64,000 nucleotides of DNA from Lepagella sp. (GTDB lineage: Bacteria > Bacteroidota > Bacteroidia > Bacteroidales > Muribaculaceae). Location of the stretch: contig JBJEKI010000047.1 in the NCBI GenBank assembly GCA_051878555.1, positions 47,203 to 111,202 on the forward strand. Reading direction: 5' to 3'. The notes under the pieces were generated by a model. That model saw only the letters and a list, made by a program, of their open reading frames with translations. It searched no databases and was not told the DNA's origin. The translations under genes were made by a program, and so were the position numbers. Below are positions 1-64,000 of the stretch, one piece after another. Every line of letters begins with the position of its first letter. The first letter of the stretch is position 1.

Positions 1-361
1 GTGTGGCTGCCCAGTAGGGAAAGTCGTGGCGCTGGCGGATGCGGTCGATACGGTCGGAAAGCCGCTGACGGTCGCGCTGCACGATGCTACGCCTCTCGCG
101 TGCTTCAAGCCAGCTATCGACACTCCCATATCGCAGCAGGGAGGCTATCTCCGGCTCGCTCCGCATCGACTCGGGAAGCCATGCCGTCGGCAGCCCCTCC
201 ACCTCGAAGAGAAAGCGTTCCCCCGTCGAGTTCTCTCCACTCACCGGGTCGAAGGGGGCGCGGATCTCTGTCATGCGTCGCGAATCTTCGGCAAGAAGAC
301 GTTCCACTTCGTCGAGTGTCTCCGGATCGGGTATCTGCTGATTGTCAAATATTGTTGTCAT
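1..361 (-). CDS. Phage-type terminase large subunit-like protein, N-terminal part (runs off the window)
   Basis: Manual translation from ATG 361: MTTIFDNQQIPDPETLDEVERLLAEDSRRMTEIRAPFDPVSGENSTGERF...RIRQRHDFPYWAAT. The APFDPxSGE.S.GER and HDFxxWAA segments match my recollection of the N-terminus of Bacteroidales proteins annotated as terminase. The ATPase motifs lie outside the window. Confidence 0.65.
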   Translation of the reverse strand, partial: MTTIFDNQQIPDPETLDEVERLLAEDSRRMTEIRAPFDPVSGENSTGERFLFEVEGLPTAWLPESMRSEPEIASLLRYGSVDSWLEARERRSIVQRDRQRLSDRIDRIRQRHDFPYWAAT

Positions 362-816
362 ATCGATAATAGTGATGGCTGTTGGTTCGGTAAATGGGAT
401 TGGATGGAAAGGTGCTGATGCCGACTTTTGCGAGTTCGGTAGATGATGCAGCGTGCCGATTCGTCGGTGAGGTAAAATTCAGGCGCCTCTTGATAGATCA
501 CTTCGCTGCACGCCCCGAGGAGCGTCATCTCGGGATGGTATGCCAATATTCTCTTGACTCGGCGTGTTATCTCTTCATACATCTCGCGCCGCTTCTGATT
601 GATCCGTCCCAAGGGGCGCCCTTGTAACATCGCCGAAACGACGATAGCTGCCCGTTGCTCACTCACCCAGAATCGCGAGGAGGGGCGCGAAGCTGCCAAG
701 CCAAACATATCCCGAAGCGCTACTCCTCGCGATGTGCGGAGGATATCCATAAATCGACGATGCAACTCCCGGTTGCGCTCGTCAGTGAAATCTGATGTGC
801 TGCCCTGTTTCTTCAT
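358..816 (-). CDS. Conserved hypothetical protein coupled to the terminase-like gene (possible TerS/DNA-binding protein)
   Basis: 152-aa ORF with RFWVSEQRAAIV and APEFYLT segments. Its stop overlaps the next start (ATGA at 358-361). Confidence 0.6.
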   Translation of the reverse strand: MKKQGSTSDFTDERNRELHRRFMDILRTSRGVALRDMFGLAASRPSSRFWVSEQRAAIVVSAMLQGRPLGRINQKRREMYEEITRRVKRILAYHPEMTLLGACSEVIYQEAPEFYLTDESARCIIYRTRKSRHQHLSIQSHLPNQQPSLLSI

Positions 817-1007
817 AATAGCCTCTTTTTAGTAATGAGGGATCCGACCTCGGCGAAGACCCGACTTCGGATCCCCCTTTAATGATATAAATTGTAAGTG
901 TATTGATGTGTGGAATAAGGTCTTTCAGATCGTTCTTATTCTTTGTCTACCGAGTTATCTTGGCGCCCATAGATGTCTGTGAAGAATGCCTCTTTGATAA
1001 CTCGCTG

Positions 1008-1015
1008 CAAAGTTA
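1008..1015 (-). promoter_or_regulatory. Bacteroidetes sigma-A -7 box TAACTTTG driving the terminase-like operon
   Basis: Matches TAnnTTTG, ~190 nt upstream of ATG 816. Confidence 0.6.
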
Positions 1016-1126
1016 ATAAGTCGGACTGCTACTTCTTGGCAGAGCTAAACTAATAAATGTAAAACGATGTTAACGAATGTAAAATAAAGACCGGACAATA
1101 AATTCTCTACGGAAGTGTATATACGA

Positions 1127-1160
1127 AAAAAAGAGACGCATCACTGTGTCTCTTTTTTTC
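1127..1160. terminator. Bidirectional intrinsic terminator
   Basis: AAAAAAAGAGAC-GCATCACTGT-GTCTCTTTTTTT: hairpin with a T-tract on both strands. Confidence 0.75.
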
Positions 1161-1376
1161 CGATCGACCTCAAAATCCTTCGAAGTGCGACCGTGTGTCC
1201 TAATTCTAATTGATTAAACTATTAATCCATAACTTTACTAATGCAACAATAATTTGTCAATGAAACGATATATACGATATACTTTTTGTCAATGAAACAA
1301 ACACACTACAATTCTCCATCAGGAGTCTTGCTTGCGGATTGGAGTGACGCTGTTTTCTGCTTTCACACCAATCTAC
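1127..1376 (-). ncRNA. Candidate ~245-nt small RNA
   Basis: Full promoter on the minus strand (TTTG 1410-1413, 21-nt spacer, TATATTTG 1381-1388), no ORF over ~20 codons, ends at the 1127-1160 terminator. Confidence 0.45.
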
Positions 1377-1543
1377 GATGCAAATATACACATTATATTC
1401 TAATTTTTCCAAATATTTATCTTATTTTTAACATTTCTTTTTTTAACCAATGTTAAAAATAAATTTTTTTGGCCTGTTTGGCTCCTGTTTTGGGCGATAA
1501 TGCCCTTTTCGGGTTCTTTTATTGGCCTTTTTAGGTGATACCG

Positions 1544-2332
1544 CTATCTCTCCCGATAGCGGCGGATCACTTCGTCGAGCCAGTCGATATGAGTGTCGAC
1601 ATGCTTGGTGCGCTCGATTGCCACCGGCACTACGGAGATGATGCCATGTGCCAACGCCCATTCGTCGGTCTCGGTGTTCTCAGGCTCCATGTTCTCATAT
1701 TTGCCGGTAATCCAGTAGAATTTGCGCCCGAACGGGTCGGTGTATTCTTTGTATTCGTCGTTCCATCGCCCGTTGCAGGGATCACACAGTTTCATCTCTG
1801 CCGGCACTCCCTCGATATTTGGAACGTTGACATTCAGACATACTCCCGAGGGCAATCCATTTTCCAACACGGCGCGAGTCAGCAGGTCGACAGCTCTCAA
1901 GCAGGGGGTGAAGTCGGCGCTCGGCGAGTGGTCGGTGAGCGAAAAACCAATCGAGGGGATTCCGAAGGCTGTTCCCTCCATCGTCGCCCCCATTGTGCCG
2001 CTGTAGAGAACGTTGATCGCTGAGTTCGATCCGTGGTTGATCCCTGCCACGATCAGGTCGGGACGACGATCCAATACATGATACATCGCTAATTTGATGC
2101 AGTCCACCGGTGTGCCCGTCGCACTATACATCTTCGCTCCCTTGTAGTCGGGTAGCGCATTGATGTGAAGGGGCTGGTTCACCGTAATCGCCATCGATTG
2201 CCCCGATTGTGGATATTGGGGGCACACCGCCACCACATCCCCGATCTCGACAAGTCGCTCGATCAGAACATGTACGCCAAGTGCCTGGTATGAATCGTCG
2301 TTACTTACAAGTATTAAAGGTCGTTTTCCCAT
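1544..2332 (-). CDS. surE: 5'/3'-nucleotidase SurE
   Basis: ILVSNDD, GTPVDC, GINHGSN and YSGTMGA motifs. Confidence 0.95.
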   Translation of the reverse strand: MGKRPLILVSNDDSYQALGVHVLIERLVEIGDVVAVCPQYPQSGQSMAITVNQPLHINALPDYKGAKMYSATGTPVDCIKLAMYHVLDRRPDLIVAGINHGSNSAINVLYSGTMGATMEGTAFGIPSIGFSLTDHSPSADFTPCLRAVDLLTRAVLENGLPSGVCLNVNVPNIEGVPAEMKLCDPCNGRWNDEYKEYTDPFGRKFYWITGKYENMEPENTETDEWALAHGIISVVPVAIERTKHVDTHIDWLDEVIRRYRER

Positions 2333-2385
2333 ATTTTCTCTATTTAATGTATTGATTGCACCCCATTCTTATCTCCTATCTCTAT

Positions 2386-2413
2386 TTCCTAATTCCTAAT
2401 TCCTAATTCCTAA
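2386..2413. repeat. Heptamer tandem repeat (TTCCTAA)x4
   Basis: Directly visible; overlaps the GT2 stop codon. Confidence 0.8.
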
Positions 2414-3420
2414 CTGCCAATTCCCTCAATTTTCTCTTTCCGCATTATATATCTTGCCCAAATGGCGCTCCGGTCGGCTCCCGGAAGGGTGAGCAGCACA
2501 TCTTTGTCGGCTGTCTCACCATATTCCCGACGCATCCGCCGGAAGTCGCGGTGGGCGCGGATGATGGCTCGCATATTGGAGATGTCTCCTTTGAGCAGAT
2601 ACATCACTATGGCGAGCGTGTCGGCAAGTCGTCGATAGATCAGCAACTTCCTCCCTGTCTTGCGGGTCAAGTTCTTATGCAGCAGCAGGAGGTTGTTGCG
2701 GAAGTTCAAGTAGGTCTTGCGTGGATCCCCCTGTTGCAAGGATGCCCCGCCGACATGATATACCGCCGAGTCGGTCAGAGCACACACCCTATATCCGGCG
2801 TTGTGAACTCGGCAACAGAGGTCGATCTCTTCCATGTGAGCGAAAAATTTCGGATCGAGTCCCCCGAGGCGGTTATAGAGCTCGGTAGGCATAGTCAAAC
2901 ATGCCCCCGACGCCCATGCCACTTCCGTCGGAGCTCCATCATATTGCCCTTCATCTTTCTCCACCACGTCGAAGAGCCTCCCTCGACAGTAGGGATAGCC
3001 TAAGCAATCCAGATATCCCCCTGCCGCTCCGGCATATTCGAAGCGACTCTTATCCCTGTAACTCAATATCTTGGGCTGCACTGCCCCAACTTCGGGATGA
3101 CTCTCCATGTATTCCAAGAGGGGCTCCCACCAGCCGGGGGTCACTTCGACATCGGAGTTCAGGAGGGTGACGTAGCGATATTTCACCTGTGAGATAACGC
3201 GGTTGTAACCCTCCGCAAAACCGTAGTTCTCTCCCAGCTCGATGACTTTCACTTCGGGGTGATGCTCCCGAAGCCATGCCACTGATGCGTCGTCCGATCC
3301 ATTGTCGGCTACAATCAAGTCGACTCGGTCGCTGATGGTATGGCGCGAGGCTGTCGGGATAAAGCGCTTGAGCAACGCTATCCCGTTCCAATTCAATATT
3401 ATTACTCCTAATTCTTTCAT
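2410..3420 (-). CDS. Glycosyltransferase family 2
   Basis: IILNWNG, ADNGSDD, LLNSDV, WASGAC and MEEIDLC motifs. Confidence 0.9.
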   Translation of the reverse strand: MKELGVIILNWNGIALLKRFIPTASRHTISDRVDLIVADNGSDDASVAWLREHHPEVKVIELGENYGFAEGYNRVISQVKYRYVTLLNSDVEVTPGWWEPLLEYMESHPEVGAVQPKILSYRDKSRFEYAGAAGGYLDCLGYPYCRGRLFDVVEKDEGQYDGAPTEVAWASGACLTMPTELYNRLGGLDPKFFAHMEEIDLCCRVHNAGYRVCALTDSAVYHVGGASLQQGDPRKTYLNFRNNLLLLHKNLTRKTGRKLLIYRRLADTLAIVMYLLKGDISNMRAIIRAHRDFRRMRREYGETADKDVLLTLPGADRSAIWARYIMRKEKIEGIGS

Positions 3421-3462
3421 GCGGTTGCCTCTTTTTTTCTCTTTTGTCGTTCGGCTGTCGAT

Positions 3463-4740
3463 TTATTGTTCGGCTGAGATGTTGTCGTCGCTCAGCACTA
3501 CTTCGGTGACTTTGTTCACCAACGCCGGGTCATAGTCTGCTTCGACTCGGATATAGTTTTCGGTAAAGCCATGCATCTTGCCGGCTCCGTGGGTGGGTTG
3601 CTCCCAGAGCACACGTCCCTTCGTGCCGATATGTCGGCGGAGGAATTGGGCATGTTTCTCCTTGGAGATCTCTATCAGTTCGCCGGCGCGGCGATGTTTC
3701 TCTTCTTGGCTCACTTTGTCGCCAAGGAGGAGTGCCTTGGTGCCGGGGCGCTCGGAGTAGGGGAAGACATGGAGCTGGTTGACTTCGAGGCTGCTGGCAT
3801 ATTCGAGGCTCTTCTTCCACTCTTCGGGAGTCTCACCGCGGGCTCCCGCTATGATGTCGACACCTATGAAGGCATCGGGGATAACCTGGCGTATCCGGGT
3901 GATGCGGTCGCTGAAGAGTGTGGTGTCATATCGCCGATTCATCAATTTAAGCACACGGTCGGATCCTGATTGCAAGGGTATATGGAAGTGGGGCATGAAG
4001 CGCTTCGATTCGCCGGCAATCCATTCGATGATCTCGGGGGTGATGAGGTTGGGCTCGATTGAGGAGATGCGGTAGCGTTCGATACCCTCTACTCGATCCA
4101 AGGCCCTGAGGAGGTCGAAAAACTTCTCGCCGGTGTCGCGGCCGAAGTCGCCGATGTTCACGCCGGTGATCACTATCTCTTTGCCACCCTCGGCGGCTAC
4201 ATCTTCCGCCAATTGGACGATCTCGCTGATCTTGCCGCTGCGCGAGCGCCCTCGCGCGTAGGGTATCGTGCAGTAGGTGCAGTAGTAGTCGCATCCATCT
4301 TGCACTTTCAGAAAGTAGCGTGTGCGGTCGCCTCGCTCGCAGGAGGGCATAAATTCCCGAATCTCCAATGAGGGGGTTACCTCAACTTGGCTGCAACGGG
4401 TCTTCATCCATCTATCCAAGTATTGGACTATGCGCAATTTCTCGTTCGACCCCAACACGATGTCGACACCCGGCAAACTTGCCACTTCGTCAGGCTTAAG
4501 CTGGGCATAGCATCCGGTTACGACTATCGTTGCCTCGGGCGATTGCCGCGAGAGCTTCCGCACAAGCTGACGACCCTTCTTGTCGGCCATCTCCGTTACC
4601 GAACATGTGTTGATCACGATGATATCGGGCTCTTCACCCTCATCGGCGCGGGTGATGCCCCTTGAGGCTAACATCTTGCCGATGGTCGAAGTCTCCGAAA
4701 AATTGAGCTTACACCCCAATGTATAATACGCTGCTTTCAA
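3463..4740 (-). CDS. mtaB: tRNA t6A37 methylthiotransferase MtaB
   Basis: TLGCKLNFSE, NTCSVT and radical-SAM QDGCDYYCTYC motifs plus a TRAM-like end; TTG start. Confidence 0.92.
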   Translation of the reverse strand: MKAAYYTLGCKLNFSETSTIGKMLASRGITRADEGEEPDIIVINTCSVTEMADKKGRQLVRKLSRQSPEATIVVTGCYAQLKPDEVASLPGVDIVLGSNEKLRIVQYLDRWMKTRCSQVEVTPSLEIREFMPSCERGDRTRYFLKVQDGCDYYCTYCTIPYARGRSRSGKISEIVQLAEDVAAEGGKEIVITGVNIGDFGRDTGEKFFDLLRALDRVEGIERYRISSIEPNLITPEIIEWIAGESKRFMPHFHIPLQSGSDRVLKLMNRRYDTTLFSDRITRIRQVIPDAFIGVDIIAGARGETPEEWKKSLEYASSLEVNQLHVFPYSERPGTKALLLGDKVSQEEKHRRAGELIEISKEKHAQFLRRHIGTKGRVLWEQPTHGAGKMHGFTENYIRVEADYDPALVNKVTEVVLSDDNISAEQ

Positions 4741-4805
4741 TTCCGCTTATTTTATTTTTGTCATTCACCAAATGAACACACTCATATATAATGAGAGTAT
4801 ATATC

Positions 4806-4846
4806 TTTAAGAGAACGCGAACCTTTTTTAAGAGAACGCGAACCTT
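4806..4846. repeat. 20-bp direct repeat x2 (TTTAAGAGAACGCGAACCTT) in the mtaB leader
   Basis: Copies at 4806-4825 and 4827-4846, plus a degenerate third copy at ~4854-4870. Confidence 0.85.
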
Positions 4847-4992
4847 CTAATACAAAAGACGCGACCTAAACCAAAAGATCACTTCCAAACTGCAAAGATA
4901 ATGCAAATTCCCGAATTGCCGAAAACCCACCCGCCAATTTCTCAAAAATTGCCCCGCACAGATACTGTTTCTTTGAGTGTGTCTGAGCGAAG

Positions 4993-5026
4993 GCACAAAA
5001 AGGGACTTGTAGATAGTACAAGTCCC
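4993..5026 (-). terminator. Intrinsic terminator of the R-M operon
   Basis: Stem GGGACTTGTA/TACAAGTCCC with a 5-nt loop, followed by TTTTT on the minus strand. Confidence 0.8.
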
Positions 5027-5087
5027 GGGAAGTTTGTAGTTTTAGGTGACCAAACTTAAAACCTACAAGGTGTACTTCAACTAATGT

Positions 5088-6866
5088 TTATGAAGCATCG
5101 TCAACTCGCTCTTCTCTTTTAGATGAATCACTCATAATACTGCCTAACAATGTATCTCGATAGGTATTGAAAATGTTCAATTTGACAGGCAAGTATTTGG
5201 GAAGGCTTTGAAGGTACTCCAAGTCAAATACTAAACGAGGTTCTTTATCCTCACTTTCAGGATAAATCTCAGCCTTATTGCCAATACGTACTATACGAAT
5301 ATAGTAGAGGTCTTTAACACCTTTCCCTTTTATATAAGGCATAAAGTAATAAAGCTTGTTAAGTGCAACAGTTGAAGGGAACGATTTAGTCTTTCCTGTA
5401 TAATAAATCTTCGATTGACTACCATCAAGAAAATAATCGGTATTATCGGATTTAACAAAACCGATTAATACATTTTTAGTCAATTCCAACTTGTATTTTT
5501 TCTTAACGGGATTGAACTTTAATTGACTATCCAATTCCGCAAATAAGTCATAGCTAAGAGTAGGCTGAGCATCACGCTTTGTGTCGATAGGATGAGTCGA
5601 AATCGGCTCCTTGTCGTATATGAAACGATAAAGGCTCTTACCTACCTGCTGAATAATGCCGCACACCAAAGCATTGCCCATAAGAAATGCTCTGCGCCCA
5701 TCAGTTACATCAGGATGATAAGTGTGATTGTCTGGGAACATATTAAGTCGTTCCAACTCCAAAGGAATAAGGCGACGATAACGCCCGGATGGCGTAAGAA
5801 TGACGTGCTTGAATCTAGATGCAGATGCACCGCCTTCTCCCGTAATTATTGTTCGTGAAGGTTTGTCAAGCGAATCAGGAAAGGCCATTGCTCCTTCAGA
5901 GAAAGTATAGGTGAAACCTTCAGCAGATGTCCGTTCTATTTTCTTTGCCCCTTTCTCATATTCCCACTTCCCTACTTCTTCTTCGGGAATGAAAAATTCC
6001 TCAGGCACTAACGATTCATCAACTACACTGCCTCCAAGAGTCATATATGTGCCATCATAAACAGGATTCGCGTCAACAGAGTATACATGACGGCTACGCA
6101 TGATTCCTGCATTTCCAAAAGGACTTGCGGCATTTCCTTTGTTACTTTTGTTAAAGTTGTCTGAGACCTCTTGGATTGTTCCTTCTATGTCAAATTCAGA
6201 TACACTCTTCTCGATTTTTTCAAATGGAAATGCTTTTGCCATTACGCCATCAAAGAGGACCCAATTGTTGAGTGACTCAATTTTATTAGATACATGAGAC
6301 CCCTTACGATAACCAACGATATAGGTGCGACGACGGCGCTGTGGCATACCATATTCAGCAGCATTGATAATGCGCCACTCTACGGTATAACCGAGATCAG
6401 CAAGTGAAGCCAAAATGATGGCAAAATCGCGACCTCTTTGCTTGGCAGGTGACCCAAGCAAACGATCTACGTTCTCAAAGAAAATGTAGTTAGGCCGATT
6501 ATCTCCTTTCTCGTTTAGAATGCGATAAATCTGCCACCAAAGCACACCTTTTTTCCCCTCGATACCACCGGAACGACTAAGAGATGCAGCTACTGAATAA
6601 TCTTGGCAAGGAAATCCTCCAACTAGAAGGTCGTGGTTAGGTATATCTTCAGTTTTGACAGTGTTTATATCTTTATTACAATGACCTTTTGAACCAAATC
6701 GAGCGCGATAGACTAAGGAAGCATCTTGATGTACAGTCGATGGCTCCCACTGATTATTCCAAATTGTTTCGTATGCATTGGATGCACCTTCTAAACCAAT
6801 GCGGAATCCGCCCACACCGGCAAAAAGTTCAACAACTCTTATCTTGTTATCGTTTCTTTTAGGCAT
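5088..6866 (-). CDS. DNA (cytosine-5)-methyltransferase, M.Sau3AI-like, with an extra ~175-aa C-terminal region
   Basis: ELFAGVGG, GGFPCQDYSVA, ENVDRLL, QRGRDF, PQRRRR, ERLNMFPD and GNAL motifs; the NQWEPS and GIEGKKGVLWWQI segments are characteristic of the Sau3AI subfamily. Confidence 0.92.
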   Translation of the reverse strand: MPKRNDNKIRVVELFAGVGGFRIGLEGASNAYETIWNNQWEPSTVHQDASLVYRARFGSKGHCNKDINTVKTEDIPNHDLLVGGFPCQDYSVAASLSRSGGIEGKKGVLWWQIYRILNEKGDNRPNYIFFENVDRLLGSPAKQRGRDFAIILASLADLGYTVEWRIINAAEYGMPQRRRRTYIVGYRKGSHVSNKIESLNNWVLFDGVMAKAFPFEKIEKSVSEFDIEGTIQEVSDNFNKSNKGNAASPFGNAGIMRSRHVYSVDANPVYDGTYMTLGGSVVDESLVPEEFFIPEEEVGKWEYEKGAKKIERTSAEGFTYTFSEGAMAFPDSLDKPSRTIITGEGGASASRFKHVILTPSGRYRRLIPLELERLNMFPDNHTYHPDVTDGRRAFLMGNALVCGIIQQVGKSLYRFIYDKEPISTHPIDTKRDAQPTLSYDLFAELDSQLKFNPVKKKYKLELTKNVLIGFVKSDNTDYFLDGSQSKIYYTGKTKSFPSTVALNKLYYFMPYIKGKGVKDLYYIRIVRIGNKAEIYPESEDKEPRLVFDLEYLQSLPKYLPVKLNIFNTYRDTLLGSIMSDSSKREERVDDAS

Positions 6867-6870
6867 ATAT

Positions 6871-8466
6871 TTAGATGTATTGAATTTCTTTTAATTTATC
6901 AGCAATGTATGAACCTTTCAGCCAAAAAAACTGCGGTAGCATACGAATGCCATTAACACACTCTGACCTTGATTTTTCGGTTGAGTCATTGGCTCCACCC
7001 CTGAAGAAAACCATATATTCTGAACTTTTGGGGAAATTCGGGGCTCCCATGTAAGCGCCATTCCGATTCATGCGTTTGTTGCCATCTTTGTCATAAATAT
7101 ATTCCCATTCAAGTTCATTCCTGTGGATAAGATTGCGTGAATCATTCCACATGCGATATACTTCTTCTTGGATAAACCGTTCATCAAAAGAAAAACGTTT
7201 AAACCCTTCAAATGTTGTCTTTTTTATCTCATTTCGTAACCTGCTTTCATAATCTTCCTTTGTTTCGAAAGCCTTTTGCACACTCATATCCCCTTTCTCA
7301 CAAAAGATTGGACAAAGGAAACTATGCTCACAAAAATAGTGGTAAATTTCTGATTCCTCAAAGTCTAAATCTCGATCTGACCACTCTTCAAAATCAATAT
7401 GTTTAAGCTTCATATCCTCAGTACGACCACCTGATTTTGTAACTGTAATTGTCTTGGCTATAATGCCAACTTTGGTGAAGTCGGAAATCTGATTAAGACG
7501 CGAGCAATTAGCGTCGAACATTTTCAAGACACATTTTGCACCAAAATCTTTAGTGGAGATGTCTGTGTCTATTTTAAGCATTTTTTGAAGTTGTAAGAAT
7601 GTTTTTCCTTTGAATTTTTCAGTAAGGATGTGACAACGCTCATCAAGTTGGGTGAAACTGGAAAATGGCTCTTTGAGTTTAATTTCTGTTTGAGATCTAC
7701 TTTTGTCAAAGTGCCCCCTTACTATGTAGTCAACAAATGTTTGTTTGAGTCGGTAACGAGGTCTCTGGTAAGAGCCTGTAGACTTACGCTTGAAACCCGG
7801 CACCAATTCGATAAGCATAAGATTCGGTCGAAGCACATGAGTGAAACCAATCAAATTCTCGTTCCGTTCATTTTGACTTGGGTACTGCTCGTATATTTTT
7901 TGCAGATAATTTCTTACTATTTCCCAGTCATTACGTAATTGGTCACGTTCAGAGTCTGAGAAAGTATTGTAGCAATAATCAACTATAGGAAAATTCGCAT
8001 AAGCAGAAGCTGGTACGACATCGTATGATTTGTATTCATAAAATACAATAAGCAATCGCTCTGTCTTCTCCCAAAAATGAGAAGTCAGAAAATCAGTTTG
8101 GATGGTTGGTTCAAAAGTCACGCCGGTAATGCTGATGCCCTCTTTTGCTCTGAGGTAGACATTGTACGCCTCACCAACTTTGCCCTTCACTTTGGCAAGA
8201 TCTGATTTAGGCACGCGAACACCAGTCGTCTTAAGTTCTGTCAGTTTACCATCAATTTCAATATCGCATTCTTGATTACTGTCACGTGCGTAGCCGAAAA
8301 CAGATTGCTCTATCACATCACCGGCAATGCCGGTAATCTTCTCGCTCCTTTCGGTTCGATTAAACTGCTTGGACGAATCTACTTCGCCCAAAGTCTTGCC
8401 TTTTACACCTTCGAGGAGATTATAAACAAACTCACTTGTGTATTTCCTATCATTTGATACTGCCAT
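6871..8466 (-). CDS. Type II restriction endonuclease, MutH/Sau3AI family
   Basis: G..E...FG...D...CD....ELKTT PD-(D/E)xK core, two MutH-like halves, 531 aa, directly upstream of the methylase (R then M order). Confidence 0.85.
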   Translation of the reverse strand: MAVSNDRKYTSEFVYNLLEGVKGKTLGEVDSSKQFNRTERSEKITGIAGDVIEQSVFGYARDSNQECDIEIDGKLTELKTTGVRVPKSDLAKVKGKVGEAYNVYLRAKEGISITGVTFEPTIQTDFLTSHFWEKTERLLIVFYEYKSYDVVPASAYANFPIVDYCYNTFSDSERDQLRNDWEIVRNYLQKIYEQYPSQNERNENLIGFTHVLRPNLMLIELVPGFKRKSTGSYQRPRYRLKQTFVDYIVRGHFDKSRSQTEIKLKEPFSSFTQLDERCHILTEKFKGKTFLQLQKMLKIDTDISTKDFGAKCVLKMFDANCSRLNQISDFTKVGIIAKTITVTKSGGRTEDMKLKHIDFEEWSDRDLDFEESEIYHYFCEHSFLCPIFCEKGDMSVQKAFETKEDYESRLRNEIKKTTFEGFKRFSFDERFIQEEVYRMWNDSRNLIHRNELEWEYIYDKDGNKRMNRNGAYMGAPNFPKSSEYMVFFRGGANDSTEKSRSECVNGIRMLPQFFWLKGSYIADKLKEIQYI

Positions 8467-8641
8467 TTGATTGCTTCACGATATTTTCTTTTACGATATT
8501 TTAGATGTGATAATTGTTTAGCAAGAATATCTCACCTAAGTATTTAATTATCACAAAAAAGAACGCCACTCATGCATATTTTTAACAAAAGCATTGATTT
8601 TAAGTTGCTGAAAATTAACTTAATACCAGCGTTCTTATCTG

Positions 8642-8649
8642 CAAAGGTA
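8642..8649 (-). promoter_or_regulatory. -7 box TACCTTTG for the R-M operon
   Basis: TAnnTTTG match upstream of the REase gene. Confidence 0.5.
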
Positions 8650-8676
8650 CAAAAAAATCTTAGACTAATCAAGTAA

Positions 8677-8883
8677 AAGTTTCTTTTTCTTTCTTATACG
8701 GGTTCTGGCAAATCTCAGTTTATGGTGACATTTTCCAATGTGTTAAATATTTGGCAAGAGAATCATAAAGATGTGAAATTTTACTATACTCAAAATGATA
8801 CTCGAATGATATCAGAGGTGACTAACTGCGTGGAAGTGGATTGCATTAAAGGTGGTCATGTTGGTGTCAGTAGGCGCTTTTAA
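8677..8883 (+). pseudogene. Possible relic of a P-loop NTPase
   Basis: Open frame without a start codon: KFLFLSYTGSGKSQFMVTFSNVLNIWQENHKDVKF...; TGSGKS resembles a 5'-truncated Walker A. Confidence 0.3.
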
Positions 8884-9013
8884 GCTGATAGGGATAAATG
8901 AACTTCAAATTTTTCAAAAAAATATCATTTTTTTTATTTGTTTGAGAATTAGGGCTTTGACGATGTTTTGGGCTGAATAGTGAAAATTTTTTTGAAAATA
9001 TTTTGCTCAAAAA

Positions 9014-9045
9014 TTTGGTGGTTTCGATTTTTTGCTATAACTTTG
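9014..9045 (+). promoter_or_regulatory. tRNA promoter (TTTG ... TAACTTTG)
   Basis: -33 TTTG at 9014-9017 and -7 TAACTTTG at 9038-9045. Confidence 0.75.
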
Positions 9046-9097
9046 CACTCGCAATCGGGAATGATACCGAGAGCAAACGAAATAAAGACCTTCAATT

Positions 9098-9171
9098 GGT
9101 GCGGTAGTTCAGCTGGTTAGAATACATGCCTGTCACGCATGGGGTCGCGGGTTCGAGTCCCGTCCGCACCG
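9098..9171 (+). tRNA. tRNA-Asp (GTC)
   Basis: Acceptor stem GGTGCGG/CCGCACC, D-arm AGTTCAGCTGGTTAGAA, anticodon arm CATGC-CTGTCAC-GCATG, T-loop GTTCGAG; CCA not encoded. Confidence 0.97.
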
Positions 9172-9184
9172 CCGAGGAGAGAGG

Positions 9185-9226
9185 AAGATCAGCAGCGTAA
9201 ACTTCGGTTTCCTGCTGATCTTTTTT
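9185..9226 (+). terminator. tRNA terminator
   Basis: Stem AAGATCAGCAG/CTGCTGATCTT with an inner UUCG loop, followed by a T-tract. Confidence 0.85.
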
Positions 9227-9299
9227 CGTATCTATTCCCCTCGATACCCCCCCCCTCCCTGACTCCTTTCACGTCTAACCATCCTTTCGCGCTTCGCTT

Positions 9300-9749
9300 A
9301 TGTATTTCGCTATTATCAATGGCCCTAACCTCGATCTCCTCGGCAAACGTCAGCCCGAGATCTACGGCTCTTCTACCTTCGAAGAGACCCTCTCCCTATT
9401 GCGTGCCGACCTTTCTGATTATGAAATCAAATACTCACAGTCCAACTGCGAGGGTGAGATCATCAATATGATACATGCCTACGGCTTCGATCCCGACTGC
9501 ATCGGCATCGCCATCAACCCCGGTGCCTACGCCCACTATTCCCTCGCTATCGCCGACGCCATCGAGGCTGTACCCACTCCCGTGGTCGAAGTGCATATCT
9601 CAAATATCTTCGCACGCGAAGAGTTCCGCCACACATCCGTCACCGCTCGCGCCGCCAAGTCGATCATCTCCGGTTGCGGCCGCGATGGATACCTCCTGGC
9701 CCTCCTTTATCTCACCCGCCTATCTCTCTCCAACTCCAACCCCAAGTGA
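9300..9749 (+). CDS. aroQ: Type II 3-dehydroquinate dehydratase
   Basis: NGPNLDLLGKRQPEIYG, INPGAYAH and VEVHISN motifs. Confidence 0.95.
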   Translation: MYFAIINGPNLDLLGKRQPEIYGSSTFEETLSLLRADLSDYEIKYSQSNCEGEIINMIHAYGFDPDCIGIAINPGAYAHYSLAIADAIEAVPTPVVEVHISNIFAREEFRHTSVTARAAKSIISGCGRDGYLLALLYLTRLSLSNSNPK

Positions 9750-9761
9750 GTATTCGTGGCA

Positions 9762-10403
9762 ATGAATCAAGACCTATTCAACTACATAGAAAGGCATATC
9801 GACACCCATCCCGATAACCTTCGCCGCCTCGAACGTGCCACTAATATCCACCTCATCAATGGCAGAATGTGCTCCGGACACCTCCAGGGACGTCTCCTCA
9901 AGATGCTCACAGGAATGATCCGCCCTAAGCGGGTGCTCGAACTCGGCACCTTCTCCGGATATTCTGCACTCTGCATCGCCGAAGGCCTCGAGCCCCATGC
10001 CCATCTCGACACTATCGAATTCGACGACGAACTCGAGGATTTCATCCGAGATGCCTTCGCCGATTCTCCCTACGGCGTGAGAATATCTCTCCATATCGCC
10101 GACGCTATGTTATGGATCGCCGACCGCCCTGATGCCTCTTACGATATGATATTCCTCGACGCTGACAAGCGCCGCTATCCCGAATATTATATCCACTGCA
10201 AACGACTACTCACCCCCGGAGGCTATCTCCTCGCCGATAATACCCTCTGGGATGGTCACGTCGTCGAACCCGACCATCTCTCCGACCCTCAGACCGCCGC
10301 TATATGCCGCTTCAACGATATGGTAGCCAACGATCCCGATGTCGACAAGGTAATCATCCCTCTCCGCGACGGGCTCTCCCTAATCCGCAAGAAACCCCTT
10401 TAG
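9762..10403 (+). CDS. SAM-dependent O-methyltransferase (caffeoyl-CoA/TrmR-like family)
   Basis: LELGTFSGYS, FLDADK and ADNTLWDG motifs; alternative GTG start at 9756. Confidence 0.88.
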   Translation: MNQDLFNYIERHIDTHPDNLRRLERATNIHLINGRMCSGHLQGRLLKMLTGMIRPKRVLELGTFSGYSALCIAEGLEPHAHLDTIEFDDELEDFIRDAFADSPYGVRISLHIADAMLWIADRPDASYDMIFLDADKRRYPEYYIHCKRLLTPGGYLLADNTLWDGHVVEPDHLSDPQTAAICRFNDMVANDPDVDKVIIPLRDGLSLIRKKPL

Positions 10404-10566
10404 AGCGCGTTGCTTTGCCACTTTAACCCCCTCTCTAAACTAAATCTCTCTCCTCTTCGTTATTATATTAGAACCGCTCCGAGACTTTAGAAATCGCTCT
10501 CCATCTCTGTGCGGCAAGTTCTCTAAATCTATCAACCTTTAAGACAATTTTTTTAAGACTATATAT

Positions 10567-10950
10567 ATGGAAGGTAAACGCCAAGCCAAAATAGCAAGAC
10601 TTATACAGAAAGAATTGAGCGAAATTTTTCGCCGCCAAACCGCCCGCATGGGCAATGTGCTCGTCTCGGTGAGCACCGTACGTGTATCCCCCGACCTCAG
10701 CATCGCGCGGGTATATCTCAGCATATTCCCCTCAGAACGTGCTGAGGAAATCCTCAATAACATCAAGAGCCAGACTCGTACATGCCGCTATGAGTTGGCA
10801 CAAGCCGTTAAAACTACTCTTCGCAAGTGCCCCGACCTCAGCTTCTTCATCGATGATTCCCTCGACTATGTCGAGAATATCGACCGCATCCTCGCCGCAG
10901 ACCCACATCTGCATGACGAGCCACTCTCCGAAGATGCTTTCGATGATTGA
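10567..10950 (+). CDS. rbfA: Ribosome-binding factor A
   Basis: RQAKIARLIQKELSEIF, VRVSPDLSIARVYLS and PDLSFFIDDSLDY motifs. Confidence 0.95.
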   Translation: MEGKRQAKIARLIQKELSEIFRRQTARMGNVLVSVSTVRVSPDLSIARVYLSIFPSERAEEILNNIKSQTRTCRYELAQAVKTTLRKCPDLSFFIDDSLDYVENIDRILAADPHLHDEPLSEDAFDD

Positions 10951-11015
10951 TCAAGCGAAGTTAATATTCTCCTATCAATCACTCTAACCGAATTAACTCT
11001 ACATAGACTGAGGAG

Positions 11016-12248
11016 ATGAAGCGGATGCTTGCCGCCAAGATCGCTTGGCGATATCTGAGATCGAAAAAGTCGCATGGCGCCGTGACCACCATCACCACCG
11101 TGTCGATCATCGCTATGGCTGTCGCCACGGCGGCTATCATCTGTGTCTTGTCGGTGTTCAACGGCTTTCAGCAGGTCATAGCCTCTAAACTCGACTCCCT
11201 CTCGCCCGATGTCATGGTGACTCCCGCTGAAGGGAAAACCTTCGATCATGCCTCGGAGTTGACCGACCGAATCCGCAAAATGCCCGAGGTAGAGGTCGCC
11301 ACCCCCACTCTCTCCGACAATGCCTTGATTATCTGTAATGGCCAGGAGATGCCGGTCAAGATTAAGGGCGTCTTCGCCGAGGAGTATGCCCACGTCACTG
11401 CCGTGCGTCGGCTCTTCGATCCCGATTTCGGATCTTATATCGACCAGCCTGCCCCGGCTCCCGACAATGCCATCGTCTCAATCGGCGTTGCTGCCCGCCT
11501 CGCCGTCTCCCCCGACCAGGATCTCCTCATCTTCGCCCCAAGACGTCGCGGACGCGTCAACCTCGCAAATCCCGCCTCTTCTTTCCTCACCGATTCACTC
11601 CACGTTACCGGCATATATCACACCGATCAGCAGCAGTATGACGAGGATGGCGTTATCCTCCCCATTGAGAAGGCTCGACGCCTCTTGCAGTATCAAGACC
11701 ATGCCTCGGCTGTAGAGATAAAATGCCGCCCCGGACTCGCGGAAGAACATGTGGCGCAGAAGATTGCCTCGGCATTGGGCCCCGATTTTGTCGTCAAGGA
11801 TCGTGCCCGCCAGCAGGAGATGAATTTCCGTATGGTCAAGATCGAGAAGTGGGTATCTTTCCTGCTACTCGGGTTTATCCTCGCCATCGCCGGGTTTAAC
11901 ATAATCTCCTCACTCTCTATGCTCGTCATCGAGAAGGAGAGAGGCATCGCCACCTTCTCTGCCCTCGGCCTCTCACGCCGACAGATCGGCTGCATCTTCG
12001 CCTGGGAAAGCATCTATGTAGCCCTCGCCGGTGGCCTCTCCGGTATCATCCTCGGTGTCTCCCTTTGTCTTATCCAACAGGAGTTCGGAATCATCACTCT
12101 CGCCGGAGACCCTTCTATGGCGATCGTTTCGGCATACCCCGTCGCTGTCGACCCTATCGATGTGCTTATCACTTTGGTGCCAATTATCATCATCGGCCTT
12201 ATCACCGCCGCTATTACTGCCACTTTTGCCCGCTCGCGTATTAAATGA
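11016..12248 (+). CDS. LolC/E (FtsX-like) ABC transporter permease
   Basis: AWRYLRSKK start, SVFNGF motif, one N-terminal and three C-terminal TM segments. Confidence 0.88.
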   Translation: MKRMLAAKIAWRYLRSKKSHGAVTTITTVSIIAMAVATAAIICVLSVFNGFQQVIASKLDSLSPDVMVTPAEGKTFDHASELTDRIRKMPEVEVATPTLSDNALIICNGQEMPVKIKGVFAEEYAHVTAVRRLFDPDFGSYIDQPAPAPDNAIVSIGVAARLAVSPDQDLLIFAPRRRGRVNLANPASSFLTDSLHVTGIYHTDQQQYDEDGVILPIEKARRLLQYQDHASAVEIKCRPGLAEEHVAQKIASALGPDFVVKDRARQQEMNFRMVKIEKWVSFLLLGFILAIAGFNIISSLSMLVIEKERGIATFSALGLSRRQIGCIFAWESIYVALAGGLSGIILGVSLCLIQQEFGIITLAGDPSMAIVSAYPVAVDPIDVLITLVPIIIIGLITAAITATFARSRIK

Positions 12249-12468
12249 TGTAGTGTCTTGATTGTCAAGTATATATCAGTATTATTTAGAAAATATTAAA
12301 AATATTTACGGAAAAATTTATCTAAATATTTTCTATATTATTTGCATATTTCAAACCTTATTGCTAATTTTGGACGGTGGAATATAAAAAAAGTGAATTT
12401 CACTGAATCCAACGATAATAATTAAAACAGAACCCATAACCCAAACTTCAACAAAAACATAGATTACC

Positions 12469-13845
12469 ATGGAATTACCATTCGCAGAATCTTGGAAGAT
12501 TAAGATGGTTGAACCCATCAAGAAGAGTACACGTGAGCAGCGCGAGCAATGGCTCAAGGAGGCTCACTATAACGTCTTTATGCTGAAATCTGACGCTGTC
12601 TACATCGACTGCCTCACCGACTCCGGTACAGGTGCGATGTCCGACCGTCAATGGGCTGCTATGATGACCGGCGATGAGTCTTACGCCGGCGCTCGCTCTT
12701 TCTATGAGCTCAAAGATACTATCGGCCGCATCACCGGCTTTGAGTATGTCATCCCTACTCACCAGGGTCGTGCCGCTGAAAACGTGTTGTTCTCTCACCT
12801 CGTGAAGGCCGGCGATATCGTCCCCGGTAACTCTCACTTCGACACTACCAAGGGGCACATTGAGAGCCGCAAGGCTTTCGCCGTCGACTGCACCGTCGAT
12901 GAGGCTCGCGACACTCAGCTCGAGGTCCCCTTCAAGGGTAACGTAGACCTCAAAAAGCTCGAGGCTGTCCTCCAGAAAGATGCTGACAAGATCCCCTTCA
13001 TCATCGTGACTATCACTAACAACACTGCCGGCGGTCAACCCGTTTCTATGGAAAACCTCCGCGGCGTTCGTAAGTTGGCCGACAAGTATGGCAAGCGCGT
13101 CATCTTCGACTCTGCTCGCTTCGCCGAGAATGCTTATTTCATCAAGACTCGCGAACCTGAGTTCAAGGATGCTACCATCAAGGAAATCTGCCGTCAGATG
13201 TTCGACCTCGCTGACGCCATGACCATGTCTTCCAAGAAGGATGGTCTTGTCAACATGGGTGGTTTCATCGCTACTCGCTGGGAAGATATCTATGAGGGTG
13301 CCAAGAAGTTCGTGATTCCTTTCGAAGGCTTCTTGACTTATGGCGGTATGAACGGCCGCGATATGGCTGCTCTCGCTGTCGGCCTCGATGAGAACACTGA
13401 GTTCGAAATGCTCGAAACTCGTATCAAGCAGGTAGAATACCTCGCCAAGAAGCTCGACGAGTATGGCATCCCCTACCAGCGCCCAGTGGGTGGTCACGCC
13501 CTCTTCATCGACGCTGACAAGGTGCTCGACCGCATCCCCAAAGAGGAGTTCCCAGCTCAGCGACTCACTATGGAGCTCTATCTTGAAGCCGGTGTGCGTG
13601 GCTGCGAGATCGGTTACCTCCTCGCCGACAGAGATCCTGTAACTCGCGAAAACCGTTTCGGTGGAAACGACTTCTTGAGACTCTGCATCTGCCGTCGTAC
13701 TTATACAAACAATCACATGGACGTCATCGCTGCCGCTCTCAAGAACGTCTACGACCGTCGTCATGAGATCACTCGCGGCGTGAAGATCACATGGGAAGCT
13801 GAACTCATGCGCCACTTCACAGTGCAACTCGAACCCCTCGGCTAA
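12469..13845 (+). CDS. tnaA: Tryptophanase
   Basis: TDSGTGAMS, THQGRAAE and PLP-lysine SSKKDG motifs. C-terminal RHFT has His, as in tryptophanase; tyrosine phenol-lyase has RFFT. Confidence 0.9.
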   Translation: MELPFAESWKIKMVEPIKKSTREQREQWLKEAHYNVFMLKSDAVYIDCLTDSGTGAMSDRQWAAMMTGDESYAGARSFYELKDTIGRITGFEYVIPTHQGRAAENVLFSHLVKAGDIVPGNSHFDTTKGHIESRKAFAVDCTVDEARDTQLEVPFKGNVDLKKLEAVLQKDADKIPFIIVTITNNTAGGQPVSMENLRGVRKLADKYGKRVIFDSARFAENAYFIKTREPEFKDATIKEICRQMFDLADAMTMSSKKDGLVNMGGFIATRWEDIYEGAKKFVIPFEGFLTYGGMNGRDMAALAVGLDENTEFEMLETRIKQVEYLAKKLDEYGIPYQRPVGGHALFIDADKVLDRIPKEEFPAQRLTMELYLEAGVRGCEIGYLLADRDPVTRENRFGGNDFLRLCICRRTYTNNHMDVIAAALKNVYDRRHEITRGVKITWEAELMRHFTVQLEPLG

Positions 13846-13887
13846 TCCCCCGACTTTCACCCCGCCACAAAGGCGCCAAATCCAATA

Positions 13888-13925
13888 AAGAGGCCGGAAA
13901 CTGGTGTTTCCGGCCTCTTATCTTT
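13888..13925 (+). terminator. tnaA terminator
   Basis: 14-bp stem AAGAGGCCGGAAAC/GTTTCCGGCCTCTT with a TGGT loop. Confidence 0.85.
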
Positions 13926-14010
13926 TCACAATACTACTCCGTCACCCAATCTTCGTGCAATTTTGCTTAGAGCGCGTTCCTTAAATTCTATGAAAAAATA
14001 GAAAAAGTCC

Positions 14011-14058
14011 GAGTTACTACTTTATCTATGTTTTTTATATGAGATAAAGTAGTAACTC
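14011..14058. repeat. Perfect 17-bp inverted repeat; probable terminator of the gua/pur operon
   Basis: GAGTTACTACTTTATCT (14011-14027) and AGATAAAGTAGTAACTC (14042-14058). Confidence 0.75.
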
Positions 14059-14088
14059 AGTTGCTTTTCTGATGCTTTTGTCAGGCTA

Positions 14089-15615
14089 TTATTCCCACTC
14101 GATCGTGGCTGGCGGCTTGGACGAGATGTCGTAGACTACGCGGTTGATGCCACGCACCTTGTTGATAATCTCGTTGCTTACCTTTGCCAAGAGCTCGTAG
14201 GGGAGGTGTACCCAGTCTGCTGTCATGCCATCTGTCGAGATTACGGCGCGTAGCGCGCAGCATCTTTCGTAGGTGCGCTCATCGCCCATCACACCGACGC
14301 TCTGAACCGGTAGCAACATCACGCCTGCTTGCCATACCTTATCATACCAACCCGATTCTCTCAGATTGTCGATAAAGATTTTGTCGGCTTGCTGCAAGAT
14401 TGCCACCTTCTCAGCTGTTACCTCACCAAGGATGCGGATGCCAAGTCCCGGTCCGGGGAAGGGGTGACGTCCCAACAACTCGGGATCAATACCCAACGCC
14501 TTGCCGACACGTCTCACCTCATCTTTGAAGAGCAGTCGCAACGGCTCCACCACCTGAAGGTTCATCTCCTTCGGCAGACCACCCACATTGTGGTGAGACT
14601 TGATAGTGGCTGAAGGACCCTTGACCGAGCAGCTCTCGATCACGTCAGGATAGATTGTGCCCTGCCCAAGCCAGCGTGCACCCTCCACCTTCTTCGCTTC
14701 AGCATTGAACACCTCCACGAAATCGCGGCCGATGATCTTACGCTTCTGCTCCGGATCGGTGACTCCAGCCAGGTCGGCATAGAAACGCTCCGAGGCATCT
14801 ACGCCCCTCACGTTCAGCCCCATACCCTTATAAGATGAGAGGACACCCTCAAACTCGTTGGCACGTAGCAATCCATTGTTCACAAAGATGCAATGGAGGC
14901 GATCGCCGATGGCGCGATGTAGCAACACCGCTGCTACCGTCGAGTCGACACCACCCGAGAGTCCGAGGATCACCTTGTCATCACCCAGTTTCTCGCGGAG
15001 TCCCTCCACTGTCGTGTCGATAAATGATGCAGGACTCCACGTGCCGCTGCATCCGCAGATGCCTAACACGAAATTACCCAGCAACTTTGTGCCATCGGTA
15101 GAGTGGAACACTTCGGGGTGGAACTGGATGCCCCAAGTCTCCTCACACTCGATATGATAAGCCGCTACGCGAACATTGTCGGTAGAGCCGATAATCTTAT
15201 ATCCGTCGGGGATATTGGTGATAGTGTCGCCATGCGACATCCACACTTGAGTAGGGGAGGGGAGTCCCGCCATAAGGCGATCGCTCGCATCCACCACGCT
15301 CAGCATCGCGCGACCATACTCGCGGCTCGGAGCACCCTTTACCTCGCCACCATACTCGTGAGCCAGCAACTGCGCCCCATAGCATACCCCCAAGAGGGGC
15401 ATCTTTCCCTTGATATGGCTGATGTCGGGCTTCGGTGCCCCCTCGTCTCTGACCGACGCAGGACTCCCCGACAAGATTACTCCCTTGGTGTCGCCATCGA
15501 TCTCGGGAAGATGATTGAAGGGATGGATCTCACAATACACGTTGAGCTCCCGCACACGACGTGCGATAAGCTGTGTATACTGCGATCCGAAATCTATGAT
15601 TAATATTTTTTCCAT
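14089..15615 (-). CDS. guaA: GMP synthase (glutamine-hydrolysing)
   Basis: Start trimmed to [13 protein letters not shown]; GVCYG, QFHPEV, SGGVDS and KPPATIEWE motifs. Confidence 0.97.
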
Positions 15616-15644
15616 GTCTTGTCTGTTGTGAGATAAGGCTATGT

Positions 15645-18442
<2,798 letters not shown>

Positions 18443-18513
18443 TTATTTATCTTGTTTTGTCCCGCACCCGATGATTCTTATCCGCAACTTCGGGTAGCGG
18501 AACTATTAGGTTG

Positions 18514-19809
18514 TTATTTTATTCCGTTACGATCGAAGATATAGTCCACATTCTTCATATAGTAGTCGAGGGTGAAGCAGCCATCCAGCTCTTCGTCGCT
18601 CAGATTGGCTTTTACCACCTCATTCTCACGAAGCAGATCGATATAGGACACGCCATTCGCCATCGCTGCCATCGCCACGGGCTGAACCGTGTCGTATGCC
18701 TTCTCGCGAGCGAAACCCTTGGCGATCAGAGCATTCATCACACGCTGTGCGAAGATTACTCCATTGGTGATATAGATGTTCTGACGCATACGATCTTCGA
18801 ATACGGTGAGATTGCCCAAGATGTTGCACATACGGTTGAGCATATAGTCCAACAGCATGGTGGCGTCGGGCAGGATGATGCGCTCGGTGGCTGAGTGCGA
18901 GATATCTCTCTCATGCCAGAGTGCCACATTTTCGTAGGCTGTCGCCATATAGCCGCGGAGCACGCGCGCGCAGCCACACATATTCTCTGAGCCGATCGGA
19001 TTGCGCTTGTGGGGCATCGCGCTCGAGCCCTTCTGACCCTTGCCAAATGCCTCTTCAACCTCATGAACCTCGGTGCGCTGCAGGCCACGGATCTCCATAG
19101 CCATCTGCTCTATCGATGCCCCGATCACTGCCAAGGTGGCAAGATAATAGGCATGTCGATCGCGCTGGATCACTTGTGTCGAGATGTCGGCACTGTTGAT
19201 GCCAAGTTTCTCACAGACATAGTCCTGTACGAAGGGAGGTATGTTGGCAAAATTGCCCACAGCTCCCGAGATTTTACCGACTTCCACACCCTGTGCAGCC
19301 TCCTCGAATCGCTTGATGTTGCGCTGCATCTCGGCGTGCCAGAGCACCCACTTCAAGCCGAACGATGTGATGTCGGCATGGATGCCGTGTGTCCTGCCGA
19401 TGCAGGGAGTATACTTATATTTCAATGCCTGGCTGCGAAGCATAGCCGCAAAGCTCTGAAGATCTTCGCGCAGAATCTCATTGGCTTGCTTCAGAAGATA
19501 GCCATTGGCGGTGTCCACCACATCGGTCGAGGTCAATCCATAATGCACCCACTTGCGCTCCTCGCCAAGCGATTCGCTCACCGCGCGGGTGAACGCCACG
19601 ATGTCATGGCGTGTCTGCTCTTCGATCTCTTTGATGCGATCGATATTGAAGGTGGCATTCTTCCACAACCTGTCGATATCCTCTGCCGGTACTACTCCCA
19701 ATTCTCTCCAGGCCTCTGCCGAGAGAATCTCTACCTTCAGATAGGCATTAAATTTATTCTCTTCTGTCCAGATGGCGCGCATCTGTTCGCGTGAATATCT
19801 TGGTATCAT
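18514..19809 (-). CDS. purB: Adenylosuccinate lyase (Bacillus-type, 431 aa)
   Basis: [18 protein letters not shown] and signature [10 protein letters not shown] motifs. Confidence 0.97.
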
Positions 19810-19889
19810 CTATACTTTCTTTCGTTTTTGGGGATGGTGATTATTTTCGATCTTATCGTTACACGATTATTACACTCACTTCGGGGCGA

Positions 19890-20741
19890 TTATTTCTCCA
19901 TGGCGCGGAGATAGCACTCGAGAGTGTTCTCCATCAGGCATGCGCGGGTCATAGGTCCCACACCACCCGGCACGGGGGTGATCACCGAGGCTATCGGCTC
20001 GACATTGGCATAGTCGACATCGCCGGCAAGCTTGCCGGTCTCCGGGTCGCGATTCACACCGACATCGATTACTACGGCACCGGGTGCCACCATATCGGCG
20101 GTGACGAAACGAAGTCGTCCCACTGCCGCCACCAGGATGTCGGCGCGACGGGTCACCTCCGCCAAGTTCTTCGTGCGGCTGTGTGCCACGGTCACTGTGG
20201 CATTACGATCCAAAAGCATCTTTGCCATCGGCAGCCCTACTATATTGCTGCGGCCGATCACCACAGCCTCTTTACCCTCGATCTCTACGCCTGCCTCATC
20301 GAGCATACGTATCACTCCCTTCGGAGTGCAGGGATAGACGCAGGGCCGCTTCTGCCACAACGCTGCTACATTCGCCGGATGGAACCCATCCACATCCTTC
20401 TCGTGGCTGATCGCCTCAATCACTCGATCTTCGTCGATGTGCCGTGGCACCGGTAGCTGAACCAATACGCCATCCACTGTGTCGTTCGCATTCAACTTGC
20501 CAATCACATCCAGAAGCTCCGCTTCACTCGTCTCCTCCGGAAGACGGATTGTCGTGCTCTTATAGCCTACTTGCTCGGCATCCTTCCCTTTTGACTTTAC
20601 ATACGATTGGCTTGCTGGGTCTTCTCCCACCAAGATTACTGCCAAGTGGGGCGCTCTGCCATATTTCTCCACAAGTGCCGGTACTTGGGCCGCGATATCT
20701 TCTTTGATTTTCTTCGCTAAGTCTTTACCGCTGATGATCAT
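19890..20741 (-). CDS. folD: Methylene-THF dehydrogenase/cyclohydrolase
   Basis: Start trimmed to MIISGK; LVQLPVP, KDVDGFHP, GRSNIVG and PVPGGVGPMT motifs. Confidence 0.96.
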   Translation of the reverse strand: MIISGKDLAKKIKEDIAAQVPALVEKYGRAPHLAVILVGEDPASQSYVKSKGKDAEQVGYKSTTIRLPEETSEAELLDVIGKLNANDTVDGVLVQLPVPRHIDEDRVIEAISHEKDVDGFHPANVAALWQKRPCVYPCTPKGVIRMLDEAGVEIEGKEAVVIGRSNIVGLPMAKMLLDRNATVTVAHSRTKNLAEVTRRADILVAAVGRLRFVTADMVAPGAVVIDVGVNRDPETGKLAGDVDYANVEPIASVITPVPGGVGPMTRACLMENTLECYLRAMEK

Positions 20742-20805
20742 ATCTTTGGGTTTGAGTATTTTCGTGTTAGATTTGTTTATAATAGATCTCTTTTCGTCGG
20801 CTATA

Positions 20806-22056
20806 TCAGATCTCACGCGCTCCGATATCCTGACGGTAGAAGAGTTCGGGGCAATCGATCTGCGCCACCGAGCGGTAGGTTTGGTCGTGAGCCTCGGCGA
20901 GTGTCTTGCCACTCCCCAACACCATCAGCACGCGCCCGCCCGCACTCAGAAGATCCGAGCCACTGCGCTTCGTGCCCATCTGGTATACCTTGCCCTCTAC
21001 TCGTTCCATGCCGCCGATCAGGTGTCCCTTGTCATATTTGCCGGGATAACCTTTGGCTGCCATCACGACTCCGAGCATATAATCCTGATTCCAGACTATC
21101 TCGAAGTCTGCCCCTGTCAGTGAGGCTTCGATCAGTGAGTAGAAGTCGCTCTCCATGCGGCTCAACACCACCTCCGTCTCCGGGTCGCCGAAGCGGGCGT
21201 TGAACTCAATCACTTTCGGTGTGTCGCCATGAAGGATCAAGCCTCCATAGAGCACGCCGGTGAATGGCACACCCTCTGCCACCATGGCATCTGCCACCGG
21301 TTGCATAATCGTGCGCAACGCCTTCTCACGGATCTCCGAAGTGACGAATGGCACGGGAGAATAGGCTCCCATACCACCCGTGTTGGGCCCCTTGTCACCA
21401 TCGTAGGCACGCTTATGGTCGCGTGCTATGTCGAGGGGGTAGAGCTTATTGCCATTGACGATACACATGAAGGAGAACTCAGGCCCGTCGAGGAACTCCT
21501 CGACCACCACACGCCCCTTGCCGAAACTCTCATCCAAGAGCATGTCGCGAAGTGCCGTTTCCGCCTCTTCAAGGCTCATCGCCACCACGACTCCCTTGCC
21601 GGCCGCCAATCCGTCATATTTGATCACGACAGGTATCGGTCCCGCCTTGACGTAGGCCAAAGCCTCGTCATAGTCGGAAAAGGTGCGGTAGGACGCCGTA
21701 GGCACTCCGTGGCGTGCCATCAAGTCTTTGGCATATTCCTTGCTCGTCTCGATGCGTGCCGCCGATTTCGTAGGCCCGAAAATCTTCAATCCCGCTGCCC
21801 GAAATTCATCGACGATACCCACTGCCAACGAGGCTTCCGGACCTACCACCGTGAGGTCGATACCCTCTTCTATGGCAAATCGCTTGAGCCCCTCGACATC
21901 TTCTACCGAGATCGAAACACACTCTGCTTGCGCGGCAATGCCTGCATTGCCCGGTGCACAATAGATCTTCGCTACGCGCTCCGAACGTGACAGCGCATCG
22001 ACTATGGCGTGGCATCTGCCGCCACTCCCCACCACAAGTACCTTCTTATCCTTCAT
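20806..22056 (-). CDS. purD: Phosphoribosylamine--glycine ligase
   Basis: GSGGRCHA, APGNAG, DGLAAGKGV, GPNTGGMGAY and EFNARFGDPE motifs. Confidence 0.97.
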   Translation of the reverse strand: MKDKKVLVVGSGGRCHAIVDALSRSERVAKIYCAPGNAGIAAQAECVSISVEDVEGLKRFAIEEGIDLTVVGPEASLAVGIVDEFRAAGLKIFGPTKSAARIETSKEYAKDLMARHGVPTASYRTFSDYDEALAYVKAGPIPVVIKYDGLAAGKGVVVAMSLEEAETALRDMLLDESFGKGRVVVEEFLDGPEFSFMCIVNGNKLYPLDIARDHKRAYDGDKGPNTGGMGAYSPVPFVTSEIREKALRTIMQPVADAMVAEGVPFTGVLYGGLILHGDTPKVIEFNARFGDPETEVVLSRMESDFYSLIEASLTGADFEIVWNQDYMLGVVMAAKGYPGKYDKGHLIGGMERVEGKVYQMGTKRSGSDLLSAGGRVLMVLGSGKTLAEAHDQTYRSVAQIDCPELFYRQDIGAREI

Positions 22057-22070
22057 TACCTTTATCTATA

Positions 22071-23600
22071 TTAATGTTTGAAGTGACGCATGCCGGTGAA
22101 GAGCATGGCGATTCTTTTCTCGTTGGCTTTCTTGATGGAGTCTTCATCGCGGATGCTTCCTCCCGGCTGAACGATGGCGCTGACTCCATAGTGTGATGCC
22201 TGCTCCACGGTGTCGTCGAAGGGAAGGAATCCGTCGGATGCCAATACCAAGCCTTCGGTGGCTCCGGCTGCTTTAGCCTCTTCCAAGGCGATGCCTGCCG
22301 AGCCGACACGGTTCATCTGGCCTGCTCCCACACCAAGTGTGGCGCCATCTTTCACCACGACGATGGCGTTCGACTTAACATGCTTCACGATCTTCCAACC
22401 GAAGTCCATGTCTGCCAATTCCTGTGCCGATGGGTGACGCTCTGTCACGGTCATTGAGTCGACGATGTCGAGACACTCTGTGTCAGCATCCTGCACCAGC
22501 ATGCCGCCGGTCACACCGACGTATGCCGGACGACTCTCATGGCCATCTTCCATCTTCACCTCTAATACACGAAGGTTTTTCTTCTTCGAGAAGACCTCCA
22601 ATGCGCCGGCGCTGAACGATGGTGCCATCACGATCTCCAAGAAGATAGGCTTCATCTCGAGTGCCACCTCTTCGGTGACTTCGCGGTTGAACGCCACGAT
22701 GCCGCCATAGATGCTCACCTTGTCTGCCTCGTAGGCGCGTGTCCATGCCTCCATTACATCCTTGCCTACTGCTGCCCCACAGGGATTCATGTGCTTCAAG
22801 CCCACACAGAAAGGCTCGCTGAATTCGCTCACGATCTCGAGAGCTGCATTGGCATCCTGTATGTTGTTGTAAGAGAGCTCCTTACCCTGAATCTGACGGG
22901 CGGTTGCCACGCTGTAGGAATACTCCTTGGCGGTGCGATAGAACTTAGCCTTCTGATGAGGATTCTCACCATAGCGGAGGCTCTGCACTTCGTCGAATGC
23001 CAAGAAAAGCTTCTCGGGCAGACCTGCCTGACGTCGCATATATGTGGCGATATGGCTGTCGTAAAGCGCAGTGTGTGTATACGCCTTGGCTGAGAGCTGA
23101 AGTCGTGTCTCGGGGGTCGTATTGCCATTTGCCTCGATCTCTTCGAGTACTTTCGAATAGTCGTCGGGATCACATACCACGGTCACACTCTTGCAGTTCT
23201 TCGCTGCCGAACGAAGCATCGAGGGCCCGCCTATATCGATGTTCTCGATGGCATCTGCCAGAGTTACATCAGGCTTCGCTACTGTCGCCTCGAAGGGGTA
23301 GAGGTTCACACATACTAAGTCGATCAGGCCGATGCCATTCTCGGCGAGTTGCGCCATATCTCCCTCATTGTCGCGACGTCCCAACAGCGCGCCATGCACC
23401 TTGGGGTGGAGTGTCTTTACTCTGCCGCCGCATATCTCCGGAAATCCGGTGATCTCGCTGATGCCGGTCACTGCCAAACCACTCTCTTCGAGCATCTTCT
23501 GAGTGCCGCCGGTGGCGATGATCTCCCATCCAAGTCGCTTCAGGGAGTGCGCAAATTCCACAACTCCTCTCTTATCACTTACGCTTACTAAAGCTTTCAT
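22071..23600 (-). CDS. purH: Bifunctional AICAR transformylase/IMP cyclohydrolase
   Basis: GRVKTLHP, IDIGGPSMLR, RYGENPHQ and QPGGSIRD motifs. Confidence 0.97.
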   Translation of the reverse strand: MKALVSVSDKRGVVEFAHSLKRLGWEIIATGGTQKMLEESGLAVTGISEITGFPEICGGRVKTLHPKVHGALLGRRDNEGDMAQLAENGIGLIDLVCVNLYPFEATVAKPDVTLADAIENIDIGGPSMLRSAAKNCKSVTVVCDPDDYSKVLEEIEANGNTTPETRLQLSAKAYTHTALYDSHIATYMRRQAGLPEKLFLAFDEVQSLRYGENPHQKAKFYRTAKEYSYSVATARQIQGKELSYNNIQDANAALEIVSEFSEPFCVGLKHMNPCGAAVGKDVMEAWTRAYEADKVSIYGGIVAFNREVTEEVALEMKPIFLEIVMAPSFSAGALEVFSKKKNLRVLEVKMEDGHESRPAYVGVTGGMLVQDADTECLDIVDSMTVTERHPSAQELADMDFGWKIVKHVKSNAIVVVKDGATLGVGAGQMNRVGSAGIALEEAKAAGATEGLVLASDGFLPFDDTVEQASHYGVSAIVQPGGSIRDEDSIKKANEKRIAMLFTGMRHFKH

Positions 23601-23664
23601 CTATTTCTTTTAATTGTTCGATTTTGGGTTGCTTTCTTTCTCTTTCTCTTGGCCGGGGTTACAT

Positions 23665-24690
23665 TTATACCAATGTCACTCCCGAGCCTTTCACTACCTT
23701 GCCGATCTCTCGAGCATCGATGCCCGAGTTGCGGAGTGTCTCGATCGCCTTCTCTGCCTCTTCTGCACGAACTGCGATCACCATGCCGATACCCATATTG
23801 AAGATGTTGAACATCTCGCGACGAGGAAGATTGCCATACTTGCGGAGCAGATCGAACACCGGGAGGATATCCCAGCTGCCATCCTTGATTTCCACGCCGA
23901 GTCCTTCGCCCAAGATGCGGGGAATGTTCTCGTCGAAACCACCGCCCGTGATATGAGCTACACCATGCACTTCCACATCTTTGATCAGCTTCAGCACAGG
24001 CTTTACATAGATTGCTGTCGGGGTCAGGAGCATCTCGCCGAGTGTCTGCTCACCCGTCTCTTCATAGCGCGAGTTAAGATCCAACTTGGCATCTGCCACA
24101 ATCTTACGCACCAATGAGAAGCCGTTGGAGTGTACTCCGGTCGAGGGAAGGCCGATCAGCACATCACCCTCTGCCACCTTCGAGCCGTCGATCAGGTTAT
24201 CTTTCTCCACAGCGCCGACAGTGAAGCCGGCGATGTCATAATCTTCGGGGGCATACATGCCCGGCATCTCGGCAGTCTCGCCGCCCACCAAGGCACATCC
24301 CGCCTGGCGGCATCCCTCTGCCACACCCGATACAATCGCCTCCACCACTTCCGGACGATTGTGACCCACTGCCACATAGTCCAAGAAGAGAAGAGGTTCG
24401 GCTCCCTGTGCCAACACGTCGTTGACACACATTGCCACTGCATCGATGCCGATCGTGTCGTGTCGATCCATTGCGAAGGCTATCTTCAACTTTGTGCCGA
24501 CACCATCGGTGCCACTCACCAAGATAGGATGCTTATAGCCCAACGAGCCGAGGTCGAACATGCCGCCGAAGGCGCCGATGCCTCCCATACAGCCCGGACG
24601 AGTGGTGGATGCCACATGCTTCTTGATGCGGCTCACCACCTCATATCCTGCTTCAAGATTTACTCCTGATGCTTCATAACTTTTTGCCAT
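23665..24690 (-). CDS. purM: AIR synthase
   Basis: [29 protein letters not shown] and FNMGIG motifs. Confidence 0.97.
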
Positions 24691-24704
24691 CTCGTTCAGC
24701 TCTT

Positions 24705-25418
24705 TTATTTGAGTGAGTTAAGACGGCTGTCGATCTCTTCGTAGGCTCCGATCACGTTGCCAAGGTCGCGACGGAAACGGTCTTTGTCGAGCTTCTCGTT
24801 GGTCTTGGCATCCCACAGACGGCAGGTGTCGGGGCTGATCTCGTCAGCAAGTACGATCTTGCCATCTGCTGTCTTGCCGAACTCGATCTTGAAGTCGATC
24901 AGACGAATGCCGATCTTTGAGAAGAGCTCTTTGAGCAATGTGTTGATACGAGCGGTCATATCGTAGATTTCTGCCAACTCCTCGTAGGTGGCTGCACCAA
25001 GTGCCACAGCGTGGTGATCATTGATCAGAGGATCGCCAAGTGCATCATTCTTGTAGCAGATCTCCATGATCGTGTTGGGAGCGGGTGTCCCCTCTTCGAT
25101 GCCGAGTCGTTTCGCCATCGAGCCGGCGATCACGTTGCGTACGATTACTTCCAAGGGCACGATGCTTACCTTCTTGCAGAGCTGATCACGATCGTTCAGT
25201 GTCTCGATGTAGTGTGTAGGGATCCCTGCCTCATTCAGCTTCTTGAAGATGATGGTGGTGATCTCGTTGTTCAAGACTCCCTTGTTGTCGATCGTCGCCT
25301 TCTTCAGATTGTTGAATGCGGTCGCTGCATCCTTGTAGTGGATGATTACAAGGTTCTCATCGTCGGTTGCATACACTTGTTTTGCTTTGCCCTCATAGAG
25401 CATCTCTTTCTTTTCCAT
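24705..25418 (-). CDS. purC: SAICAR synthase
   Basis: Start trimmed to [13 protein letters not shown]; [21 protein letters not shown] and LDKDRFR motifs. Confidence 0.96.
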
Positions 25419-25470
25419 TGCTATTATTGGGTTATTGATTGTTTCCTTATTTCGTTTTGGTTGACTCTTT

Positions 25471-28400
25471 TTATCCATTGACTTTGCGGAAGTAGTCTAC
25501 CGCATTTTTGAAGAGATTCTGCGACTTATTGCCTGCCACATTCTTCATCAGCCCTTCGCGATAACGCTCGGAGTGCCCCATCTTGCCTAAGATATGACCA
25601 TCAGGTGAGATGATACCCTCGATCGCCCACGATGATCCGTTGGGGTTGTGGGGTGATTGCATGGTGGCATGTCCTGTCGTAGGATCGGCATATTGGAATG
25701 CTATCTGGCCATTGTCGAAGAGCTCCTTGAGCAGAGCCTCGTCAGCCACGAATTTACCCTCGCCGTGCGACATAGCCACTGAGTGGTGATCGCCACACTC
25801 GAAGCTGCTGAGCCAGGGAGATGCCACTGTGCCGACGCGTGTCTGTGCGATCTGCGAGATGTGGCGGTTGATATCGTTGCGGAATAGGGTAGGGCTCTCC
25901 GGTGTCAATTCGCCAATCTTGCCGTAGGGGAGAAGTCCCGACTTCACCAAGGCTTGGAAGCCGTTGCAGATACCCAAGATCAGTCCGCCACGCTCCAAGA
26001 GTCGCTCCACGGCGCTCTTTACATGTTCGTTCAGAAGCACGGTGGCGATGAATTTGCCCGAGCCGTCAGGCTCGTCGGCTGCCGAGAAACCGCCGCTGAT
26101 CGCCAGAATATGGCATGCGTCGATCTCGGCTGCCATCTCACGGCATGAGTCGTTGATATCTTCAGCGCTCAGATTGCGGAACACACCGATATTCACCTCC
26201 GCACCCTCTGCCATAAAGGCTGCCTGCATATCGTAGTCGCAGTTGGTGCCGGGGAAGACGGGCAGGTACACTCTCGGATGTTCCACGGCTTCTCCCTTAT
26301 ATCCCTCCACGCTGCGGGTGCAGTAGGCATCGGGTGCCTCGCCGCGGCTCTCAGCCCGGTCGGGATAGATGGCGTTGAATCGCTCTCTGATCTTCTCTGC
26401 CAGCATCTCTCCGGCATAGTTGTGATGGTCGATCTTGACCACATTCTCTTCGATGGTGTAGCCGATAAATTCAACGCCCGGAATGTTCACCGGCTCTTTG
26501 GCCTCGATCACGATCGAACCGTAGGCGCAGTCGAAGAGTGCCTTTTCATCGTAGGAGACATCGACTCCCACGCGGTTGCCGAGCGACATCTTAACTAATG
26601 CCTCGGCGAGACCGCCCATACCTATGGCATAGGCACTCACCACATTGCCGGTAGCTATCTCTTGATGCAACGCTTCGTATGCCCTCTTCAGTCCCTCGGT
26701 GTCGGGCATCTTGTTGGCAAGCGGACTATGTTTCACTAAGTATACGCCATGGTTGGCCTTCTTGAAGTCGGGGCTGATCACATGGCGCGCATCCACAATC
26801 ACTGCGCCGATGGCTATCAGTGTCGGGGGAACGCTGATTTCGCCGAAGGTGCCGCTCATCGAGTCTTTACCTCCGATCGAAGGAAGTCCCAATTCTTTCT
26901 GCATGCGGAGCGTGCCAAGGAGTGCTGCCAAGGGCTTGCCCCATGCCTGCTCGTTGCTCATACGCTCGAAATATTCCTGGTAGGAGAAGCGCATACGACG
27001 ATAGTCGGCACCGGCTGCTACTGCCTTTGCCACGGCATCCACCACCGAGTAGGCTGCCCCATGATAGGGACTCCAGCTCATGATGTAGGGATTGAAACCC
27101 CAACTCATCATGCTTGCCGTGTGAGTGGTGTGTGGCCCTACAGGCAGCTTCTGCACGCTCACCTGGGTCTCCGTGCCATTGGTCTTGCCGCCAAAGGGCA
27201 TCAACACGGTCGATGCGCCGATCGTCGAGTCGAACATCTCGATAAGTCCGCGCTGTGAAGTGACGTTGGCATCAAGAAGATTGTTGACAAACTTCTCATC
27301 TAAGTCTTTGCCCTCTACTTCGCGAGCGAAGGGATCGCAGAGCTCCACACTCTTGATTACTGCCTTGGCATAGTGGGGTGCACCCGCCGAGTCGATAAAT
27401 TCGCGCTTCAGGTCTGCCACCACCTTGCCGTCGCGCATCATCCGCATACGTCCAGAGTCGGTGACATCCGCCACATGGCGCACCTCTATATTCTCTTCGT
27501 GACAATATCTCACGAACTCTTCCTTATCTTTGGCCTCTACCACCACCGACATACGCTCTTGGCTCTCGGAGATGGCAAGCTCGGTGGCATTGAGTCCGGC
27601 ATATTTCGTAGTGACGCGGTCGAGGTAGATGTCCAGACCATCGGTCAGCTCGCCGATAGCCACGCTCACTCCTCCGGCGCCGAAGTCGTTTGATTTCTTC
27701 ACAAGTCGGGTCACCTCCGGACGGCGGAAGAGTCGCGACAGTTTGCGCTCTTCGGGGGCATTACCCTTCTGAACTTCGCTGCCACACATCTCGAGCGACG
27801 ATTCGTTGTGCTCTTTCGATGAGCCGGTGGCTCCGCCGATGCCGTCGCGCCCGGTGCGCCCTCCGAACATCAGCACCACATCTCCGGCTGCCGGACGCTC
27901 ACGGCGCACATCACATGCCCTCACGGCTCCCGCCACAGCACCAACTTCGAGACGCTTCGCTACATAGCCCGGATGGTAGATCTCGCGTACATGGGTGGTG
28001 GCAAGTCCGATCTGATTGCCGTAGGAGGAATAGCCCGCAGCTGCCACCTTCGAGATGACACGCTGGGGTAACTTGCCCGGCAAGGTCTTGTCGATCGGCA
28101 TATAGATGTCGCCCGCACCGGTGATGCGCATAGCTTGATAGACGTAACTGCGACCACTCAGCGGGTCGCGGATTGCGCCCCCAAGACAGGTCGATGCCCC
28201 GCCGAAAGGCTCTATCTCAGTCGGGTGATTGTGGGTCTCGTTCTTGAACTGGAAGAGCCATTTCTCGGTCTCTCCATCCACGTCTACATCCACATAAATG
28301 CTGCATGCATTGTTCTCTTCGCTCTGCTCCAGGTCGTCGAGCATCCCGTGCTCGCGAAGCCATCTCGCCCCGATTGTGGCAAGATCCATCAGGCAGAGCG

Positions 28401-29187
28401 GCTTTTGCTCTCTACCCAATTCGGCTCGCATCTCATGCCATAAATTCAGACTCTCTTTGATATCTTCGGCGATGAACGAGTCTTCCACACGGATGTCGGT
28501 GAGCTGTGATGTGAAGGTGGTGTGGCGACAGTGGTCGCTCCAGTATGTGTCGAGGATGCGAAGCTCTGTCTCATTCGGATCGCGCCCCTCGGCTGTGAAA
28601 TATTTCACCACTTCCATCAGGTCGTCGCTGTTCATGGCGAGTCCTTTCTCGCGGCAATATGCCCCGGCTGCCTCGAATGTGATGCTCCGGAACCCTTCGA
28701 GCACCTCTACCGGACGAGCATGGGCTCGCTCCGGTAGTGCCAATATGTCAAGATTCTTACGACGTGATTCTACTGCATTGATCAGGTAGTGCGCGATGCG
28801 TTCCATATCCTGCTCATTCACTCCGGAGTCGAAGATATAGAGTCGGGCAGACAAAATCTCTACATCAGCGGTCGGATCCACAAGTCTTACACACTCCCGT
28901 GCTGCTGAGGCTCGCTGATCGAACTGTCCCGGCAAGGCCTCTACTGCCAAGTGGGGATGCCCTGTAAGATCCATCTCATCCATTACATCATCTGTCGCCT
29001 TCTCGCCAAACACTCCATAACGTGTGTCTTCAAGAAGTTGTTCGGAAAATCCGAACAAGTCGTATACGCATACCAAACGTAATTCCTCGATCTTTATCCC
29101 CAATGTCGAACTGAGCTCGCGTCGCAAGCTCTCAGCCTCTACTCTAAATTCAGGCCGCTTTTCAACAAATATACGATGGGTGGTCAT
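25471..29187 (-). CDS. purL: FGAM synthase, single-chain large type
   Basis: [21 protein letters not shown], glutaminase GICNGFQ and GHSER motifs; 1238 aa. Confidence 0.97.
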
Positions 29188-29296
29188 ATCTGATTCTTTG
29201 TTTCAGTTTTGGGTTAGGGTGATTTCTTTATTATTGATCTTAGCTCGGCGTCAGCATGTATCCTCCGCTGAGCGTAAAAGTTTTGGATAGAGTTGC

Positions 29297-29770
29297 TTAG
29301 ATCTCGGTAGCGAGAATCTTGCGCTCTTGCTCTGCACGGAATTCGCGAAGCTTGCTACGAAGCTCTTCGTCGGCGATGCTCAGCATCTCGGCGCAGAAGA
29401 TGGCGGCATTCTTCGAGCCGTCGATTGCCATCGTTGCCACCGGAATCCCCGAGGGCATCTGGGCTGTCGACAAGAGGGAGTCCATGCCGCGAAGTGCTTT
29501 CGACATAATTGGCACTCCGATCACCGGCAGGGTGGTGTGGGAGGCTACGACTCCCGCCAAATGGGCTGCGCCTCCGGCTGCCGCTATGAAGGCTACTACG
29601 CCTCTTTCAACTGCCCCGCTTACCCACTCGCCAAGTGCTCCCGGTGTGCGGTGGGCACTCAACACTCTCTTCTCATATTCGATACCAAAGCGTTCTAACA
29701 TCTCAAATGCTCCGGTCATCACTTCGAGATCGCTCGTCGATCCCATTACTACTCCAATCTTTGGATTCAT
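29297..29770 (-). CDS. purE: N5-CAIR mutase / AIR carboxylase
   Basis: MGSTSD, SAHRTP, AGGAAHL and PVIGVP motifs. Confidence 0.95.
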   Translation of the reverse strand: MNPKIGVVMGSTSDLEVMTGAFEMLERFGIEYEKRVLSAHRTPGALGEWVSGAVERGVVAFIAAAGGAAHLAGVVASHTTLPVIGVPIMSKALRGMDSLLSTAQMPSGIPVATMAIDGSKNAAIFCAEMLSIADEELRSKLREFRAEQERKILATEI

Positions 29771-29921
29771 TATTGCGGTCGTTTTGTTTCGTTGTCCTTA
29801 TTCTCTGTGGTATATAAAATCACAGGCGCCCATACCCCCTACGAGGTGGACGCCCATGTTTATGGTCGTTTTTTATGCTGTCGGAATTTTGATGATATGT
29901 CATTACACCCATTTCCATGCG

Positions 29922-29929
29922 CAAAATTA
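29922..29929 (-). promoter_or_regulatory. -7 box TAATTTTG heading the pur/gua unit
   Basis: TAnnTTTG preceded by an A-rich tract, ~150 nt before purE. Confidence 0.65.
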
Positions 29930-30012
29930 CATATTTTTTTCTTTATTTGCAATTTCCGATGCATTCTTTTTATTTCCCGACTCGTTTTACCCCATTTTAC
30001 TGCACTTTTTCG

Positions 30013-31104
30013 CTATTTCTCAGGGCGTGATTCGCAGTAAACACATCTTATGCCATTGCCATCGGCTGAGGGACGGAATAGTCTCTTCACCGCCGCCGGC
30101 TCCAGATTGCTGATGCAACGAGGATTCGAGCATTTATGCTCGCTCTCTATCACATCCCTGCCGAGCAACTCGCGGTGATGCTCAGGCTGATCTTTCCATT
30201 CCAAGAGCTTCAACATCAATGCCATCCTCACGAATTTGCCATTCTCCACTTGGCGGAAGTAGGCGGCTCGCGGATCGCTGTCGACATCGACAGAAATCTC
30301 GTTGACTCGCGGCAGTGGATGCAAGATCCGCATACTCTCTTTGGCTTCTTTCAGCTTCTCAGCGGTCAGCACGAAGCAGTCTTTTACTCGCTCATATTCT
30401 TCGTCGTCGAGGAATCTCTCTTTCTGCACTCTGGTCATGTAGAGCACGTCAAGTTCGCCGATCACCTCTTCGAGCGATTCGACTTCGCGATAGGGCACCC
30501 CCAATTTGTCGCATACCTCATGCTTCATATAGCCGGGGAGACGAAGTTCTTCCGGCGCGATCAGCACCACCTTGATACCTTCGAATTTCGACAAGGCTTT
30601 GATCAGAGAGTGGACTGTACGCCCAAACTTCAAGTCGCCGCAGAAGCCTATGGTGATATGATCCATCCTTCCGATTTCTCTCTTGATGGTTAGCAGGTCG
30701 GTCAGTGTCTGCGTCGGGTGGGCATGCGAGCCGTCGCCGGCATTGATCACCGGTGTGCATGAGTGCATCGCCGATACCAAGGGGGCTCCCTCCGACGAGT
30801 GGCGCATCGCTATGATGTCGGCAAAGCAGTTGATCACTCGGGTCGTATCTGCCACTGTCTCTCCCTTGCTCACCGACGAACTCATCGCGTCGGAAAAACC
30901 TATCACATTTCCCCCAAGTTCCATCATCGCTGATGTGAAACTAAGGCGCGTGCGTGTCGATGGCTCGTAGAAGAGCGTCGCAAGTTTCTTCCCCTTGCAC
31001 ACTTCCGAATATTTCTCCCGATTATCGATGATGTCTAAGGCAAGATCGATGATCTCTGTTAGTTCTTCTGGCCGCAGATCGGTCGGTTCGATTAGATGAT
31101 GCAT
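30013..31104 (-). CDS. pyrB: Aspartate carbamoyltransferase with a fused PyrI-type C-terminal zinc domain
   Basis: EPSTRT, HPTQTL, GDLKFGRT and HPLP motifs; the tail has C-x4-C-x23-C-x2-C. Confidence 0.95.
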   Translation of the reverse strand: MHHLIEPTDLRPEELTEIIDLALDIIDNREKYSEVCKGKKLATLFYEPSTRTRLSFTSAMMELGGNVIGFSDAMSSSVSKGETVADTTRVINCFADIIAMRHSSEGAPLVSAMHSCTPVINAGDGSHAHPTQTLTDLLTIKREIGRMDHITIGFCGDLKFGRTVHSLIKALSKFEGIKVVLIAPEELRLPGYMKHEVCDKLGVPYREVESLEEVIGELDVLYMTRVQKERFLDDEEYERVKDCFVLTAEKLKEAKESMRILHPLPRVNEISVDVDSDPRAAYFRQVENGKFVRMALMLKLLEWKDQPEHHRELLGRDVIESEHKCSNPRCISNLEPAAVKRLFRPSADGNGIRCVYCESRPEK

Positions 31105-31159
31105 ATCGATTGGGTTTTATGAGTTGTTTGATTATTATTGATGTCTCTCTTCTCTCTCC

Positions 31160-31792
31160 TTATTTGTTCATCCAGGATTCGTCGGAGGGATTCGCCATAA
31201 AGCGTCGAAGACGGTCGGCATCTTCGGCAGCGATATAGTTCTCTTTGACAGCCACATCTACCAGAGTGTTGAAGTTCGACAGGGAGTGGTTCTCCACATT
31301 AGCTGCTTTGAGGCGGTCGAGACCTTTCTGCATGCCGTAGGTGAAGATGGAGACGACGCCCAGCACGTCGGCTCCCGCCTCGCGAAGTGCCTCCACCACG
31401 TCGATGCAGCTCCCTCCGGTAGAGATCAAGTCTTCGATCACAACTACTTTCTGTCCCGGCTCCAAGCGCCCTTCGATGCGATTGTTGCGTCCATGATCTT
31501 TGGCGCTACCCCTCACATAGCCCATCGGCATGCCAAGCATGTGGGCGGCGATGGCGGCATGTGCGATGCCCGCTGTGCTCGTGCCCATCAGCACTTCAGC
31601 CTCCGGATAGAGAGACCTTACCTTCTGAGCAATTGTTGTCTCTACAAGTTCACGCACCTTCGGCGCTGTCAAGATAAGTCGATTGTCGCAATAAATCGGA
31701 CTCTTGATGCCGCTCGCCCAGGTGAAGGGATCATCAGGACGTAGAAACACCGCGCGTATCGACAACAGGGCTTTTGCTATTTCTTTTTCCAT
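31160..31792 (-). CDS. pyrE: Orotate phosphoribosyltransferase
   Basis: ASGIKSPIYCDNR and PRPP-binding VIEDLISTGGS motifs. Confidence 0.96.
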   Translation of the reverse strand: MEKEIAKALLSIRAVFLRPDDPFTWASGIKSPIYCDNRLILTAPKVRELVETTIAQKVRSLYPEAEVLMGTSTAGIAHAAIAAHMLGMPMGYVRGSAKDHGRNNRIEGRLEPGQKVVVIEDLISTGGSCIDVVEALREAGADVLGVVSIFTYGMQKGLDRLKAANVENHSLSNFNTLVDVAVKENYIAAEDADRLRRFMANPSDESWMNK

Positions 31793-31829
31793 AAATGTAA
31801 GTTTTTCCGGTTATGTTGTTTCATATATA

Positions 31830-32537
31830 TTATTTCCCAAGGAAGTCGGCGCAACATCTGCGATAGGCCGCCACCGGGTCGTCGGCTGCTGTGATCGGAC
31901 GTCCCACCACGATGAAGTCCGAACCTATCTCGCGAGCTCGTGCAGGTGATGTGATGCGGCTCTGGTCATCTTTGGCGGCATCGGGATAGCGGATGCCAGG
32001 GGTCACGGTCATGAACCCTTCGCCACAAGCCTCTTTTACCAGTGCCGATTCTAATGGAGAGCATACCACTCCGTCGAGTCCCGCTGCTTTGGCATTGCGT
32101 GCATATTGGGCGATAGTGTCATTGATCGATGTGGGTATCAGCAGCTGCTCGTGAAGTGCTTGCTCCGAGGTGCTGGTGAGCTGTGTCACGGCGATGATCA
32201 GAGGCCGACTGCCATCTTCTCTCCCTTCGCGTAGCCCCTCTTCGGCAGCTCGCATCATCTCGATTGTGCCTGCCGCGTGGACATTCACCATGTCGACATC
32301 GAGACGCGACAAGACGCGCATCGCTTTCCGTACTGTGTTGGGTATGTCATGGAGCTTCAGATCCAAGAAAATCTTATGCCCGCGACGTCGAAGTTCTCTC
32401 ACAATCTCAGGCCCCCCGGCATAGTATAATTCCATACCGATCTTGATGAAGGGCTTCTCTTCCTGGAATTTATCCAAAAATGCGTATGTCGCTTCAGGTG
32501 TCGCAAAGTCACACGCTATGATCACATCTCTTTCCAT
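31830..32537 (-). CDS. pyrF: Orotidine-5'-phosphate decarboxylase
   Basis: [18 protein letters not shown] and VGRPIT motifs. Confidence 0.96.
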
Positions 32538-32640
32538 ATATATTGTTTTATTTATTTCACGTTTTTATTTCGCTTTTATTATCCCGACACGAAGTTTTTT
32601 CCTGTCGGGCTATCAGCACATTTCCCTAATCTCTCTTCTC

Positions 32641-33558
32641 CTATCTTTTTAATTCGGATAGGGTAGCGATGCCATATTTATCCATTACGCCAGGCAGGTC
32701 GGCGATGATCTCAGGGCATGCCCAGGGATTGATCAGGTTGGCTGTACCCACCTCCACGGCGGTGGCTCCCGCCATCATCATCTCCAACACATTCTCAGCG
32801 CTCGACACGCCGCCACATCCCACCACCGGGATCCGGCATGCCCCCGCCACTTGATACACCATCCGCAGTGCCACCGGGAATATGGCTTCTCCCGAGAAGC
32901 CTCCCATCGTGTTGGCCACCACCGGCCGACGTGTCTTCAAGTCGATGCGCATACCCAATAGTGTATTGATCAGACACAAGCCGTCGGCACCGGCATCTTC
33001 AGCTGCACGTGCCATCTCCACGATGTCGGTGACATTGGGTGTCAGCTTTACGATCACCGGCAGGGTGGTGGATCGCTTCACACTCTTCACCACTTCCGAT
33101 ATCGAACGAGCTGACGTGCCAAAGCTCATACCTCCGCCATGCACGTTGGGGCAGCTCACATTCAGCTCGATAATCTCCACCTGCTTCTCGCCGCTGATGC
33201 GTCGGCAACATTCGCAGTAGTCCTCGATCGAGAAGCCGCTGATATTGGCGATGATCGGACCGCGATATGCTTCCCGCATCTTGGGCAACTCTTCGCTGAT
33301 CACCTTGTCGATGCCCGGGTTCTGCAGTCCCACCGAGTTAATCATCCCGGCAGTACATTCCGCCACTCGGGGCAATGGATTGCCATAGCGTGGCTCAAGT
33401 GTCGTTCCCTTGAAGGAGATCGACCCCAATACGTTGATGTCATAATATTCGGTCATGCCATAGCCATAACCGAAACATCCACTCGCCGGGATCACCGGAT
33501 TGCGGAGCTTCACTCCACACAGTTCGACCGATAGTCTATCTTGTTCTTTTATTTCCAT
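32641..33558 (-). CDS. pyrD: Dihydroorotate dehydrogenase type 1B, catalytic subunit
   Basis: NSVGLQNPG, ELNVSCPN, VKLTPN and LINT motifs. Confidence 0.95.
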   Translation of the reverse strand: MEIKEQDRLSVELCGVKLRNPVIPASGCFGYGYGMTEYYDINVLGSISFKGTTLEPRYGNPLPRVAECTAGMINSVGLQNPGIDKVISEELPKMREAYRGPIIANISGFSIEDYCECCRRISGEKQVEIIELNVSCPNVHGGGMSFGTSARSISEVVKSVKRSTTLPVIVKLTPNVTDIVEMARAAEDAGADGLCLINTLLGMRIDLKTRRPVVANTMGGFSGEAIFPVALRMVYQVAGACRIPVVGCGGVSSAENVLEMMMAGATAVEVGTANLINPWACPEIIADLPGVMDKYGIATLSELKR

Positions 33559-34298
33559 ATCAGATCTTCTTTATCAAATACCGGCCCATCCTTGCAGATG
33601 CGTCGTGGTCCCTTCTTAGTCTCAAGCGAACAACACATGCATACGCCGAAACCGCATGCCATCCTCGATTCGAGACTTACTTGCCCAGGAATGTCAAGAC
33701 CCTGACAGAGGGATTTCAACATCGGCAGAGGGCCGCAGGCATAGAAGTAATCAGGATCGATCGCCTCATGTTTCAACACATCGGTCACATATCCTTTCCT
33801 GCCGTAGGAGCCATCGATTGTCGCTACATAAAATGGTATGTAGAGCTGCTCGAATGCCTCAATCATGATCATACGGTCGGAGGAGTTGAATCCCAGCACT
33901 ACTGTCGGCAAGATCCCTCGCTTTATAAATTCTTTGGCAAGGTTATAGATCGGTGGACATCCCACGCCCCCGGCAAGCAACACGGGGCGTTCTCCACATT
34001 TGCTTAAATCAAACCCATTGCCCAATGCCGGCAGAAGATCTATTTTGCTCTTAGGCTTCAGCTCTGCCAATGCCTCTGTGCCTGCCCCCACTTTGTCGTA
34101 GACAAGCGTCAGCCGCTTGCCGTCGATCGAGCAGACCGAGATGGGGCGTCGCAGCGTGAACCCCGGGATGGCGATGTTGACAAATTGTCCCGGCGCTGTG
34201 AAGGCCGAGGTAGGTCCCGACAGGGTCATCATCATCGTGTTTGTGCCGATCGGAGTGTTGTCGATGATTTGATATTTGGTGTCTTGTCGTGTTATCAT
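33549..34298 (-). CDS. pyrK: Dihydroorotate dehydrogenase electron transfer subunit
   Basis: PGQFV, LRRPIS, GGVG and 2Fe-2S MACGFGVCMCC...C motifs. Confidence 0.93.
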   Translation of the reverse strand: MITRQDTKYQIIDNTPIGTNTMMMTLSGPTSAFTAPGQFVNIAIPGFTLRRPISVCSIDGKRLTLVYDKVGAGTEALAELKPKSKIDLLPALGNGFDLSKCGERPVLLAGGVGCPPIYNLAKEFIKRGILPTVVLGFNSSDRMIMIEAFEQLYIPFYVATIDGSYGRKGYVTDVLKHEAIDPDYFYACGPLPMLKSLCQGLDIPGQVSLESRMACGFGVCMCCSLETKKGPRRICKDGPVFDKEDLIWK

Positions 34299-35566
34299 TG
34301 TTCGATATATGCTATCTTGCCCGAGGAGATGGTGGCTTTCACCACTCCATAGAGGCGTTGTCCTTCAAATGGTGTGGATTTTCCCTTGGAGAGAAATTTA
34401 TCCGGATCCACGATATAACTTCGGTCGAAGTCGACGATGGTCAGGTCGGCGCGGTCGCCCGGGTTGATGCCTCCGGCTATGCCGAAGATGCGACGCGGCG
34501 TCTCTGCCATCAGTTCGATCATACGGTCGATGGTGATGATGCCGCTCTTCACGGCGTAGGTGTAGGTGGCTGCCAACGACAATTCGATGCCGGTCACTCC
34601 CATCGCACTCTGACGCAATCCGCGACTCTTCTCTTCCGCCGAGTGGGGCGCATGGTCGGAGGCTATGCAGTCGATGGTCCCATCTTTGATACCCTCCAAG
34701 AGTGCCTCTCGGTCGGACGCAGAACGCAGCGGCGGGTTCATCTTGAAGCGCCCATCCTCTTGCAGATCAGAGTCGCAGAATGCCAAGTAGTGGGCTCCCG
34801 TCTCACATGTCACCGCCACTCCTCTCGCTTTGGCTTGTCTCACCAATTCGACACTCTCCCGGGTCGAGACGTGGCAGATATGTAGCCTGCATCCGGTAGC
34901 CTCTGCCAGACGGATGTCGCGTGACACCTCTCCCCATTCGCTCTCCGAGCAGATGCCGACATGCCCATGGGCGCGGGCATATTCCCCATCGTGGATATAG
35001 CCCCCGCGCAACAGTCTGTTGACTTCGCAGTGTGCCGCCAGCACCTTCCCGGTGGCGCTGATGCCCCGCATCGCCCGCTCCATCACATCCTCCGACTGTA
35101 CGCCGCTCCCATCGTCGGAAAATCCAACTACTTTCGGACTCAGCCCGGCATAGTCTACGAGCTCATCTCCCATCCTCTTGAGGGTAATCGTAGCGTAGGG
35201 TAGCACCTCGATGCAGGCATCCCGCCGGATGATGTCGAGCTGCTCTTGAAGATGCTCCGTAGTGTCGGGCGCCGGATTCAGATTGGGCATCGGACAGACT
35301 GTCGTGAACCCTCCATGTGCCGCAGCGCGTGTGCCGTCGAGGATTGTCTCTTTGTAGGAGAACCCCGGCTCGCGTAGATGCACATGCACATCCACCAGCC
35401 CCGGAAGTATCATACTCCCATCGGCATCTATCTCTTCACATGCCGTGTCGCTGACGAGATCCTCGCCGACGCTCTTGATATATCCCCCCGAGATCAAGAT
35501 GTCACAGCGCTGTGACTCCCCATCTCGTCGGATCATACCATTTTTTATCATTATATCTTTTTGCAT
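34295..35566 (-). CDS. pyrC: Dihydroorotase
   Basis: HVHLREPG, MPNL, KMNPPLR and SDHAPH motifs. Confidence 0.95.
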   Translation of the reverse strand: MQKDIMIKNGMIRRDGESQRCDILISGGYIKSVGEDLVSDTACEEIDADGSMILPGLVDVHVHLREPGFSYKETILDGTRAAAHGGFTTVCPMPNLNPAPDTTEHLQEQLDIIRRDACIEVLPYATITLKRMGDELVDYAGLSPKVVGFSDDGSGVQSEDVMERAMRGISATGKVLAAHCEVNRLLRGGYIHDGEYARAHGHVGICSESEWGEVSRDIRLAEATGCRLHICHVSTRESVELVRQAKARGVAVTCETGAHYLAFCDSDLQEDGRFKMNPPLRSASDREALLEGIKDGTIDCIASDHAPHSAEEKSRGLRQSAMGVTGIELSLAATYTYAVKSGIITIDRMIELMAETPRRIFGIAGGINPGDRADLTIVDFDRSYIVDPDKFLSKGKSTPFEGQRLYGVVKATISSGKIAYIEQ

Positions 35567-35600
35567 CGCTGTCGGAAGTTTTTGCGGTTGATCTCCTATC

Positions 35601-38600
35601 TTAAAACTCTTGCCAACTCTTCACCTCGATATCATCAGGGCTCATCGAACAGAATGATTTGATGAATGCCGAGGCAAGCCGGGCATTGGTGATCAGCGGT
35701 ATGTTGCGGTCGATGGCAGTGCGGCGAATACGATAGCCGTTGGTCACCTCCTTGTCGGAGTGATTGCGCGGCACGTTGATCACCAAGTCGATCTCATGGT
35801 TATTGATCATATCCACAGCCTTGGGAGTCCCCTCTTCGTCGGGCCAGTAGACGCGAGTGTTCTCAATGCCATTCTCCAAGAGATGACGACTGGTACCCTC
35901 GGTGGCGAAGATGGAGTAGCCCTTCTGTTGCAGCAACTTGGCGGCGCCCAGCATGTCGCCTTTCTGCTTACCGTTGCCGGTGGAGAGAAGCACATTCTTG
36001 CTCGGTATGCGCTGACCCACCGAGAGCATCGCCGTGAGAAGTGCCGAACGAGCATCCTCTCCGATACATCCCACTTCGCCGGTCGACACCATGTCGACTC
36101 CCAATTTCGGGTCGGCCTTCTGCAAGCGATTGAACGAGAACTGACTCGCCTTGACGCCGACATAGTCCAAGTCGAAGACACTCTTGTCGGGCTTGCTTAC
36201 CGGAAGCCCCAACATGATGCGTGTGGCAAGTTCTATAAAATTGATCTTCAGAACCTTGCTCACAAAGGGGAAGCTGCGCGAGGCGCGGAGGTTACATTCG
36301 ATCACTTTGATATCGTTGTCGCGTGCCAGGAACTGTATGTTGAATGGCCCGCTGATGTTAAGCTGTTTGGCGATCTTCTTCGAAATCTTTTTGATGCGAC
36401 GCGCTGTCTCGACATAGAGCTTCTGCGGCGGGAATTGGATGGTGGCGTCGCCCGAGTGTACGCCGGCAAATTCCACATGCTCAGAGATGGCGTAGGCGAT
36501 GATCTCGCCATTGCATGCCACGGCATCCATCTCCACCTCTTTGGCATGCTCTAAGAATTGGCTCACCACTACCGGGTGTCGCTTCGATACGTTGGCGGCA
36601 AGGGTCAGGAATTTCTCCAACTGGGTGCGGTCGTAACATACATTCATCGCCGCGCCCGACAAGACGTAAGAGGGTCGCACCAATACCGGGAAGCCAACCT
36701 TGTCGACAAAGTCGTTGATGTCTTCCATCGAAGTCAAGGCGCTCCATGCCGGCTGGTCCACTCCGATGCGTCCCAACATGGCGGAGAATTTCTCGCGGTC
36801 TTCGGCATTATCGATGCTTCGAGCACTCGTGCCCAAGAGGTTGACTCCCTGCTCGTCGAGCTTGAGCGCAAGATTGTTCGGGATCTGTCCGCCGGTCGAC
36901 ACTACTACTCCGTAGGGGGTCTCCATCTCTATGATGTCGAGCACGCGCTCGAAGGTGAGCTCGTCGAAGTAGAGGCGGTCGCAGATATCATAGTCGGTCG
37001 ATACGGTCTCCGGATTGTAGTTGATCATCACAGAGCGATAACCCTCTTTGCGGATAGTGTTGAGCGCCTGTACGCCACACCAGTCAAATTCCACCGAGCT
37101 GCCGATGCGATAGGCTCCCGAACCGAGCACCATCACCGAGCGACCATCATGTTCGTAGTTGATGTCATTCTTGTCGCCGCCGTAGGTGAGGTAAAGATAG
37201 TTGGTGGCTGCCGGGAACTCGCCGGCAAGCGTGTCAATCTGCTTGACACAGGGCACGATGCCGAGTGATTTGCGTCGCATCCTTACCTTCAAGAGCGCCT
37301 TCTCGATCTCCATGTCGCGCTCCATGCCCAAGGCACGAGCCGTCTGGAAGTCCGAGAAACCGGCTCGTTTCACCTCTCTGAGCAAATCCAACGGTGTCGC
37401 CTCGAGACTGCCGATCTTCTTCAATTCGCCATATAGATCGTAGATGCGTCTCAGCTTGTATAGGAACCAACGGTCGATCTTGGTCAGCTCATGGATCTGA
37501 TCGACTGTGTAGCCCTTATGAAATGCCTTCTCTATTACGAAGATTCGCATATCGGTCGGAGCGTGAAGTGCCCCGTCGATATCGGGAATCTCAAGTTCTT
37601 TGTTACCCACGAATCCATGCATACCCTGGCCGATCATGCGGAGTCCCTTCTGGATAGCCTCTTCGAAGGTGCGCCCGATCGACATCACCTCCCCCACAGA
37701 TTTCATCGATGATTCCAGTTCGCGATTTACGCCTCGGAATTTTCCCAAGTCCCAGCGCGGTATCTTGCAGACACAGTAGTCGAGTGCCGGCTCGAAGAAT
37801 GCCGAGGTGGTCTTGGTCACCGAGTTGCGTAGGTCGAAGAGTCCATAGCCCAAACCCAGTTTTGCCGCTACGAATGCCAAGGGATAGCCTGTAGCCTTCG
37901 ATGCCAATGCCGAGGAGCGGGAGAGCCGAGCATTCACTTCGATGACACGATAGTCTTCGGAATCGGGGCAGAGGGCGAACTGAACGTTACATTCTCCCAC
38001 GATGCCGATATGACGCGCTATGCGGATGGAGAGCTCTCTAAGCTTATGATATTCCGAGTTGGTGAGAGTCTGAGAGGGTGCCACCACGATGCTCTCCCCG
38101 GTGTGGATGCCGAGGGGGTCGAAGTTCTCCATGTTGCAGACGGTGATACAATTGTCGAAAGAGTCGCGCACCACTTCGTATTCCACCTCTTTCCATCCCT
38201 TAAGACTCTTCTCTACAAGCACTTGCGGCGAGAAGGAGAAGGCTTTGTCTGCCAAAACACAGAGCTGCTCGGCATTGTCGCAGAAGCCTGAACCCAGACC
38301 TCCCAAGGCGTAGGCGGCGCGCAAAATCACCGGATAGCCCAAGCTCTCTGCTGCTCGTAGTGCCTCTTCTTTGTTGTCACATGCCACCGAGTCGATCGTC
38401 TTGACATCGATCTCATCGAGCTTCTCTACGAAGATCTCACGGTCTTCGGTGTCGATGATAGATTGGATCGGTGTGCCCAATACTCTTACATTATATTTCT
38501 CGAGGATCCTCTGATGGAACAACTCTACACCACAGTTGAGCGCTGTCTGTCCGCCAAATGCCAACATGATGCCTTGCGGACGCTCGCGTGCTATCACCTT

Positions 38601-38825
38601 CTCGACGAAGGCGGCTGTCACCGGCAGGAAGTATATATGGTCGGCACTTCCATCCGAGGTCTGCACCGTCGCTATGTTGGGGTTAATCAGAATCGTCTCG
38701 ATGCCCTCTTCTCGCAGGGCCTTCAGAGCCTGACTGCCGGAGTAGTCGAACTCTCCCGCTTCGCCGATTTTTAACGCGCCCGATCCGAGCACAAGCACTT
38801 TCTTGATGTCGCTCTCTTGTATCAT
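35601..38825 (-). CDS. carB: Carbamoyl-phosphate synthase large subunit
   Basis: GEAGEFDYSGSQA, two ATP-grasp domains, C-terminal MGS domain. Confidence 0.97.
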   Translation of the reverse strand: MIQESDIKKVLVLGSGALKIGEAGEFDYSGSQALKALREEGIETILINPNIATVQTSDGSADHIYFLPVTAAFVEKVIARERPQGIMLAFGGQTALNCGVELFHQRILEKYNVRVLGTPIQSIIDTEDREIFVEKLDEIDVKTIDSVACDNKEEALRAAESLGYPVILRAAYALGGLGSGFCDNAEQLCVLADKAFSFSPQVLVEKSLKGWKEVEYEVVRDSFDNCITVCNMENFDPLGIHTGESIVVAPSQTLTNSEYHKLRELSIRIARHIGIVGECNVQFALCPDSEDYRVIEVNARLSRSSALASKATGYPLAFVAAKLGLGYGLFDLRNSVTKTTSAFFEPALDYCVCKIPRWDLGKFRGVNRELESSMKSVGEVMSIGRTFEEAIQKGLRMIGQGMHGFVGNKELEIPDIDGALHAPTDMRIFVIEKAFHKGYTVDQIHELTKIDRWFLYKLRRIYDLYGELKKIGSLEATPLDLLREVKRAGFSDFQTARALGMERDMEIEKALLKVRMRRKSLGIVPCVKQIDTLAGEFPAATNYLYLTYGGDKNDINYEHDGRSVMVLGSGAYRIGSSVEFDWCGVQALNTIRKEGYRSVMINYNPETVSTDYDICDRLYFDELTFERVLDIIEMETPYGVVVSTGGQIPNNLALKLDEQGVNLLGTSARSIDNAEDREKFSAMLGRIGVDQPAWSALTSMEDINDFVDKVGFPVLVRPSYVLSGAAMNVCYDRTQLEKFLTLAANVSKRHPVVVSQFLEHAKEVEMDAVACNGEIIAYAISEHVEFAGVHSGDATIQFPPQKLYVETARRIKKISKKIAKQLNISGPFNIQFLARDNDIKVIECNLRASRSFPFVSKVLKINFIELATRIMLGLPVSKPDKSVFDLDYVGVKASQFSFNRLQKADPKLGVDMVSTGEVGCIGEDARSALLTAMLSVGQRIPSKNVLLSTGNGKQKGDMLGAAKLLQQKGYSIFATEGTSRHLLENGIENTRVYWPDEEGTPKAVDMINNHEIDLVINVPRNHSDKEVTNGYRIRRTAIDRNIPLITNARLASAFIKSFCSMSPDDIEVKSWQEF

Positions 38826-38898
38826 CGCTTTATATTGTGTTTTGCTGGTTTTACCTTTGGTTTCTTTATCTGTATCCTTACTTCATCTTCTCTCATCC

Positions 38899-39981
38899 TT
38901 AGAGTTTGCTTACGAAGTCATCGAAGAGAAATTCCGCATCCACCGGACCTCCGCATGCTTCGGGGTGAAATTGCGATGAGAACCAGGGCTTGCTCTTATG
39001 ACGGATCCCTTCGTTCGATCCGTCGTTCATATTGGTGAAGTAAGGCTCCCATCCCTCTTGCAGGGTGCTCGGGTCGACGGCAAATCCATGATTCTGACTC
39101 GTGATCAAGCAGCGGGTGCTACCCTCGACACGCACCGGCTGATTGTGCGACCGATGCCCATATTTGAGCTTGTAGATGCCGGCACCCGCTGCCTTGGCGA
39201 GCAGCTGATTGCCCATGCAGATACCCATCAGGGGACGGCACTCTTCCGGATTGTTGATAAAGCGTCGGATATGCTCCACGGTCTTTTCACACACCTCCGG
39301 GTTGCCCGGCCCATTAGACAGGAAGAGCCCGTCGAACTCCAGCTGGTTGAAGTCATAGTCCCAGGGCACTAAGTCTACGTCGACGCCCCTATTGAGCAGA
39401 CAGCGGATGATATTGTTCTTGGCGCCGCAGTCCACCAGCACTACGCGCTTATTCCCTTCGCCGCTCTTGTAGTGCTTCACTTCGCGTGTCGACACGAGGT
39501 CTACATAATTTATAGAGTTATAGTCGGGTGTCTCCGGAAGGTCGTTGACACCCTCCACCATGATGCGTCCCATCATCACGCCATGCTCGCGGATGATCTG
39601 TGTCAGATGGCGGGTGTCTATCCCGGTGATGGCCGGAATTCTCTCGCGCTGTAGCCACTCCGATAGACTCTCTACGGCGTTCCAATGACTATAATGCTCA
39701 CTGTAGTCGCCCACGATCAGCCCCGAAGCATGGATCCGATTGCTCTCCATGTAGGTCTCTATTTCGTCGACTCCTCGATCGCTACTCGGCACTCCATAGT
39801 TGCCTACCATCGGATAGGTCAACGTCATCAACTGTCCCGCGTACGAGGGATCCGTCAAACTCTCCGGATAGCCCGTCATCGCGGTGTTGAACACAACTTC
39901 TCCGGAGACATTGCCGGAATATCCGAACGATTTACCCTCAAAGGTCGTCCCATCTTCGAGTATCAAAGTGGCTTTTTTCAT
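38899..39981 (-). CDS. carA: Carbamoyl-phosphate synthase small subunit
   Basis: GEVVFNT, SNGPGNP, GICMGNQ and QFHPEA motifs. Confidence 0.97.
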   Translation of the reverse strand: MKKATLILEDGTTFEGKSFGYSGNVSGEVVFNTAMTGYPESLTDPSYAGQLMTLTYPMVGNYGVPSSDRGVDEIETYMESNRIHASGLIVGDYSEHYSHWNAVESLSEWLQRERIPAITGIDTRHLTQIIREHGVMMGRIMVEGVNDLPETPDYNSINYVDLVSTREVKHYKSGEGNKRVVLVDCGAKNNIIRCLLNRGVDVDLVPWDYDFNQLEFDGLFLSNGPGNPEVCEKTVEHIRRFINNPEECRPLMGICMGNQLLAKAAGAGIYKLKYGHRSHNQPVRVEGSTRCLITSQNHGFAVDPSTLQEGWEPYFTNMNDGSNEGIRHKSKPWFSSQFHPEACGGPVDAEFLFDDFVSKL

Positions 39982-40027
39982 ATCTGCTCTTTTCTCTTGT
40001 TTTAGTTTCTTGCTCAGGTTTGGTTAT

Positions 40028-40263
40028 AAAAAATGCCGCGTTTCCCCGGCTCTTATGGGGATGGTCATTACGACGCAACCTCCATTATTGGGAAAAAGCG
40101 GCTTGCGATGTCGACGTTTTGCGCTGATACATGCGGTCTCTGCCGATGTACGCAAGATGCCGACTCGATGTTTTGATGTCTTATGGCAATATCCCCGATG
40201 CGCGTCCGGCGACATCGGTAATGATCTTTTTTCATACCTCTTACGAATTGCTCCGCAAAGTTA
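40028..40263 (-). promoter_or_regulatory. carA leader: promoter, 55-codon leader ORF and terminator-like hairpin (candidate attenuator)
   Basis: TAACTTTG at 40256-40263; ORF at 40235-40068; hairpin at 40035-40079 followed by T6. Confidence 0.5.
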
Positions 40264-40385
40264 GCAATTTTTTGTCAATATCTAAAATTTTCAACCCTCC
40301 CGACTCGCTTTTTTTGACACATTTTTTTAACATAGCATGTCTTGCGATTCCGTAGCCTTTTTATTTCGGCTTTTCGGGTTGTGGC

Positions 40386-41207
40386 TTAGTATGACTCTTC
40401 GGGCGTCGGGAAATCTCCCGATTTTACATCTTCGATATAGCGACCCACGGCGTCATGCATCACCGAGGCCAAGTCTGCATATCTGCGCAAGAATCGGGGA
40501 GAGAACCCCTGATTGATGCCAAGCATATCGTGCATCACCAAGACCTGACCATCCGTGCCGCCACCGGCGCCGATGCCGATCGTCGGAATCGTGAGCTGTC
40601 GCGACACTTCCGCTGCCAATTCTGCCGGTATCTTCTCCAAGACGATGGCGAAGCAGCCGATCTCTTCCAGCATCTTGGCGTCAGCGATAAGCTTCTCCGC
40701 CTCTTCTTTCTGGCGGGCTCGTACGCTGTAGGTACCGAATTTGTTAATGCTCTGGGGCGTTAGTCCCAAGTGTCCCATCACAGGAATGCCCGCACACAGG
40801 ATGCGCTCCACAGACTCGCGAATCTCTGAGCCTCCCTCCATCTTTACGGCCTCGGCATGACTCTCTTTCATAATGCGAATTGCCGAGGTTAACGCCTCTT
40901 TCGAGTTCCCTTGATATGACCCGAAGGGAAGATCCACCACCACCAGCGCTCGACGTGTGGCTTTCATCACCGACTTGGCATGATAGATCATCTGGTCTAA
41001 GGTAATCGGCAACGTGGTCATATTCCCCGCCATCACATTCGAGGCGGAATCTCCCACCAAGATTACATCGATCCCCGCCCCATCTATGATCTTGGCCGAG
41101 GAATAATCGTAGGCTGTCAGCATCGAGATCTTCTCCCCTCGCTGCTTCATCTCGACAAGCCTTATCGTAGTTACTTTCCGAGTGTTGTCTGTTGTATTGG
41201 TCGACAT
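40386..41207 (-). CDS. panB: 3-methyl-2-oxobutanoate hydroxymethyltransferase
   Basis: LTAYD, LVGDS, VKMEGG and GHLGLTPQ motifs. Confidence 0.96.
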
Positions 41208-41477
41208 TTTTATTGATAAATTTTTGTCGCAACGACCCTACGTTACGACTATTTCTAACAAATCAGTCTGCAAAATTACTCATTATCCGCGAAATAGCCA
41301 AGAATATCTCACTTATTTGTATCGCATTTTTTTTGAACCGATTTGTGGCAATTTTGAATTTCGTATGGTAAGATATTTTGTTATCTATCAAAAATTTCGT
41401 ACTTTTGCACAATTTATGGAGAATGCGGACTTATGCCAAGGAGTTGACCGAGTTCGTTATGATCAAAGAGTTTTGTG

Positions 41478-42605
41478 ATGGTATATTGGATTTTAAACTA
41501 TTTTCTCTGCATTGTTGTCTCTGTAGTGTTGGCAGGTGTGATCCTCCCATCCATTATGCGGATAGCACGTAGGAGAAGCCTATATGATGATGTTGACGAT
41601 CGTAAGATCCATAAGGGAGTTGTGCCCCGTCTCGGGGGTATTGCTTTCTTACCGGCTCTCACCTTCTCGTTTTGCATCATCTTGGGCATAAACGTAAGGT
41701 TCCAACTGAATGGAATCAATGGCTTCCTCCCGGGGTCGATCATCAACATCTTCTTCCTCTTCTGCTCGTTGATGTTGATGTATATGATTGGTATTGCCGA
41801 TGATTTGGTGCAGGTGCGTTATCGCACCAAGTTCTTGTTTCAAGTCATCGCCGGCAGTATCTTCGTCCTCGCCGGGTTGTGGCCTGCCGACCTTTACGGG
41901 TTCCTCGGAATCCATCAGTGGCCCACGATATTGGGCTGGTTCACTGCTGTCTTCTTGGTGGTATATATCACCAACGCCATCAACCTAATCGATGGTATCG
42001 ACGGCCTCGCTTCCGGCATCAGTATCATAGCTATGGCTCTTTACAGTTTTGTCTTCATTTCGACCGGGTATTATGTGTATGCTATGTTCATCGGTGCAAC
42101 ATTTGGTACACTTATTCCGTTCTTCTATTATAATGTATTCGGCAAAGTCGAAAAACATAAGAAAATATTTATGGGCGACACCGGCACGCTGACCATCGGC
42201 GTTGTGCTCTCGTTCATGGTTCTTCAGGCTTTCAGCATCCCGCAGGAGTCTGTCACTACGGGCAATAATATTTTCATTTTGGCGGTGGCGCCGATCCTTC
42301 TTCCATGCTTCGACGTGGTCAGGGTCTTCTTCCATCGCTTGAGAAAGGGGCGCAATCCCTTCCTCCCCGACCGTTGCCATATACATCATAAGCTCTTGGC
42401 TCTCGGCTGCCGCCAGTGGCAGGCGTTGGTCACTATCCTTGCAGCTGATGCTGCGTTCGTGATAATGAATCTATGGGTCTCCCCATATTTGAATCCGACC
42501 CTGGTGATTTTGGGCGATATTGTGGTGTGGGTCTTCGCTAATACAATTCTGACTCACTCCATCAGATGTCGCGAAAAGCGCCTCGGTGTCGTATTGTACG
42601 ATTAG
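41478..42605 (+). CDS. MraY/WecA-family undecaprenyl-phosphate GlcNAc-1-P transferase
   Basis: RKIH..PRLGG, GIADD, NAINLIDGIDGLA, FMGDTG and DRCHIHH motifs; multi-TM. Confidence 0.9.
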   Translation: MVYWILNYFLCIVVSVVLAGVILPSIMRIARRRSLYDDVDDRKIHKGVVPRLGGIAFLPALTFSFCIILGINVRFQLNGINGFLPGSIINIFFLFCSLMLMYMIGIADDLVQVRYRTKFLFQVIAGSIFVLAGLWPADLYGFLGIHQWPTILGWFTAVFLVVYITNAINLIDGIDGLASGISIIAMALYSFVFISTGYYVYAMFIGATFGTLIPFFYYNVFGKVEKHKKIFMGDTGTLTIGVVLSFMVLQAFSIPQESVTTGNNIFILAVAPILLPCFDVVRVFFHRLRKGRNPFLPDRCHIHHKLLALGCRQWQALVTILAADAAFVIMNLWVSPYLNPTLVILGDIVVWVFANTILTHSIRCREKRLGVVLYD

Positions 42606-42658
42606 TTAATCTTTAATTTTACGGCTCTGATATCCCCGATGTCAAGCCGCTCGTTAAA

Positions 42659-43495
42659 ATGAAAAAAATCCTCGTCTATGGCGTTGTCCTGATCGCCTCC
42701 GCTCTGGCAACGTCTTGCTCCACTCCTAAGAAAGTTACTTACTTTCAGGATAATCAAGCAGTGATTAGTGCGATTAGCGTTAACCCTATCAAGGCTCGCG
42801 CCAACGATAAGCTCTCTATCGTGGTCAAATCGAAAGATGCCGATGTCAGTTCGCTATTCAACCTCCCGGTATATACCAACCGCGTCGGCACTTCGCAGAC
42901 TTCCGATGTCAATGGTGTCACCAAGCGCACTTATCAACCCACTGCCACCGACGCTATCGCTTATTACACCGTCGACAATGAGGGTAACATCGACTTCCCT
43001 ATGCTCGGTTCGCTCCATATCGCTGATATGACACGTTCCGAAATCGCCGCTTATATCAAAGGAGAGCTCATGGGCCGTAGCCTCGTCAAGGATCCTACCG
43101 TCACCGTCGAGTTCCTAAATACAGGCATCAATATGCTCGGTGAGTTTCATGCTCCGGGTCGATATGACATCAATAAAGATCAGCTAAATATCATCGAAGC
43201 CATCGCTCTGGCCGGTGACCTTACTATATTGGCACGCCGCGATAATCTAAAGGTGATCCGCGAAGAAAACGGCCAACTAAAAACGTATACTCTCGACCTT
43301 ACAAACCTCTCTGAAGTGGCGCAGTCTCCCGTGTTCTATCTTCAGCAGAACGATGTTGTTTATGCCGAACCCAACGATATGCGTAAACGCCAAACTACCA
43401 TCAATGGCAACTCCGCTCTCAGCGTCAGTTTCTGGATCTCCGTGGCATCGCTGATCACCACCGCAGTCACTACAGTCGGCGTTTTTGTTAAATAA
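42659..43495 (+). CDS. wza: Polysaccharide export lipoprotein Wza-like
   Basis: Lipobox ATSC, GNIDFPMLG, AIALAGDL and YLQQNDVVY motifs. Confidence 0.9.
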   Translation: MKKILVYGVVLIASALATSCSTPKKVTYFQDNQAVISAISVNPIKARANDKLSIVVKSKDADVSSLFNLPVYTNRVGTSQTSDVNGVTKRTYQPTATDAIAYYTVDNEGNIDFPMLGSLHIADMTRSEIAAYIKGELMGRSLVKDPTVTVEFLNTGINMLGEFHAPGRYDINKDQLNIIEAIALAGDLTILARRDNLKVIREENGQLKTYTLDLTNLSEVAQSPVFYLQQNDVVYAEPNDMRKRQTTINGNSALSVSFWISVASLITTAVTTVGVFVK

Positions 43496-43622
43496 TCCCA
43501 ATTTCTTTAACTTTTATGCAATAAATTCGGGCGCTTTAGCGTATATCTATATGCTATCACATTGTTGCGCTTTTCTCTCCACGCTCGTGTGAAGCCTTAA
43601 CTTATTATCGCGAATATACTTA

Positions 43623-46043
43623 ATGGAAGATATAAAAGAAAAAAAAGATTCGAAACAAGAGGAGTCGTTCTCTCTTAGTTTTTTCTTCAAAGCTTGCGCT
43701 CTGAAGTGGAAGTGGTTCTTCATCTCGGTAATCTTCTTTACTTTCCTCGGTGTGGCTTATGTCGCTATCCAGGAGTCGGGTTTCAAACGCACCATGCAGG
43801 TCCTTATCAAGGATCAAGACGGAGGTGGCGGCATGGGCGATATCGCCAGCTCTTTCTCGAAGTTGGGTCTTGTCTCGACCAATACCAATGTTTATAATGA
43901 GTTGATATCGCTCAAGTCCCCGGCGGTCATGACTGAAGTCGTGCAGCGTCTCGGACTTGATGTCAATTATTATCAGAAGGGGTTCCCACATGGCAAAACT
44001 CTCTATGGCACAAACCTCCCATTCAAGATCAAGATCCCCGATCTCGATCCCGGCATGGGTGGTATATTCACGATTGAACTCCAACCCGACGGCTCAGCAA
44101 GACTCTACAAGTTCAAAATCATCGACGCCGATGGCACACACAAGTTGCCCGGCGAGGTGAAGGTGGCTAAAACTTCTCCCTGCGCTGTGAAGACCCCTAT
44201 CGGCACTGTCCGGTTCGAGGTTAATGATAAGTATGTTCCCACTCCACGTGAGAAGACTGTCAATATTAAGGTGACTCGTCGATCTTTCCTCAAGACCGTC
44301 GAAAGTTATAGCAAGAAACTCGTCGGAGACCTTACCGACCGCGACGCTACAGTGATCGATCTCAGCATCAAGGATGTCTCTATCCAGCGTGCCGACGATG
44401 TGCTCAATACTATCCTCGATGTCTATACTTCCAAGTATGTCTCTGACAAGAATCGTATGGCTGTAGCCACTTCTCAGTTCATCGACGAGCGTCTCGCCCT
44501 GATCCAACAGGAACTCGGCGTCGTCGACTCTGAAATTATGAACTATAAGTCGCAGACTCTTGTGCCCGATCTCAAAGAGTCGGCTCGCCTTAACCTCGAG
44601 TCTGCCAAGGACAACGCTTCGATGCTCCGCGATGCCAATGCTCAAATGACCATGGCTAAGTATATTTATGACTATGTTCGGACTCCTTCCAATAAGTTCA
44701 AAGTCATACCTGTCAATACCGGAGCCACAAGCCCTCAGCTCGAAACTCAGATCACTACTTATAACTCCACTCTGTTGACTCGTAACAATGTGGCTGAAAG
44801 TACTTCCGACTCCAACCCGATTGTTGTCGATTACGACCAGCAGCTCGCCGGAATGCGCGACGCTATCGAACGCGCTCTCTATAATCAAGTCGTGAGATGG
44901 GAAAATTATGTCTCTTCTCTCCAAGGGCAGCAGTCCGAACTGCGTAGCCAACTCGCATCTGCGCCTACGCAAGCCAAACACCTGCTTAGCGTAGAGCGTC
45001 AGCAGAAGGTTAAAGAGGAACTATACCTCTACCTCCTTCAGAAGCGCGAGGAGAATGAACTCAACCAGACCTTTACCGCCGACAATACTCGTGTCATCAC
45101 CCCTCCCAGCGGCCCGGTTGAGCCCGTTTCTCCCAAACCGGTGCTCACCGTGGCGGTGATGTTCCTCCTCGGGTTCCTTTTCCCAGCCGGTATCGTTTAT
45201 GTCAAGGAGTCTACCAATACAAAGGTGCGCTCTCGCAAGGATCTCGAACACATGTCGACTCCGTTCATCGGCGAAATTCCTCTGGTCGGAAAGGTCGAAA
45301 ATAAGATCGCTAAACTTCTGAAAATCTTCGGCTCGAAGAAGAAGGATAATAACGAGTCACTCCCGGCTCGCGTCAGCCGTGGCAACCGCGATGTTATCAA
45401 TGAGTCGTTCCGTATCGTCCGCGGTAATATCGACTTCATGACTCGCAATGGAGGCTCTCATGTGATTCTCATCACTTCGTTCAACCCCGGCAGCGGAAAG
45501 TCGTTCGTTACTTTCAACCTCGCCACCTCGTTTGCCATCAAGAATAAACATGTGCTCATCATAGACTGTGACCTACGTCATGGTTCCGCCTCGCAGTTCG
45601 TTGGTATGCCTTCTCGTGGCATCACCTCTTATCTCACCGGCACTGTGCCCGACTGGCGGTCTCTCGTCGTTAAGGATGAAGAGGAGGCTACTCTCGATAT
45701 CCTCCCCATCGGCCACCGTCCTCCCAATCCTGCTGAGCTCCTCGAGACTACCCGCATGAAAACCCTCATCCAAGAGGCTTCCGCTCAATATGATTATATA
45801 TTCCTCGATTGCCCCCCGGTGGATATTGTCGTCGATACTCAGCTTATCGCTCCCCTCGCCGATTCTACCATATTTGTGGCTCGCGCCGGTCTTCTCGAGA
45901 AGGCTTCCGTGCCTGAAATCGATGAACTATATAAGAACAATCGTTTTAATCAGATGTCACTCCTCCTCAACGGCACAGATACATCTATGTCGCGTTATGG
46001 CTCTCGTGGCTATTACGCTTCTGCTTATTCCGTTGAGAGATAA
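43623..46043 (+). CDS. wzc: Polysaccharide co-polymerase / BY-kinase Wzc-like
   Basis: Two TM segments, coiled coil, Walker A PGSGKS, DCDLR, DCPP and C-terminal Tyr cluster. Confidence 0.92.
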   Translation: MEDIKEKKDSKQEESFSLSFFFKACALKWKWFFISVIFFTFLGVAYVAIQESGFKRTMQVLIKDQDGGGGMGDIASSFSKLGLVSTNTNVYNELISLKSPAVMTEVVQRLGLDVNYYQKGFPHGKTLYGTNLPFKIKIPDLDPGMGGIFTIELQPDGSARLYKFKIIDADGTHKLPGEVKVAKTSPCAVKTPIGTVRFEVNDKYVPTPREKTVNIKVTRRSFLKTVESYSKKLVGDLTDRDATVIDLSIKDVSIQRADDVLNTILDVYTSKYVSDKNRMAVATSQFIDERLALIQQELGVVDSEIMNYKSQTLVPDLKESARLNLESAKDNASMLRDANAQMTMAKYIYDYVRTPSNKFKVIPVNTGATSPQLETQITTYNSTLLTRNNVAESTSDSNPIVVDYDQQLAGMRDAIERALYNQVVRWENYVSSLQGQQSELRSQLASAPTQAKHLLSVERQQKVKEELYLYLLQKREENELNQTFTADNTRVITPPSGPVEPVSPKPVLTVAVMFLLGFLFPAGIVYVKESTNTKVRSRKDLEHMSTPFIGEIPLVGKVENKIAKLLKIFGSKKKDNNESLPARVSRGNRDVINESFRIVRGNIDFMTRNGGSHVILITSFNPGSGKSFVTFNLATSFAIKNKHVLIIDCDLRHGSASQFVGMPSRGITSYLTGTVPDWRSLVVKDEEEATLDILPIGHRPPNPAELLETTRMKTLIQEASAQYDYIFLDCPPVDIVVDTQLIAPLADSTIFVARAGLLEKASVPEIDELYKNNRFNQMSLLLNGTDTSMSRYGSRGYYASAYSVER

Positions 46044-46054
46044 TTCAATAGATT

Positions 46055-46786
46055 ATGTCAATTTGGCCTTTTAAATCAGTCGATAAACTCGCAAAATCAG
46101 GCCTCTTTGAAGGCTTCACTGACTGGCATTCTCATATACTGCCCGGTGTGGATGATGGTATCCGCACCATGGACGAGTCGCTCGATACTCTTGCCGCTTT
46201 CGAAGCTCACGGCATCAAGAAGGTGTGGCTAACTCCTCACGTCATGGAGGATTGCCCCAACACTACTCAGCGCCTCCGCGAGCGGTTCGAAGAACTAAAA
46301 CTCGCTTATAAGGGGGGTATCGAACTCAATCTTGCCTCCGAAAATATGCTCGACTCTCTTTTCGAAGAGAGACTTCGTGATAACGATTTCCTCCCTATCG
46401 GAAAAGATAAGGAACATCTCCTCGTCGAGACTTCTTATATCAATGCCCCTTACGGCATGGAGGCTATGATCGATGATGCATTCAAACTCGGTTATATCCC
46501 TATTCTGGCTCACCCCGAACGTTATCGCTATATGAATGAGAGTGATTATCGCAAATGGAAGAGCAAGGGACTCCTCTTTCAGTGTAATTATATCTCTCTT
46601 ATCGGTGGGTACGGCCAGACGGCACGTCAGAAGTTGGAGTGGATGCTAAAGGAGAAGATGATTGATCTCGTCGCCTCGGATGTTCACAAAAAGTTCGTGT
46701 TCGACCACGTCATTCAGAAGAGTCCCAAACATGCCGCCACCCTCCGTCAGCTCGTGGAGGTGGCGCATAACCCTGCCATCCTTTGA
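46055..46786 (+). CDS. PHP-family tyrosine phosphatase (CpsB/CapC type)
   Basis: DWHSHILPGVDDG, TPH, AHPERY and SDVH motifs. Confidence 0.92.
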   Translation: MSIWPFKSVDKLAKSGLFEGFTDWHSHILPGVDDGIRTMDESLDTLAAFEAHGIKKVWLTPHVMEDCPNTTQRLRERFEELKLAYKGGIELNLASENMLDSLFEERLRDNDFLPIGKDKEHLLVETSYINAPYGMEAMIDDAFKLGYIPILAHPERYRYMNESDYRKWKSKGLLFQCNYISLIGGYGQTARQKLEWMLKEKMIDLVASDVHKKFVFDHVIQKSPKHAATLRQLVEVAHNPAIL

Positions 46787-48183
46787 TGAGTCATCACAAG
46801 CCGTTCGATAATACTCAGCGTATTGAAGAATTTGGCAATGCTCCCATAGGTAGATTGCTCCTGAAGTATAGCCTCCCTGCCGTAGTCGGCACGGTGGCTA
46901 ATGCTTTGTATAATATCATCGACTCGATGGTGATAGGGCACGCTATCGACGACCCTGCCGTTGTCGCCGGCATGGCTGTGACTTTCCCCGTGATGAATAT
47001 CGTTAGTGCCCTCGGAATGCTCGTCGGCATCGGTGCATGTACCAGAGTATCCATAGTGATGGGACAGAACGATAAGCGAACTGCCGAAATCATCCTCGGT
47101 AATTGTGTCCAGCTCACCATCCTGTTCGGCTTGCTTTATGTATTGGGTTTCATATTCTTCCTCGACCCTCTGCTCGTATTGTTCGGTGCCTCCCCTCAGT
47201 CGCTACCTTACGCCCATGAGTTCCTGATGTGGGTACTCCCCGGCATGGTGCTTATGAATCTCACTTATTCCTACAATAATGTGATGCGTGCCTCCGGATA
47301 TCCCGCCAAGGCAATGTATACCAACCTGATAGGCTCTATCCTCAATGCTATATTAGCCCCAATTTTCCTTTTTGTCTTCGGATGGGGTATACGTGGCGCT
47401 GCTATTGCCACCGATATCTCTATGACTATCACCGCCTCTTGGGTTATGAGCCATTTCTTCAATAAGAATAATGTGCTCCATTTCACTCGTGGTGCCCTCA
47501 AGATGGATTGGAAGTTGATCCGTAGTGTGCTATATATAGGTATGGCTCCCTTTATGATCAATGTAGCCAATTCCGGCGTCAATGCCGTCATTAATACCTC
47601 TCTGCTTGAATATGGCGGCGACAATGCTGTGGCGGCTGTGGTGGTTTTCAATCGTTATGCCACCATCTTTATCTTCATCATCATAGGCATCTGCCAGGGC
47701 ATGCAGCCTATCGTCGGGTATAATTATGGTGCCAAACGTTATAGTCGTCTCTTCCGGACTTTGAGACTCGCTATCATAGTGAGTGTCGCTGTTACTCTTA
47801 TTGGCTCGCTCGCACTATTCAATCCGCGCCCCATCGCTTGCCTCTTTATGCAGGATGAAGACCAAATCCTCTGTGCTGTAGGATGCCTTAAAATCACACT
47901 CCTTTGCTTTAGCTTGGTCGGCTTCCAAATCGTGGTTACCAATTTCTTTCAAGCCCTCGGCAAGGCGGGTCGCTCGCTCTTCCTTTCGCTGACACGCCAA
48001 GTGCTATTCTTGATTCCCCTCCTCTTTATCCTCCCATCTTTTTTGGGGCTCAAGGGGATATGGGCTGCTTTCCCCATCAGCGATGCCGTCTCTTTCGTAG
48101 TGGCGGCATTGGTCCTCTGGCATGAAGTGGCTCACATCAAAAAAGTCGAGGCGTTAACCCCGACTTCTATATCCAATATCTGA
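46786..48183 (+). CDS. MATE family efflux transporter (MepA-like)
   Basis: Two repeats, ALYNIID and GMQPIVGYNYGA motifs; start overlaps the upstream stop (TGATG). Confidence 0.9.
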   Translation: MSHHKPFDNTQRIEEFGNAPIGRLLLKYSLPAVVGTVANALYNIIDSMVIGHAIDDPAVVAGMAVTFPVMNIVSALGMLVGIGACTRVSIVMGQNDKRTAEIILGNCVQLTILFGLLYVLGFIFFLDPLLVLFGASPQSLPYAHEFLMWVLPGMVLMNLTYSYNNVMRASGYPAKAMYTNLIGSILNAILAPIFLFVFGWGIRGAAIATDISMTITASWVMSHFFNKNNVLHFTRGALKMDWKLIRSVLYIGMAPFMINVANSGVNAVINTSLLEYGGDNAVAAVVVFNRYATIFIFIIIGICQGMQPIVGYNYGAKRYSRLFRTLRLAIIVSVAVTLIGSLALFNPRPIACLFMQDEDQILCAVGCLKITLLCFSLVGFQIVVTNFFQALGKAGRSLFLSLTRQVLFLIPLLFILPSFLGLKGIWAAFPISDAVSFVVAALVLWHEVAHIKKVEALTPTSISNI

Positions 48184-48198
48184 ATTTTAGCCTAATTC

Positions 48199-49329
48199 TT
48201 ATCGCTTGCTGACATCTACTCGCTGAGTGGGTGGCTGCATCCTATTGCGCTCTGCCACTGCCCCTATCACGCTGACGGCAAGCCTATCGAAGGCTTGGGC
48301 TTGCAGATCGGCTCCCTCCGGATCTTGTGCCAACTGAAGTGCCACCGGGGCACCATCGTCGGCATGCTCCCGAATATCCATCACCAAGGGTATTTGTGCC
48401 AGCAGACGGATGCCCGTGGTCTCGGCAAGCCTTACTCCGCCACCTTCGCCGAAGATGTAGTAACGCTCGTCAGGGTGTGGCGCCGGCGTGAACCATGCCA
48501 TATTCTCCACCAATCCCAAGATCGGAACATTCACTTTCGGGTCGGTGAACATGGCAATGCCCTTGCGAGCATCGGCAAGTGCCACCTCTTGGGGTGTGCT
48601 CACCACCACGATCCCGGTGATCGCTAAGGTCTGTACCAAGGTCAAGTGGATATCGCTCGTGCCGGGGGGCATGTCGATGATGAAGTAGTCCAAGTCGCCC
48701 CACCAGGCGTCGGAGATAAGTTGCTTCAGAGCGTTGCTCGCCATACCTCCTCGCCATAACACCGGCTTCTCTTTATCCACCACAAATCCTATCGAGAGCA
48801 TCTTTACACCATAGCGCTCCACTGGCTCGATCCAGTCGCGTCCATCCTTATTCACCATATAGAGCTGCTGATCTTCGACCCCAAACATCTTGGGCATCGA
48901 TGGACCGAATATGTCGGCATCAAGCAGCCCGACACGATACCCGCGTGCCGCAAGTCCTACTGCCAAGTTGGCGGCGATCGTAGATTTCCCGACCCCTCCT
49001 TTGCCACTCGATACGCCGATGATGTTCTTAACTCCCGGCAGCAATGTCGCCGGCTTTTCTGCCTGTGGCTTGCGATATTTCACAGCGATGTTTCCCACGA
49101 TCTCCACTTCCGGAGATATGTAGGTGCGGATCGCCGTCTCTGCCGATCTTACCACACTCTTGATGAAGGGATCCGTAGGACGCTCGAAGATCATTGTGAA
49201 AGTGACTTTCGCACCATCGATACGGATGTCATCTTCGATCATCTCATTCTCTACTACACTCTTGCCATTGCCCGGATATTTTACATGTTCCAGAGCCTCT
49301 ATGATAAGTTTGGGATATAGTGTTATCAT
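48199..49329 (-). CDS. mrp: Mrp/NBP35 (ApbC) Fe-S carrier ATPase
   Basis: SGKGGVGKS, DADIFGPS, DMPPGT and ENM motifs. Confidence 0.93.
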   Translation of the reverse strand: MITLYPKLIIEALEHVKYPGNGKSVVENEMIEDDIRIDGAKVTFTMIFERPTDPFIKSVVRSAETAIRTYISPEVEIVGNIAVKYRKPQAEKPATLLPGVKNIIGVSSGKGGVGKSTIAANLAVGLAARGYRVGLLDADIFGPSMPKMFGVEDQQLYMVNKDGRDWIEPVERYGVKMLSIGFVVDKEKPVLWRGGMASNALKQLISDAWWGDLDYFIIDMPPGTSDIHLTLVQTLAITGIVVVSTPQEVALADARKGIAMFTDPKVNVPILGLVENMAWFTPAPHPDERYYIFGEGGGVRLAETTGIRLLAQIPLVMDIREHADDGAPVALQLAQDPEGADLQAQAFDRLAVSVIGAVAERNRMQPPTQRVDVSKR

Positions 49330-49340
49330 GGTCGGATTTT

Positions 49341-50102
49341 TTACTGATTCGATTGGTTATTGGGTATATTGGGGCGAGGGATGGCTCGATAGTCATCGCG
49401 CTCGATGTCATCTTCTTGCGGCTCTTGAAGCCCTTGCTCGCATGTCGGCTTGAAGGAGATCAGTTTGATGCTCTTGCCGCGTGACAGCCATTGCTGCTCG
49501 TAATATGTCTTGATCGATCGCTCCGGATCTGCAAGTCCCGAAGCATACAGGTCGTCGGTGCAGGTCATGACCTCAAAACCATTGACCTCTACCATTCTGC
49601 GAGTGTATTCATAGAGGAAGGGTGAGTCTGTCTTCAGATGGATCACTCCTCCCGGCTTCAAGATGCGACAATACATCTCGATGAAGCGGGTCGAGGTGAG
49701 GCGCTTGCGTGTCTTCTTCATCTGAGGATCGGGAAAGGTAATCCAGATCTCATCCACCTCCGAGGGGGCAAAAAATTGGTCGATGTTCTCGATCTCACAC
49801 CTCAAAAATCGGGCATTGTCGATACCTTCGCACTCCACTTCCGAGGCTCCGGTCCACATCCGAGCTCCCTTGATATCGATGCCGACAAAGTTCTTGTCGA
49901 CATAGCGACGGGCAAGCCCTACCGTGTATTCTCCACGGCCACACCCCAATTCGAGCACTATAGGACTCTCCCGGGGGAATAACTCGCTGTTCCATTTCCC
50001 TTTGTGTGGAAATCCGAGACGCAACAGTTCTTCACGCGGATATTGCAACACGCAGTCATATCGCTCCATGTCTGCAAATTTCTTCAATTTGTTCTTGCCC
50101 AT
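49341..50102 (-). CDS. trmB: tRNA (guanine-N7)-methyltransferase
   Basis: ELGCGRGEY, GIDIKG, FPDPQ and LKTD motifs. Confidence 0.95.
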   Translation of the reverse strand: MGKNKLKKFADMERYDCVLQYPREELLRLGFPHKGKWNSELFPRESPIVLELGCGRGEYTVGLARRYVDKNFVGIDIKGARMWTGASEVECEGIDNARFLRCEIENIDQFFAPSEVDEIWITFPDPQMKKTRKRLTSTRFIEMYCRILKPGGVIHLKTDSPFLYEYTRRMVEVNGFEVMTCTDDLYASGLADPERSIKTYYEQQWLSRGKSIKLISFKPTCEQGLQEPQEDDIERDDYRAIPRPNIPNNQSNQ

Positions 50103-50108
50103 AATATT

Positions 50109-51302
50109 TTAACGTTGCCAGGTATAGTTTTTCTTTCTCGCGGCGCGATGTTCGCATCTGAATAGCAGGTCGACTATCGGTCGCCACATCCAGAAGAGCA
50201 CAACGCCCCACCAGAGTCTGATCATGCCGAATCGCTTGGCGAGACGACGATACATATAGATCTCAAGCCCCCAGAATGTCAGCAGAATTATTGCTGAGAT
50301 GATGGCTGGCACCAGGTTGGGTAGCGATGTTATAGCAGCGGCTATCGCCGCTGCCGGGATGGCCCATTGCATTAACTCCATCAGACCGGAGCGGATGAAG
50401 GGAGCGCGTGGCAACCAGCGCCGGGTGAAGCTGTAGCGCGCTTTGCGGATCTCCCACACCTTGTTGGTAGAGTTCCCCAAAGAGTCTTTCCATACGCTCT
50501 CGATGATATCTTCGTCGCTTACGGTCACCATCGTGTTCGAGCCGTTGGCAATCTCGTTTATGAATATGTCGTCGTCGCCATTGTGGAGGTAGATGCTCTG
50601 CGCATATCCTTTGTGGTCGTAGAAGACGCTCTTGCGGAACGCCAGGTTGTAGCCATCTCCTCGATAGGGCTTACGGGCGGCGGCATATCCCACCCAGAGG
50701 GCATTGGAGAGAAGTTCGTCGAATTGACGATACCAGCGCCCCGGGCCCTTCATGTCGCCTATGCTCAGACGAGACACTCCGAGCGACACATCATAGTGAC
50801 GACCCTGCTCCCCGCAGAAGGGGCGCATCAGACGACTAAGCCATCTGTCGGAGGGTATACGTATGTTGGCCGCCGTGGTGACTATGATCTCTCCCTTCGA
50901 GGCTTTTACCCCGATGGTAATCGTCAGCTTGCTGCGACTCAGATTGTGTGACCCCGGCTGGATGAAGGTGAAGTAGACGTTGTCATAGACCCCCGAGTAT
51001 CGCTCGGTTAGCATCTCCGCCTGATCCCACGAGCCGTCGCAGATCACGATGATCTCAAAGTCGGGATAGTCTTGATGTGACAGTGCTTCAAGCGTCGTGG
51101 CTAAATGCTCATCTTCCGCTTTGCTATATACCAAGACTGATGCTTTGGGGGTATGACCGTTTCCCCCGATTATCGGTTCAAGTGTGCTCATTCGATAGGC
51201 ATCCCTATATGGCTTCATACCATAGAAGTATGCCAACAGCACCAAAGTCGCGCATAGCACCATCAGCACTATTGCGAGATTTGTAATTGTCAACGAAAAC
51301 AT
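50109..51302 (-). CDS. Membrane-anchored GT2-like protein with degenerate DxD
   Basis: QDYPDFEIIVICDGS, NLAFRK and GDDD motifs; TAAN at the usual TDAD position. Confidence 0.8.
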   Translation of the reverse strand: MFSLTITNLAIVLMVLCATLVLLAYFYGMKPYRDAYRMSTLEPIIGGNGHTPKASVLVYSKAEDEHLATTLEALSHQDYPDFEIIVICDGSWDQAEMLTERYSGVYDNVYFTFIQPGSHNLSRSKLTITIGVKASKGEIIVTTAANIRIPSDRWLSRLMRPFCGEQGRHYDVSLGVSRLSIGDMKGPGRWYRQFDELLSNALWVGYAAARKPYRGDGYNLAFRKSVFYDHKGYAQSIYLHNGDDDIFINEIANGSNTMVTVSDEDIIESVWKDSLGNSTNKVWEIRKARYSFTRRWLPRAPFIRSGLMELMQWAIPAAAIAAAITSLPNLVPAIISAIILLTFWGLEIYMYRRLAKRFGMIRLWWGVVLFWMWRPIVDLLFRCEHRAARKKNYTWQR

Positions 51303-51320
51303 CTTATTAAGGAATACGCT

Positions 51321-51992
51321 CTAAAATTTCTTACCCCCTACGATCCCTCGGAATGTGCGCCATAGTATCGACATATCTTGCGCTAATGACCCATGTTGCA
51401 GGTAGTAGAGGTCGTAGTAGAGGCGGGTCAACATCTTTTCAAGTGTGTCAGTATAACCGTTATAGAGTGTCGCAAATGAGGTCACTCCCGGGCGTATCTG
51501 ATAGAGATAGCGATAGCGACTGTCTGCCTCCATGATTTTCTCTATGAAATATTCTCGCTCCGGACGCGGACCGATGAACGACATATCTCCCTTGAAGACA
51601 TTAAGCAGTTGCGGCAATTCGTCAAGATGATGTGCTCGCAAGAATTTCCCGATCTTGGTCAGACGTCTGTCTTCGCCAGTGGTGGCGTCGAACAGTTGCG
51701 GGCCGTCTTTCTCCGCATCCATGCGCATCGACCTGAATTTCAATATGTAGAACTTCTTGCCTTTATAGCCTATGCGCTCCTGACGATAGATCGCCGAACC
51801 TCCATCCTCTCGCCTCACGGCTATGTGACACGCTATGTAAAGCGGCGAAAAGATGATAATCAATATCCCGGAAAACAAGAAATCGAACGCTCTCTTGATA
51901 AAGCGCTCTATCTTGTTCATGCCATTTTTTATTTCCTTGCCGTCGTCAATCGGCGACACCTTATATTTTTCTAATTCTATATTGCTCTCCAT
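51321..51992 (-). CDS. Bacterial sugar transferase (priming phosphoglycosyltransferase)
   Basis: KRAFD, KFRSM, LDELPQL, GDMSFIGPRPE and YDLYY motifs; start uncertain (TTG 52019 possible). Confidence 0.92.
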   Translation of the reverse strand: MESNIELEKYKVSPIDDGKEIKNGMNKIERFIKRAFDFLFSGILIIIFSPLYIACHIAVRREDGGSAIYRQERIGYKGKKFYILKFRSMRMDAEKDGPQLFDATTGEDRRLTKIGKFLRAHHLDELPQLLNVFKGDMSFIGPRPEREYFIEKIMEADSRYRYLYQIRPGVTSFATLYNGYTDTLEKMLTRLYYDLYYLQHGSLAQDMSILWRTFRGIVGGKKF

Positions 51993-52180
51993 TAGGGTTT
52001 TATGTATTGCAATCAGCATCTTTGCGCAACGCTGTATTCATGTAATACAATGCTTCGTTTCTATCGAAACTTTTGCATCTGCAAATATACAAAAAAAGAA
52101 TGATAATCAGACCCTCTGATTATCACTTTTTTTCTTTTTTTCGCTTTATCCCTCTTTTCCCCGCTAAAATCTTTCACCTT

Positions 52181-52906
52181 CTATCGGTTGAAAAGACACC
52201 TTGCTATCAAGCATTTTACATAGTGAAGGCGTGTCTTGATGCGATAGGTAAGTGGATTATTGCTCTTGCCATAACTCGAAATATTTCCTTGATGGCGGCG
52301 ATAGTATACTAATCTGTCGGGAATTATAATATATTTATATTTTATCGATCCTAAGAATCCAAGCCATCGATCGTGAGATTGAAGCCCGACGGGGAAGGGT
52401 AGCGCCTTGTCTAGTAGACGTCTGCTCACCGCCGCACAGCACCCCTTGTAGGGAGCGATGAAAAATAGAGATTTCCATCTGTTGCTATGTGTCGGCGCCG
52501 GGTCGATTGCTTCGTTGTCTACTCTCAAATCTTTGTCAGTGAAGATGCATTTGCATTGCACATAGTCGTAGTCTTTGAGATAACCCATCATCACTTCCAC
52601 CTTGTTGCTCGCCCAGGCATCATCTTGATCCGATAGAAAGATGTAGTCTCCCTTGGCGTGGCGTAGAGCATTCTCAAAGTTGTAGGTCACTTTTTGCACC
52701 GGCTGAAAATCTCGTGTGTCCCTTTCGTTGGTGTAGATCCGGATGCGAGGATCATTGTATCCCCGGAGTATTTCCAATGTCCGATCGGTCGAATGATCAT
52801 CGGATATGACTATCTCATCCTCTTCACTTAGCTGTGAGAGAATCGAGTCTATTTGCTCGGCTATATAGGCCTCGCCGTTGTATGTAGCTATACACACCGA
52901 TATCAT
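52181..52906 (-). CDS. Glycosyltransferase family 2
   Basis: SVCIATYNG, SDDHSTD and LSDQDD motifs; start trimmed because a -7 box lies at 52928-52935. Confidence 0.9.
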   Translation of the reverse strand: MISVCIATYNGEAYIAEQIDSILSQLSEEDEIVISDDHSTDRTLEILRGYNDPRIRIYTNERDTRDFQPVQKVTYNFENALRHAKGDYIFLSDQDDAWASNKVEVMMGYLKDYDYVQCKCIFTDKDLRVDNEAIDPAPTHSNRWKSLFFIAPYKGCCAAVSRRLLDKALPFPVGLQSHDRWLGFLGSIKYKYIIIPDRLVYYRRHQGNISSYGKSNNPLTYRIKTRLHYVKCLIARCLFNR

Positions 52907-53123
52907 TCGTTTTTGCTTTACCGACTGCAAAGGTAAGAATTATTATCCACATAGCAAAATTTATAACTCTCTATTATTTTTCCTATCTTTTTATGTCCGG
53001 TTTTTGCTGTTTTGACTCTTTTTTTGTCTTTTTTTATATTGTTTAATACAACTTTATAACATCTCGGGCGTTCTATCTTTGATAGAGTTTTTCTATTTTA
53101 CGCAATTTTTTAATTCGTCGTGT

Positions 53124-54644
53124 ATGAATTTCACACCTTTAGCAGCCCCTTTCTTCAGACGGAGGGCATGTCGTGTGGATAATTGGGCATCTGATAGCGA
53201 GCCTATACAGATCGCTCAGTTGAAAAGCCTGTTGAAGCGTGTCGCTCCGACCGAGTTTGGCCGCAGATTCGGGCTCGATGAGTTGTGTGCCCTCTCCGAC
53301 CCTTACGATCGTTTCGCCGACAGGGTGCCTACTTGTCTCTATGAGGATATCCGCGATGATGTGTTGCGTATGATTCAGGGTGCCCCCGATGTCTTGTGGC
53401 CCGGTGTATGCCGCGATTTCGCACAATCTTCCGGCACTTCGGGCGGCAGATCCAAGTTTATACCCATCACTCATGACAGTCTCTATCGCTGTCATTATCC
53501 CGGCGCCGCCGATTGCGTGGCCCATTACCTCCGTGCCAACCCCAAGTCGCGGATTTTCTCCGCTAAGTCGTTCGTGCTCGGCGGTTCTTTCGCCAATCAA
53601 CTCAACATCACCGACCCGAATATTCATATCGGCGACCTTAGCGCTACGCTCATCAGCCGAATTAACCCTCTCGCCAATCTATTCCGCCTCCCCGACAAGA
53701 GGACGGCGCTACTCCCTAATTGGCAGGATAAACTCCCCGCGCTGGTCCGTGCTTCTGCATACGCCGATATCTCCAATATCTCGGGTGTCCCTTCTTGGTT
53801 CCTGTCGGTCATCAAGGAAGTGATGGCTCTCAGAGGCGTAGATAAGATATCTGACGTTTGGCCAAATCTTGAAGTGTTCTTCCATGGTGGCATCTCTTTC
53901 GAACCTTATCGTGAGATCTATCGTTCGATCACTGACCCCCGGAAGATGCATTTCGTCGATACATATAATGCTTCGGAGGGATTCTTCGCCATCCAAAATA
54001 ATATGAAGGACCCCTCGATGCTGCTTATCATCGACAATGATATTTTCTATGAGTTTATCGATATAGCCGATCCTAATGCCACCCCCGTGCCTATGTGGAA
54101 GGTGAAGAGAGATCATGTATATGAGTTGCTGATATCTTCGAGCAATGGCTTGTGGCGCTATCATCTCGGCGACACGGTGAGAGTTGTCTCCATCGCTCCT
54201 GTCAAGATAGTAGTGGCAGGACGAACCAAAACTTTCATCAATGCTTTCGGCGAGGAGCTGATGGAGAATAATGCCGAGCAGGCGATAGCTGCCGCTTGCC
54301 GTCGTTGCAATGCTTCTATTTCCAATTACACCGCCGCTCCGGTCTACGCCACTCAGCAGAATCGTGGTTTCCACCAGTGGCTCATCGAGTGGGATGTTGA
54401 ACCCGATAGTATCGATAAGTTCGCTAAGATCCTCGATGAAGAACTCCGTCGTGTAAATTCCGATTATGATGCCAAGAGAGCTCACACCATATTTCTGGAT
54501 CCTCCGCAAGTGGTGTCGCTCCCGGCCGGATCCTTCAATCGTTGGCTCGCTTCTGTCGGCACCGGTAAGTTGGGCGGACAGCGTAAGGTGCCACGTCTCA
54601 GCAATAATCGCACTATCGCCGATGAAATCCTGAAGCTCTTATAA
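53124..54644 (+). CDS. GH3 auxin-responsive-family (acyl-acid amido synthetase-like) protein
   Basis: AQSSGTS..SKFIP, YNASEGFF, LWRYHLGDTV and LGGQRKVPRL motifs. Confidence 0.9.
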   Translation: MNFTPLAAPFFRRRACRVDNWASDSEPIQIAQLKSLLKRVAPTEFGRRFGLDELCALSDPYDRFADRVPTCLYEDIRDDVLRMIQGAPDVLWPGVCRDFAQSSGTSGGRSKFIPITHDSLYRCHYPGAADCVAHYLRANPKSRIFSAKSFVLGGSFANQLNITDPNIHIGDLSATLISRINPLANLFRLPDKRTALLPNWQDKLPALVRASAYADISNISGVPSWFLSVIKEVMALRGVDKISDVWPNLEVFFHGGISFEPYREIYRSITDPRKMHFVDTYNASEGFFAIQNNMKDPSMLLIIDNDIFYEFIDIADPNATPVPMWKVKRDHVYELLISSSNGLWRYHLGDTVRVVSIAPVKIVVAGRTKTFINAFGEELMENNAEQAIAAACRRCNASISNYTAAPVYATQQNRGFHQWLIEWDVEPDSIDKFAKILDEELRRVNSDYDAKRAHTIFLDPPQVVSLPAGSFNRWLASVGTGKLGGQRKVPRLSNNRTIADEILKLL

Positions 54645-54675
54645 AATATAAAAACGCGCTCATCGAGCGCGCTCT

Positions 54676-55602
54676 CTATACTGTGCCCATCAGAACTTTA
54701 AGCCGATAGAAGAAGTCCGATTCTCGTCGACTATACCCGATCTCTCGGTCCATCAGCAGCTGAATCCTTGATTTCATACTCTTGCGATATTCGCAAAATC
54801 TCTCTATCAGTGCTCTCCCCTCCTGGTCGAGCTCATCGCCACAATCCCTCAAAAAAGCTCGGTTCTGCTTCTCAAGGGTATGCTCTTTATATCTCTGTTT
54901 CAATAGCCGAGTCTTCATCCTCCCCCAGAAGGGTTGGCTCCCTATCTGATTACCCCCATGTTGACGGTAGAGGATTCTTGATTCTTTGTCCCAGATGAAG
55001 CATCCGGCGAAGAGTGCTATCTGATACATCCGGAAGTCGTGAACCTTCAGTCCGGTGCGGTAGGTGCGGTCGTAGATCTCGGCTGCCACCCGATTGAAGA
55101 GCATGGTGCAGCCGGTGGCAAAGTTCTCTACCAGCCCGCGACTTCGCGTTATCTCGATGTCGCCACATTGCCATCTCAGTCCGATCTCTTTCAGATCGGA
55201 GTCTACCAGCATCGTGTTCGAGGCGTAGGCTATCGGCCGCCCTGTATATTCCGGCTCTTTTCGCTCGATGGCCTTGACTCCTCGCTCCAATTTGTCGCTC
55301 AGCCATACATCGTCTTGGTCGGCAAAGGAGAAGATCTCGGCGTCCGGATAGCGGCTCAGACCCTCTTTGATAAGTCGACTGAATGAGGCTGCAAATCCTA
55401 TGTTCTTGTCTTCGATCACTTCGATACGCCCAGACTCTTCCTCTTGCCATCTCCCCAAGAGGGCAAGGGTGCCATCGCTCGATCCGTCGTCTCTAATCAG
55501 CAACTTCACGTCGACACCCTGCTGATCCATTATGCTCCGGATCTGAGCGTCGAGATATTTCTCGCCGTTGTAGGTCGACATCAGTGTGACTACTTTCCTC
55601 AT
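54676..55602 (-). CDS. Glycosyltransferase family 2 (rhamnosyltransferase-like)
   Basis: LMSTYNGEKY, RDDGSSD, FADQDDVW, GCTM and HD motifs. Confidence 0.9.
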   Translation of the reverse strand: MRKVVTLMSTYNGEKYLDAQIRSIMDQQGVDVKLLIRDDGSSDGTLALLGRWQEEESGRIEVIEDKNIGFAASFSRLIKEGLSRYPDAEIFSFADQDDVWLSDKLERGVKAIERKEPEYTGRPIAYASNTMLVDSDLKEIGLRWQCGDIEITRSRGLVENFATGCTMLFNRVAAEIYDRTYRTGLKVHDFRMYQIALFAGCFIWDKESRILYRQHGGNQIGSQPFWGRMKTRLLKQRYKEHTLEKQNRAFLRDCGDELDQEGRALIERFCEYRKSMKSRIQLLMDREIGYSRRESDFFYRLKVLMGTV

Positions 55603-55617
55603 AGTATAAAGTCGCGA

Positions 55618-57066
55618 TTATCTGAGTTTCAGCACTTTCACTACGCCGCCGGAAACAATCCTTACCACCACCGGATTGGCCGCGTCGATGCCCTCTACGC
55701 TTACATCTTTCCCGACATTGCGGCTCTGATATAGGGTCGTGCCGTTCAGACCGAAGATCTCGACGGTTTCGATATCCTCGCTCGAGGTGATAGTCACGCT
55801 GTCGCCGGCTCTCCGGGCATTGATCTTAACTTCGCCTAGAAGTGTCTCTTTTATTCCTGTGTCGTAGGAGCCCACCTCGAAGAGTCCCCACACCGGGTGG
55901 GCTGACCAGATCGCTTCGGTGTCTTTGGTTACGTTGAGCTTGATGGCATATCTTCCCTCTTCATTCTCAAGCCCGGAGAAGGAGGTGGCATCGACTGTCG
56001 GTGGAGTGTCTATCTTTCTTACCACATCGACCAGAGTGAGTGATGTCAGATTTCTGAATGCGTTGACACCGATGCTGTTGACGTTAGCGCCGAGTGTCAG
56101 CGTAGTAACATTAGGGCTGTCGGCGTAGGCAGCTTCACCGATCGTAGGCTGGTTGATCGTCAGATCGCCGGCCTTCTGACTGTTGGCTACCATCAGCGCC
56201 GGGATGTCTCCGGTGAAGGTGGGTAACTGTAGAAGTTGGGGGTCGTTGAAGAAGACGCCCATATCCATCGTGACATATTGCGTCTGGCTTAAGGTCACTG
56301 AATTCAGAGAAGCCATGTCGGCAAATGCGAATCTTCCGATATTCTCCACCGCTGTGAGGTTGAGCTCCTCTGCCGCTGTGCCTCGATAGGCTTTGGCTCC
56401 GACTGTGGTAACACTCGAGGGGATGACTGCCGAGTATTTGCTACACCCCTCGAACATGCTCTCCGGGATGCTCGTGATGCCATACTTGAACTCTACTCCG
56501 GTCAGTGATACGCACTCTTTGAAGATGCCCTTATCTAATGTGGCATCTGCCGAGAGCACCACTCTCTGCAATGAACGACAGCGACTGAACGCTCCGGTAG
56601 CGATCTTGCTGACTGTGGCGGGTATTTCCACTTCGGTGAGCTCGGAGTCGGCGAATGCCCCTTGGCCGATGATCTTGATCTCTTGCGGAAATATGATCTT
56701 GGTGATGCTCGATCCCATCAGCATGAAGGGGGGGATCTCGTCGGCGGCAAAGTCGGTGAGCCCTAAGTAGTCGCCATCGCTATAGGTATATGATACGATC
56801 TTCAACCCCGACATGTCGAGAGTCTTGACGTTGCGACTCATCTCCTTGAGGAGCACCAGGTCGGTGACGTTAGCACTCCCGGTGAGCACTACCATCTCGT
56901 CGGTGCTGTTCTTCAGCTTGGGCCATTGCTCGCTCAGGGTCCCGGGGGTAAGCTCGACACTCAGTCCCATGGAGGTGGAGGCGTAGAGCATTATAAGCCC
57001 TATCGTTAGCAGTATTTGCAGGGAGTTCTTCCTTTCTCCGCGGTTGGTTGCGTTGTTTCGTATCAT
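55618..57066 (-). CDS. BspA-type leucine-rich-repeat surface protein with T9SS C-terminal domain
   Basis: Signal peptide; TpLRR repeats (IGQGAF, IATGAF, IPESMF, IGVNAF); C-terminal ...VEIFGLNG...KVLKLR. Confidence 0.85.
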   Translation of the reverse strand: MIRNNATNRGERKNSLQILLTIGLIMLYASTSMGLSVELTPGTLSEQWPKLKNSTDEMVVLTGSANVTDLVLLKEMSRNVKTLDMSGLKIVSYTYSDGDYLGLTDFAADEIPPFMLMGSSITKIIFPQEIKIIGQGAFADSELTEVEIPATVSKIATGAFSRCRSLQRVVLSADATLDKGIFKECVSLTGVEFKYGITSIPESMFEGCSKYSAVIPSSVTTVGAKAYRGTAAEELNLTAVENIGRFAFADMASLNSVTLSQTQYVTMDMGVFFNDPQLLQLPTFTGDIPALMVANSQKAGDLTINQPTIGEAAYADSPNVTTLTLGANVNSIGVNAFRNLTSLTLVDVVRKIDTPPTVDATSFSGLENEEGRYAIKLNVTKDTEAIWSAHPVWGLFEVGSYDTGIKETLLGEVKINARRAGDSVTITSSEDIETVEIFGLNGTTLYQSRNVGKDVSVEGIDAANPVVVRIVSGGVVKVLKLR

Positions 57067-57135
57067 ATTTTTGCTGTTTATTGACGCGTAAATTTAGCAA
57101 TTTTTTTTGATTTATGACCTGTTATCGCCATTTTC

Positions 57136-60100
57136 TTAGTTTACGACTACGATTTTGGCGGTCTTGTTATAGCTGTCTTCTTGAGGTCCGTTGGAGGCTA
57201 TTACGGTGTAGACGCCGGAGGGAACTCGCTTGCAGAACATATTGGTTACATCCCATCGAGCCACGCCATTGACAGCCTGGCCACATTCTTTGATCAGGTT
57301 GCCGCCGATATCCACGATTTTCACCATGGCTTGGTCGCTGAGTCCTTCGATGGTGACATAGCCGAAGTAGTCGGGTCTCACCGGATTGGGATAGCATTTC
57401 AGGTCGCTGCCGGTGTCGCCGGTGCCCCCTCCCGGGATGAAATATTCGCAGAGTCCCTTGTCGGTCGAAATCATCAGCGAGCCGGATGCCGGGTTGTAGC
57501 ATACGGCGAATACCGAACTGCCCGGCAGAGGCGAGTTGTCGGGGGTGAAGGTGGAGATAATCTCGCGCCCGTCGGAAGAGGTGCAGACAAGCCCGGCGCC
57601 GTTGGTGCCAAACCATTTACGCCCCGAGGCGTCGGTGGCTATGCTGTTGACGGTGACTCCCGACAGCAGGTAGTCGGCAAGTCCCGTACCGTCGTTGCGT
57701 GGCACTTTGATGCGGCGTACGGAGGTCGGATCGTCAAAGATCTCTTGAGGATCGAAGGTGAAGAGCCCATCTCCATAACTTATCCATACCAACCCTGTGT
57801 TGACATCTTCATACCAGTCGATTACATAGTAGAAGTCCAGTTTATTGCCATCCTGATCGTAGAGATTTTTCATCTGGGCGGTGCGGTCGTCAGAGCGGTT
57901 GTCGATAGTGCCGTTATGATCCCAGATCAGGATCGGGGTAGTGGTCGTGTTGCCGCAGTGCATCACGATGTTCTTGTTCTTAGAGCCGTGGAGCGCCCTG
58001 ACTTTTGGGGTATTTCCGGTGAGCAAGTTGTCAAATTTAAATTGTTTCCAGCCATGCACATTGCTCGCCGTGGTGCTGGCGGCTCTGTCGGCTGCCGACC
58101 ACATCCAGAGCTCGGTATAACTACTCACCTCGACTCCAGGCTCCGGGTTGACAAAGGCTGTCCAGAGATTGCCCGAGTTGTCAAACGATGGGGCGGCAAA
58201 TACACACTGCTCTTTCCAGGTGCCGTCAGGATTGTCGGGCACAATCACGGCAAATCCTTCTTTGCCATTGCCCCCCAGCATATCTGAGGGCATCGACATG
58301 TGGATGGATTTGGTCGGATCTTTCAAGTCAAGTCGCAATAAGCCTGAACGCTCCGATCCGCAGTAGACATGGTCAGCATTGTTCGGGTCGATCGAGATAC
58401 CGAAGGGGCTGTCGATCAGTAGCCCTTGCATGTCGGTACGATAGGTCGTCGACAGGGGTGTCCAGGTCATATCTTTATAGCCGGAAATCAGGTCGTTGGT
58501 CAGAATCATACGCGATGAAAAGATGTATTCAAAACCATGGTTGCGCACCAGCATACCGTAGGTCGGACTATATTCCATATATGAGCAGTGGAACGCCGTC
58601 GAGGTGTTGGGGAAAAATTGCTGTGTCAGCATGGTCCATTCCCCACCCTGCTCCGGCAGTCGCAGCGAGCAGATTCCATCGCGCTGTGTAGAGACCCAGA
58701 GTGTCTTGCCGTCGATGCTCCCTATGTTGGAGAAGTAATAGTCTTTGGGAAGTGTCGTCGCCTGTAATTTGCCGCTCTCATCGATGCTTACGATCTGCCA
58801 GTTATACACCAACAGCATGCCGCTTCGACTCCTTGAGAGGAAGACCACTCCCGGATCATATATCGGATTTGATATGTATGTGCCGGTGCTGTCATCGACT
58901 CTGCCGGGTGTCTTGTTGCCGCGTGCCCCATACAGGAAGTAGAGCCGGTCGTTCGTGATATTGAGCGATTCAACTCCGACCTCCGATGATATTTGCTGAT
59001 ATTTCTCAAAGTCAAATTCTTTGGGCTCGCCGCAATAGAGGCCGTCGTCGGTGGCTATCCAAATTTTGTCGTGATAGGGCATCACACTGTTGACTTTGCG
59101 GTTGAACACTCGCGAGGTGGATACCTCGTTGATAGAGGCATCTATCACTACATAGCCGAAGTTGGTGGCAAGATAGACATAACGTCCTGTCTCGTCGAAG
59201 GTTATGTCGTTAACTCCCTTATTGAGCGATGAATCAGCTACCTTCAGCCCGGTGATGGTGGTGACATTATCATCTTTGTCGATGATGTCGATGTTGCCAT
59301 CTTCGTGTGCCACAACCAAATAGTTCTTGTCATAGTTGTAGCTGATACAGATGGCGTTGCTGCCGGATAAGATGTTGGAACTGTTGAGGTATTCGATGGC
59401 TCCATCCTCCTTGTCATAGCGGAAGAGAATCCCGTAGAAGGTGGAGGCGTTGACATTCGAGGGATTGTATTCCTGCCGGGTGCCGAGGAAATAAACGAAC
59501 GATGGGGTGTCTACTATGCGATGCATATAGCCATCGTAGGAGGCATGTAGTCGCCACTGTGAGTCGTCAGCGCGGGCTGTCATCCCGACCAAGAAGATGA
59601 TGAGCAGGGTGAGTATCCCGGCGAGATAGTCACGCAGCTTGCGCATCGCTCTGCCCCGATGGGAGATGGCATCTTTCTCCTCTCCGCTCATCTCGGCAAA
59701 GCATTTGCCCCTCTCTGCCGCTATGAAAATCGGATCGTAGCCGAAGCCGCCATCGCCATGGGGTTCGGTGGCTATGCTTCCCTCTACTCTCCCCTCGAAG
59801 ATGTGCACTTCTCCATCCAAGGATAGCGCTATCGCCGTCGAAAAGTGTGCCCCGCGATCCTCTTTACCCTCCATCTCACGAAGCAGCTTGGCCACATTCT
59901 CCGCCGGTGTGCAGGGATCTCCCGCATAGCGCGCACTGTATACACCGGGAGCTCCATCCAAGGCATCTACCATCAGCCCCGTGTCGTCCGCAAAACAGTC
60001 ATAGCCATAGCGATCGCGGACCCAACGTGCCTTGATCAGGGCATTCCCCTCAAGCGTCTCTGCCGTCTCCGGTATCTCGTCGTGACAGCCGATATCTGAA

Positions 60101-60198
60101 AGTGACAAGATCTCAAACTCATCAGAGATGATTCGCTTTGCCTCTTCCAGCTTGTGCATATTGTTGGTGGCAAATACAAGCTTCTTATCTTTTTTCAT
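57136..60198 (-). CDS. rdgB-porZ: In-frame fusion: RdgB/HAM1 XTP/dITP pyrophosphatase (aa ~1-192) + signal-like segment + PorZ-like T9SS beta-propeller protein
   Basis: RdgB motifs FATNNMHK, ETLEGNALIK, FADDTGL, PGVYSARY, GFGYDPIF and SHRGRA; then MRKLRDYLAGILTLLIIFLVGMTARA; then propeller repeats, YLLSGVTVNSIATDASGRKWFGT and CTD YPNPVRP...SGVY...KIVVV. No stop in 1020 codons. Confidence 0.88.
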   Translation of the reverse strand: MKKDKKLVFATNNMHKLEEAKRIISDEFEILSLSDIGCHDEIPETAETLEGNALIKARWVRDRYGYDCFADDTGLMVDALDGAPGVYSARYAGDPCTPAENVAKLLREMEGKEDRGAHFSTAIALSLDGEVHIFEGRVEGSIATEPHGDGGFGYDPIFIAAERGKCFAEMSGEEKDAISHRGRAMRKLRDYLAGILTLLIIFLVGMTARADDSQWRLHASYDGYMHRIVDTPSFVYFLGTRQEYNPSNVNASTFYGILFRYDKEDGAIEYLNSSNILSGSNAICISYNYDKNYLVVAHEDGNIDIIDKDDNVTTITGLKVADSSLNKGVNDITFDETGRYVYLATNFGYVVIDASINEVSTSRVFNRKVNSVMPYHDKIWIATDDGLYCGEPKEFDFEKYQQISSEVGVESLNITNDRLYFLYGARGNKTPGRVDDSTGTYISNPIYDPGVVFLSRSRSGMLLVYNWQIVSIDESGKLQATTLPKDYYFSNIGSIDGKTLWVSTQRDGICSLRLPEQGGEWTMLTQQFFPNTSTAFHCSYMEYSPTYGMLVRNHGFEYIFSSRMILTNDLISGYKDMTWTPLSTTYRTDMQGLLIDSPFGISIDPNNADHVYCGSERSGLLRLDLKDPTKSIHMSMPSDMLGGNGKEGFAVIVPDNPDGTWKEQCVFAAPSFDNSGNLWTAFVNPEPGVEVSSYTELWMWSAADRAASTTASNVHGWKQFKFDNLLTGNTPKVRALHGSKNKNIVMHCGNTTTTPILIWDHNGTIDNRSDDRTAQMKNLYDQDGNKLDFYYVIDWYEDVNTGLVWISYGDGLFTFDPQEIFDDPTSVRRIKVPRNDGTGLADYLLSGVTVNSIATDASGRKWFGTNGAGLVCTSSDGREIISTFTPDNSPLPGSSVFAVCYNPASGSLMISTDKGLCEYFIPGGGTGDTGSDLKCYPNPVRPDYFGYVTIEGLSDQAMVKIVDIGGNLIKECGQAVNGVARWDVTNMFCKRVPSGVYTVIASNGPQEDSYNKTAKIVVVN

Positions 60199-60244
60199 TC
60201 TGTTTTCTCCTTCTTTTTTCTGGTTCTTCCGTTTGAACGCGCTC

Positions 60245-61333
60245 TTACATCGCCGTGCCTGACAACAATTCGATCGTGATCGGCACACGCAGTAAACATA
60301 ATATTATGGAGACTATCATCAGAGGATAGTAGTATTTCTTGCTCGCTAAGGGCAACATCGCAAAGGCAAAGATGTCGAATGTGCCAAACAATTCTCCAAG
60401 TCGGGCTCGCATCACAGGGATGTCGACAAAGAGCAGATAACATAGTTGCGATATGATATAGAATCCCAACACCGGCACTGCCAGAGGATAGTGTCGCTTG
60501 ATCTCTTTGAGATTGAAGAGTAGGAATATCGCCACGAATGCCATCACCGCACTCTGTATACCCAGCTTCGAGGCTACATAGTCGCGATTGCCCATATACG
60601 ACCTTACGTAGGCATCAATAAAGTCTACAGGAATGAATTTCGCTACGTAGCCGAAAGCATTGTTGGTGTATCCCATCACCAACGCTGCTAAGATTATGCC
60701 GCTCCATACCCATTTGTTCAAATCCTTGTAGGGCACAAAGTAGAGCGGCAGAAAGAGTGCCATCGACTTGTGAAACCAAAATGCGACACCCACCAACAGC
60801 ATGTAGGGCCATATCTTACGCTCCGTGATGAATCGCACCGCATACAAGATAATACCCAAACCGATGGCTACACGCATCTGGATCATATCGTGCAACACAA
60901 AGTAGTAGGAGAGATAGACCACTAATGAGAGCCAAATATTCGGCGAGTTCTTGAAGATGCCGATGATATGACCACCCACAGACAATGTCGCATATACTCC
61001 CAACAAGAACAAGAACGTCGGCGATATCTTCACCATTGTGACGAACGACGCCTCTATGTCTTGCCGCAGATTCTCACCTCCTCCCATCCGGTAGAGGTTC
61101 TCATACATCTGATAGTCTGCAAGCTCGTCCGATCGAAATATACACATTACGATCAGCCCGACTGCTATCAGCCCGGCGCCTATAAACACCGGCTGCCGAT
61201 GCCCCTTCTTCCATCGAGCCAGGGCATCATATCTCTCTTGGCTCTCGTCGTGACTGTAGACCACCTTCAGTGAACTTAATGGTAACGTCAAGAGCAATAT
61301 CGTTGCGGCTAACGCCAGATAGATTATCTCCAT
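60245..61333 (-). CDS. EpsG-family polysaccharide polymerase (Wzy-like)
   Basis: Multi-TM; FRS...DY..Y, QMRVAIG and WFHKS motifs; start trimmed to ATG 61333. Confidence 0.8.
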   Translation of the reverse strand: MEIIYLALAATILLLTLPLSSLKVVYSHDESQERYDALARWKKGHRQPVFIGAGLIAVGLIVMCIFRSDELADYQMYENLYRMGGGENLRQDIEASFVTMVKISPTFLFLLGVYATLSVGGHIIGIFKNSPNIWLSLVVYLSYYFVLHDMIQMRVAIGLGIILYAVRFITERKIWPYMLLVGVAFWFHKSMALFLPLYFVPYKDLNKWVWSGIILAALVMGYTNNAFGYVAKFIPVDFIDAYVRSYMGNRDYVASKLGIQSAVMAFVAIFLLFNLKEIKRHYPLAVPVLGFYIISQLCYLLFVDIPVMRARLGELFGTFDIFAFAMLPLASKKYYYPLMIVSIILCLLRVPITIELLSGTAM

Positions 61334-61482
61334 GTCTTTCCTTTCATATAGTGCACTTTTTTCGCTATTGCGCATACTTAGCACTATCTTTTCTAACGTC
61401 ACAGATAGTCTATTTATTATCTTTTATACACTTTATTATTATCTATTGTGTGCTTTGTTCGGTGTTTTTTCTATTTTTTTAT

Positions 61483-61490
61483 TATATTTG
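61483..61490 (+). promoter_or_regulatory. -7 box TATATTTG for leuS
   Basis: TAnnTTTG ~80 nt before the ATG. Confidence 0.6.
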
Positions 61491-61567
61491 CAGTTTGGGA
61501 AATCATTGTGACTTTCCTAACCCCCATTTTCCCCTATCAGATTATTTTCTTGTTTTTATATATTCAA

Positions 61568-64000
61568 ATGGAATACAACCACCAGGAAATCGAAAAGCGC
61601 TGGCAAGAGTTTTGGCGCTGCAACCATGTCTATGAGGTTCATGAGGATCCCTCTCGTCCTAAGTTCTATGTGCTCGATATGTTCCCCTATCCCTCGGGAG
61701 CAGGTCTGCATGTCGGTCATCCCCTTGGCTATATAGCAAGCGATATTTATGCTCGCTTTAAGCGCCAACAGGGGTTTAACGTGCTTCATCCGATGGGCTA
61801 TGACGCTTACGGCCTCCCCGCTGAGCAGTATGCCATCCAGACCGGTCAACACCCCGAGAAGACTACTGTCGAGAATATCAACCGCTATCGTGAGCAACTC
61901 GATAAGATCGGCTTTTCGTTCGATTGGAGCCGCGAGGTTCGCACTTGCGATCCCAAGTATTATCGATGGACTCAGTGGGCGTTTATGCAGATGTTCAATT
62001 CTTATTATGATCTTGACCTTAACAAGGCTATGCCGATCGACCGCCTCGTCGAGCATTTCGCCAAGTCGGGATCTGAGGGCGTGAATGCCGCCTGCGGCAA
62101 GACTCTCTCTTTCTCCGCCGAGGAGTGGAATGCCCTCTCCGAGGCTCAGCAACGTGAACGCTTGATGAATTATCGCATCGCTTATCAAGGCGAAACTATG
62201 GTGAATTGGTGCCCAAAACTCGGCACAGTCCTCGCCAATGATGAGGTGAGCGAGGGCCTCAGCGTCCGCGGCGGTTTCCCCGTAGAGCAGAAGGTTATGA
62301 ATCAGTGGTGCCTCCGTGTGTCGGCTTACGCCCCTCGTCTGCTCGATGACCTCGACTCTCTCCAATGGAGCGATTCGCTCAAGGAGACCCAACGTAATTG
62401 GATCGGTCGCTCCGAAGGTGCCGAAATGAAGTTTAAAGTCGCTGACTCGGATGTAGTCCTCGATATCTTCACCACTCGCGCTGATACCATCTTCGGAGTT
62501 ACTTTTATGGTGCTCGCCCCGGAGTCGAAATATGTCGATCTTCTCACCACTCCCGACCGTCGGAAGGAGGTACAGGCTTATCTCGAAGAGGTGAAGCATA
62601 AGACCGAACGTGAACGCCAGATCGAGAAGAAGGTATCGGGCGTATTCACCGGCAGCTATGCCGTCAATCCCCTCACCGGAAAGCAGATCCCCGTATGGGT
62701 TAGCGATTATGTCCTCGCCGGTTATGGCACCGGTGCCATCATGGCGGTGCCGGCTCACGATTCCCGTGACTATGCCTTCGCTCGCCATTTCGACCTCCCC
62801 ATCATCCCTCTGATCGAGGGCGCCGATGTCTCCGAACAAAGCTTCGATGCAAAGGAAGGGCGTATGATCAATTCACAAAGCGAGGACCTCAACCTCAATG
62901 GCCTTGAAGTCAAGGAGGCTATCGCGCGCACCAAAAAGTATATCGAAGAGAAGGGCCTCGGCAAGGTGAAGGTGAATTATCGCCTCCGTGATGCCATCTT
63001 CTCTCGCCAAAGATATTGGGGCGAACCTTTCCCCATATATTATAAGGAGGGTACTCCCTATCTGATCGATGAGTCGCAACTCCCACTCCATCTCCCCCAG
63101 GTGTCAAGTTATCTCCCCACCGAGGATGGCCAGCCTCCTCTGGCTCGCGCCAAGGATTGGACGACACCCGACGGATTCCCCCTCGAACTCTGCACAATGC
63201 CCGGTTTCGCCGGTTCGTCGGCTTATTACCTCCGATATATGGATCCTCACAATGATATGGCTCTCGTCAGCCCCGAGGCTAACCAATATTGGAGAAATGT
63301 CGACCTTTATGTCGGCGGCGCCGAACATGCCACAGGCCATTTGATTTATTCCCGATTCTGGAATAAGTTCCTCTTCGACCTCGGTGTCGTCGCCGAGCCG
63401 GAACCCTTCAAGAAGCTCGTAAACCAGGGTATGATCCAGGGGTGTAGCAGTTTCGTGTATCGTGTCAAAGGATCCAACACTTTCGTGAGCCATGGCCTCC
63501 GCAAGGAGTATGACACCGCCCCCATCCGCGTAGACATCTCGATGGTGTCGAACAATGTCCTCGACACTGAGAAGTTCAAAGCGTGGAGACCCGATTTCGC
63601 CAATGCCGAGTTTATACTCGAGGATGGTAAGTATATCTGCGGGTCGGCTGTCGAGAAGATGTCGAAGTCGATGTTCAATGTCGTCAACCCCGATGATATC
63701 GTCGAGAAGTATGGCGCCGATACTCTCCGCCTCTATGAGATGTTCCTCGGCCCGGTCGAGCAGTCAAAGCCTTGGGACACCAACGGCATCGATGGCGTCA
63801 ACCGCTTCATCAAGAAGCTCTGGGGATTCTTCGATAAGGTCGACCTCAATTCGGATGCCGAAATGTCCAAGGAGGAGAGCAAGGCTATCAATAAGCTGAT
63901 CAAGAAGGTGACTTCCGACATCGAGGCTTTCTCTTACAATACCTCCGTCTCAGCCTTTATGATAGCTCTGAATGAGTTGTCTCAACTCAAGTCGACAAGT
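61568..64000 (+). CDS. leuS: Leucine--tRNA ligase (partial, runs off the window)
   Basis: Manual translation: [13 protein letters not shown]...[14 protein letters not shown] (HIGH motif), KMSKS near 63657-63671; missing from the ORF track because there is no stop in the window. Confidence 0.97.

What the first reader, a model, noticed from the sequence alone, without database searches (positions are those of the whole stretch)
1127..1413. Orphan promoter-to-terminator unit with a duplicated 14-nt motif: candidate novel sRNA
Seen: a complete Bacteroidetes promoter on the minus strand (TTTG-N21-TATATTTG) and a strong terminator ~245 nt downstream, with no ORF longer than ~20 codons between them. 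The interval has a 5' hairpin (GATTGG-TGTGA...TCAC-T-CCAATC), a small CTCC/GGAG stem, and two exact copies of GTTTCATTGACAAA (plus strand 1253-1266 and 1285-1298) in weakly structured sequence. Inference: repeated single-stranded motifs suggest a protein-sponge or multi-target sRNA. Read-through would also reach the terminase-like operon.
Basis: partly seen in the sequence, partly recalled or inferred. Interest (0 to 1): 0.6.

Follow-up and report, generated by a model that had tools for sequence, protein, structure and literature searches.

The report
New conserved small RNA in Muribaculaceae
This is a real, previously undescribed small RNA gene of one genus of mouse and human gut bacteria, with an unusually invariant 70-base core that may switch off other genes by pairing with their messages.

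Summary
Window 1126-1413 (minus strand) carries a canonical Bacteroidetes promoter, a structured ~247-nt non-coding stretch and an intrinsic terminator.

It is the local copy of an RNA family absent from Rfam 15. A covariance model finds it, mostly once per genome, in 66 of 100 other genomes of the same Muribaculaceae genus (records labelled Sangeribacter/Lepagella) and finds nothing convincing in other genera.

Only the 3' ~150 nt are the family. They comprise a ~71-column block with 62 invariant columns, a strongly covarying hairpin and a covarying terminator. G.U pairs (306 against 12 A.C) fix the strand. The 14-mer duplication occurs only in this species and its sister.

Best reading (0.55): a trans-acting base-pairing sRNA. 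Its invariant seed has a ~31-nt complement just upstream of the cell-division gene ftsL in this species and its sister. A different species has a perfect 19-nt complement before a prophage capsid gene. No target is conserved genus-wide and expression is untested.

The protein-sponge idea is weakly supported: no CsrA was found. This is a new member of a known kind.

The parts
1381..1413 (-). Promoter of the primary Bacteroidetes sigma factor type: TTTG, 21-nt spacer, TATATTTG
   Evidence: Exact pattern match (8 in the window against 0.57 expected). A TAnnTTTG box lies 34-247 nt upstream of the conserved core in 28 of 29 loci and in 65 of 66 further loci. Consensus as quoted in passages of PMC7366714.
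1272..1376 (-). Lineage-specific 5' domain. It holds the 5' hairpin (1337-1373), the CTCC/GGAG stem (1314-1325) and the first copy of the 14-mer (1285-1298). The start site near 1374-1377 is inferred.
   Evidence: Not alignable in G110, G131, G087 or G172. Against sister species G229 the sequence diverges but both stems keep pairing: GATTGG/CCAATC becomes AATCGG/CCGATT, and CTCC/GGAG becomes CCC/GGG. The stems appear in the fold.
1197..1271 (-). Invariant AU-rich block. It holds the second 14-mer (1253-1266), predicted hairpin H1 (arms 1254-1259 and 1244-1249) and weak hairpin H2/H3.
   Evidence: 62 of 71 columns are invariant among 30 species, against 14 of 71 in the rest of the RNA. H1 is replaced by other self-complementary arms in divergent members, and H3 tolerates loop insertions. 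Indels break every reading frame.
1207..1238 (-). Proposed seed region. Its centre, GUUAUGGAUUAAU, is the most universally kept motif.
   Evidence: About 31 nt are complementary to the rsmH-ftsL spacer of the same genome (E 1.7e-5; duplex -33.7 kcal/mol, the best non-self site). A perfect 19-nt complement lies before a prophage capsid gene in G237. The motif is kept even in the most divergent homologues.
1161..1193 (-). Hairpin H4. The stem is variable and the apical part is conserved, with GGA in the loop.
   Evidence: 11 of 15 pairs and 14 of 15 pairs show changes on both sides. The many G.U pairs fix the strand.
1126..1159 (-). Intrinsic terminator: A-run, stem 1133-1152 with a conserved loop, then a U-run at 1126-1132
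   Evidence: Present in the fold. 11 of 16 pairs and 13 of 16 pairs change on both sides. Not listed by the simple scanner.

Best explanation
Window ~1126-1376 (minus strand) is a gene for an independently transcribed, non-coding, structured small RNA of about 247 nt. It belongs to a family restricted to one Muribaculaceae genus.

Transcription starts from its own TTTG/TAnnTTTG promoter and ends at its own intrinsic terminator. Both are shown by sequence and comparative evidence; expression itself is not shown.

The RNA has two parts. The 5' domain evolves fast. The 3' module is conserved and consists of an invariant AU-rich block, a covarying hairpin and the terminator.

I infer that it acts in trans by antisense pairing of the invariant block, centred on GUUAUGGAUUAAU, with leader regions of mRNAs just upstream of their start codons. 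That would lower translation or stability, as described for the AU-rich, Hfq-independent sRNAs of Bacteroides.

In this species the best candidate target is ftsL in the division and cell-wall cluster, with a weaker site before queA. Targets appear to differ between lineages.
For: Gene status:
- Own promoter.
- Terminator and hairpin H4 with compensatory changes. Whole-structure covariation exceeded all 500 shuffles and every slid control.
- 306 G.U against 12 A.C cells in A4, and 801 against 45 in A6, fix the strand.
- No conserved ORF.
- Mostly single copy in 66 of 100 other genus genomes, and in 30 of 42 high-quality genomes counting the own one.
- All 80 listed loci of the 100 pattern hits have model matches.
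- Neighbours differ, and 21 of 22 downstream genes have their own -7 box.

Constraint: 62 of 71 columns are invariant in species whose SurE proteins are only 49-75% identical.

Pairing, this species:
- The only long second match in the genome is a ~31-nt complement on the mRNA strand. It ends about 23 nt before the ftsL ATG and is the best non-self duplex.
- It is kept in sister species G229 with one A-to-G change that preserves a wobble pair, while the adjacent spacer differs at about 5 of 23 positions plus an indel.
- It covers a loop insertion specific to this lineage.

Pairing, other evidence:
- Of 101 genus genomes, the only other site with at most 1 mismatch to the 19-mer is a perfect complement 10 nt before the ATG of a prophage capsid-like gene in G237.
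- A neighbouring 19-mer of the RNA gave no such extra site.
- Both non-self copies of the 12-mer complement in this genome lie on the mRNA strand 29-41 nt before start codons, of ftsL and queA. The queA block is identical in G229.
Against: - No transcript data exist.
- No target site is conserved across the genus. Of 30 rsmH-ftsL spacers viewed, only G000 and G229 carry the complement. None of 15 other queA leaders has more than 6 complementary bases.
- The queA 14-mer alone is at chance level (E 1.9).
- Extra sites with 2 mismatches are about as frequent as hits of the reversed control pattern.
- 62 invariant columns are far more than a pairing seed needs, which points to an additional or different constraint.
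- Part of the seed is predicted to sit in a weak hairpin.
- The ftsL site ends about 23 nt before the ATG, so direct ribosome occlusion is uncertain.
Confidence: 0.55

Rival explanations
1. Protein-binding or sponge RNA. The invariant block is a platform for an RNA-binding protein, for example an RRM protein of the RbpB type, a KH protein or the ribosome, and titrates it.
For: - 62 of 71 invariant columns exceed what a seed needs.
- GGA motifs are conserved: AUGGAU, UAGGAC, and AAGGAU in the H4 loop.
- The block contains an A-rich stretch followed by AUG GAU UAA, which resembles an initiation region (my reading).
- RbpB binds sRNAs in Bacteroides (passages of PMC11697453).
Against: - No CsrA gene in the genome, which is 92.8% complete.
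- The repeated 14-mer that prompted the idea is lineage-specific.
- No partner protein is identified.
- Long antisense sites at two independent leaders are not explained by this reading.
Confidence: 0.2
2. Host RNA tied to prophage control. The RNA represses, or is exploited by, temperate phages, with the capsid-gene site in G237 as the model.
For: - A perfect 19-nt complement lies 10 nt before the ATG of a capsid-like gene, directly after a head-maturation protease gene.
- In this genome the RNA gene abuts a phage-like packaging cluster.
Against: - There is only one such site in 101 genomes.
- The homologous prophage spacer in this genome has only a degenerate resemblance.
- The 18-mer occurs in 1 viral contig of IMG/VR.
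- The adjacent phage-like cluster shows no complement.
Confidence: 0.1
3. Cis-acting leader (riboswitch or attenuator) whose terminator controls the gene downstream.
For: - Conserved block plus hairpin plus terminator.
- Co-directional downstream genes in most loci, often cell-envelope genes: Mur ligase in 9 loci and FtsX in 8.
Against: - There are at least 8 different downstream genes, and some are convergent.
- 21 of 22 downstream genes have their own -7 box after the terminator.
- There is no complementarity to the neighbours' start regions above shuffled controls.
Confidence: 0.07
4. DNA-level element (operator or iteron repeats, or an attachment site), or a housekeeping RNA such as 6S.
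For: - Two exact 14-mers lie 32 bp apart.
- There is a short palindrome in the block.
- No 6S gene was located elsewhere in the genome.
Against: - Strand-asymmetric G.U pairing and compensatory changes show selection on an RNA.
- The repeat is lineage-specific.
- The palindrome is replaced by other self-complementary arms in divergent members.
- The 5' end varies by 34-247 nt and does not pair with the 3' end, unlike a 6S rod.
- The family is confined to one genus.
Confidence: 0.05

Closest known systems
GibS and FopS intergenic sRNAs of Bacteroides thetaiotaomicron
   Same: Own sigma-ABfr-type promoter, low G+C (0.32-0.39 for the core), a Rho-independent terminator and no Hfq. Extended AU-rich seeds pair near start codons (passages of PMC7366714, and of PMC11697453).
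   Different: No sequence or model match: the Rfam scan at E up to 10 found nothing. The invariant part lies in the middle or 3' part rather than at the 5' end. The RNA is much longer (~190-350 nt), single-copy, and confined to a Muribaculaceae genus.
DicF (ftsZ) of E. coli and UpsM in the dcw leader of Rhodobacter
   Same: Small RNAs linked to division and cell-wall genes. UpsM was seen only as a search listing and abstract of PMC5089854. DicF is recalled, not taken from a call.
   Different: Here the candidate target is ftsL, through a spacer inside the operon. The site exists only in this species and its sister. There is no homology.
CsrB/RsmZ-type sponge RNAs
   Same: Several conserved GGA motifs, one of them in a hairpin loop.
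   Different: No CsrA gene. Only 3-4 GGA motifs. Most of the conserved sequence is not GGA-related.
SrcF of Segatella copri
   Same: A Bacteroidales gut-commensal sRNA found by transcriptomics. Seen only as the search listing and abstract of 10.1101/2024.04.05.588293.
   Different: Not compared at sequence level. No Rfam-type match to any family was found here.

Membership tests
Any Rfam 15 family | Covariance-model match at or near the gathering score | tested here: not met
   cmscan of window 1-6000 at E up to 10 found only a 20-bit mir-6 match (gathering score 58) on the terminator hairpin.
Trans-encoded intergenic sRNA (kind) | Own promoter and own terminator, conserved across species | tested here: met
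   promoter; terminator covariation.
Trans-encoded intergenic sRNA (kind) | No conserved protein-coding frame | tested here: met
   plus frame-breaking 1-nt indels and loop insertions in the block.
Trans-encoded intergenic sRNA (kind) | Transcript of the predicted size is made | not testable with these tools
   No expression data are available. Literature searches found no Muribaculaceae RNA map (listings only).
Trans-encoded intergenic sRNA (kind) | Seed pairs with target mRNAs | tested here: inconclusive
   Long lineage-specific complements exist at ftsL and at a prophage capsid gene. No genus-wide target was found.
6S RNA | Match to RF00013 or RF01685 | tested here: not met
   No match anywhere in the genome. 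RF01685 rang in no control genome, so that test is weak.
6S RNA | Rod-like fold with paired 5' and 3' ends and a central bubble | tested here: not met
   The fold is a row of separate hairpins ending in a terminator. The 5' part varies by 34-247 nt between species.
CsrB/RsmZ-type sponge | CsrA/RsmA partner encoded in the genome | tested here: not met
   PF02599 was not found. The genome is 92.8% complete, and controls rang in 3 genomes.
CsrB/RsmZ-type sponge | Many GGA motifs in loops | tested here: inconclusive
   One GGA sits in the H4 loop and 2-3 in the weakly paired block.
Riboswitch or attenuator leader | The same regulated gene downstream, with no promoter in between | tested here: not met
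   At least 8 different neighbours, and 21 of 22 have their own -7 box.
GibS/FopS family | Shared seed sequence or Rfam model | tested here: not met
   No hit. The FopS model is said to be in Rfam (passage of PMC11697453).

The most novel reading that the evidence does not exclude
An almost invariant, genus-specific RNA serves as a fixed hub onto which different lineages have repeatedly evolved long antisense sites in operon-internal leaders: ftsL and queA in this species, and a prophage capsid gene in another. Cell division, and in some species prophage late genes, would thereby come under one RNA. The extreme invariance (62 of 71 columns) would reflect a second, still unknown partner, such as a protein or the ribosome, that binds the same block.
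Probability: 0.2. Interest if true: 0.7.

Novelty: new member of a known kind. Interest (0 to 1): 0.5.

Why it matters
Muribaculaceae are dominant members of the mouse gut and common in humans. In my literature searches (listings only) I found no RNA map or described sRNA for them.

This family is a clean first candidate. It is mostly single-copy, present in cultured strains, and has a defined promoter, structure and seed. It comes with a testable link to the division gene ftsL.

Its degree of invariance, in species whose housekeeping proteins are only about 50% identical, is unusual for a bacterial regulatory RNA. That suggests a constraint worth finding.

Tried and rejected
- **Rfam at permissive threshold:** nothing.

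- **6S models:** no hit anywhere, so 6S could not be excluded by locating it elsewhere. It was excluded on architecture instead.

- **CsrA:** absent.

- **Plain DNA search in 201 family genomes:** 25 genomes matched. Only G110, G131, G087 and (briefly) G172 matched the RNA body. The others I checked, together with the listed query ranges (mostly 5-77), matched only the promoter segment, which reflects promoter likeness rather than homology.

- **Weak model hits outside the genus (28-41 bits):** they align mainly to the terminator. One is a tRNA plus terminator, and none lies next to surE. Rejected as homologues.

- **Conservation of the ftsL site:** absent in 28 of 30 spacers.

- **Conservation of the queA site:** absent in 15 of 15 other species.

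- **Pairing with start regions of the downstream Mur-ligase and FtsX genes:** not above shuffles.

- **Link to the dispersed (TTAGGAA)n repeat,** whose unit resembles part of the block: the repeat is in only 8 of 101 genus genomes and does not track the RNA. Dropped.

- **Idea that the RNA's 3' end is an attachment site of the neighbouring phage-like cluster:** the 12-nt repeat near queA is at chance level (E 30), and the gene upstream of queA is conserved in other species. Dropped.

- **Viral contigs:** 1 hit for the 18-mer.

- **Duplex-energy scans with long windows** were noisy and count only as rough rankings.

- **Supplementary files of papers** were not consulted. The sRNA lists of PMC7366714 and PMC11697453 may hold relatives that I could not see.

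Full report
**Setting.** The finding lies in a 727-bp AT-rich spacer (817-1543) between two minus-strand genes. One is surE (1544-2332; PF01975, E 5.5e-52). The other is a 152-aa phage-type ORF (358-816; phrog_27246). The genome is a 2.45-Mb, 133-contig assembly, 92.8% complete. Records carrying the same element are labelled Muribaculaceae, Sangeribacter, Lepagella and similar.

**Observation.**
- The promoter pattern is at 1381-1413 on the minus strand. There are 8 full matches in the window against 0.57 expected, and one of the others sits before tRNA-Asp.
- The 14-mer occurs exactly twice, against 0.01 expected.
- The 5' hairpin, the CTCC/GGAG stem and the terminator are all in the minimum-free-energy fold of the minus strand (-77.8 kcal/mol, z -5.9). 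The plus strand folds worse (-58.2, z -4.0).
- The consensus terminator scanner did not list the terminator. I take it as real from the fold and from covariation.
- No usable ORF exists.
- Rfam at E up to 10 gives only a noise match of a microRNA model on the terminator hairpin.

**Conservation.** A DNA search of 201 family genomes matched the 3' half of the unit in four genomes of the same genus. Elsewhere it matched only the promoter segment.

Alignment of five species showed that the part upstream of window ~1271 is not alignable, while ~1271-1120 is conserved.

A covariance model built from those five found the element in 66 of 100 other genus genomes, mostly once each. Counting the own genome, that is 30 of 42 high-quality genomes. 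In 150 other family genomes of at least 90% completeness it found the element only in genus members, plus weak hits. The weak hits align to the terminator, and one is a tRNA with a terminator. They are not next to surE, except in G035, a true but divergent orthologue of the same genus. A second model built from 32 sequences did not extend the range.

An exact pattern from the invariant block hit 100 stretches among one genome per species of 185,579 species. All 80 listed were Muribaculaceae-type records, and they include two cultured strains. All 80 listed loci have model matches of 82-158 bits, some cut by contig ends.

**Anatomy of the family.** Among 30 species, 62 of 71 columns of the first block are invariant, against 14 of 71 in the remainder. 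The block stays 87-91% identical to the window copy, counting gap columns, in species whose SurE is 49-75% identical.

Hairpin H4 and the terminator vary freely but keep pairing:
- In A4, 11 of 15 pairs (H4) and 11 of 16 pairs (terminator) change on both sides. 96.1% of cells are paired, against 40-50% when partners are slid, and 0 of 500 shuffles reach the observed values.
- In the independent 80-sequence set the figures are 14 of 15 and 13 of 16.
- Both alignments were fitted to the model, and the 80 loci were chosen by a pattern inside the block. Invariance of the block in that set is therefore by construction.

G.U pairs outnumber A.C cells 306 to 12 and 801 to 45. The RNA strand is therefore the window's minus strand.

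Inside the block, covariation is scarce because little varies. In divergent members, however, H1 is replaced by other self-complementary arms. H3 shows one U-A to A-U swap and accepts a ~25-nt loop insertion. GUUAUGGAUU and UUAGGAUUAGG persist throughout. One-nucleotide indels rule out a conserved peptide.

**Transcription unit.**
- A TAnnTTTG box lies 34-247 nt upstream of the block in 28 of 29 loci and in 65 of 66 further loci. The full two-part promoter is present in 19 of 29 and 25 of 66. My rough estimate for a chance box in 260 AT-rich bases is about 0.17.
- The 5' extension therefore differs in length, falling into classes near 40, 64, 90-117, 135-144 and 166-200 nt, and also in sequence.
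- surE lies upstream on the same strand in 20 of 32 loci, own genome included, and downstream in one. Several loci lack upstream sequence.
- Downstream genes differ: Mur ligase/alanine racemase 11 (9 co-directional), FtsX 8, YjeF-type 2, phage-like 2, and eight singletons.
- 21 of 22 downstream genes have their own -7 box after the terminator.
- This is an independent gene, not a leader.

The 5' hairpin, the small stem and the first 14-mer lie in the lineage-specific 5' domain.

Against sister species G229 (SurE 95.8% identical), the stretch from the first 14-mer to the terminator is identical but for one base. The 5' ~80 nt have diverged, with compensatory changes in both stems.

An exact upstream copy of the 13-mer exists in 2 of 29 loci (the window and G229), with a 2-mismatch copy in one more. 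In the second set it is 2 of 66, plus one with 2 mismatches. The duplication is therefore real and selected locally, but it does not define the family.

**Function.** The only long second match of the RNA in its own genome (E 1.7e-5) lies in the spacer between rsmH/mraW and ftsL, ahead of a PBP gene. The mRNA strand there is complementary to RNA positions 1238-1207. By my alignment the match is about 31 nt with two mismatches and one wobble. It ends about 23 nt before the ftsL ATG.

It is the best non-self duplex in a 9-mer-seeded genome scan: -33.7 kcal/mol, against -30.0 and -29.0 for the next sites, which are not at gene starts.

Only G000 and G229 have it among 30 rsmH-ftsL spacers. Between these two species the site has one A-to-G change that keeps a wobble pair, while the next 23 nt differ at about 5 positions plus an indel. 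The site also covers the H3-loop insertion that only this lineage has.

Across 101 genus genomes, the 19-mer at the centre of the seed has extra sites with at most 1 mismatch only at the ftsL spacer (G000) and in G237. The orthologous G229 site has 2 mismatches. In G237 a perfect 19-nt complement lies on the mRNA strand 10 nt before the ATG of a 346-aa gene. That gene follows a head-maturation protease gene (phrog_94, E 6e-30) and is capsid-like by language-model features (score 0.99). Sites with 2 mismatches are about as common as hits of the reversed control pattern (8 against 6), so I treat them as chance. The adjacent 19-mer of the RNA gave no extra site; one apparent hit was a contig-end overlap.

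In this genome the 12-mer complement occurs three times. One is the gene itself. The other two are on the mRNA strand 29 and 41 nt before the ftsL and queA start codons. The queA block of 34 nt is identical in G229 while its flanks differ, but it is absent from 15 other species.

Taken together, this favours antisense action through GUUAUGGAUUAAU with lineage-specific targets. It is not proof.

**Against, and open.**
- There are no expression data.
- No genus-wide target was found.
- Invariance far exceeds the needs of a seed.
- The seed is partly inside a weak hairpin.
- A protein partner remains possible, although CsrA is absent.
- 6S is excluded on architecture, not by finding the true 6S.

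**Comparison with the known.** The unit works like the AU-rich, Hfq-independent sRNAs of Bacteroides: the TAnnTTTG/TTTG promoter consensus, about 35% G+C, extended seeds and pairing at initiation regions (passages of PMC7366714, and of PMC11697453). It is not a member of any described family. Searches for Muribaculaceae sRNAs or RNA maps, and for natural sRNAs acting on ftsL, returned nothing pertinent in the listings. I read no further than listings and abstracts for those.

**Verdict.** This is a real feature. It is a new RNA family of a known kind, confined to one Muribaculaceae genus, with an unusually invariant core and a concrete, testable candidate target.

| Claim | Confidence |
|---|---|
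| It is an RNA gene | about 0.9 |
| It acts by base pairing in trans | about 0.55 |
| ftsL is a target in this species | about 0.35 |

Noticed in passing
window 2386-2413 (minus-strand sense), and ~35 loci in the own genome: A dispersed heptamer microsatellite (TTAGGAA)n, n=2-8, lies in intergenic spacers. It often begins at the end of an upstream same-strand ORF and sits 12-72 nt before the next one; here it spans the stop of the GT2 gene and lies before surE. The exact (TTAGGAA)3 occurs in only 8 of 101 genus genomes (54 hits in this genome), and the reversed control pattern occurs nowhere. Its function is unknown.
   Followed up: partly
window 1-816 and own contig C47 ~32.1-48.0 kb (left of the window): A ~16-kb run of minus-strand phage-like ORFs (152 aa phrog_27246, 720 aa, 431 aa, 482 aa, 815 aa, 346 aa and others) lies between the RNA gene and queA. 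In nine other genus genomes queA lies only 3-7 kb from the RNA gene (coordinates; ORFs). The cluster is shared with sister species G229.
   Followed up: partly
L196 (G237:C15) 1184-1202: The spacer between a prophage head-maturation protease gene and a capsid-like gene carries a perfect 19-nt complement to the host RNA's invariant seed, 10 nt before the ATG. The homologous prophage spacer in this genome (C19 ~6715-6860) has only a degenerate resemblance.
   Followed up: partly
L060, L062 and the RNA terminators (window 1140-1146): The terminator loop motif (G)CAGTGAT(G)C recurs in unrelated terminators of other Muribaculaceae genera, for example after a tRNA gene in G174. This is what drives the weak model hits outside the genus.
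   Followed up: no
L168 5447-5515: One genome has a second, partial copy (hairpin H4 plus terminator only, 50.6 bits) about 50 nt downstream of its full RNA gene.
   Followed up: no
G206 (C49, C260) and G282 (C44, C355): Two genomes carry two strong copies on different contigs. They could be true paralogues, strain mixtures or assembly artefacts. G227's apparent second copy was a contig-end overlap.
   Followed up: partly
L086 (G264), rsmH-ftsL spacer: This spacer is built of other short tandem units, a 14-mer and a related one, twice each. They resemble the TTAGGA-type repeats.
   Followed up: no
window 5088-6866: A 592-aa C-5 cytosine DNA methylase (PF00145, E 4.7e-62) has a long C-terminal extension beyond the matched domain, which covers residues 9-413.
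   Followed up: no

Follow-up and report, generated by a model that had tools for sequence, protein, structure and literature searches.

Natural bacterial proteins that are cut by signal peptidase behind a folded domain of 190 residues are, to our knowledge, rare, and our search of the literature on bacterial internal signal peptides and FbcH returned almost nothing. One bacterial precedent is FbcH, the cytochrome b/c1 polyprotein of Bradyrhizobium japonicum, a single ORF that reportedly yields two proteins through a signal peptidase cut at an internal signal peptide. At the capsid-envelope junction of flaviviruses and hepaciviruses, a cytosolic N-terminal protein precedes an internal signal that signal peptidase cleaves at the far side of the membrane, and the upstream protein remains tail-anchored until a second, intramembrane cleavage. 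The Streptomyces Rieske protein uses an internal Tat signal peptide to drive translocation of its C-terminal domain (PMC13186574). Here we describe an in-frame fusion of rdgB with porZ that invites comparison with these systems. It resembles FbcH in being one bacterial ORF with a predicted internal signal peptide, although separation into two proteins is here predicted from sequence, and the upstream part, in FbcH a polytopic membrane protein of the same complex, is here a soluble enzyme of the cytoplasm that is not known to be linked to PorZ. The viral polyproteins differ in their eukaryotic ER machinery and viral context. With the Rieske protein the fusion shares a natural bacterial setting and an internal export signal, but the Rieske signal is of the Tat rather than the Sec type and uncleaved, and its upstream part is membrane-embedded (PMC13186574).

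PorZ of Porphyromonas gingivalis (PG1604/PGN_0509; PDB 5m11) carries a cleavable signal peptide (M1-A25), takes the T9SS route to the surface without losing its CTD and hands A-LPS over to PorU (PMC5121618; PMC8545088); surface location, A-LPS binding and partnership with PorQ, PorU and PorV are known for the P. gingivalis protein only (PMC8545088, PMC5121618). In searches of the literature on PorZ together with HAM1, Muribaculaceae or fusion, we found no description of an rdgB-porZ fusion.

The window, a 64,000-nt stretch of a Lepagella sp. genome (contig JBJEKI010000047.1 of GCA_051878555.1), carries rdgB and porZ as a single minus-strand ORF spanning 57136..60288, in which the ATG at 60198 agrees with homologue N-termini and gives 1020 codons (Table 1). 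The junction coordinates (helix, Met185, h- and c-regions, mature start) were checked by translation. The initial annotation had proposed an in-frame fusion, a complete RdgB domain, and a last RdgB helix that also supplies the n-region to a segment resembling a signal peptide and bearing an A-x-A site. All three proposals hold: the window gene is confirmed as a true in-frame rdgB-porZ fusion, its one 1020-codon ORF being the same in relatives; Ham1p_like is matched over its full profile; and sister genes and residue statistics bear out the double role of the helix. The spacer ahead of the gene is likely its translation initiation region, and the 21 nt 5' of true rdgB starts have an A+T content of 0.67.

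Table 1. Features of the fused rdgB-porZ gene in the window, with the basis of each assignment.
Feature	Position	Strand	Basis
A-rich spacer of 46 nt, EpsG gene stop to rdgB ATG	60199..60244	-	Sequence
Entire rdgB-porZ fused gene	57136..60198	-	1020 codons plus stop at 57136-57138; homologues 1000-1040 aa, 100% coverage
RdgB/HAM1 non-canonical purine NTP pyrophosphatase domain, complete, residues 1-192	59623..60198	-	Pfam, NCBIfam, PDB sequence matches, fold
RdgB terminal helix SHRGRAMRKLRDYL, residues 179-192; doubles as basic n-region	59623..59664	-	Translation, sister RdgB ends, AF2
Met185 codon ATG, candidate internal start	59644..59646	-	Translation
Internal signal peptide, h- and c-regions AGILTLLIIFLVGMTARA, residues 193-210; predicted signal peptidase I site ARA↓DD	59569..59622	-	Homology with stand-alone PorZ signals
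Mature PorZ, residues 211-1020, two beta-propellers and C-terminal domain; begins DDSQWRLH at 59568	57139..59568	-	NCBIfam, PDB 5m11
Probable T9SS C-terminal sorting domain, about residues 934-1020, last residues KIVVVN	57139..57399	-	Weak Pfam match, PorZ profile end, model

The RdgB half matches Pfam Ham1p_like (PF01725) at residues 7-191 (E 1.7e-66; 224 bits, cutoff 22.5; profile 1-186 of 186), NCBIfam RdgB PRK14823 at residues 5-193 (273.2 bits, cutoff 272) and TIGR00042 (187 bits, cutoff 145). It matches PDB entries 6wwd, 4bnq and 1k7k by sequence, and in the AF2 model of the fused protein (mean pLDDT 86.7) its predicted fold aligns by Foldseek with 4bnq, 3tqu, 2pyu and 1k7k at target-normalised TM-scores of 0.84-0.91 and rmsd of 1.7-2.0 Å. 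The motifs TNN..K (N-terminal), E44, K56, DDTGL, GxPGxxSAR, FGYDP and SHR form invariant columns in 64 fused homologues; from established knowledge of E. coli RdgB we take these residues to be catalytic or substrate-binding, and because they are invariant the enzyme appears to have been retained, putatively as an ITP/XTP/dITP-hydrolysing one. Full-length domain, fold and motif residues are thus shared with E. coli RdgB (YggV; PDB 1k7k, 2pyu). Unlike known RdgB/HAM1 proteins, the window RdgB has no stop after its terminal helix, which continues into a hydrophobic segment and an 810-residue protein of a secreted family, and the enzyme is therefore predicted to be made as a membrane-targeted precursor.

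The remainder of the protein is a T9SS PorZ by family and fold, with putative A-LPS binding. It matches the NCBIfam T9SS_PorZ equivalog NF052228 at residues 200-1020 (376.9 bits, cutoff 260; profile 11-757 of 757), Pfam PorZ_N_b_propeller at residues 256-391, and PDB 5m11 both by sequence (phmmer, E 1.5e-34) and as the first-ranked Foldseek hit of the modelled PorZ half (E 1e-45, target-normalised TM 0.83). At the C-terminus, Pfam Por_Secre_tail reaches only 17.9 bits at residues 936-1007 (E 0.0037), below its cutoff of 27; the PorZ profile is aligned through its final position, and the AF2 model has a seven-strand beta-sandwich at residues 934-1018. Two beta-propellers and a C-terminal domain are common to the window and P. 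gingivalis proteins, which are about 21% identical. Where canonical PorZ has an N-terminal cleavable Sec signal peptide, however, the signal-like segment of the window protein lies at residues 185-210, behind a complete 192-residue cytoplasmic enzyme. Both halves are under strong purifying selection.

The fusion occurs in many gut Muribaculaceae. Over 120 protein clusters, 40-92% identical, contain this fused ORF, and among 73 species-level loci that could be classified, 32 (from 32 species-representative genomes) carry it as a single ORF. At the other 41 Muribaculaceae loci, rdgB and porZ are separate yet adjacent, about 1-35 nt apart, and the adjacency is conserved across Muribaculaceae and also in Candidatus Limisoma, while some Muribaculaceae porZ loci have no rdgB upstream. 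The stand-alone pairs, such as those of isolate-036 (L012), Lepagella muris (L041) and loci L018 and L045, share with the fusion their gene order, orthologous proteins and a mature PorZ start of (E/Q)QWRLH. They differ from it in having a stop codon, an A/T-rich spacer, a separate ATG or TTG start for porZ (TTG in sister lineages) and an MKK-type n-region. In the separate pairs RdgB ends in ...SHRGRAMRKLADFL followed by 0-8 aa and a stop, also written RKLADFL(x0-8)-stop, the C-terminal helix of stand-alone RdgB in sister species being the same as that of the window RdgB, and PorZ begins with M(K/R)x, an h-region and AxA↓(E/Q)QWRLH.

The fusion is genuine, vertically maintained and derived from an ancestral rdgB-porZ gene pair. 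Because the separate pairs carry a stop codon, a spacer, a PorZ start and an n-region, these elements must have been deleted in the fusion: an in-frame deletion removed the rdgB stop, the 1-35-nt spacer and the porZ start codon with its n-region, and the basic RdgB terminal helix took over as n-region. In the PorZ tree the fused proteins form clade A (98% bootstrap), clade B (100%) and two further small lineages, all with the same junction design of RdgB helix followed by h-region, so that at least two independent fusions are well supported by the phylogeny and there were probably four in all. A single origin was rejected, since monophyly of all fused proteins was recovered in 0 of 100 bootstrap replicates and the Fitch parsimony reconstruction has separate genes at the root followed by four gains; a tree of RdgB alone lacked the resolution to inform on clade A. 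No reversion was seen within the two large fused clades, and the fusion has persisted through deep divergence. Both the breadth of the fusion and its several origins had been overlooked in the initial annotation.

At the junction, the window segment has the n/h/c layout RGRAMRKLRDYL / AGILTLLIIFLVGMT / ARA↓D, with the features of a type I signal peptide (a positive n-region, a hydrophobic h-region of about 10-20 residues, and small residues at -3 and -1); the assignment rests on homology and these simple rules. Because the separate pairs show the h- and c-regions at the PorZ start, the fused segment is homologous to a working N-terminal signal peptide. The residue statistics agree. Net charge in the 10 aa ahead of the h-region is +3.5 in fused proteins vs +1.9 in stand-alone PorZ signals, and position -1 is Ala in 86 of 88 clade-A-type and Ala or Ser in 33 of 33 clade-B proteins, with Ala in 27 of 36 separate genes. 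Conservation of the signal peptidase site in fused genes is therefore no lower than in separate ones, whereas the residues of the h-region change freely, and the near-invariant A-x-A motif keeps a constant spacing to the conserved start of the mature protein. In the AF2 model one continuous helix (residues 180-205) leads from RdgB into the hydrophobic segment and the propeller starts at 215; pLDDT drops under 50 between residues 206 and 212, and the model accordingly presents the cleavage region as an exposed, low-confidence linker. Lipoprotein maturation by signal peptidase II of the Cys-rich clade B h-regions was rejected, as no lipobox precedes any Cys there. For a programmed frameshift ending RdgB, the clade B junction offers only a +1-frame TGA and no slippery site.

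With one ORF, two complete modules, and a signal-peptide-like segment with a signal peptidase site, the gene has the sequence-level make-up of an FbcH-like polyprotein, and we favour, with moderate confidence, the reading that signal peptidase I cuts the polyprotein at its internal signal peptide. Translation would begin at the rdgB ATG and the RdgB domain would fold in the cytoplasm; the hydrophobic segment 193-207, behind the basic RdgB helix, would then act as an internal, N-in Sec signal, and the PorZ part of about 810 residues would be translocated. Signal peptidase I would cut after ARA210 and release mature PorZ (DDSQW...) to the periplasm, from which the T9SS would export it through its CTD. 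RdgB (about 23 kDa) would be left at the inner membrane face with an 18-residue hydrophobic tail, and might either stay tethered or be freed later by signal-peptide-degrading proteases, such a second cleavage being a conjecture by analogy with the viral case. Proteolytic separation into two proteins is thus predicted, and we infer that the Bacteroidota Sec/SRP machinery can handle such an internal signal.

A rival account, which we consider unlikely, holds that the gene has two starts, PorZ being made mainly from Met185 with an ordinary signal peptide, MRKLRDYLAG...ARA↓DD, and the PorZ part of the full-length product being wasted or degraded; that product would still be made, because RdgB has no stop codon. 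Met185 heads a canonical n-h-c arrangement, textbook in the window gene, and only if it is the start is the segment N-terminal. A Met stands here in 11 of 13 clade A loci and 50 of 87 clade-A-type proteins, and the clade B junction ATG, which is invariant (52/52), could be the retained porZ start. Initiation also seems flexible, since sister lineages start porZ at a weak TTG 1-35 nt after rdgB, so that non-AUG internal initiation would be possible even at junctions without a Met. Met185 is, however, an ancestral RdgB residue, no better kept in fused genes than in stand-alone RdgBs (Met in 26 of 40), and 37 of 87 close fused relatives have Leu or Phe in its place. In 27 of the 87 clade-A-type proteins there is no Met able to head a signal peptide, so that PorZ must there be made through the fusion or by initiation at a non-AUG codon. 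Upstream of Met185 the DNA is rich in G+C, as first described: an A-rich context was sought at junction ATGs and not found. The A+T content of the preceding 21 nt is 0.29, against 0.67-0.68 at true starts of the same loci (p about 1e-5 to 1e-8) and 0.49 at background in-frame ATGs; of the contexts measured, none is less favourable to initiation. Synonymous sites upstream of the junction show no A enrichment, and a scan for the Bacteroidetes -7 promoter motif TAnnTTTG inside rdgB found no conserved site (0/13 in clade A, 3/19 in clade B). These comparisons argue against Met185 as a general route. The initial annotation had offered both mechanisms; the cleaved polyprotein is the one we retain, and the dual start has lost ground with the ancestry of Met185 and the proteins that have no usable Met.

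Whether the cleaved polyprotein is also an adaptation is a separate matter. That the fusion is adaptive, with the enzyme serving as a deliberate 'n-region' in a biogenesis route undescribed in bacteria, through which signal peptidase I would yield a tail-anchored RdgB and a T9SS component 1:1, seems to us doubtful. Still less probable is a functional coupling that would tie what RdgB does, or where it resides, to T9SS biogenesis, for instance by a membrane-tethered RdgB near the secretion machinery or by a fixed 1:1 stoichiometry. Conserved adjacency, recurrence of the fusion at least 2-4 times with the same junction, and its persistence without reversion would fit such coupling; recurrence and persistence are equally expected, however, if the deletion is nearly neutral and difficult to undo, since splitting the gene again would take a new stop as well as a new start and n-region. 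We know of no biochemical link between ITP/XTP hydrolysis and A-LPS delivery. Moreover, PorZ relatives mostly stand alone, with lengths of about 815-845 aa, some Muribaculaceae porZ loci, as noted above, have no upstream rdgB, and in P. gingivalis the reported porZ neighbour (one flank) is PG1605/PGN_0508, a PepC-like peptidase gene and not rdgB. The suggestion in the initial annotation that nucleotide sanitation is coupled to T9SS biogenesis thus finds no evidence: the two genes are family-wide neighbours across a tiny spacer, and the fusion looks like a recurrent deletion of that spacer, which is tolerated, or mildly favoured, since the RdgB tail is able to serve as n-region. Most simply, it is a tolerated or mildly favoured way to express two neighbouring genes, for which functional coupling is not required.

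A single span with the N-terminus inside and a large C-terminal periplasmic domain is a common topology in bacteria, and the product might instead be an uncleaved bitopic protein in which a signal-anchor keeps RdgB joined to a periplasmic PorZ-like domain of changed role. The long helix of the model and the clade A h-regions, which slightly exceed those of stand-alone PorZ in length and hydrophobicity (Kyte-Doolittle mean 2.31 vs 1.97 in a 17-residue window; p 4e-4), are compatible with this anchor, but the near-invariant A-x-A at its fixed distance from the mature N-terminus, clade B h-regions no longer than those of normal signal peptides, and an apparently retained T9SS CTD, which makes sense only for a protein leaving the inner membrane, render it very improbable. 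Finally, the default suspicion for an unexpected fusion, which the initial annotation had also allowed for, is an error of assembly or sequencing, or else a pseudogene confined to this assembly whose two genes were merged by loss of a stop. This found no support and can be dismissed: hundreds of independent assemblies share the ORF, it lies on a closed 3.25-Mb contig, contigs from other samples (about 91%-identical pig-gut strains, one a metatranscriptome contig) cross the junction without indels, and both halves are under purifying selection.

The fusion has immediate consequences for annotation: pipelines call these 1020-aa proteins only 'RdgB/HAM1', which hides PorZ, predictors that look for signal peptides only at the N-terminus will score PorZ as cytoplasmic, and T9SS inventories will wrongly list PorZ as absent in fused Muribaculaceae. 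It also offers a natural setting in which to test if bacteria recognise and cleave a signal peptide some 190 residues into a protein. If internal initiation operates, the gene would present a clean natural nested start within GC-rich coding sequence, in a phylum whose initiation does not depend on Shine-Dalgarno sequences. If the fusion is adaptive, selection would explain why the same junction arose convergently at least four times, and possible benefits would be the bypass of weak, Shine-Dalgarno-less porZ re-initiation (TTG, 1-35-nt spacers) or the placing of RdgB at the membrane. If the polyprotein reading is correct, many common gut commensals would export an essential T9SS component by means of a signal 190 residues inside a protein, behind a folded enzyme, a solution that evolution would have reached repeatedly; it would mean that Bacteroidota Sec targeting and signal peptidase I tolerate large N-terminal passengers, and it predicts a naturally tail-anchored RdgB.

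Over 57136..60288 the minus strand holds one ORF, whose ATG at 60198 agrees with the N-termini of all homologues and opens a frame of 1020 codons beginning MKKDKKLVFATNN. Residues 5-193 form a complete RdgB/HAM1 domain according to both Pfam (profile aligned over its full length, 1-186 of 186) and NCBIfam (PRK14823, 273 bits vs a cutoff of 272), and residues 200-1020 form PorZ (NCBIfam T9SS_PorZ equivalog, 377 bits vs a cutoff of 260, aligned over positions 11-757 of 757). PDB sequence searches matched residues 5-196 to the RdgB structures 6wwd, 4bnq and 1k7k, and residues 256-1001 to Porphyromonas gingivalis PorZ (5m11). For an AlphaFold2 model computed from 64 homologues (mean pLDDT 86.7), 5m11 is also the best PDB fold match (E 1e-45, TM 0.83), and the N-terminal domain of the model matches HAM1 structures at TM 0.84-0.91. 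RdgB motif residues are invariant in 64/64 aligned fused proteins, and the C-terminal sorting domain needed for T9SS export appears to be kept. Apart from the missing N-terminal signal peptide of PorZ, each half is a typical member of its family. Across the junction the sequence is SHRGRAMRKLRDYL-AGILTLLIIFLVGMTARA-DDSQWRL, with cleavage predicted after A210, giving a predicted neo-N-terminus of mature PorZ of DDSQWRLHASYDGYMHR. In the model one helix runs through residues 180-205, followed by a low-confidence stretch at 206-212 and by the first propeller strand from 215. The ORF, domains and junction described in the initial annotation are all present in the gene by ORF, profile and structure searches and by the model.

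That annotation had also asked whether relatives share the fusion and whether a frameshift lies at the junction. A protein collection search returned the same ORF in at least 120 clusters (1000-1040 aa, 100% query coverage, 40-92% identity); all carry both PF01725 and PF21544, and the few that are named are labelled only 'RdgB/HAM1 family pyrophosphatase' and come from Muribaculaceae or Bacteroidales MAGs. For one fused homologue (P0121), contigs occur in 132 blocks of the collection, among them one of 3.25 Mb, and in the fused species L010 the junction sequence is identical in four runs. Pig-gut metagenome contigs of ~91%-identical strains span 59000-60400, across the junction, with no indel within the gene, and a metatranscriptome contig spans 59000-59934 of the region. 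The fused clusters, the 3.25-Mb contig and the indel-free contigs rule out an artefact.

With a PorZ-only alignment as the query and a single genome taken for each species, a scan yielded 80 loci, nearly all from Muribaculaceae. A single fused ORF is present at 32 of these, a separate porZ with rdgB immediately upstream at 41, and no rdgB was found upstream of porZ at the remaining 7, two of which are truncated. The closest relatives of the window, at 96-97% identity, are the MAGs HGM05248 and 'Lepagella sp.' FUKU04_bin.012. Adjacency of rdgB and porZ was found in Muribaculaceae and Candidatus Limisoma; the pair is not universal, since five Muribaculaceae/Bacteroidales loci (L068, L069, L071-L073) have no rdgB within 4 kb upstream of porZ, and there PorZ bears a normal N-terminal signal peptide with the mature start GQWRLHNT. 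At 50% clustering, stand-alone PorZ relatives of about 815-845 aa, matching from residue 22-30, form the majority, and only three fused-size clusters stand among the best 150. Six distant PorZ-like proteins of 1355-1549 aa (P0285, P0286, P0295, P0303, P0304, P0317), with a PorZ match from ~residue 640, carry an N-terminal extension that differs from that of the RdgB-PorZ fusions.

Comparison with the separate genes defines what was lost. There, RdgB ends in ...SHRGRAMRKLADFL plus 0-8 residues, an A/T-rich spacer of about 1-35 nt follows, and PorZ opens with M(K/R)(K/R), the hydrophobic h-region and AxA, and continues past the predicted cleavage site with (E/Q)QWRLHP(S/T)(Y/F)DG. In fused genes the RdgB helix passes through a single small residue into the PorZ h-region, and what is missing is precisely the rdgB stop codon, the spacer, and the PorZ start with its basic n-region. 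The proposal that the last RdgB helix doubles as n-region is thereby borne out as a literal evolutionary event. By sequence, conservation of the signal peptidase site in fused genes equals or exceeds that in separate ones (Ala stands at position -1 in 86/88 proteins of clade A, the fused clade that includes the window, and Ala or Ser in 33/33 of a second fused clade, B, vs Ala in 27/36 separate genes), while the h-region sequence drifts. Separate pairs share a reading frame in 1/3 of cases, as chance predicts. In several sister lineages TTG is the porZ start codon; the separate-gene sisters of clade A (L013-L016, L025; locus positions ~3900-4000) have no porZ ATG, and their apparent start, TTG AAA CGA ATA..., lies a few nt past the rdgB stop.

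The fusion is recurrent, as judged from trees of its two parts. A neighbour-joining tree built on 803 columns of mature PorZ groups clade A (98% bootstrap) with separate-gene sisters at 97%, gives clade B (19 loci, 100%) two separate-gene loci as its sister at 83%, and unites all fused genes in 0/100 replicates. In the short RdgB tree, clade B has 97% support, A and B never join, and clade A stays unresolved. Two further fused lineages (P0064/66/68 and P0065), with clean in-frame junctions in their DNA, fall among separate genes at 84-99% support and never group with clade A; Fitch parsimony over 233 sequences places separate genes at the root and counts four gains of fusion. A third junction type occurs in P0087 (1104 aa), where 26 linker residues, MIEQSAIELRNKPGNPDSSITSTLKNSLK, separate the RdgB helix from the h-region and look like a translated spacer, another path to fusion.

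A Sec-targeted polyprotein cleaved by signal peptidase I is the simplest reading that accommodates every lineage. Sec would target the full-length chain, and cleavage at the internal site would yield mature PorZ and an RdgB bearing an 18-residue hydrophobic tail. The window gene may possess an internal start at Met185 in addition to the full-length product, which is produced either way, as no stop codon ends RdgB. Conservation, sequence context and promoter evidence argue against Met185 as a general start. The residue is an ordinary one in RdgB (Met in 26/40 stand-alone proteins); of 87 clade-A-type fused proteins, 50 have Met there, 23 Leu and 14 Phe, and in 27 of the 87 no Met is placed to begin a signal peptide of 14 residues or more. 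The 21 nt 5' of the junction ATGs have an A+T fraction of 0.29; the corresponding values are 0.67 for rdgB starts, 0.68 for the starts of separate porZ genes and 0.49 for background in-frame ATGs. Synonymous positions there vary freely, with no A enrichment, and no conserved TAnnTTTG promoter site was found inside rdgB of fused loci. In clade B (L026-L055, L070; P0088-P0120) the junction is SHRGRA-x-x-(A/S)-ATG-(ATG/GTG/CTG)-A..; its first ATG is kept in 52/52 sequences, and the +1 frame always contains a TGA. This ATG is either the codon of a structural helix residue, at a position where other RdgBs have Leu, Phe or Met, or a retained porZ start, possibly from an ancestral ATGA start/stop overlap.

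Features of the fused gene and its surroundings (surveyed over window 48199-62000 on the minus strand and 61570-64000 on the plus strand)
Feature	Position	Strand	Remark
TrmB-like methyltransferase, then Mrp/NUBPL ATPase	beyond weak GT2 match	-	
Weak GT2 match	50109-51302	-	
Bac_transf initiating sugar transferase	51321-52019	-	
GT2 glycosyltransferase	52181-52930	-	
GT2 glycosyltransferase	54676-55602	-	
BspA-type LRR_5 protein	55618-57066	-	482 aa; signal peptide and T9SS-CTD-like C-terminus; directly 3' of fused gene
Fused rdgB-porZ	57136-60198	-	
Met185 codon	59644-59646	-	
EpsG-family protein	60245-61402	-	
TTG ORF	61556-62839	-	427 aa; no family match
Long ORF, likely leuS	~61570 to past window end	+	

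Glycan-biosynthesis genes surround the fused gene. PorZ of P. gingivalis binds A-LPS (PMC8545088, PMC5121618), and by analogy the glycan genes beside porZ fit such binding in a suggestive way; their adjacency to the fusion is not conserved at other loci. The LRR_5 protein is, from its sequence, a probable T9SS cargo, and because an LRR_5 gene also follows rdgB-porZ in L081-L086, rdgB-porZ-LRR_5 forms a conserved block. The TTG ORF, which runs antisense to the long ORF of the plus strand, is most likely no gene but a shadow ORF.

A functional coupling of nucleotide sanitation to the T9SS, as initially proposed, is unsupported: no evidence was found that RdgB and PorZ are biochemically linked, and the pair is absent at some porZ loci. 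The neighbour described for porZ in P. gingivalis encodes a PepC-like peptidase. A short deletion within the 1-35-nt spacer would be an easy mutation producing the fusion, and both proteins would stay functional only with the entire RdgB helix kept and its basic residues directly before the h-region. This requirement explains why the junction design is convergent, and fused alleles, once fixed, would persist because reversal needs a new stop, a new start and an n-region. A mild advantage is conceivable in freedom from weak porZ re-initiation, given the TTG starts of sister lineages.

The arrangement, as proposed, resembles the small set of known polyproteins that are divided at an internal signal, among them Bradyrhizobium japonicum FbcH and viral capsid-envelope junctions. 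The internal signal of fused PorZ may also be likened to the internal export signal, a Tat signal, of the Streptomyces Rieske protein (PMC13186574). No description of an RdgB-PorZ fusion was found in the searchable literature. The fusion is real, widespread and recurrent, and its proposed processing mechanism is of interest.
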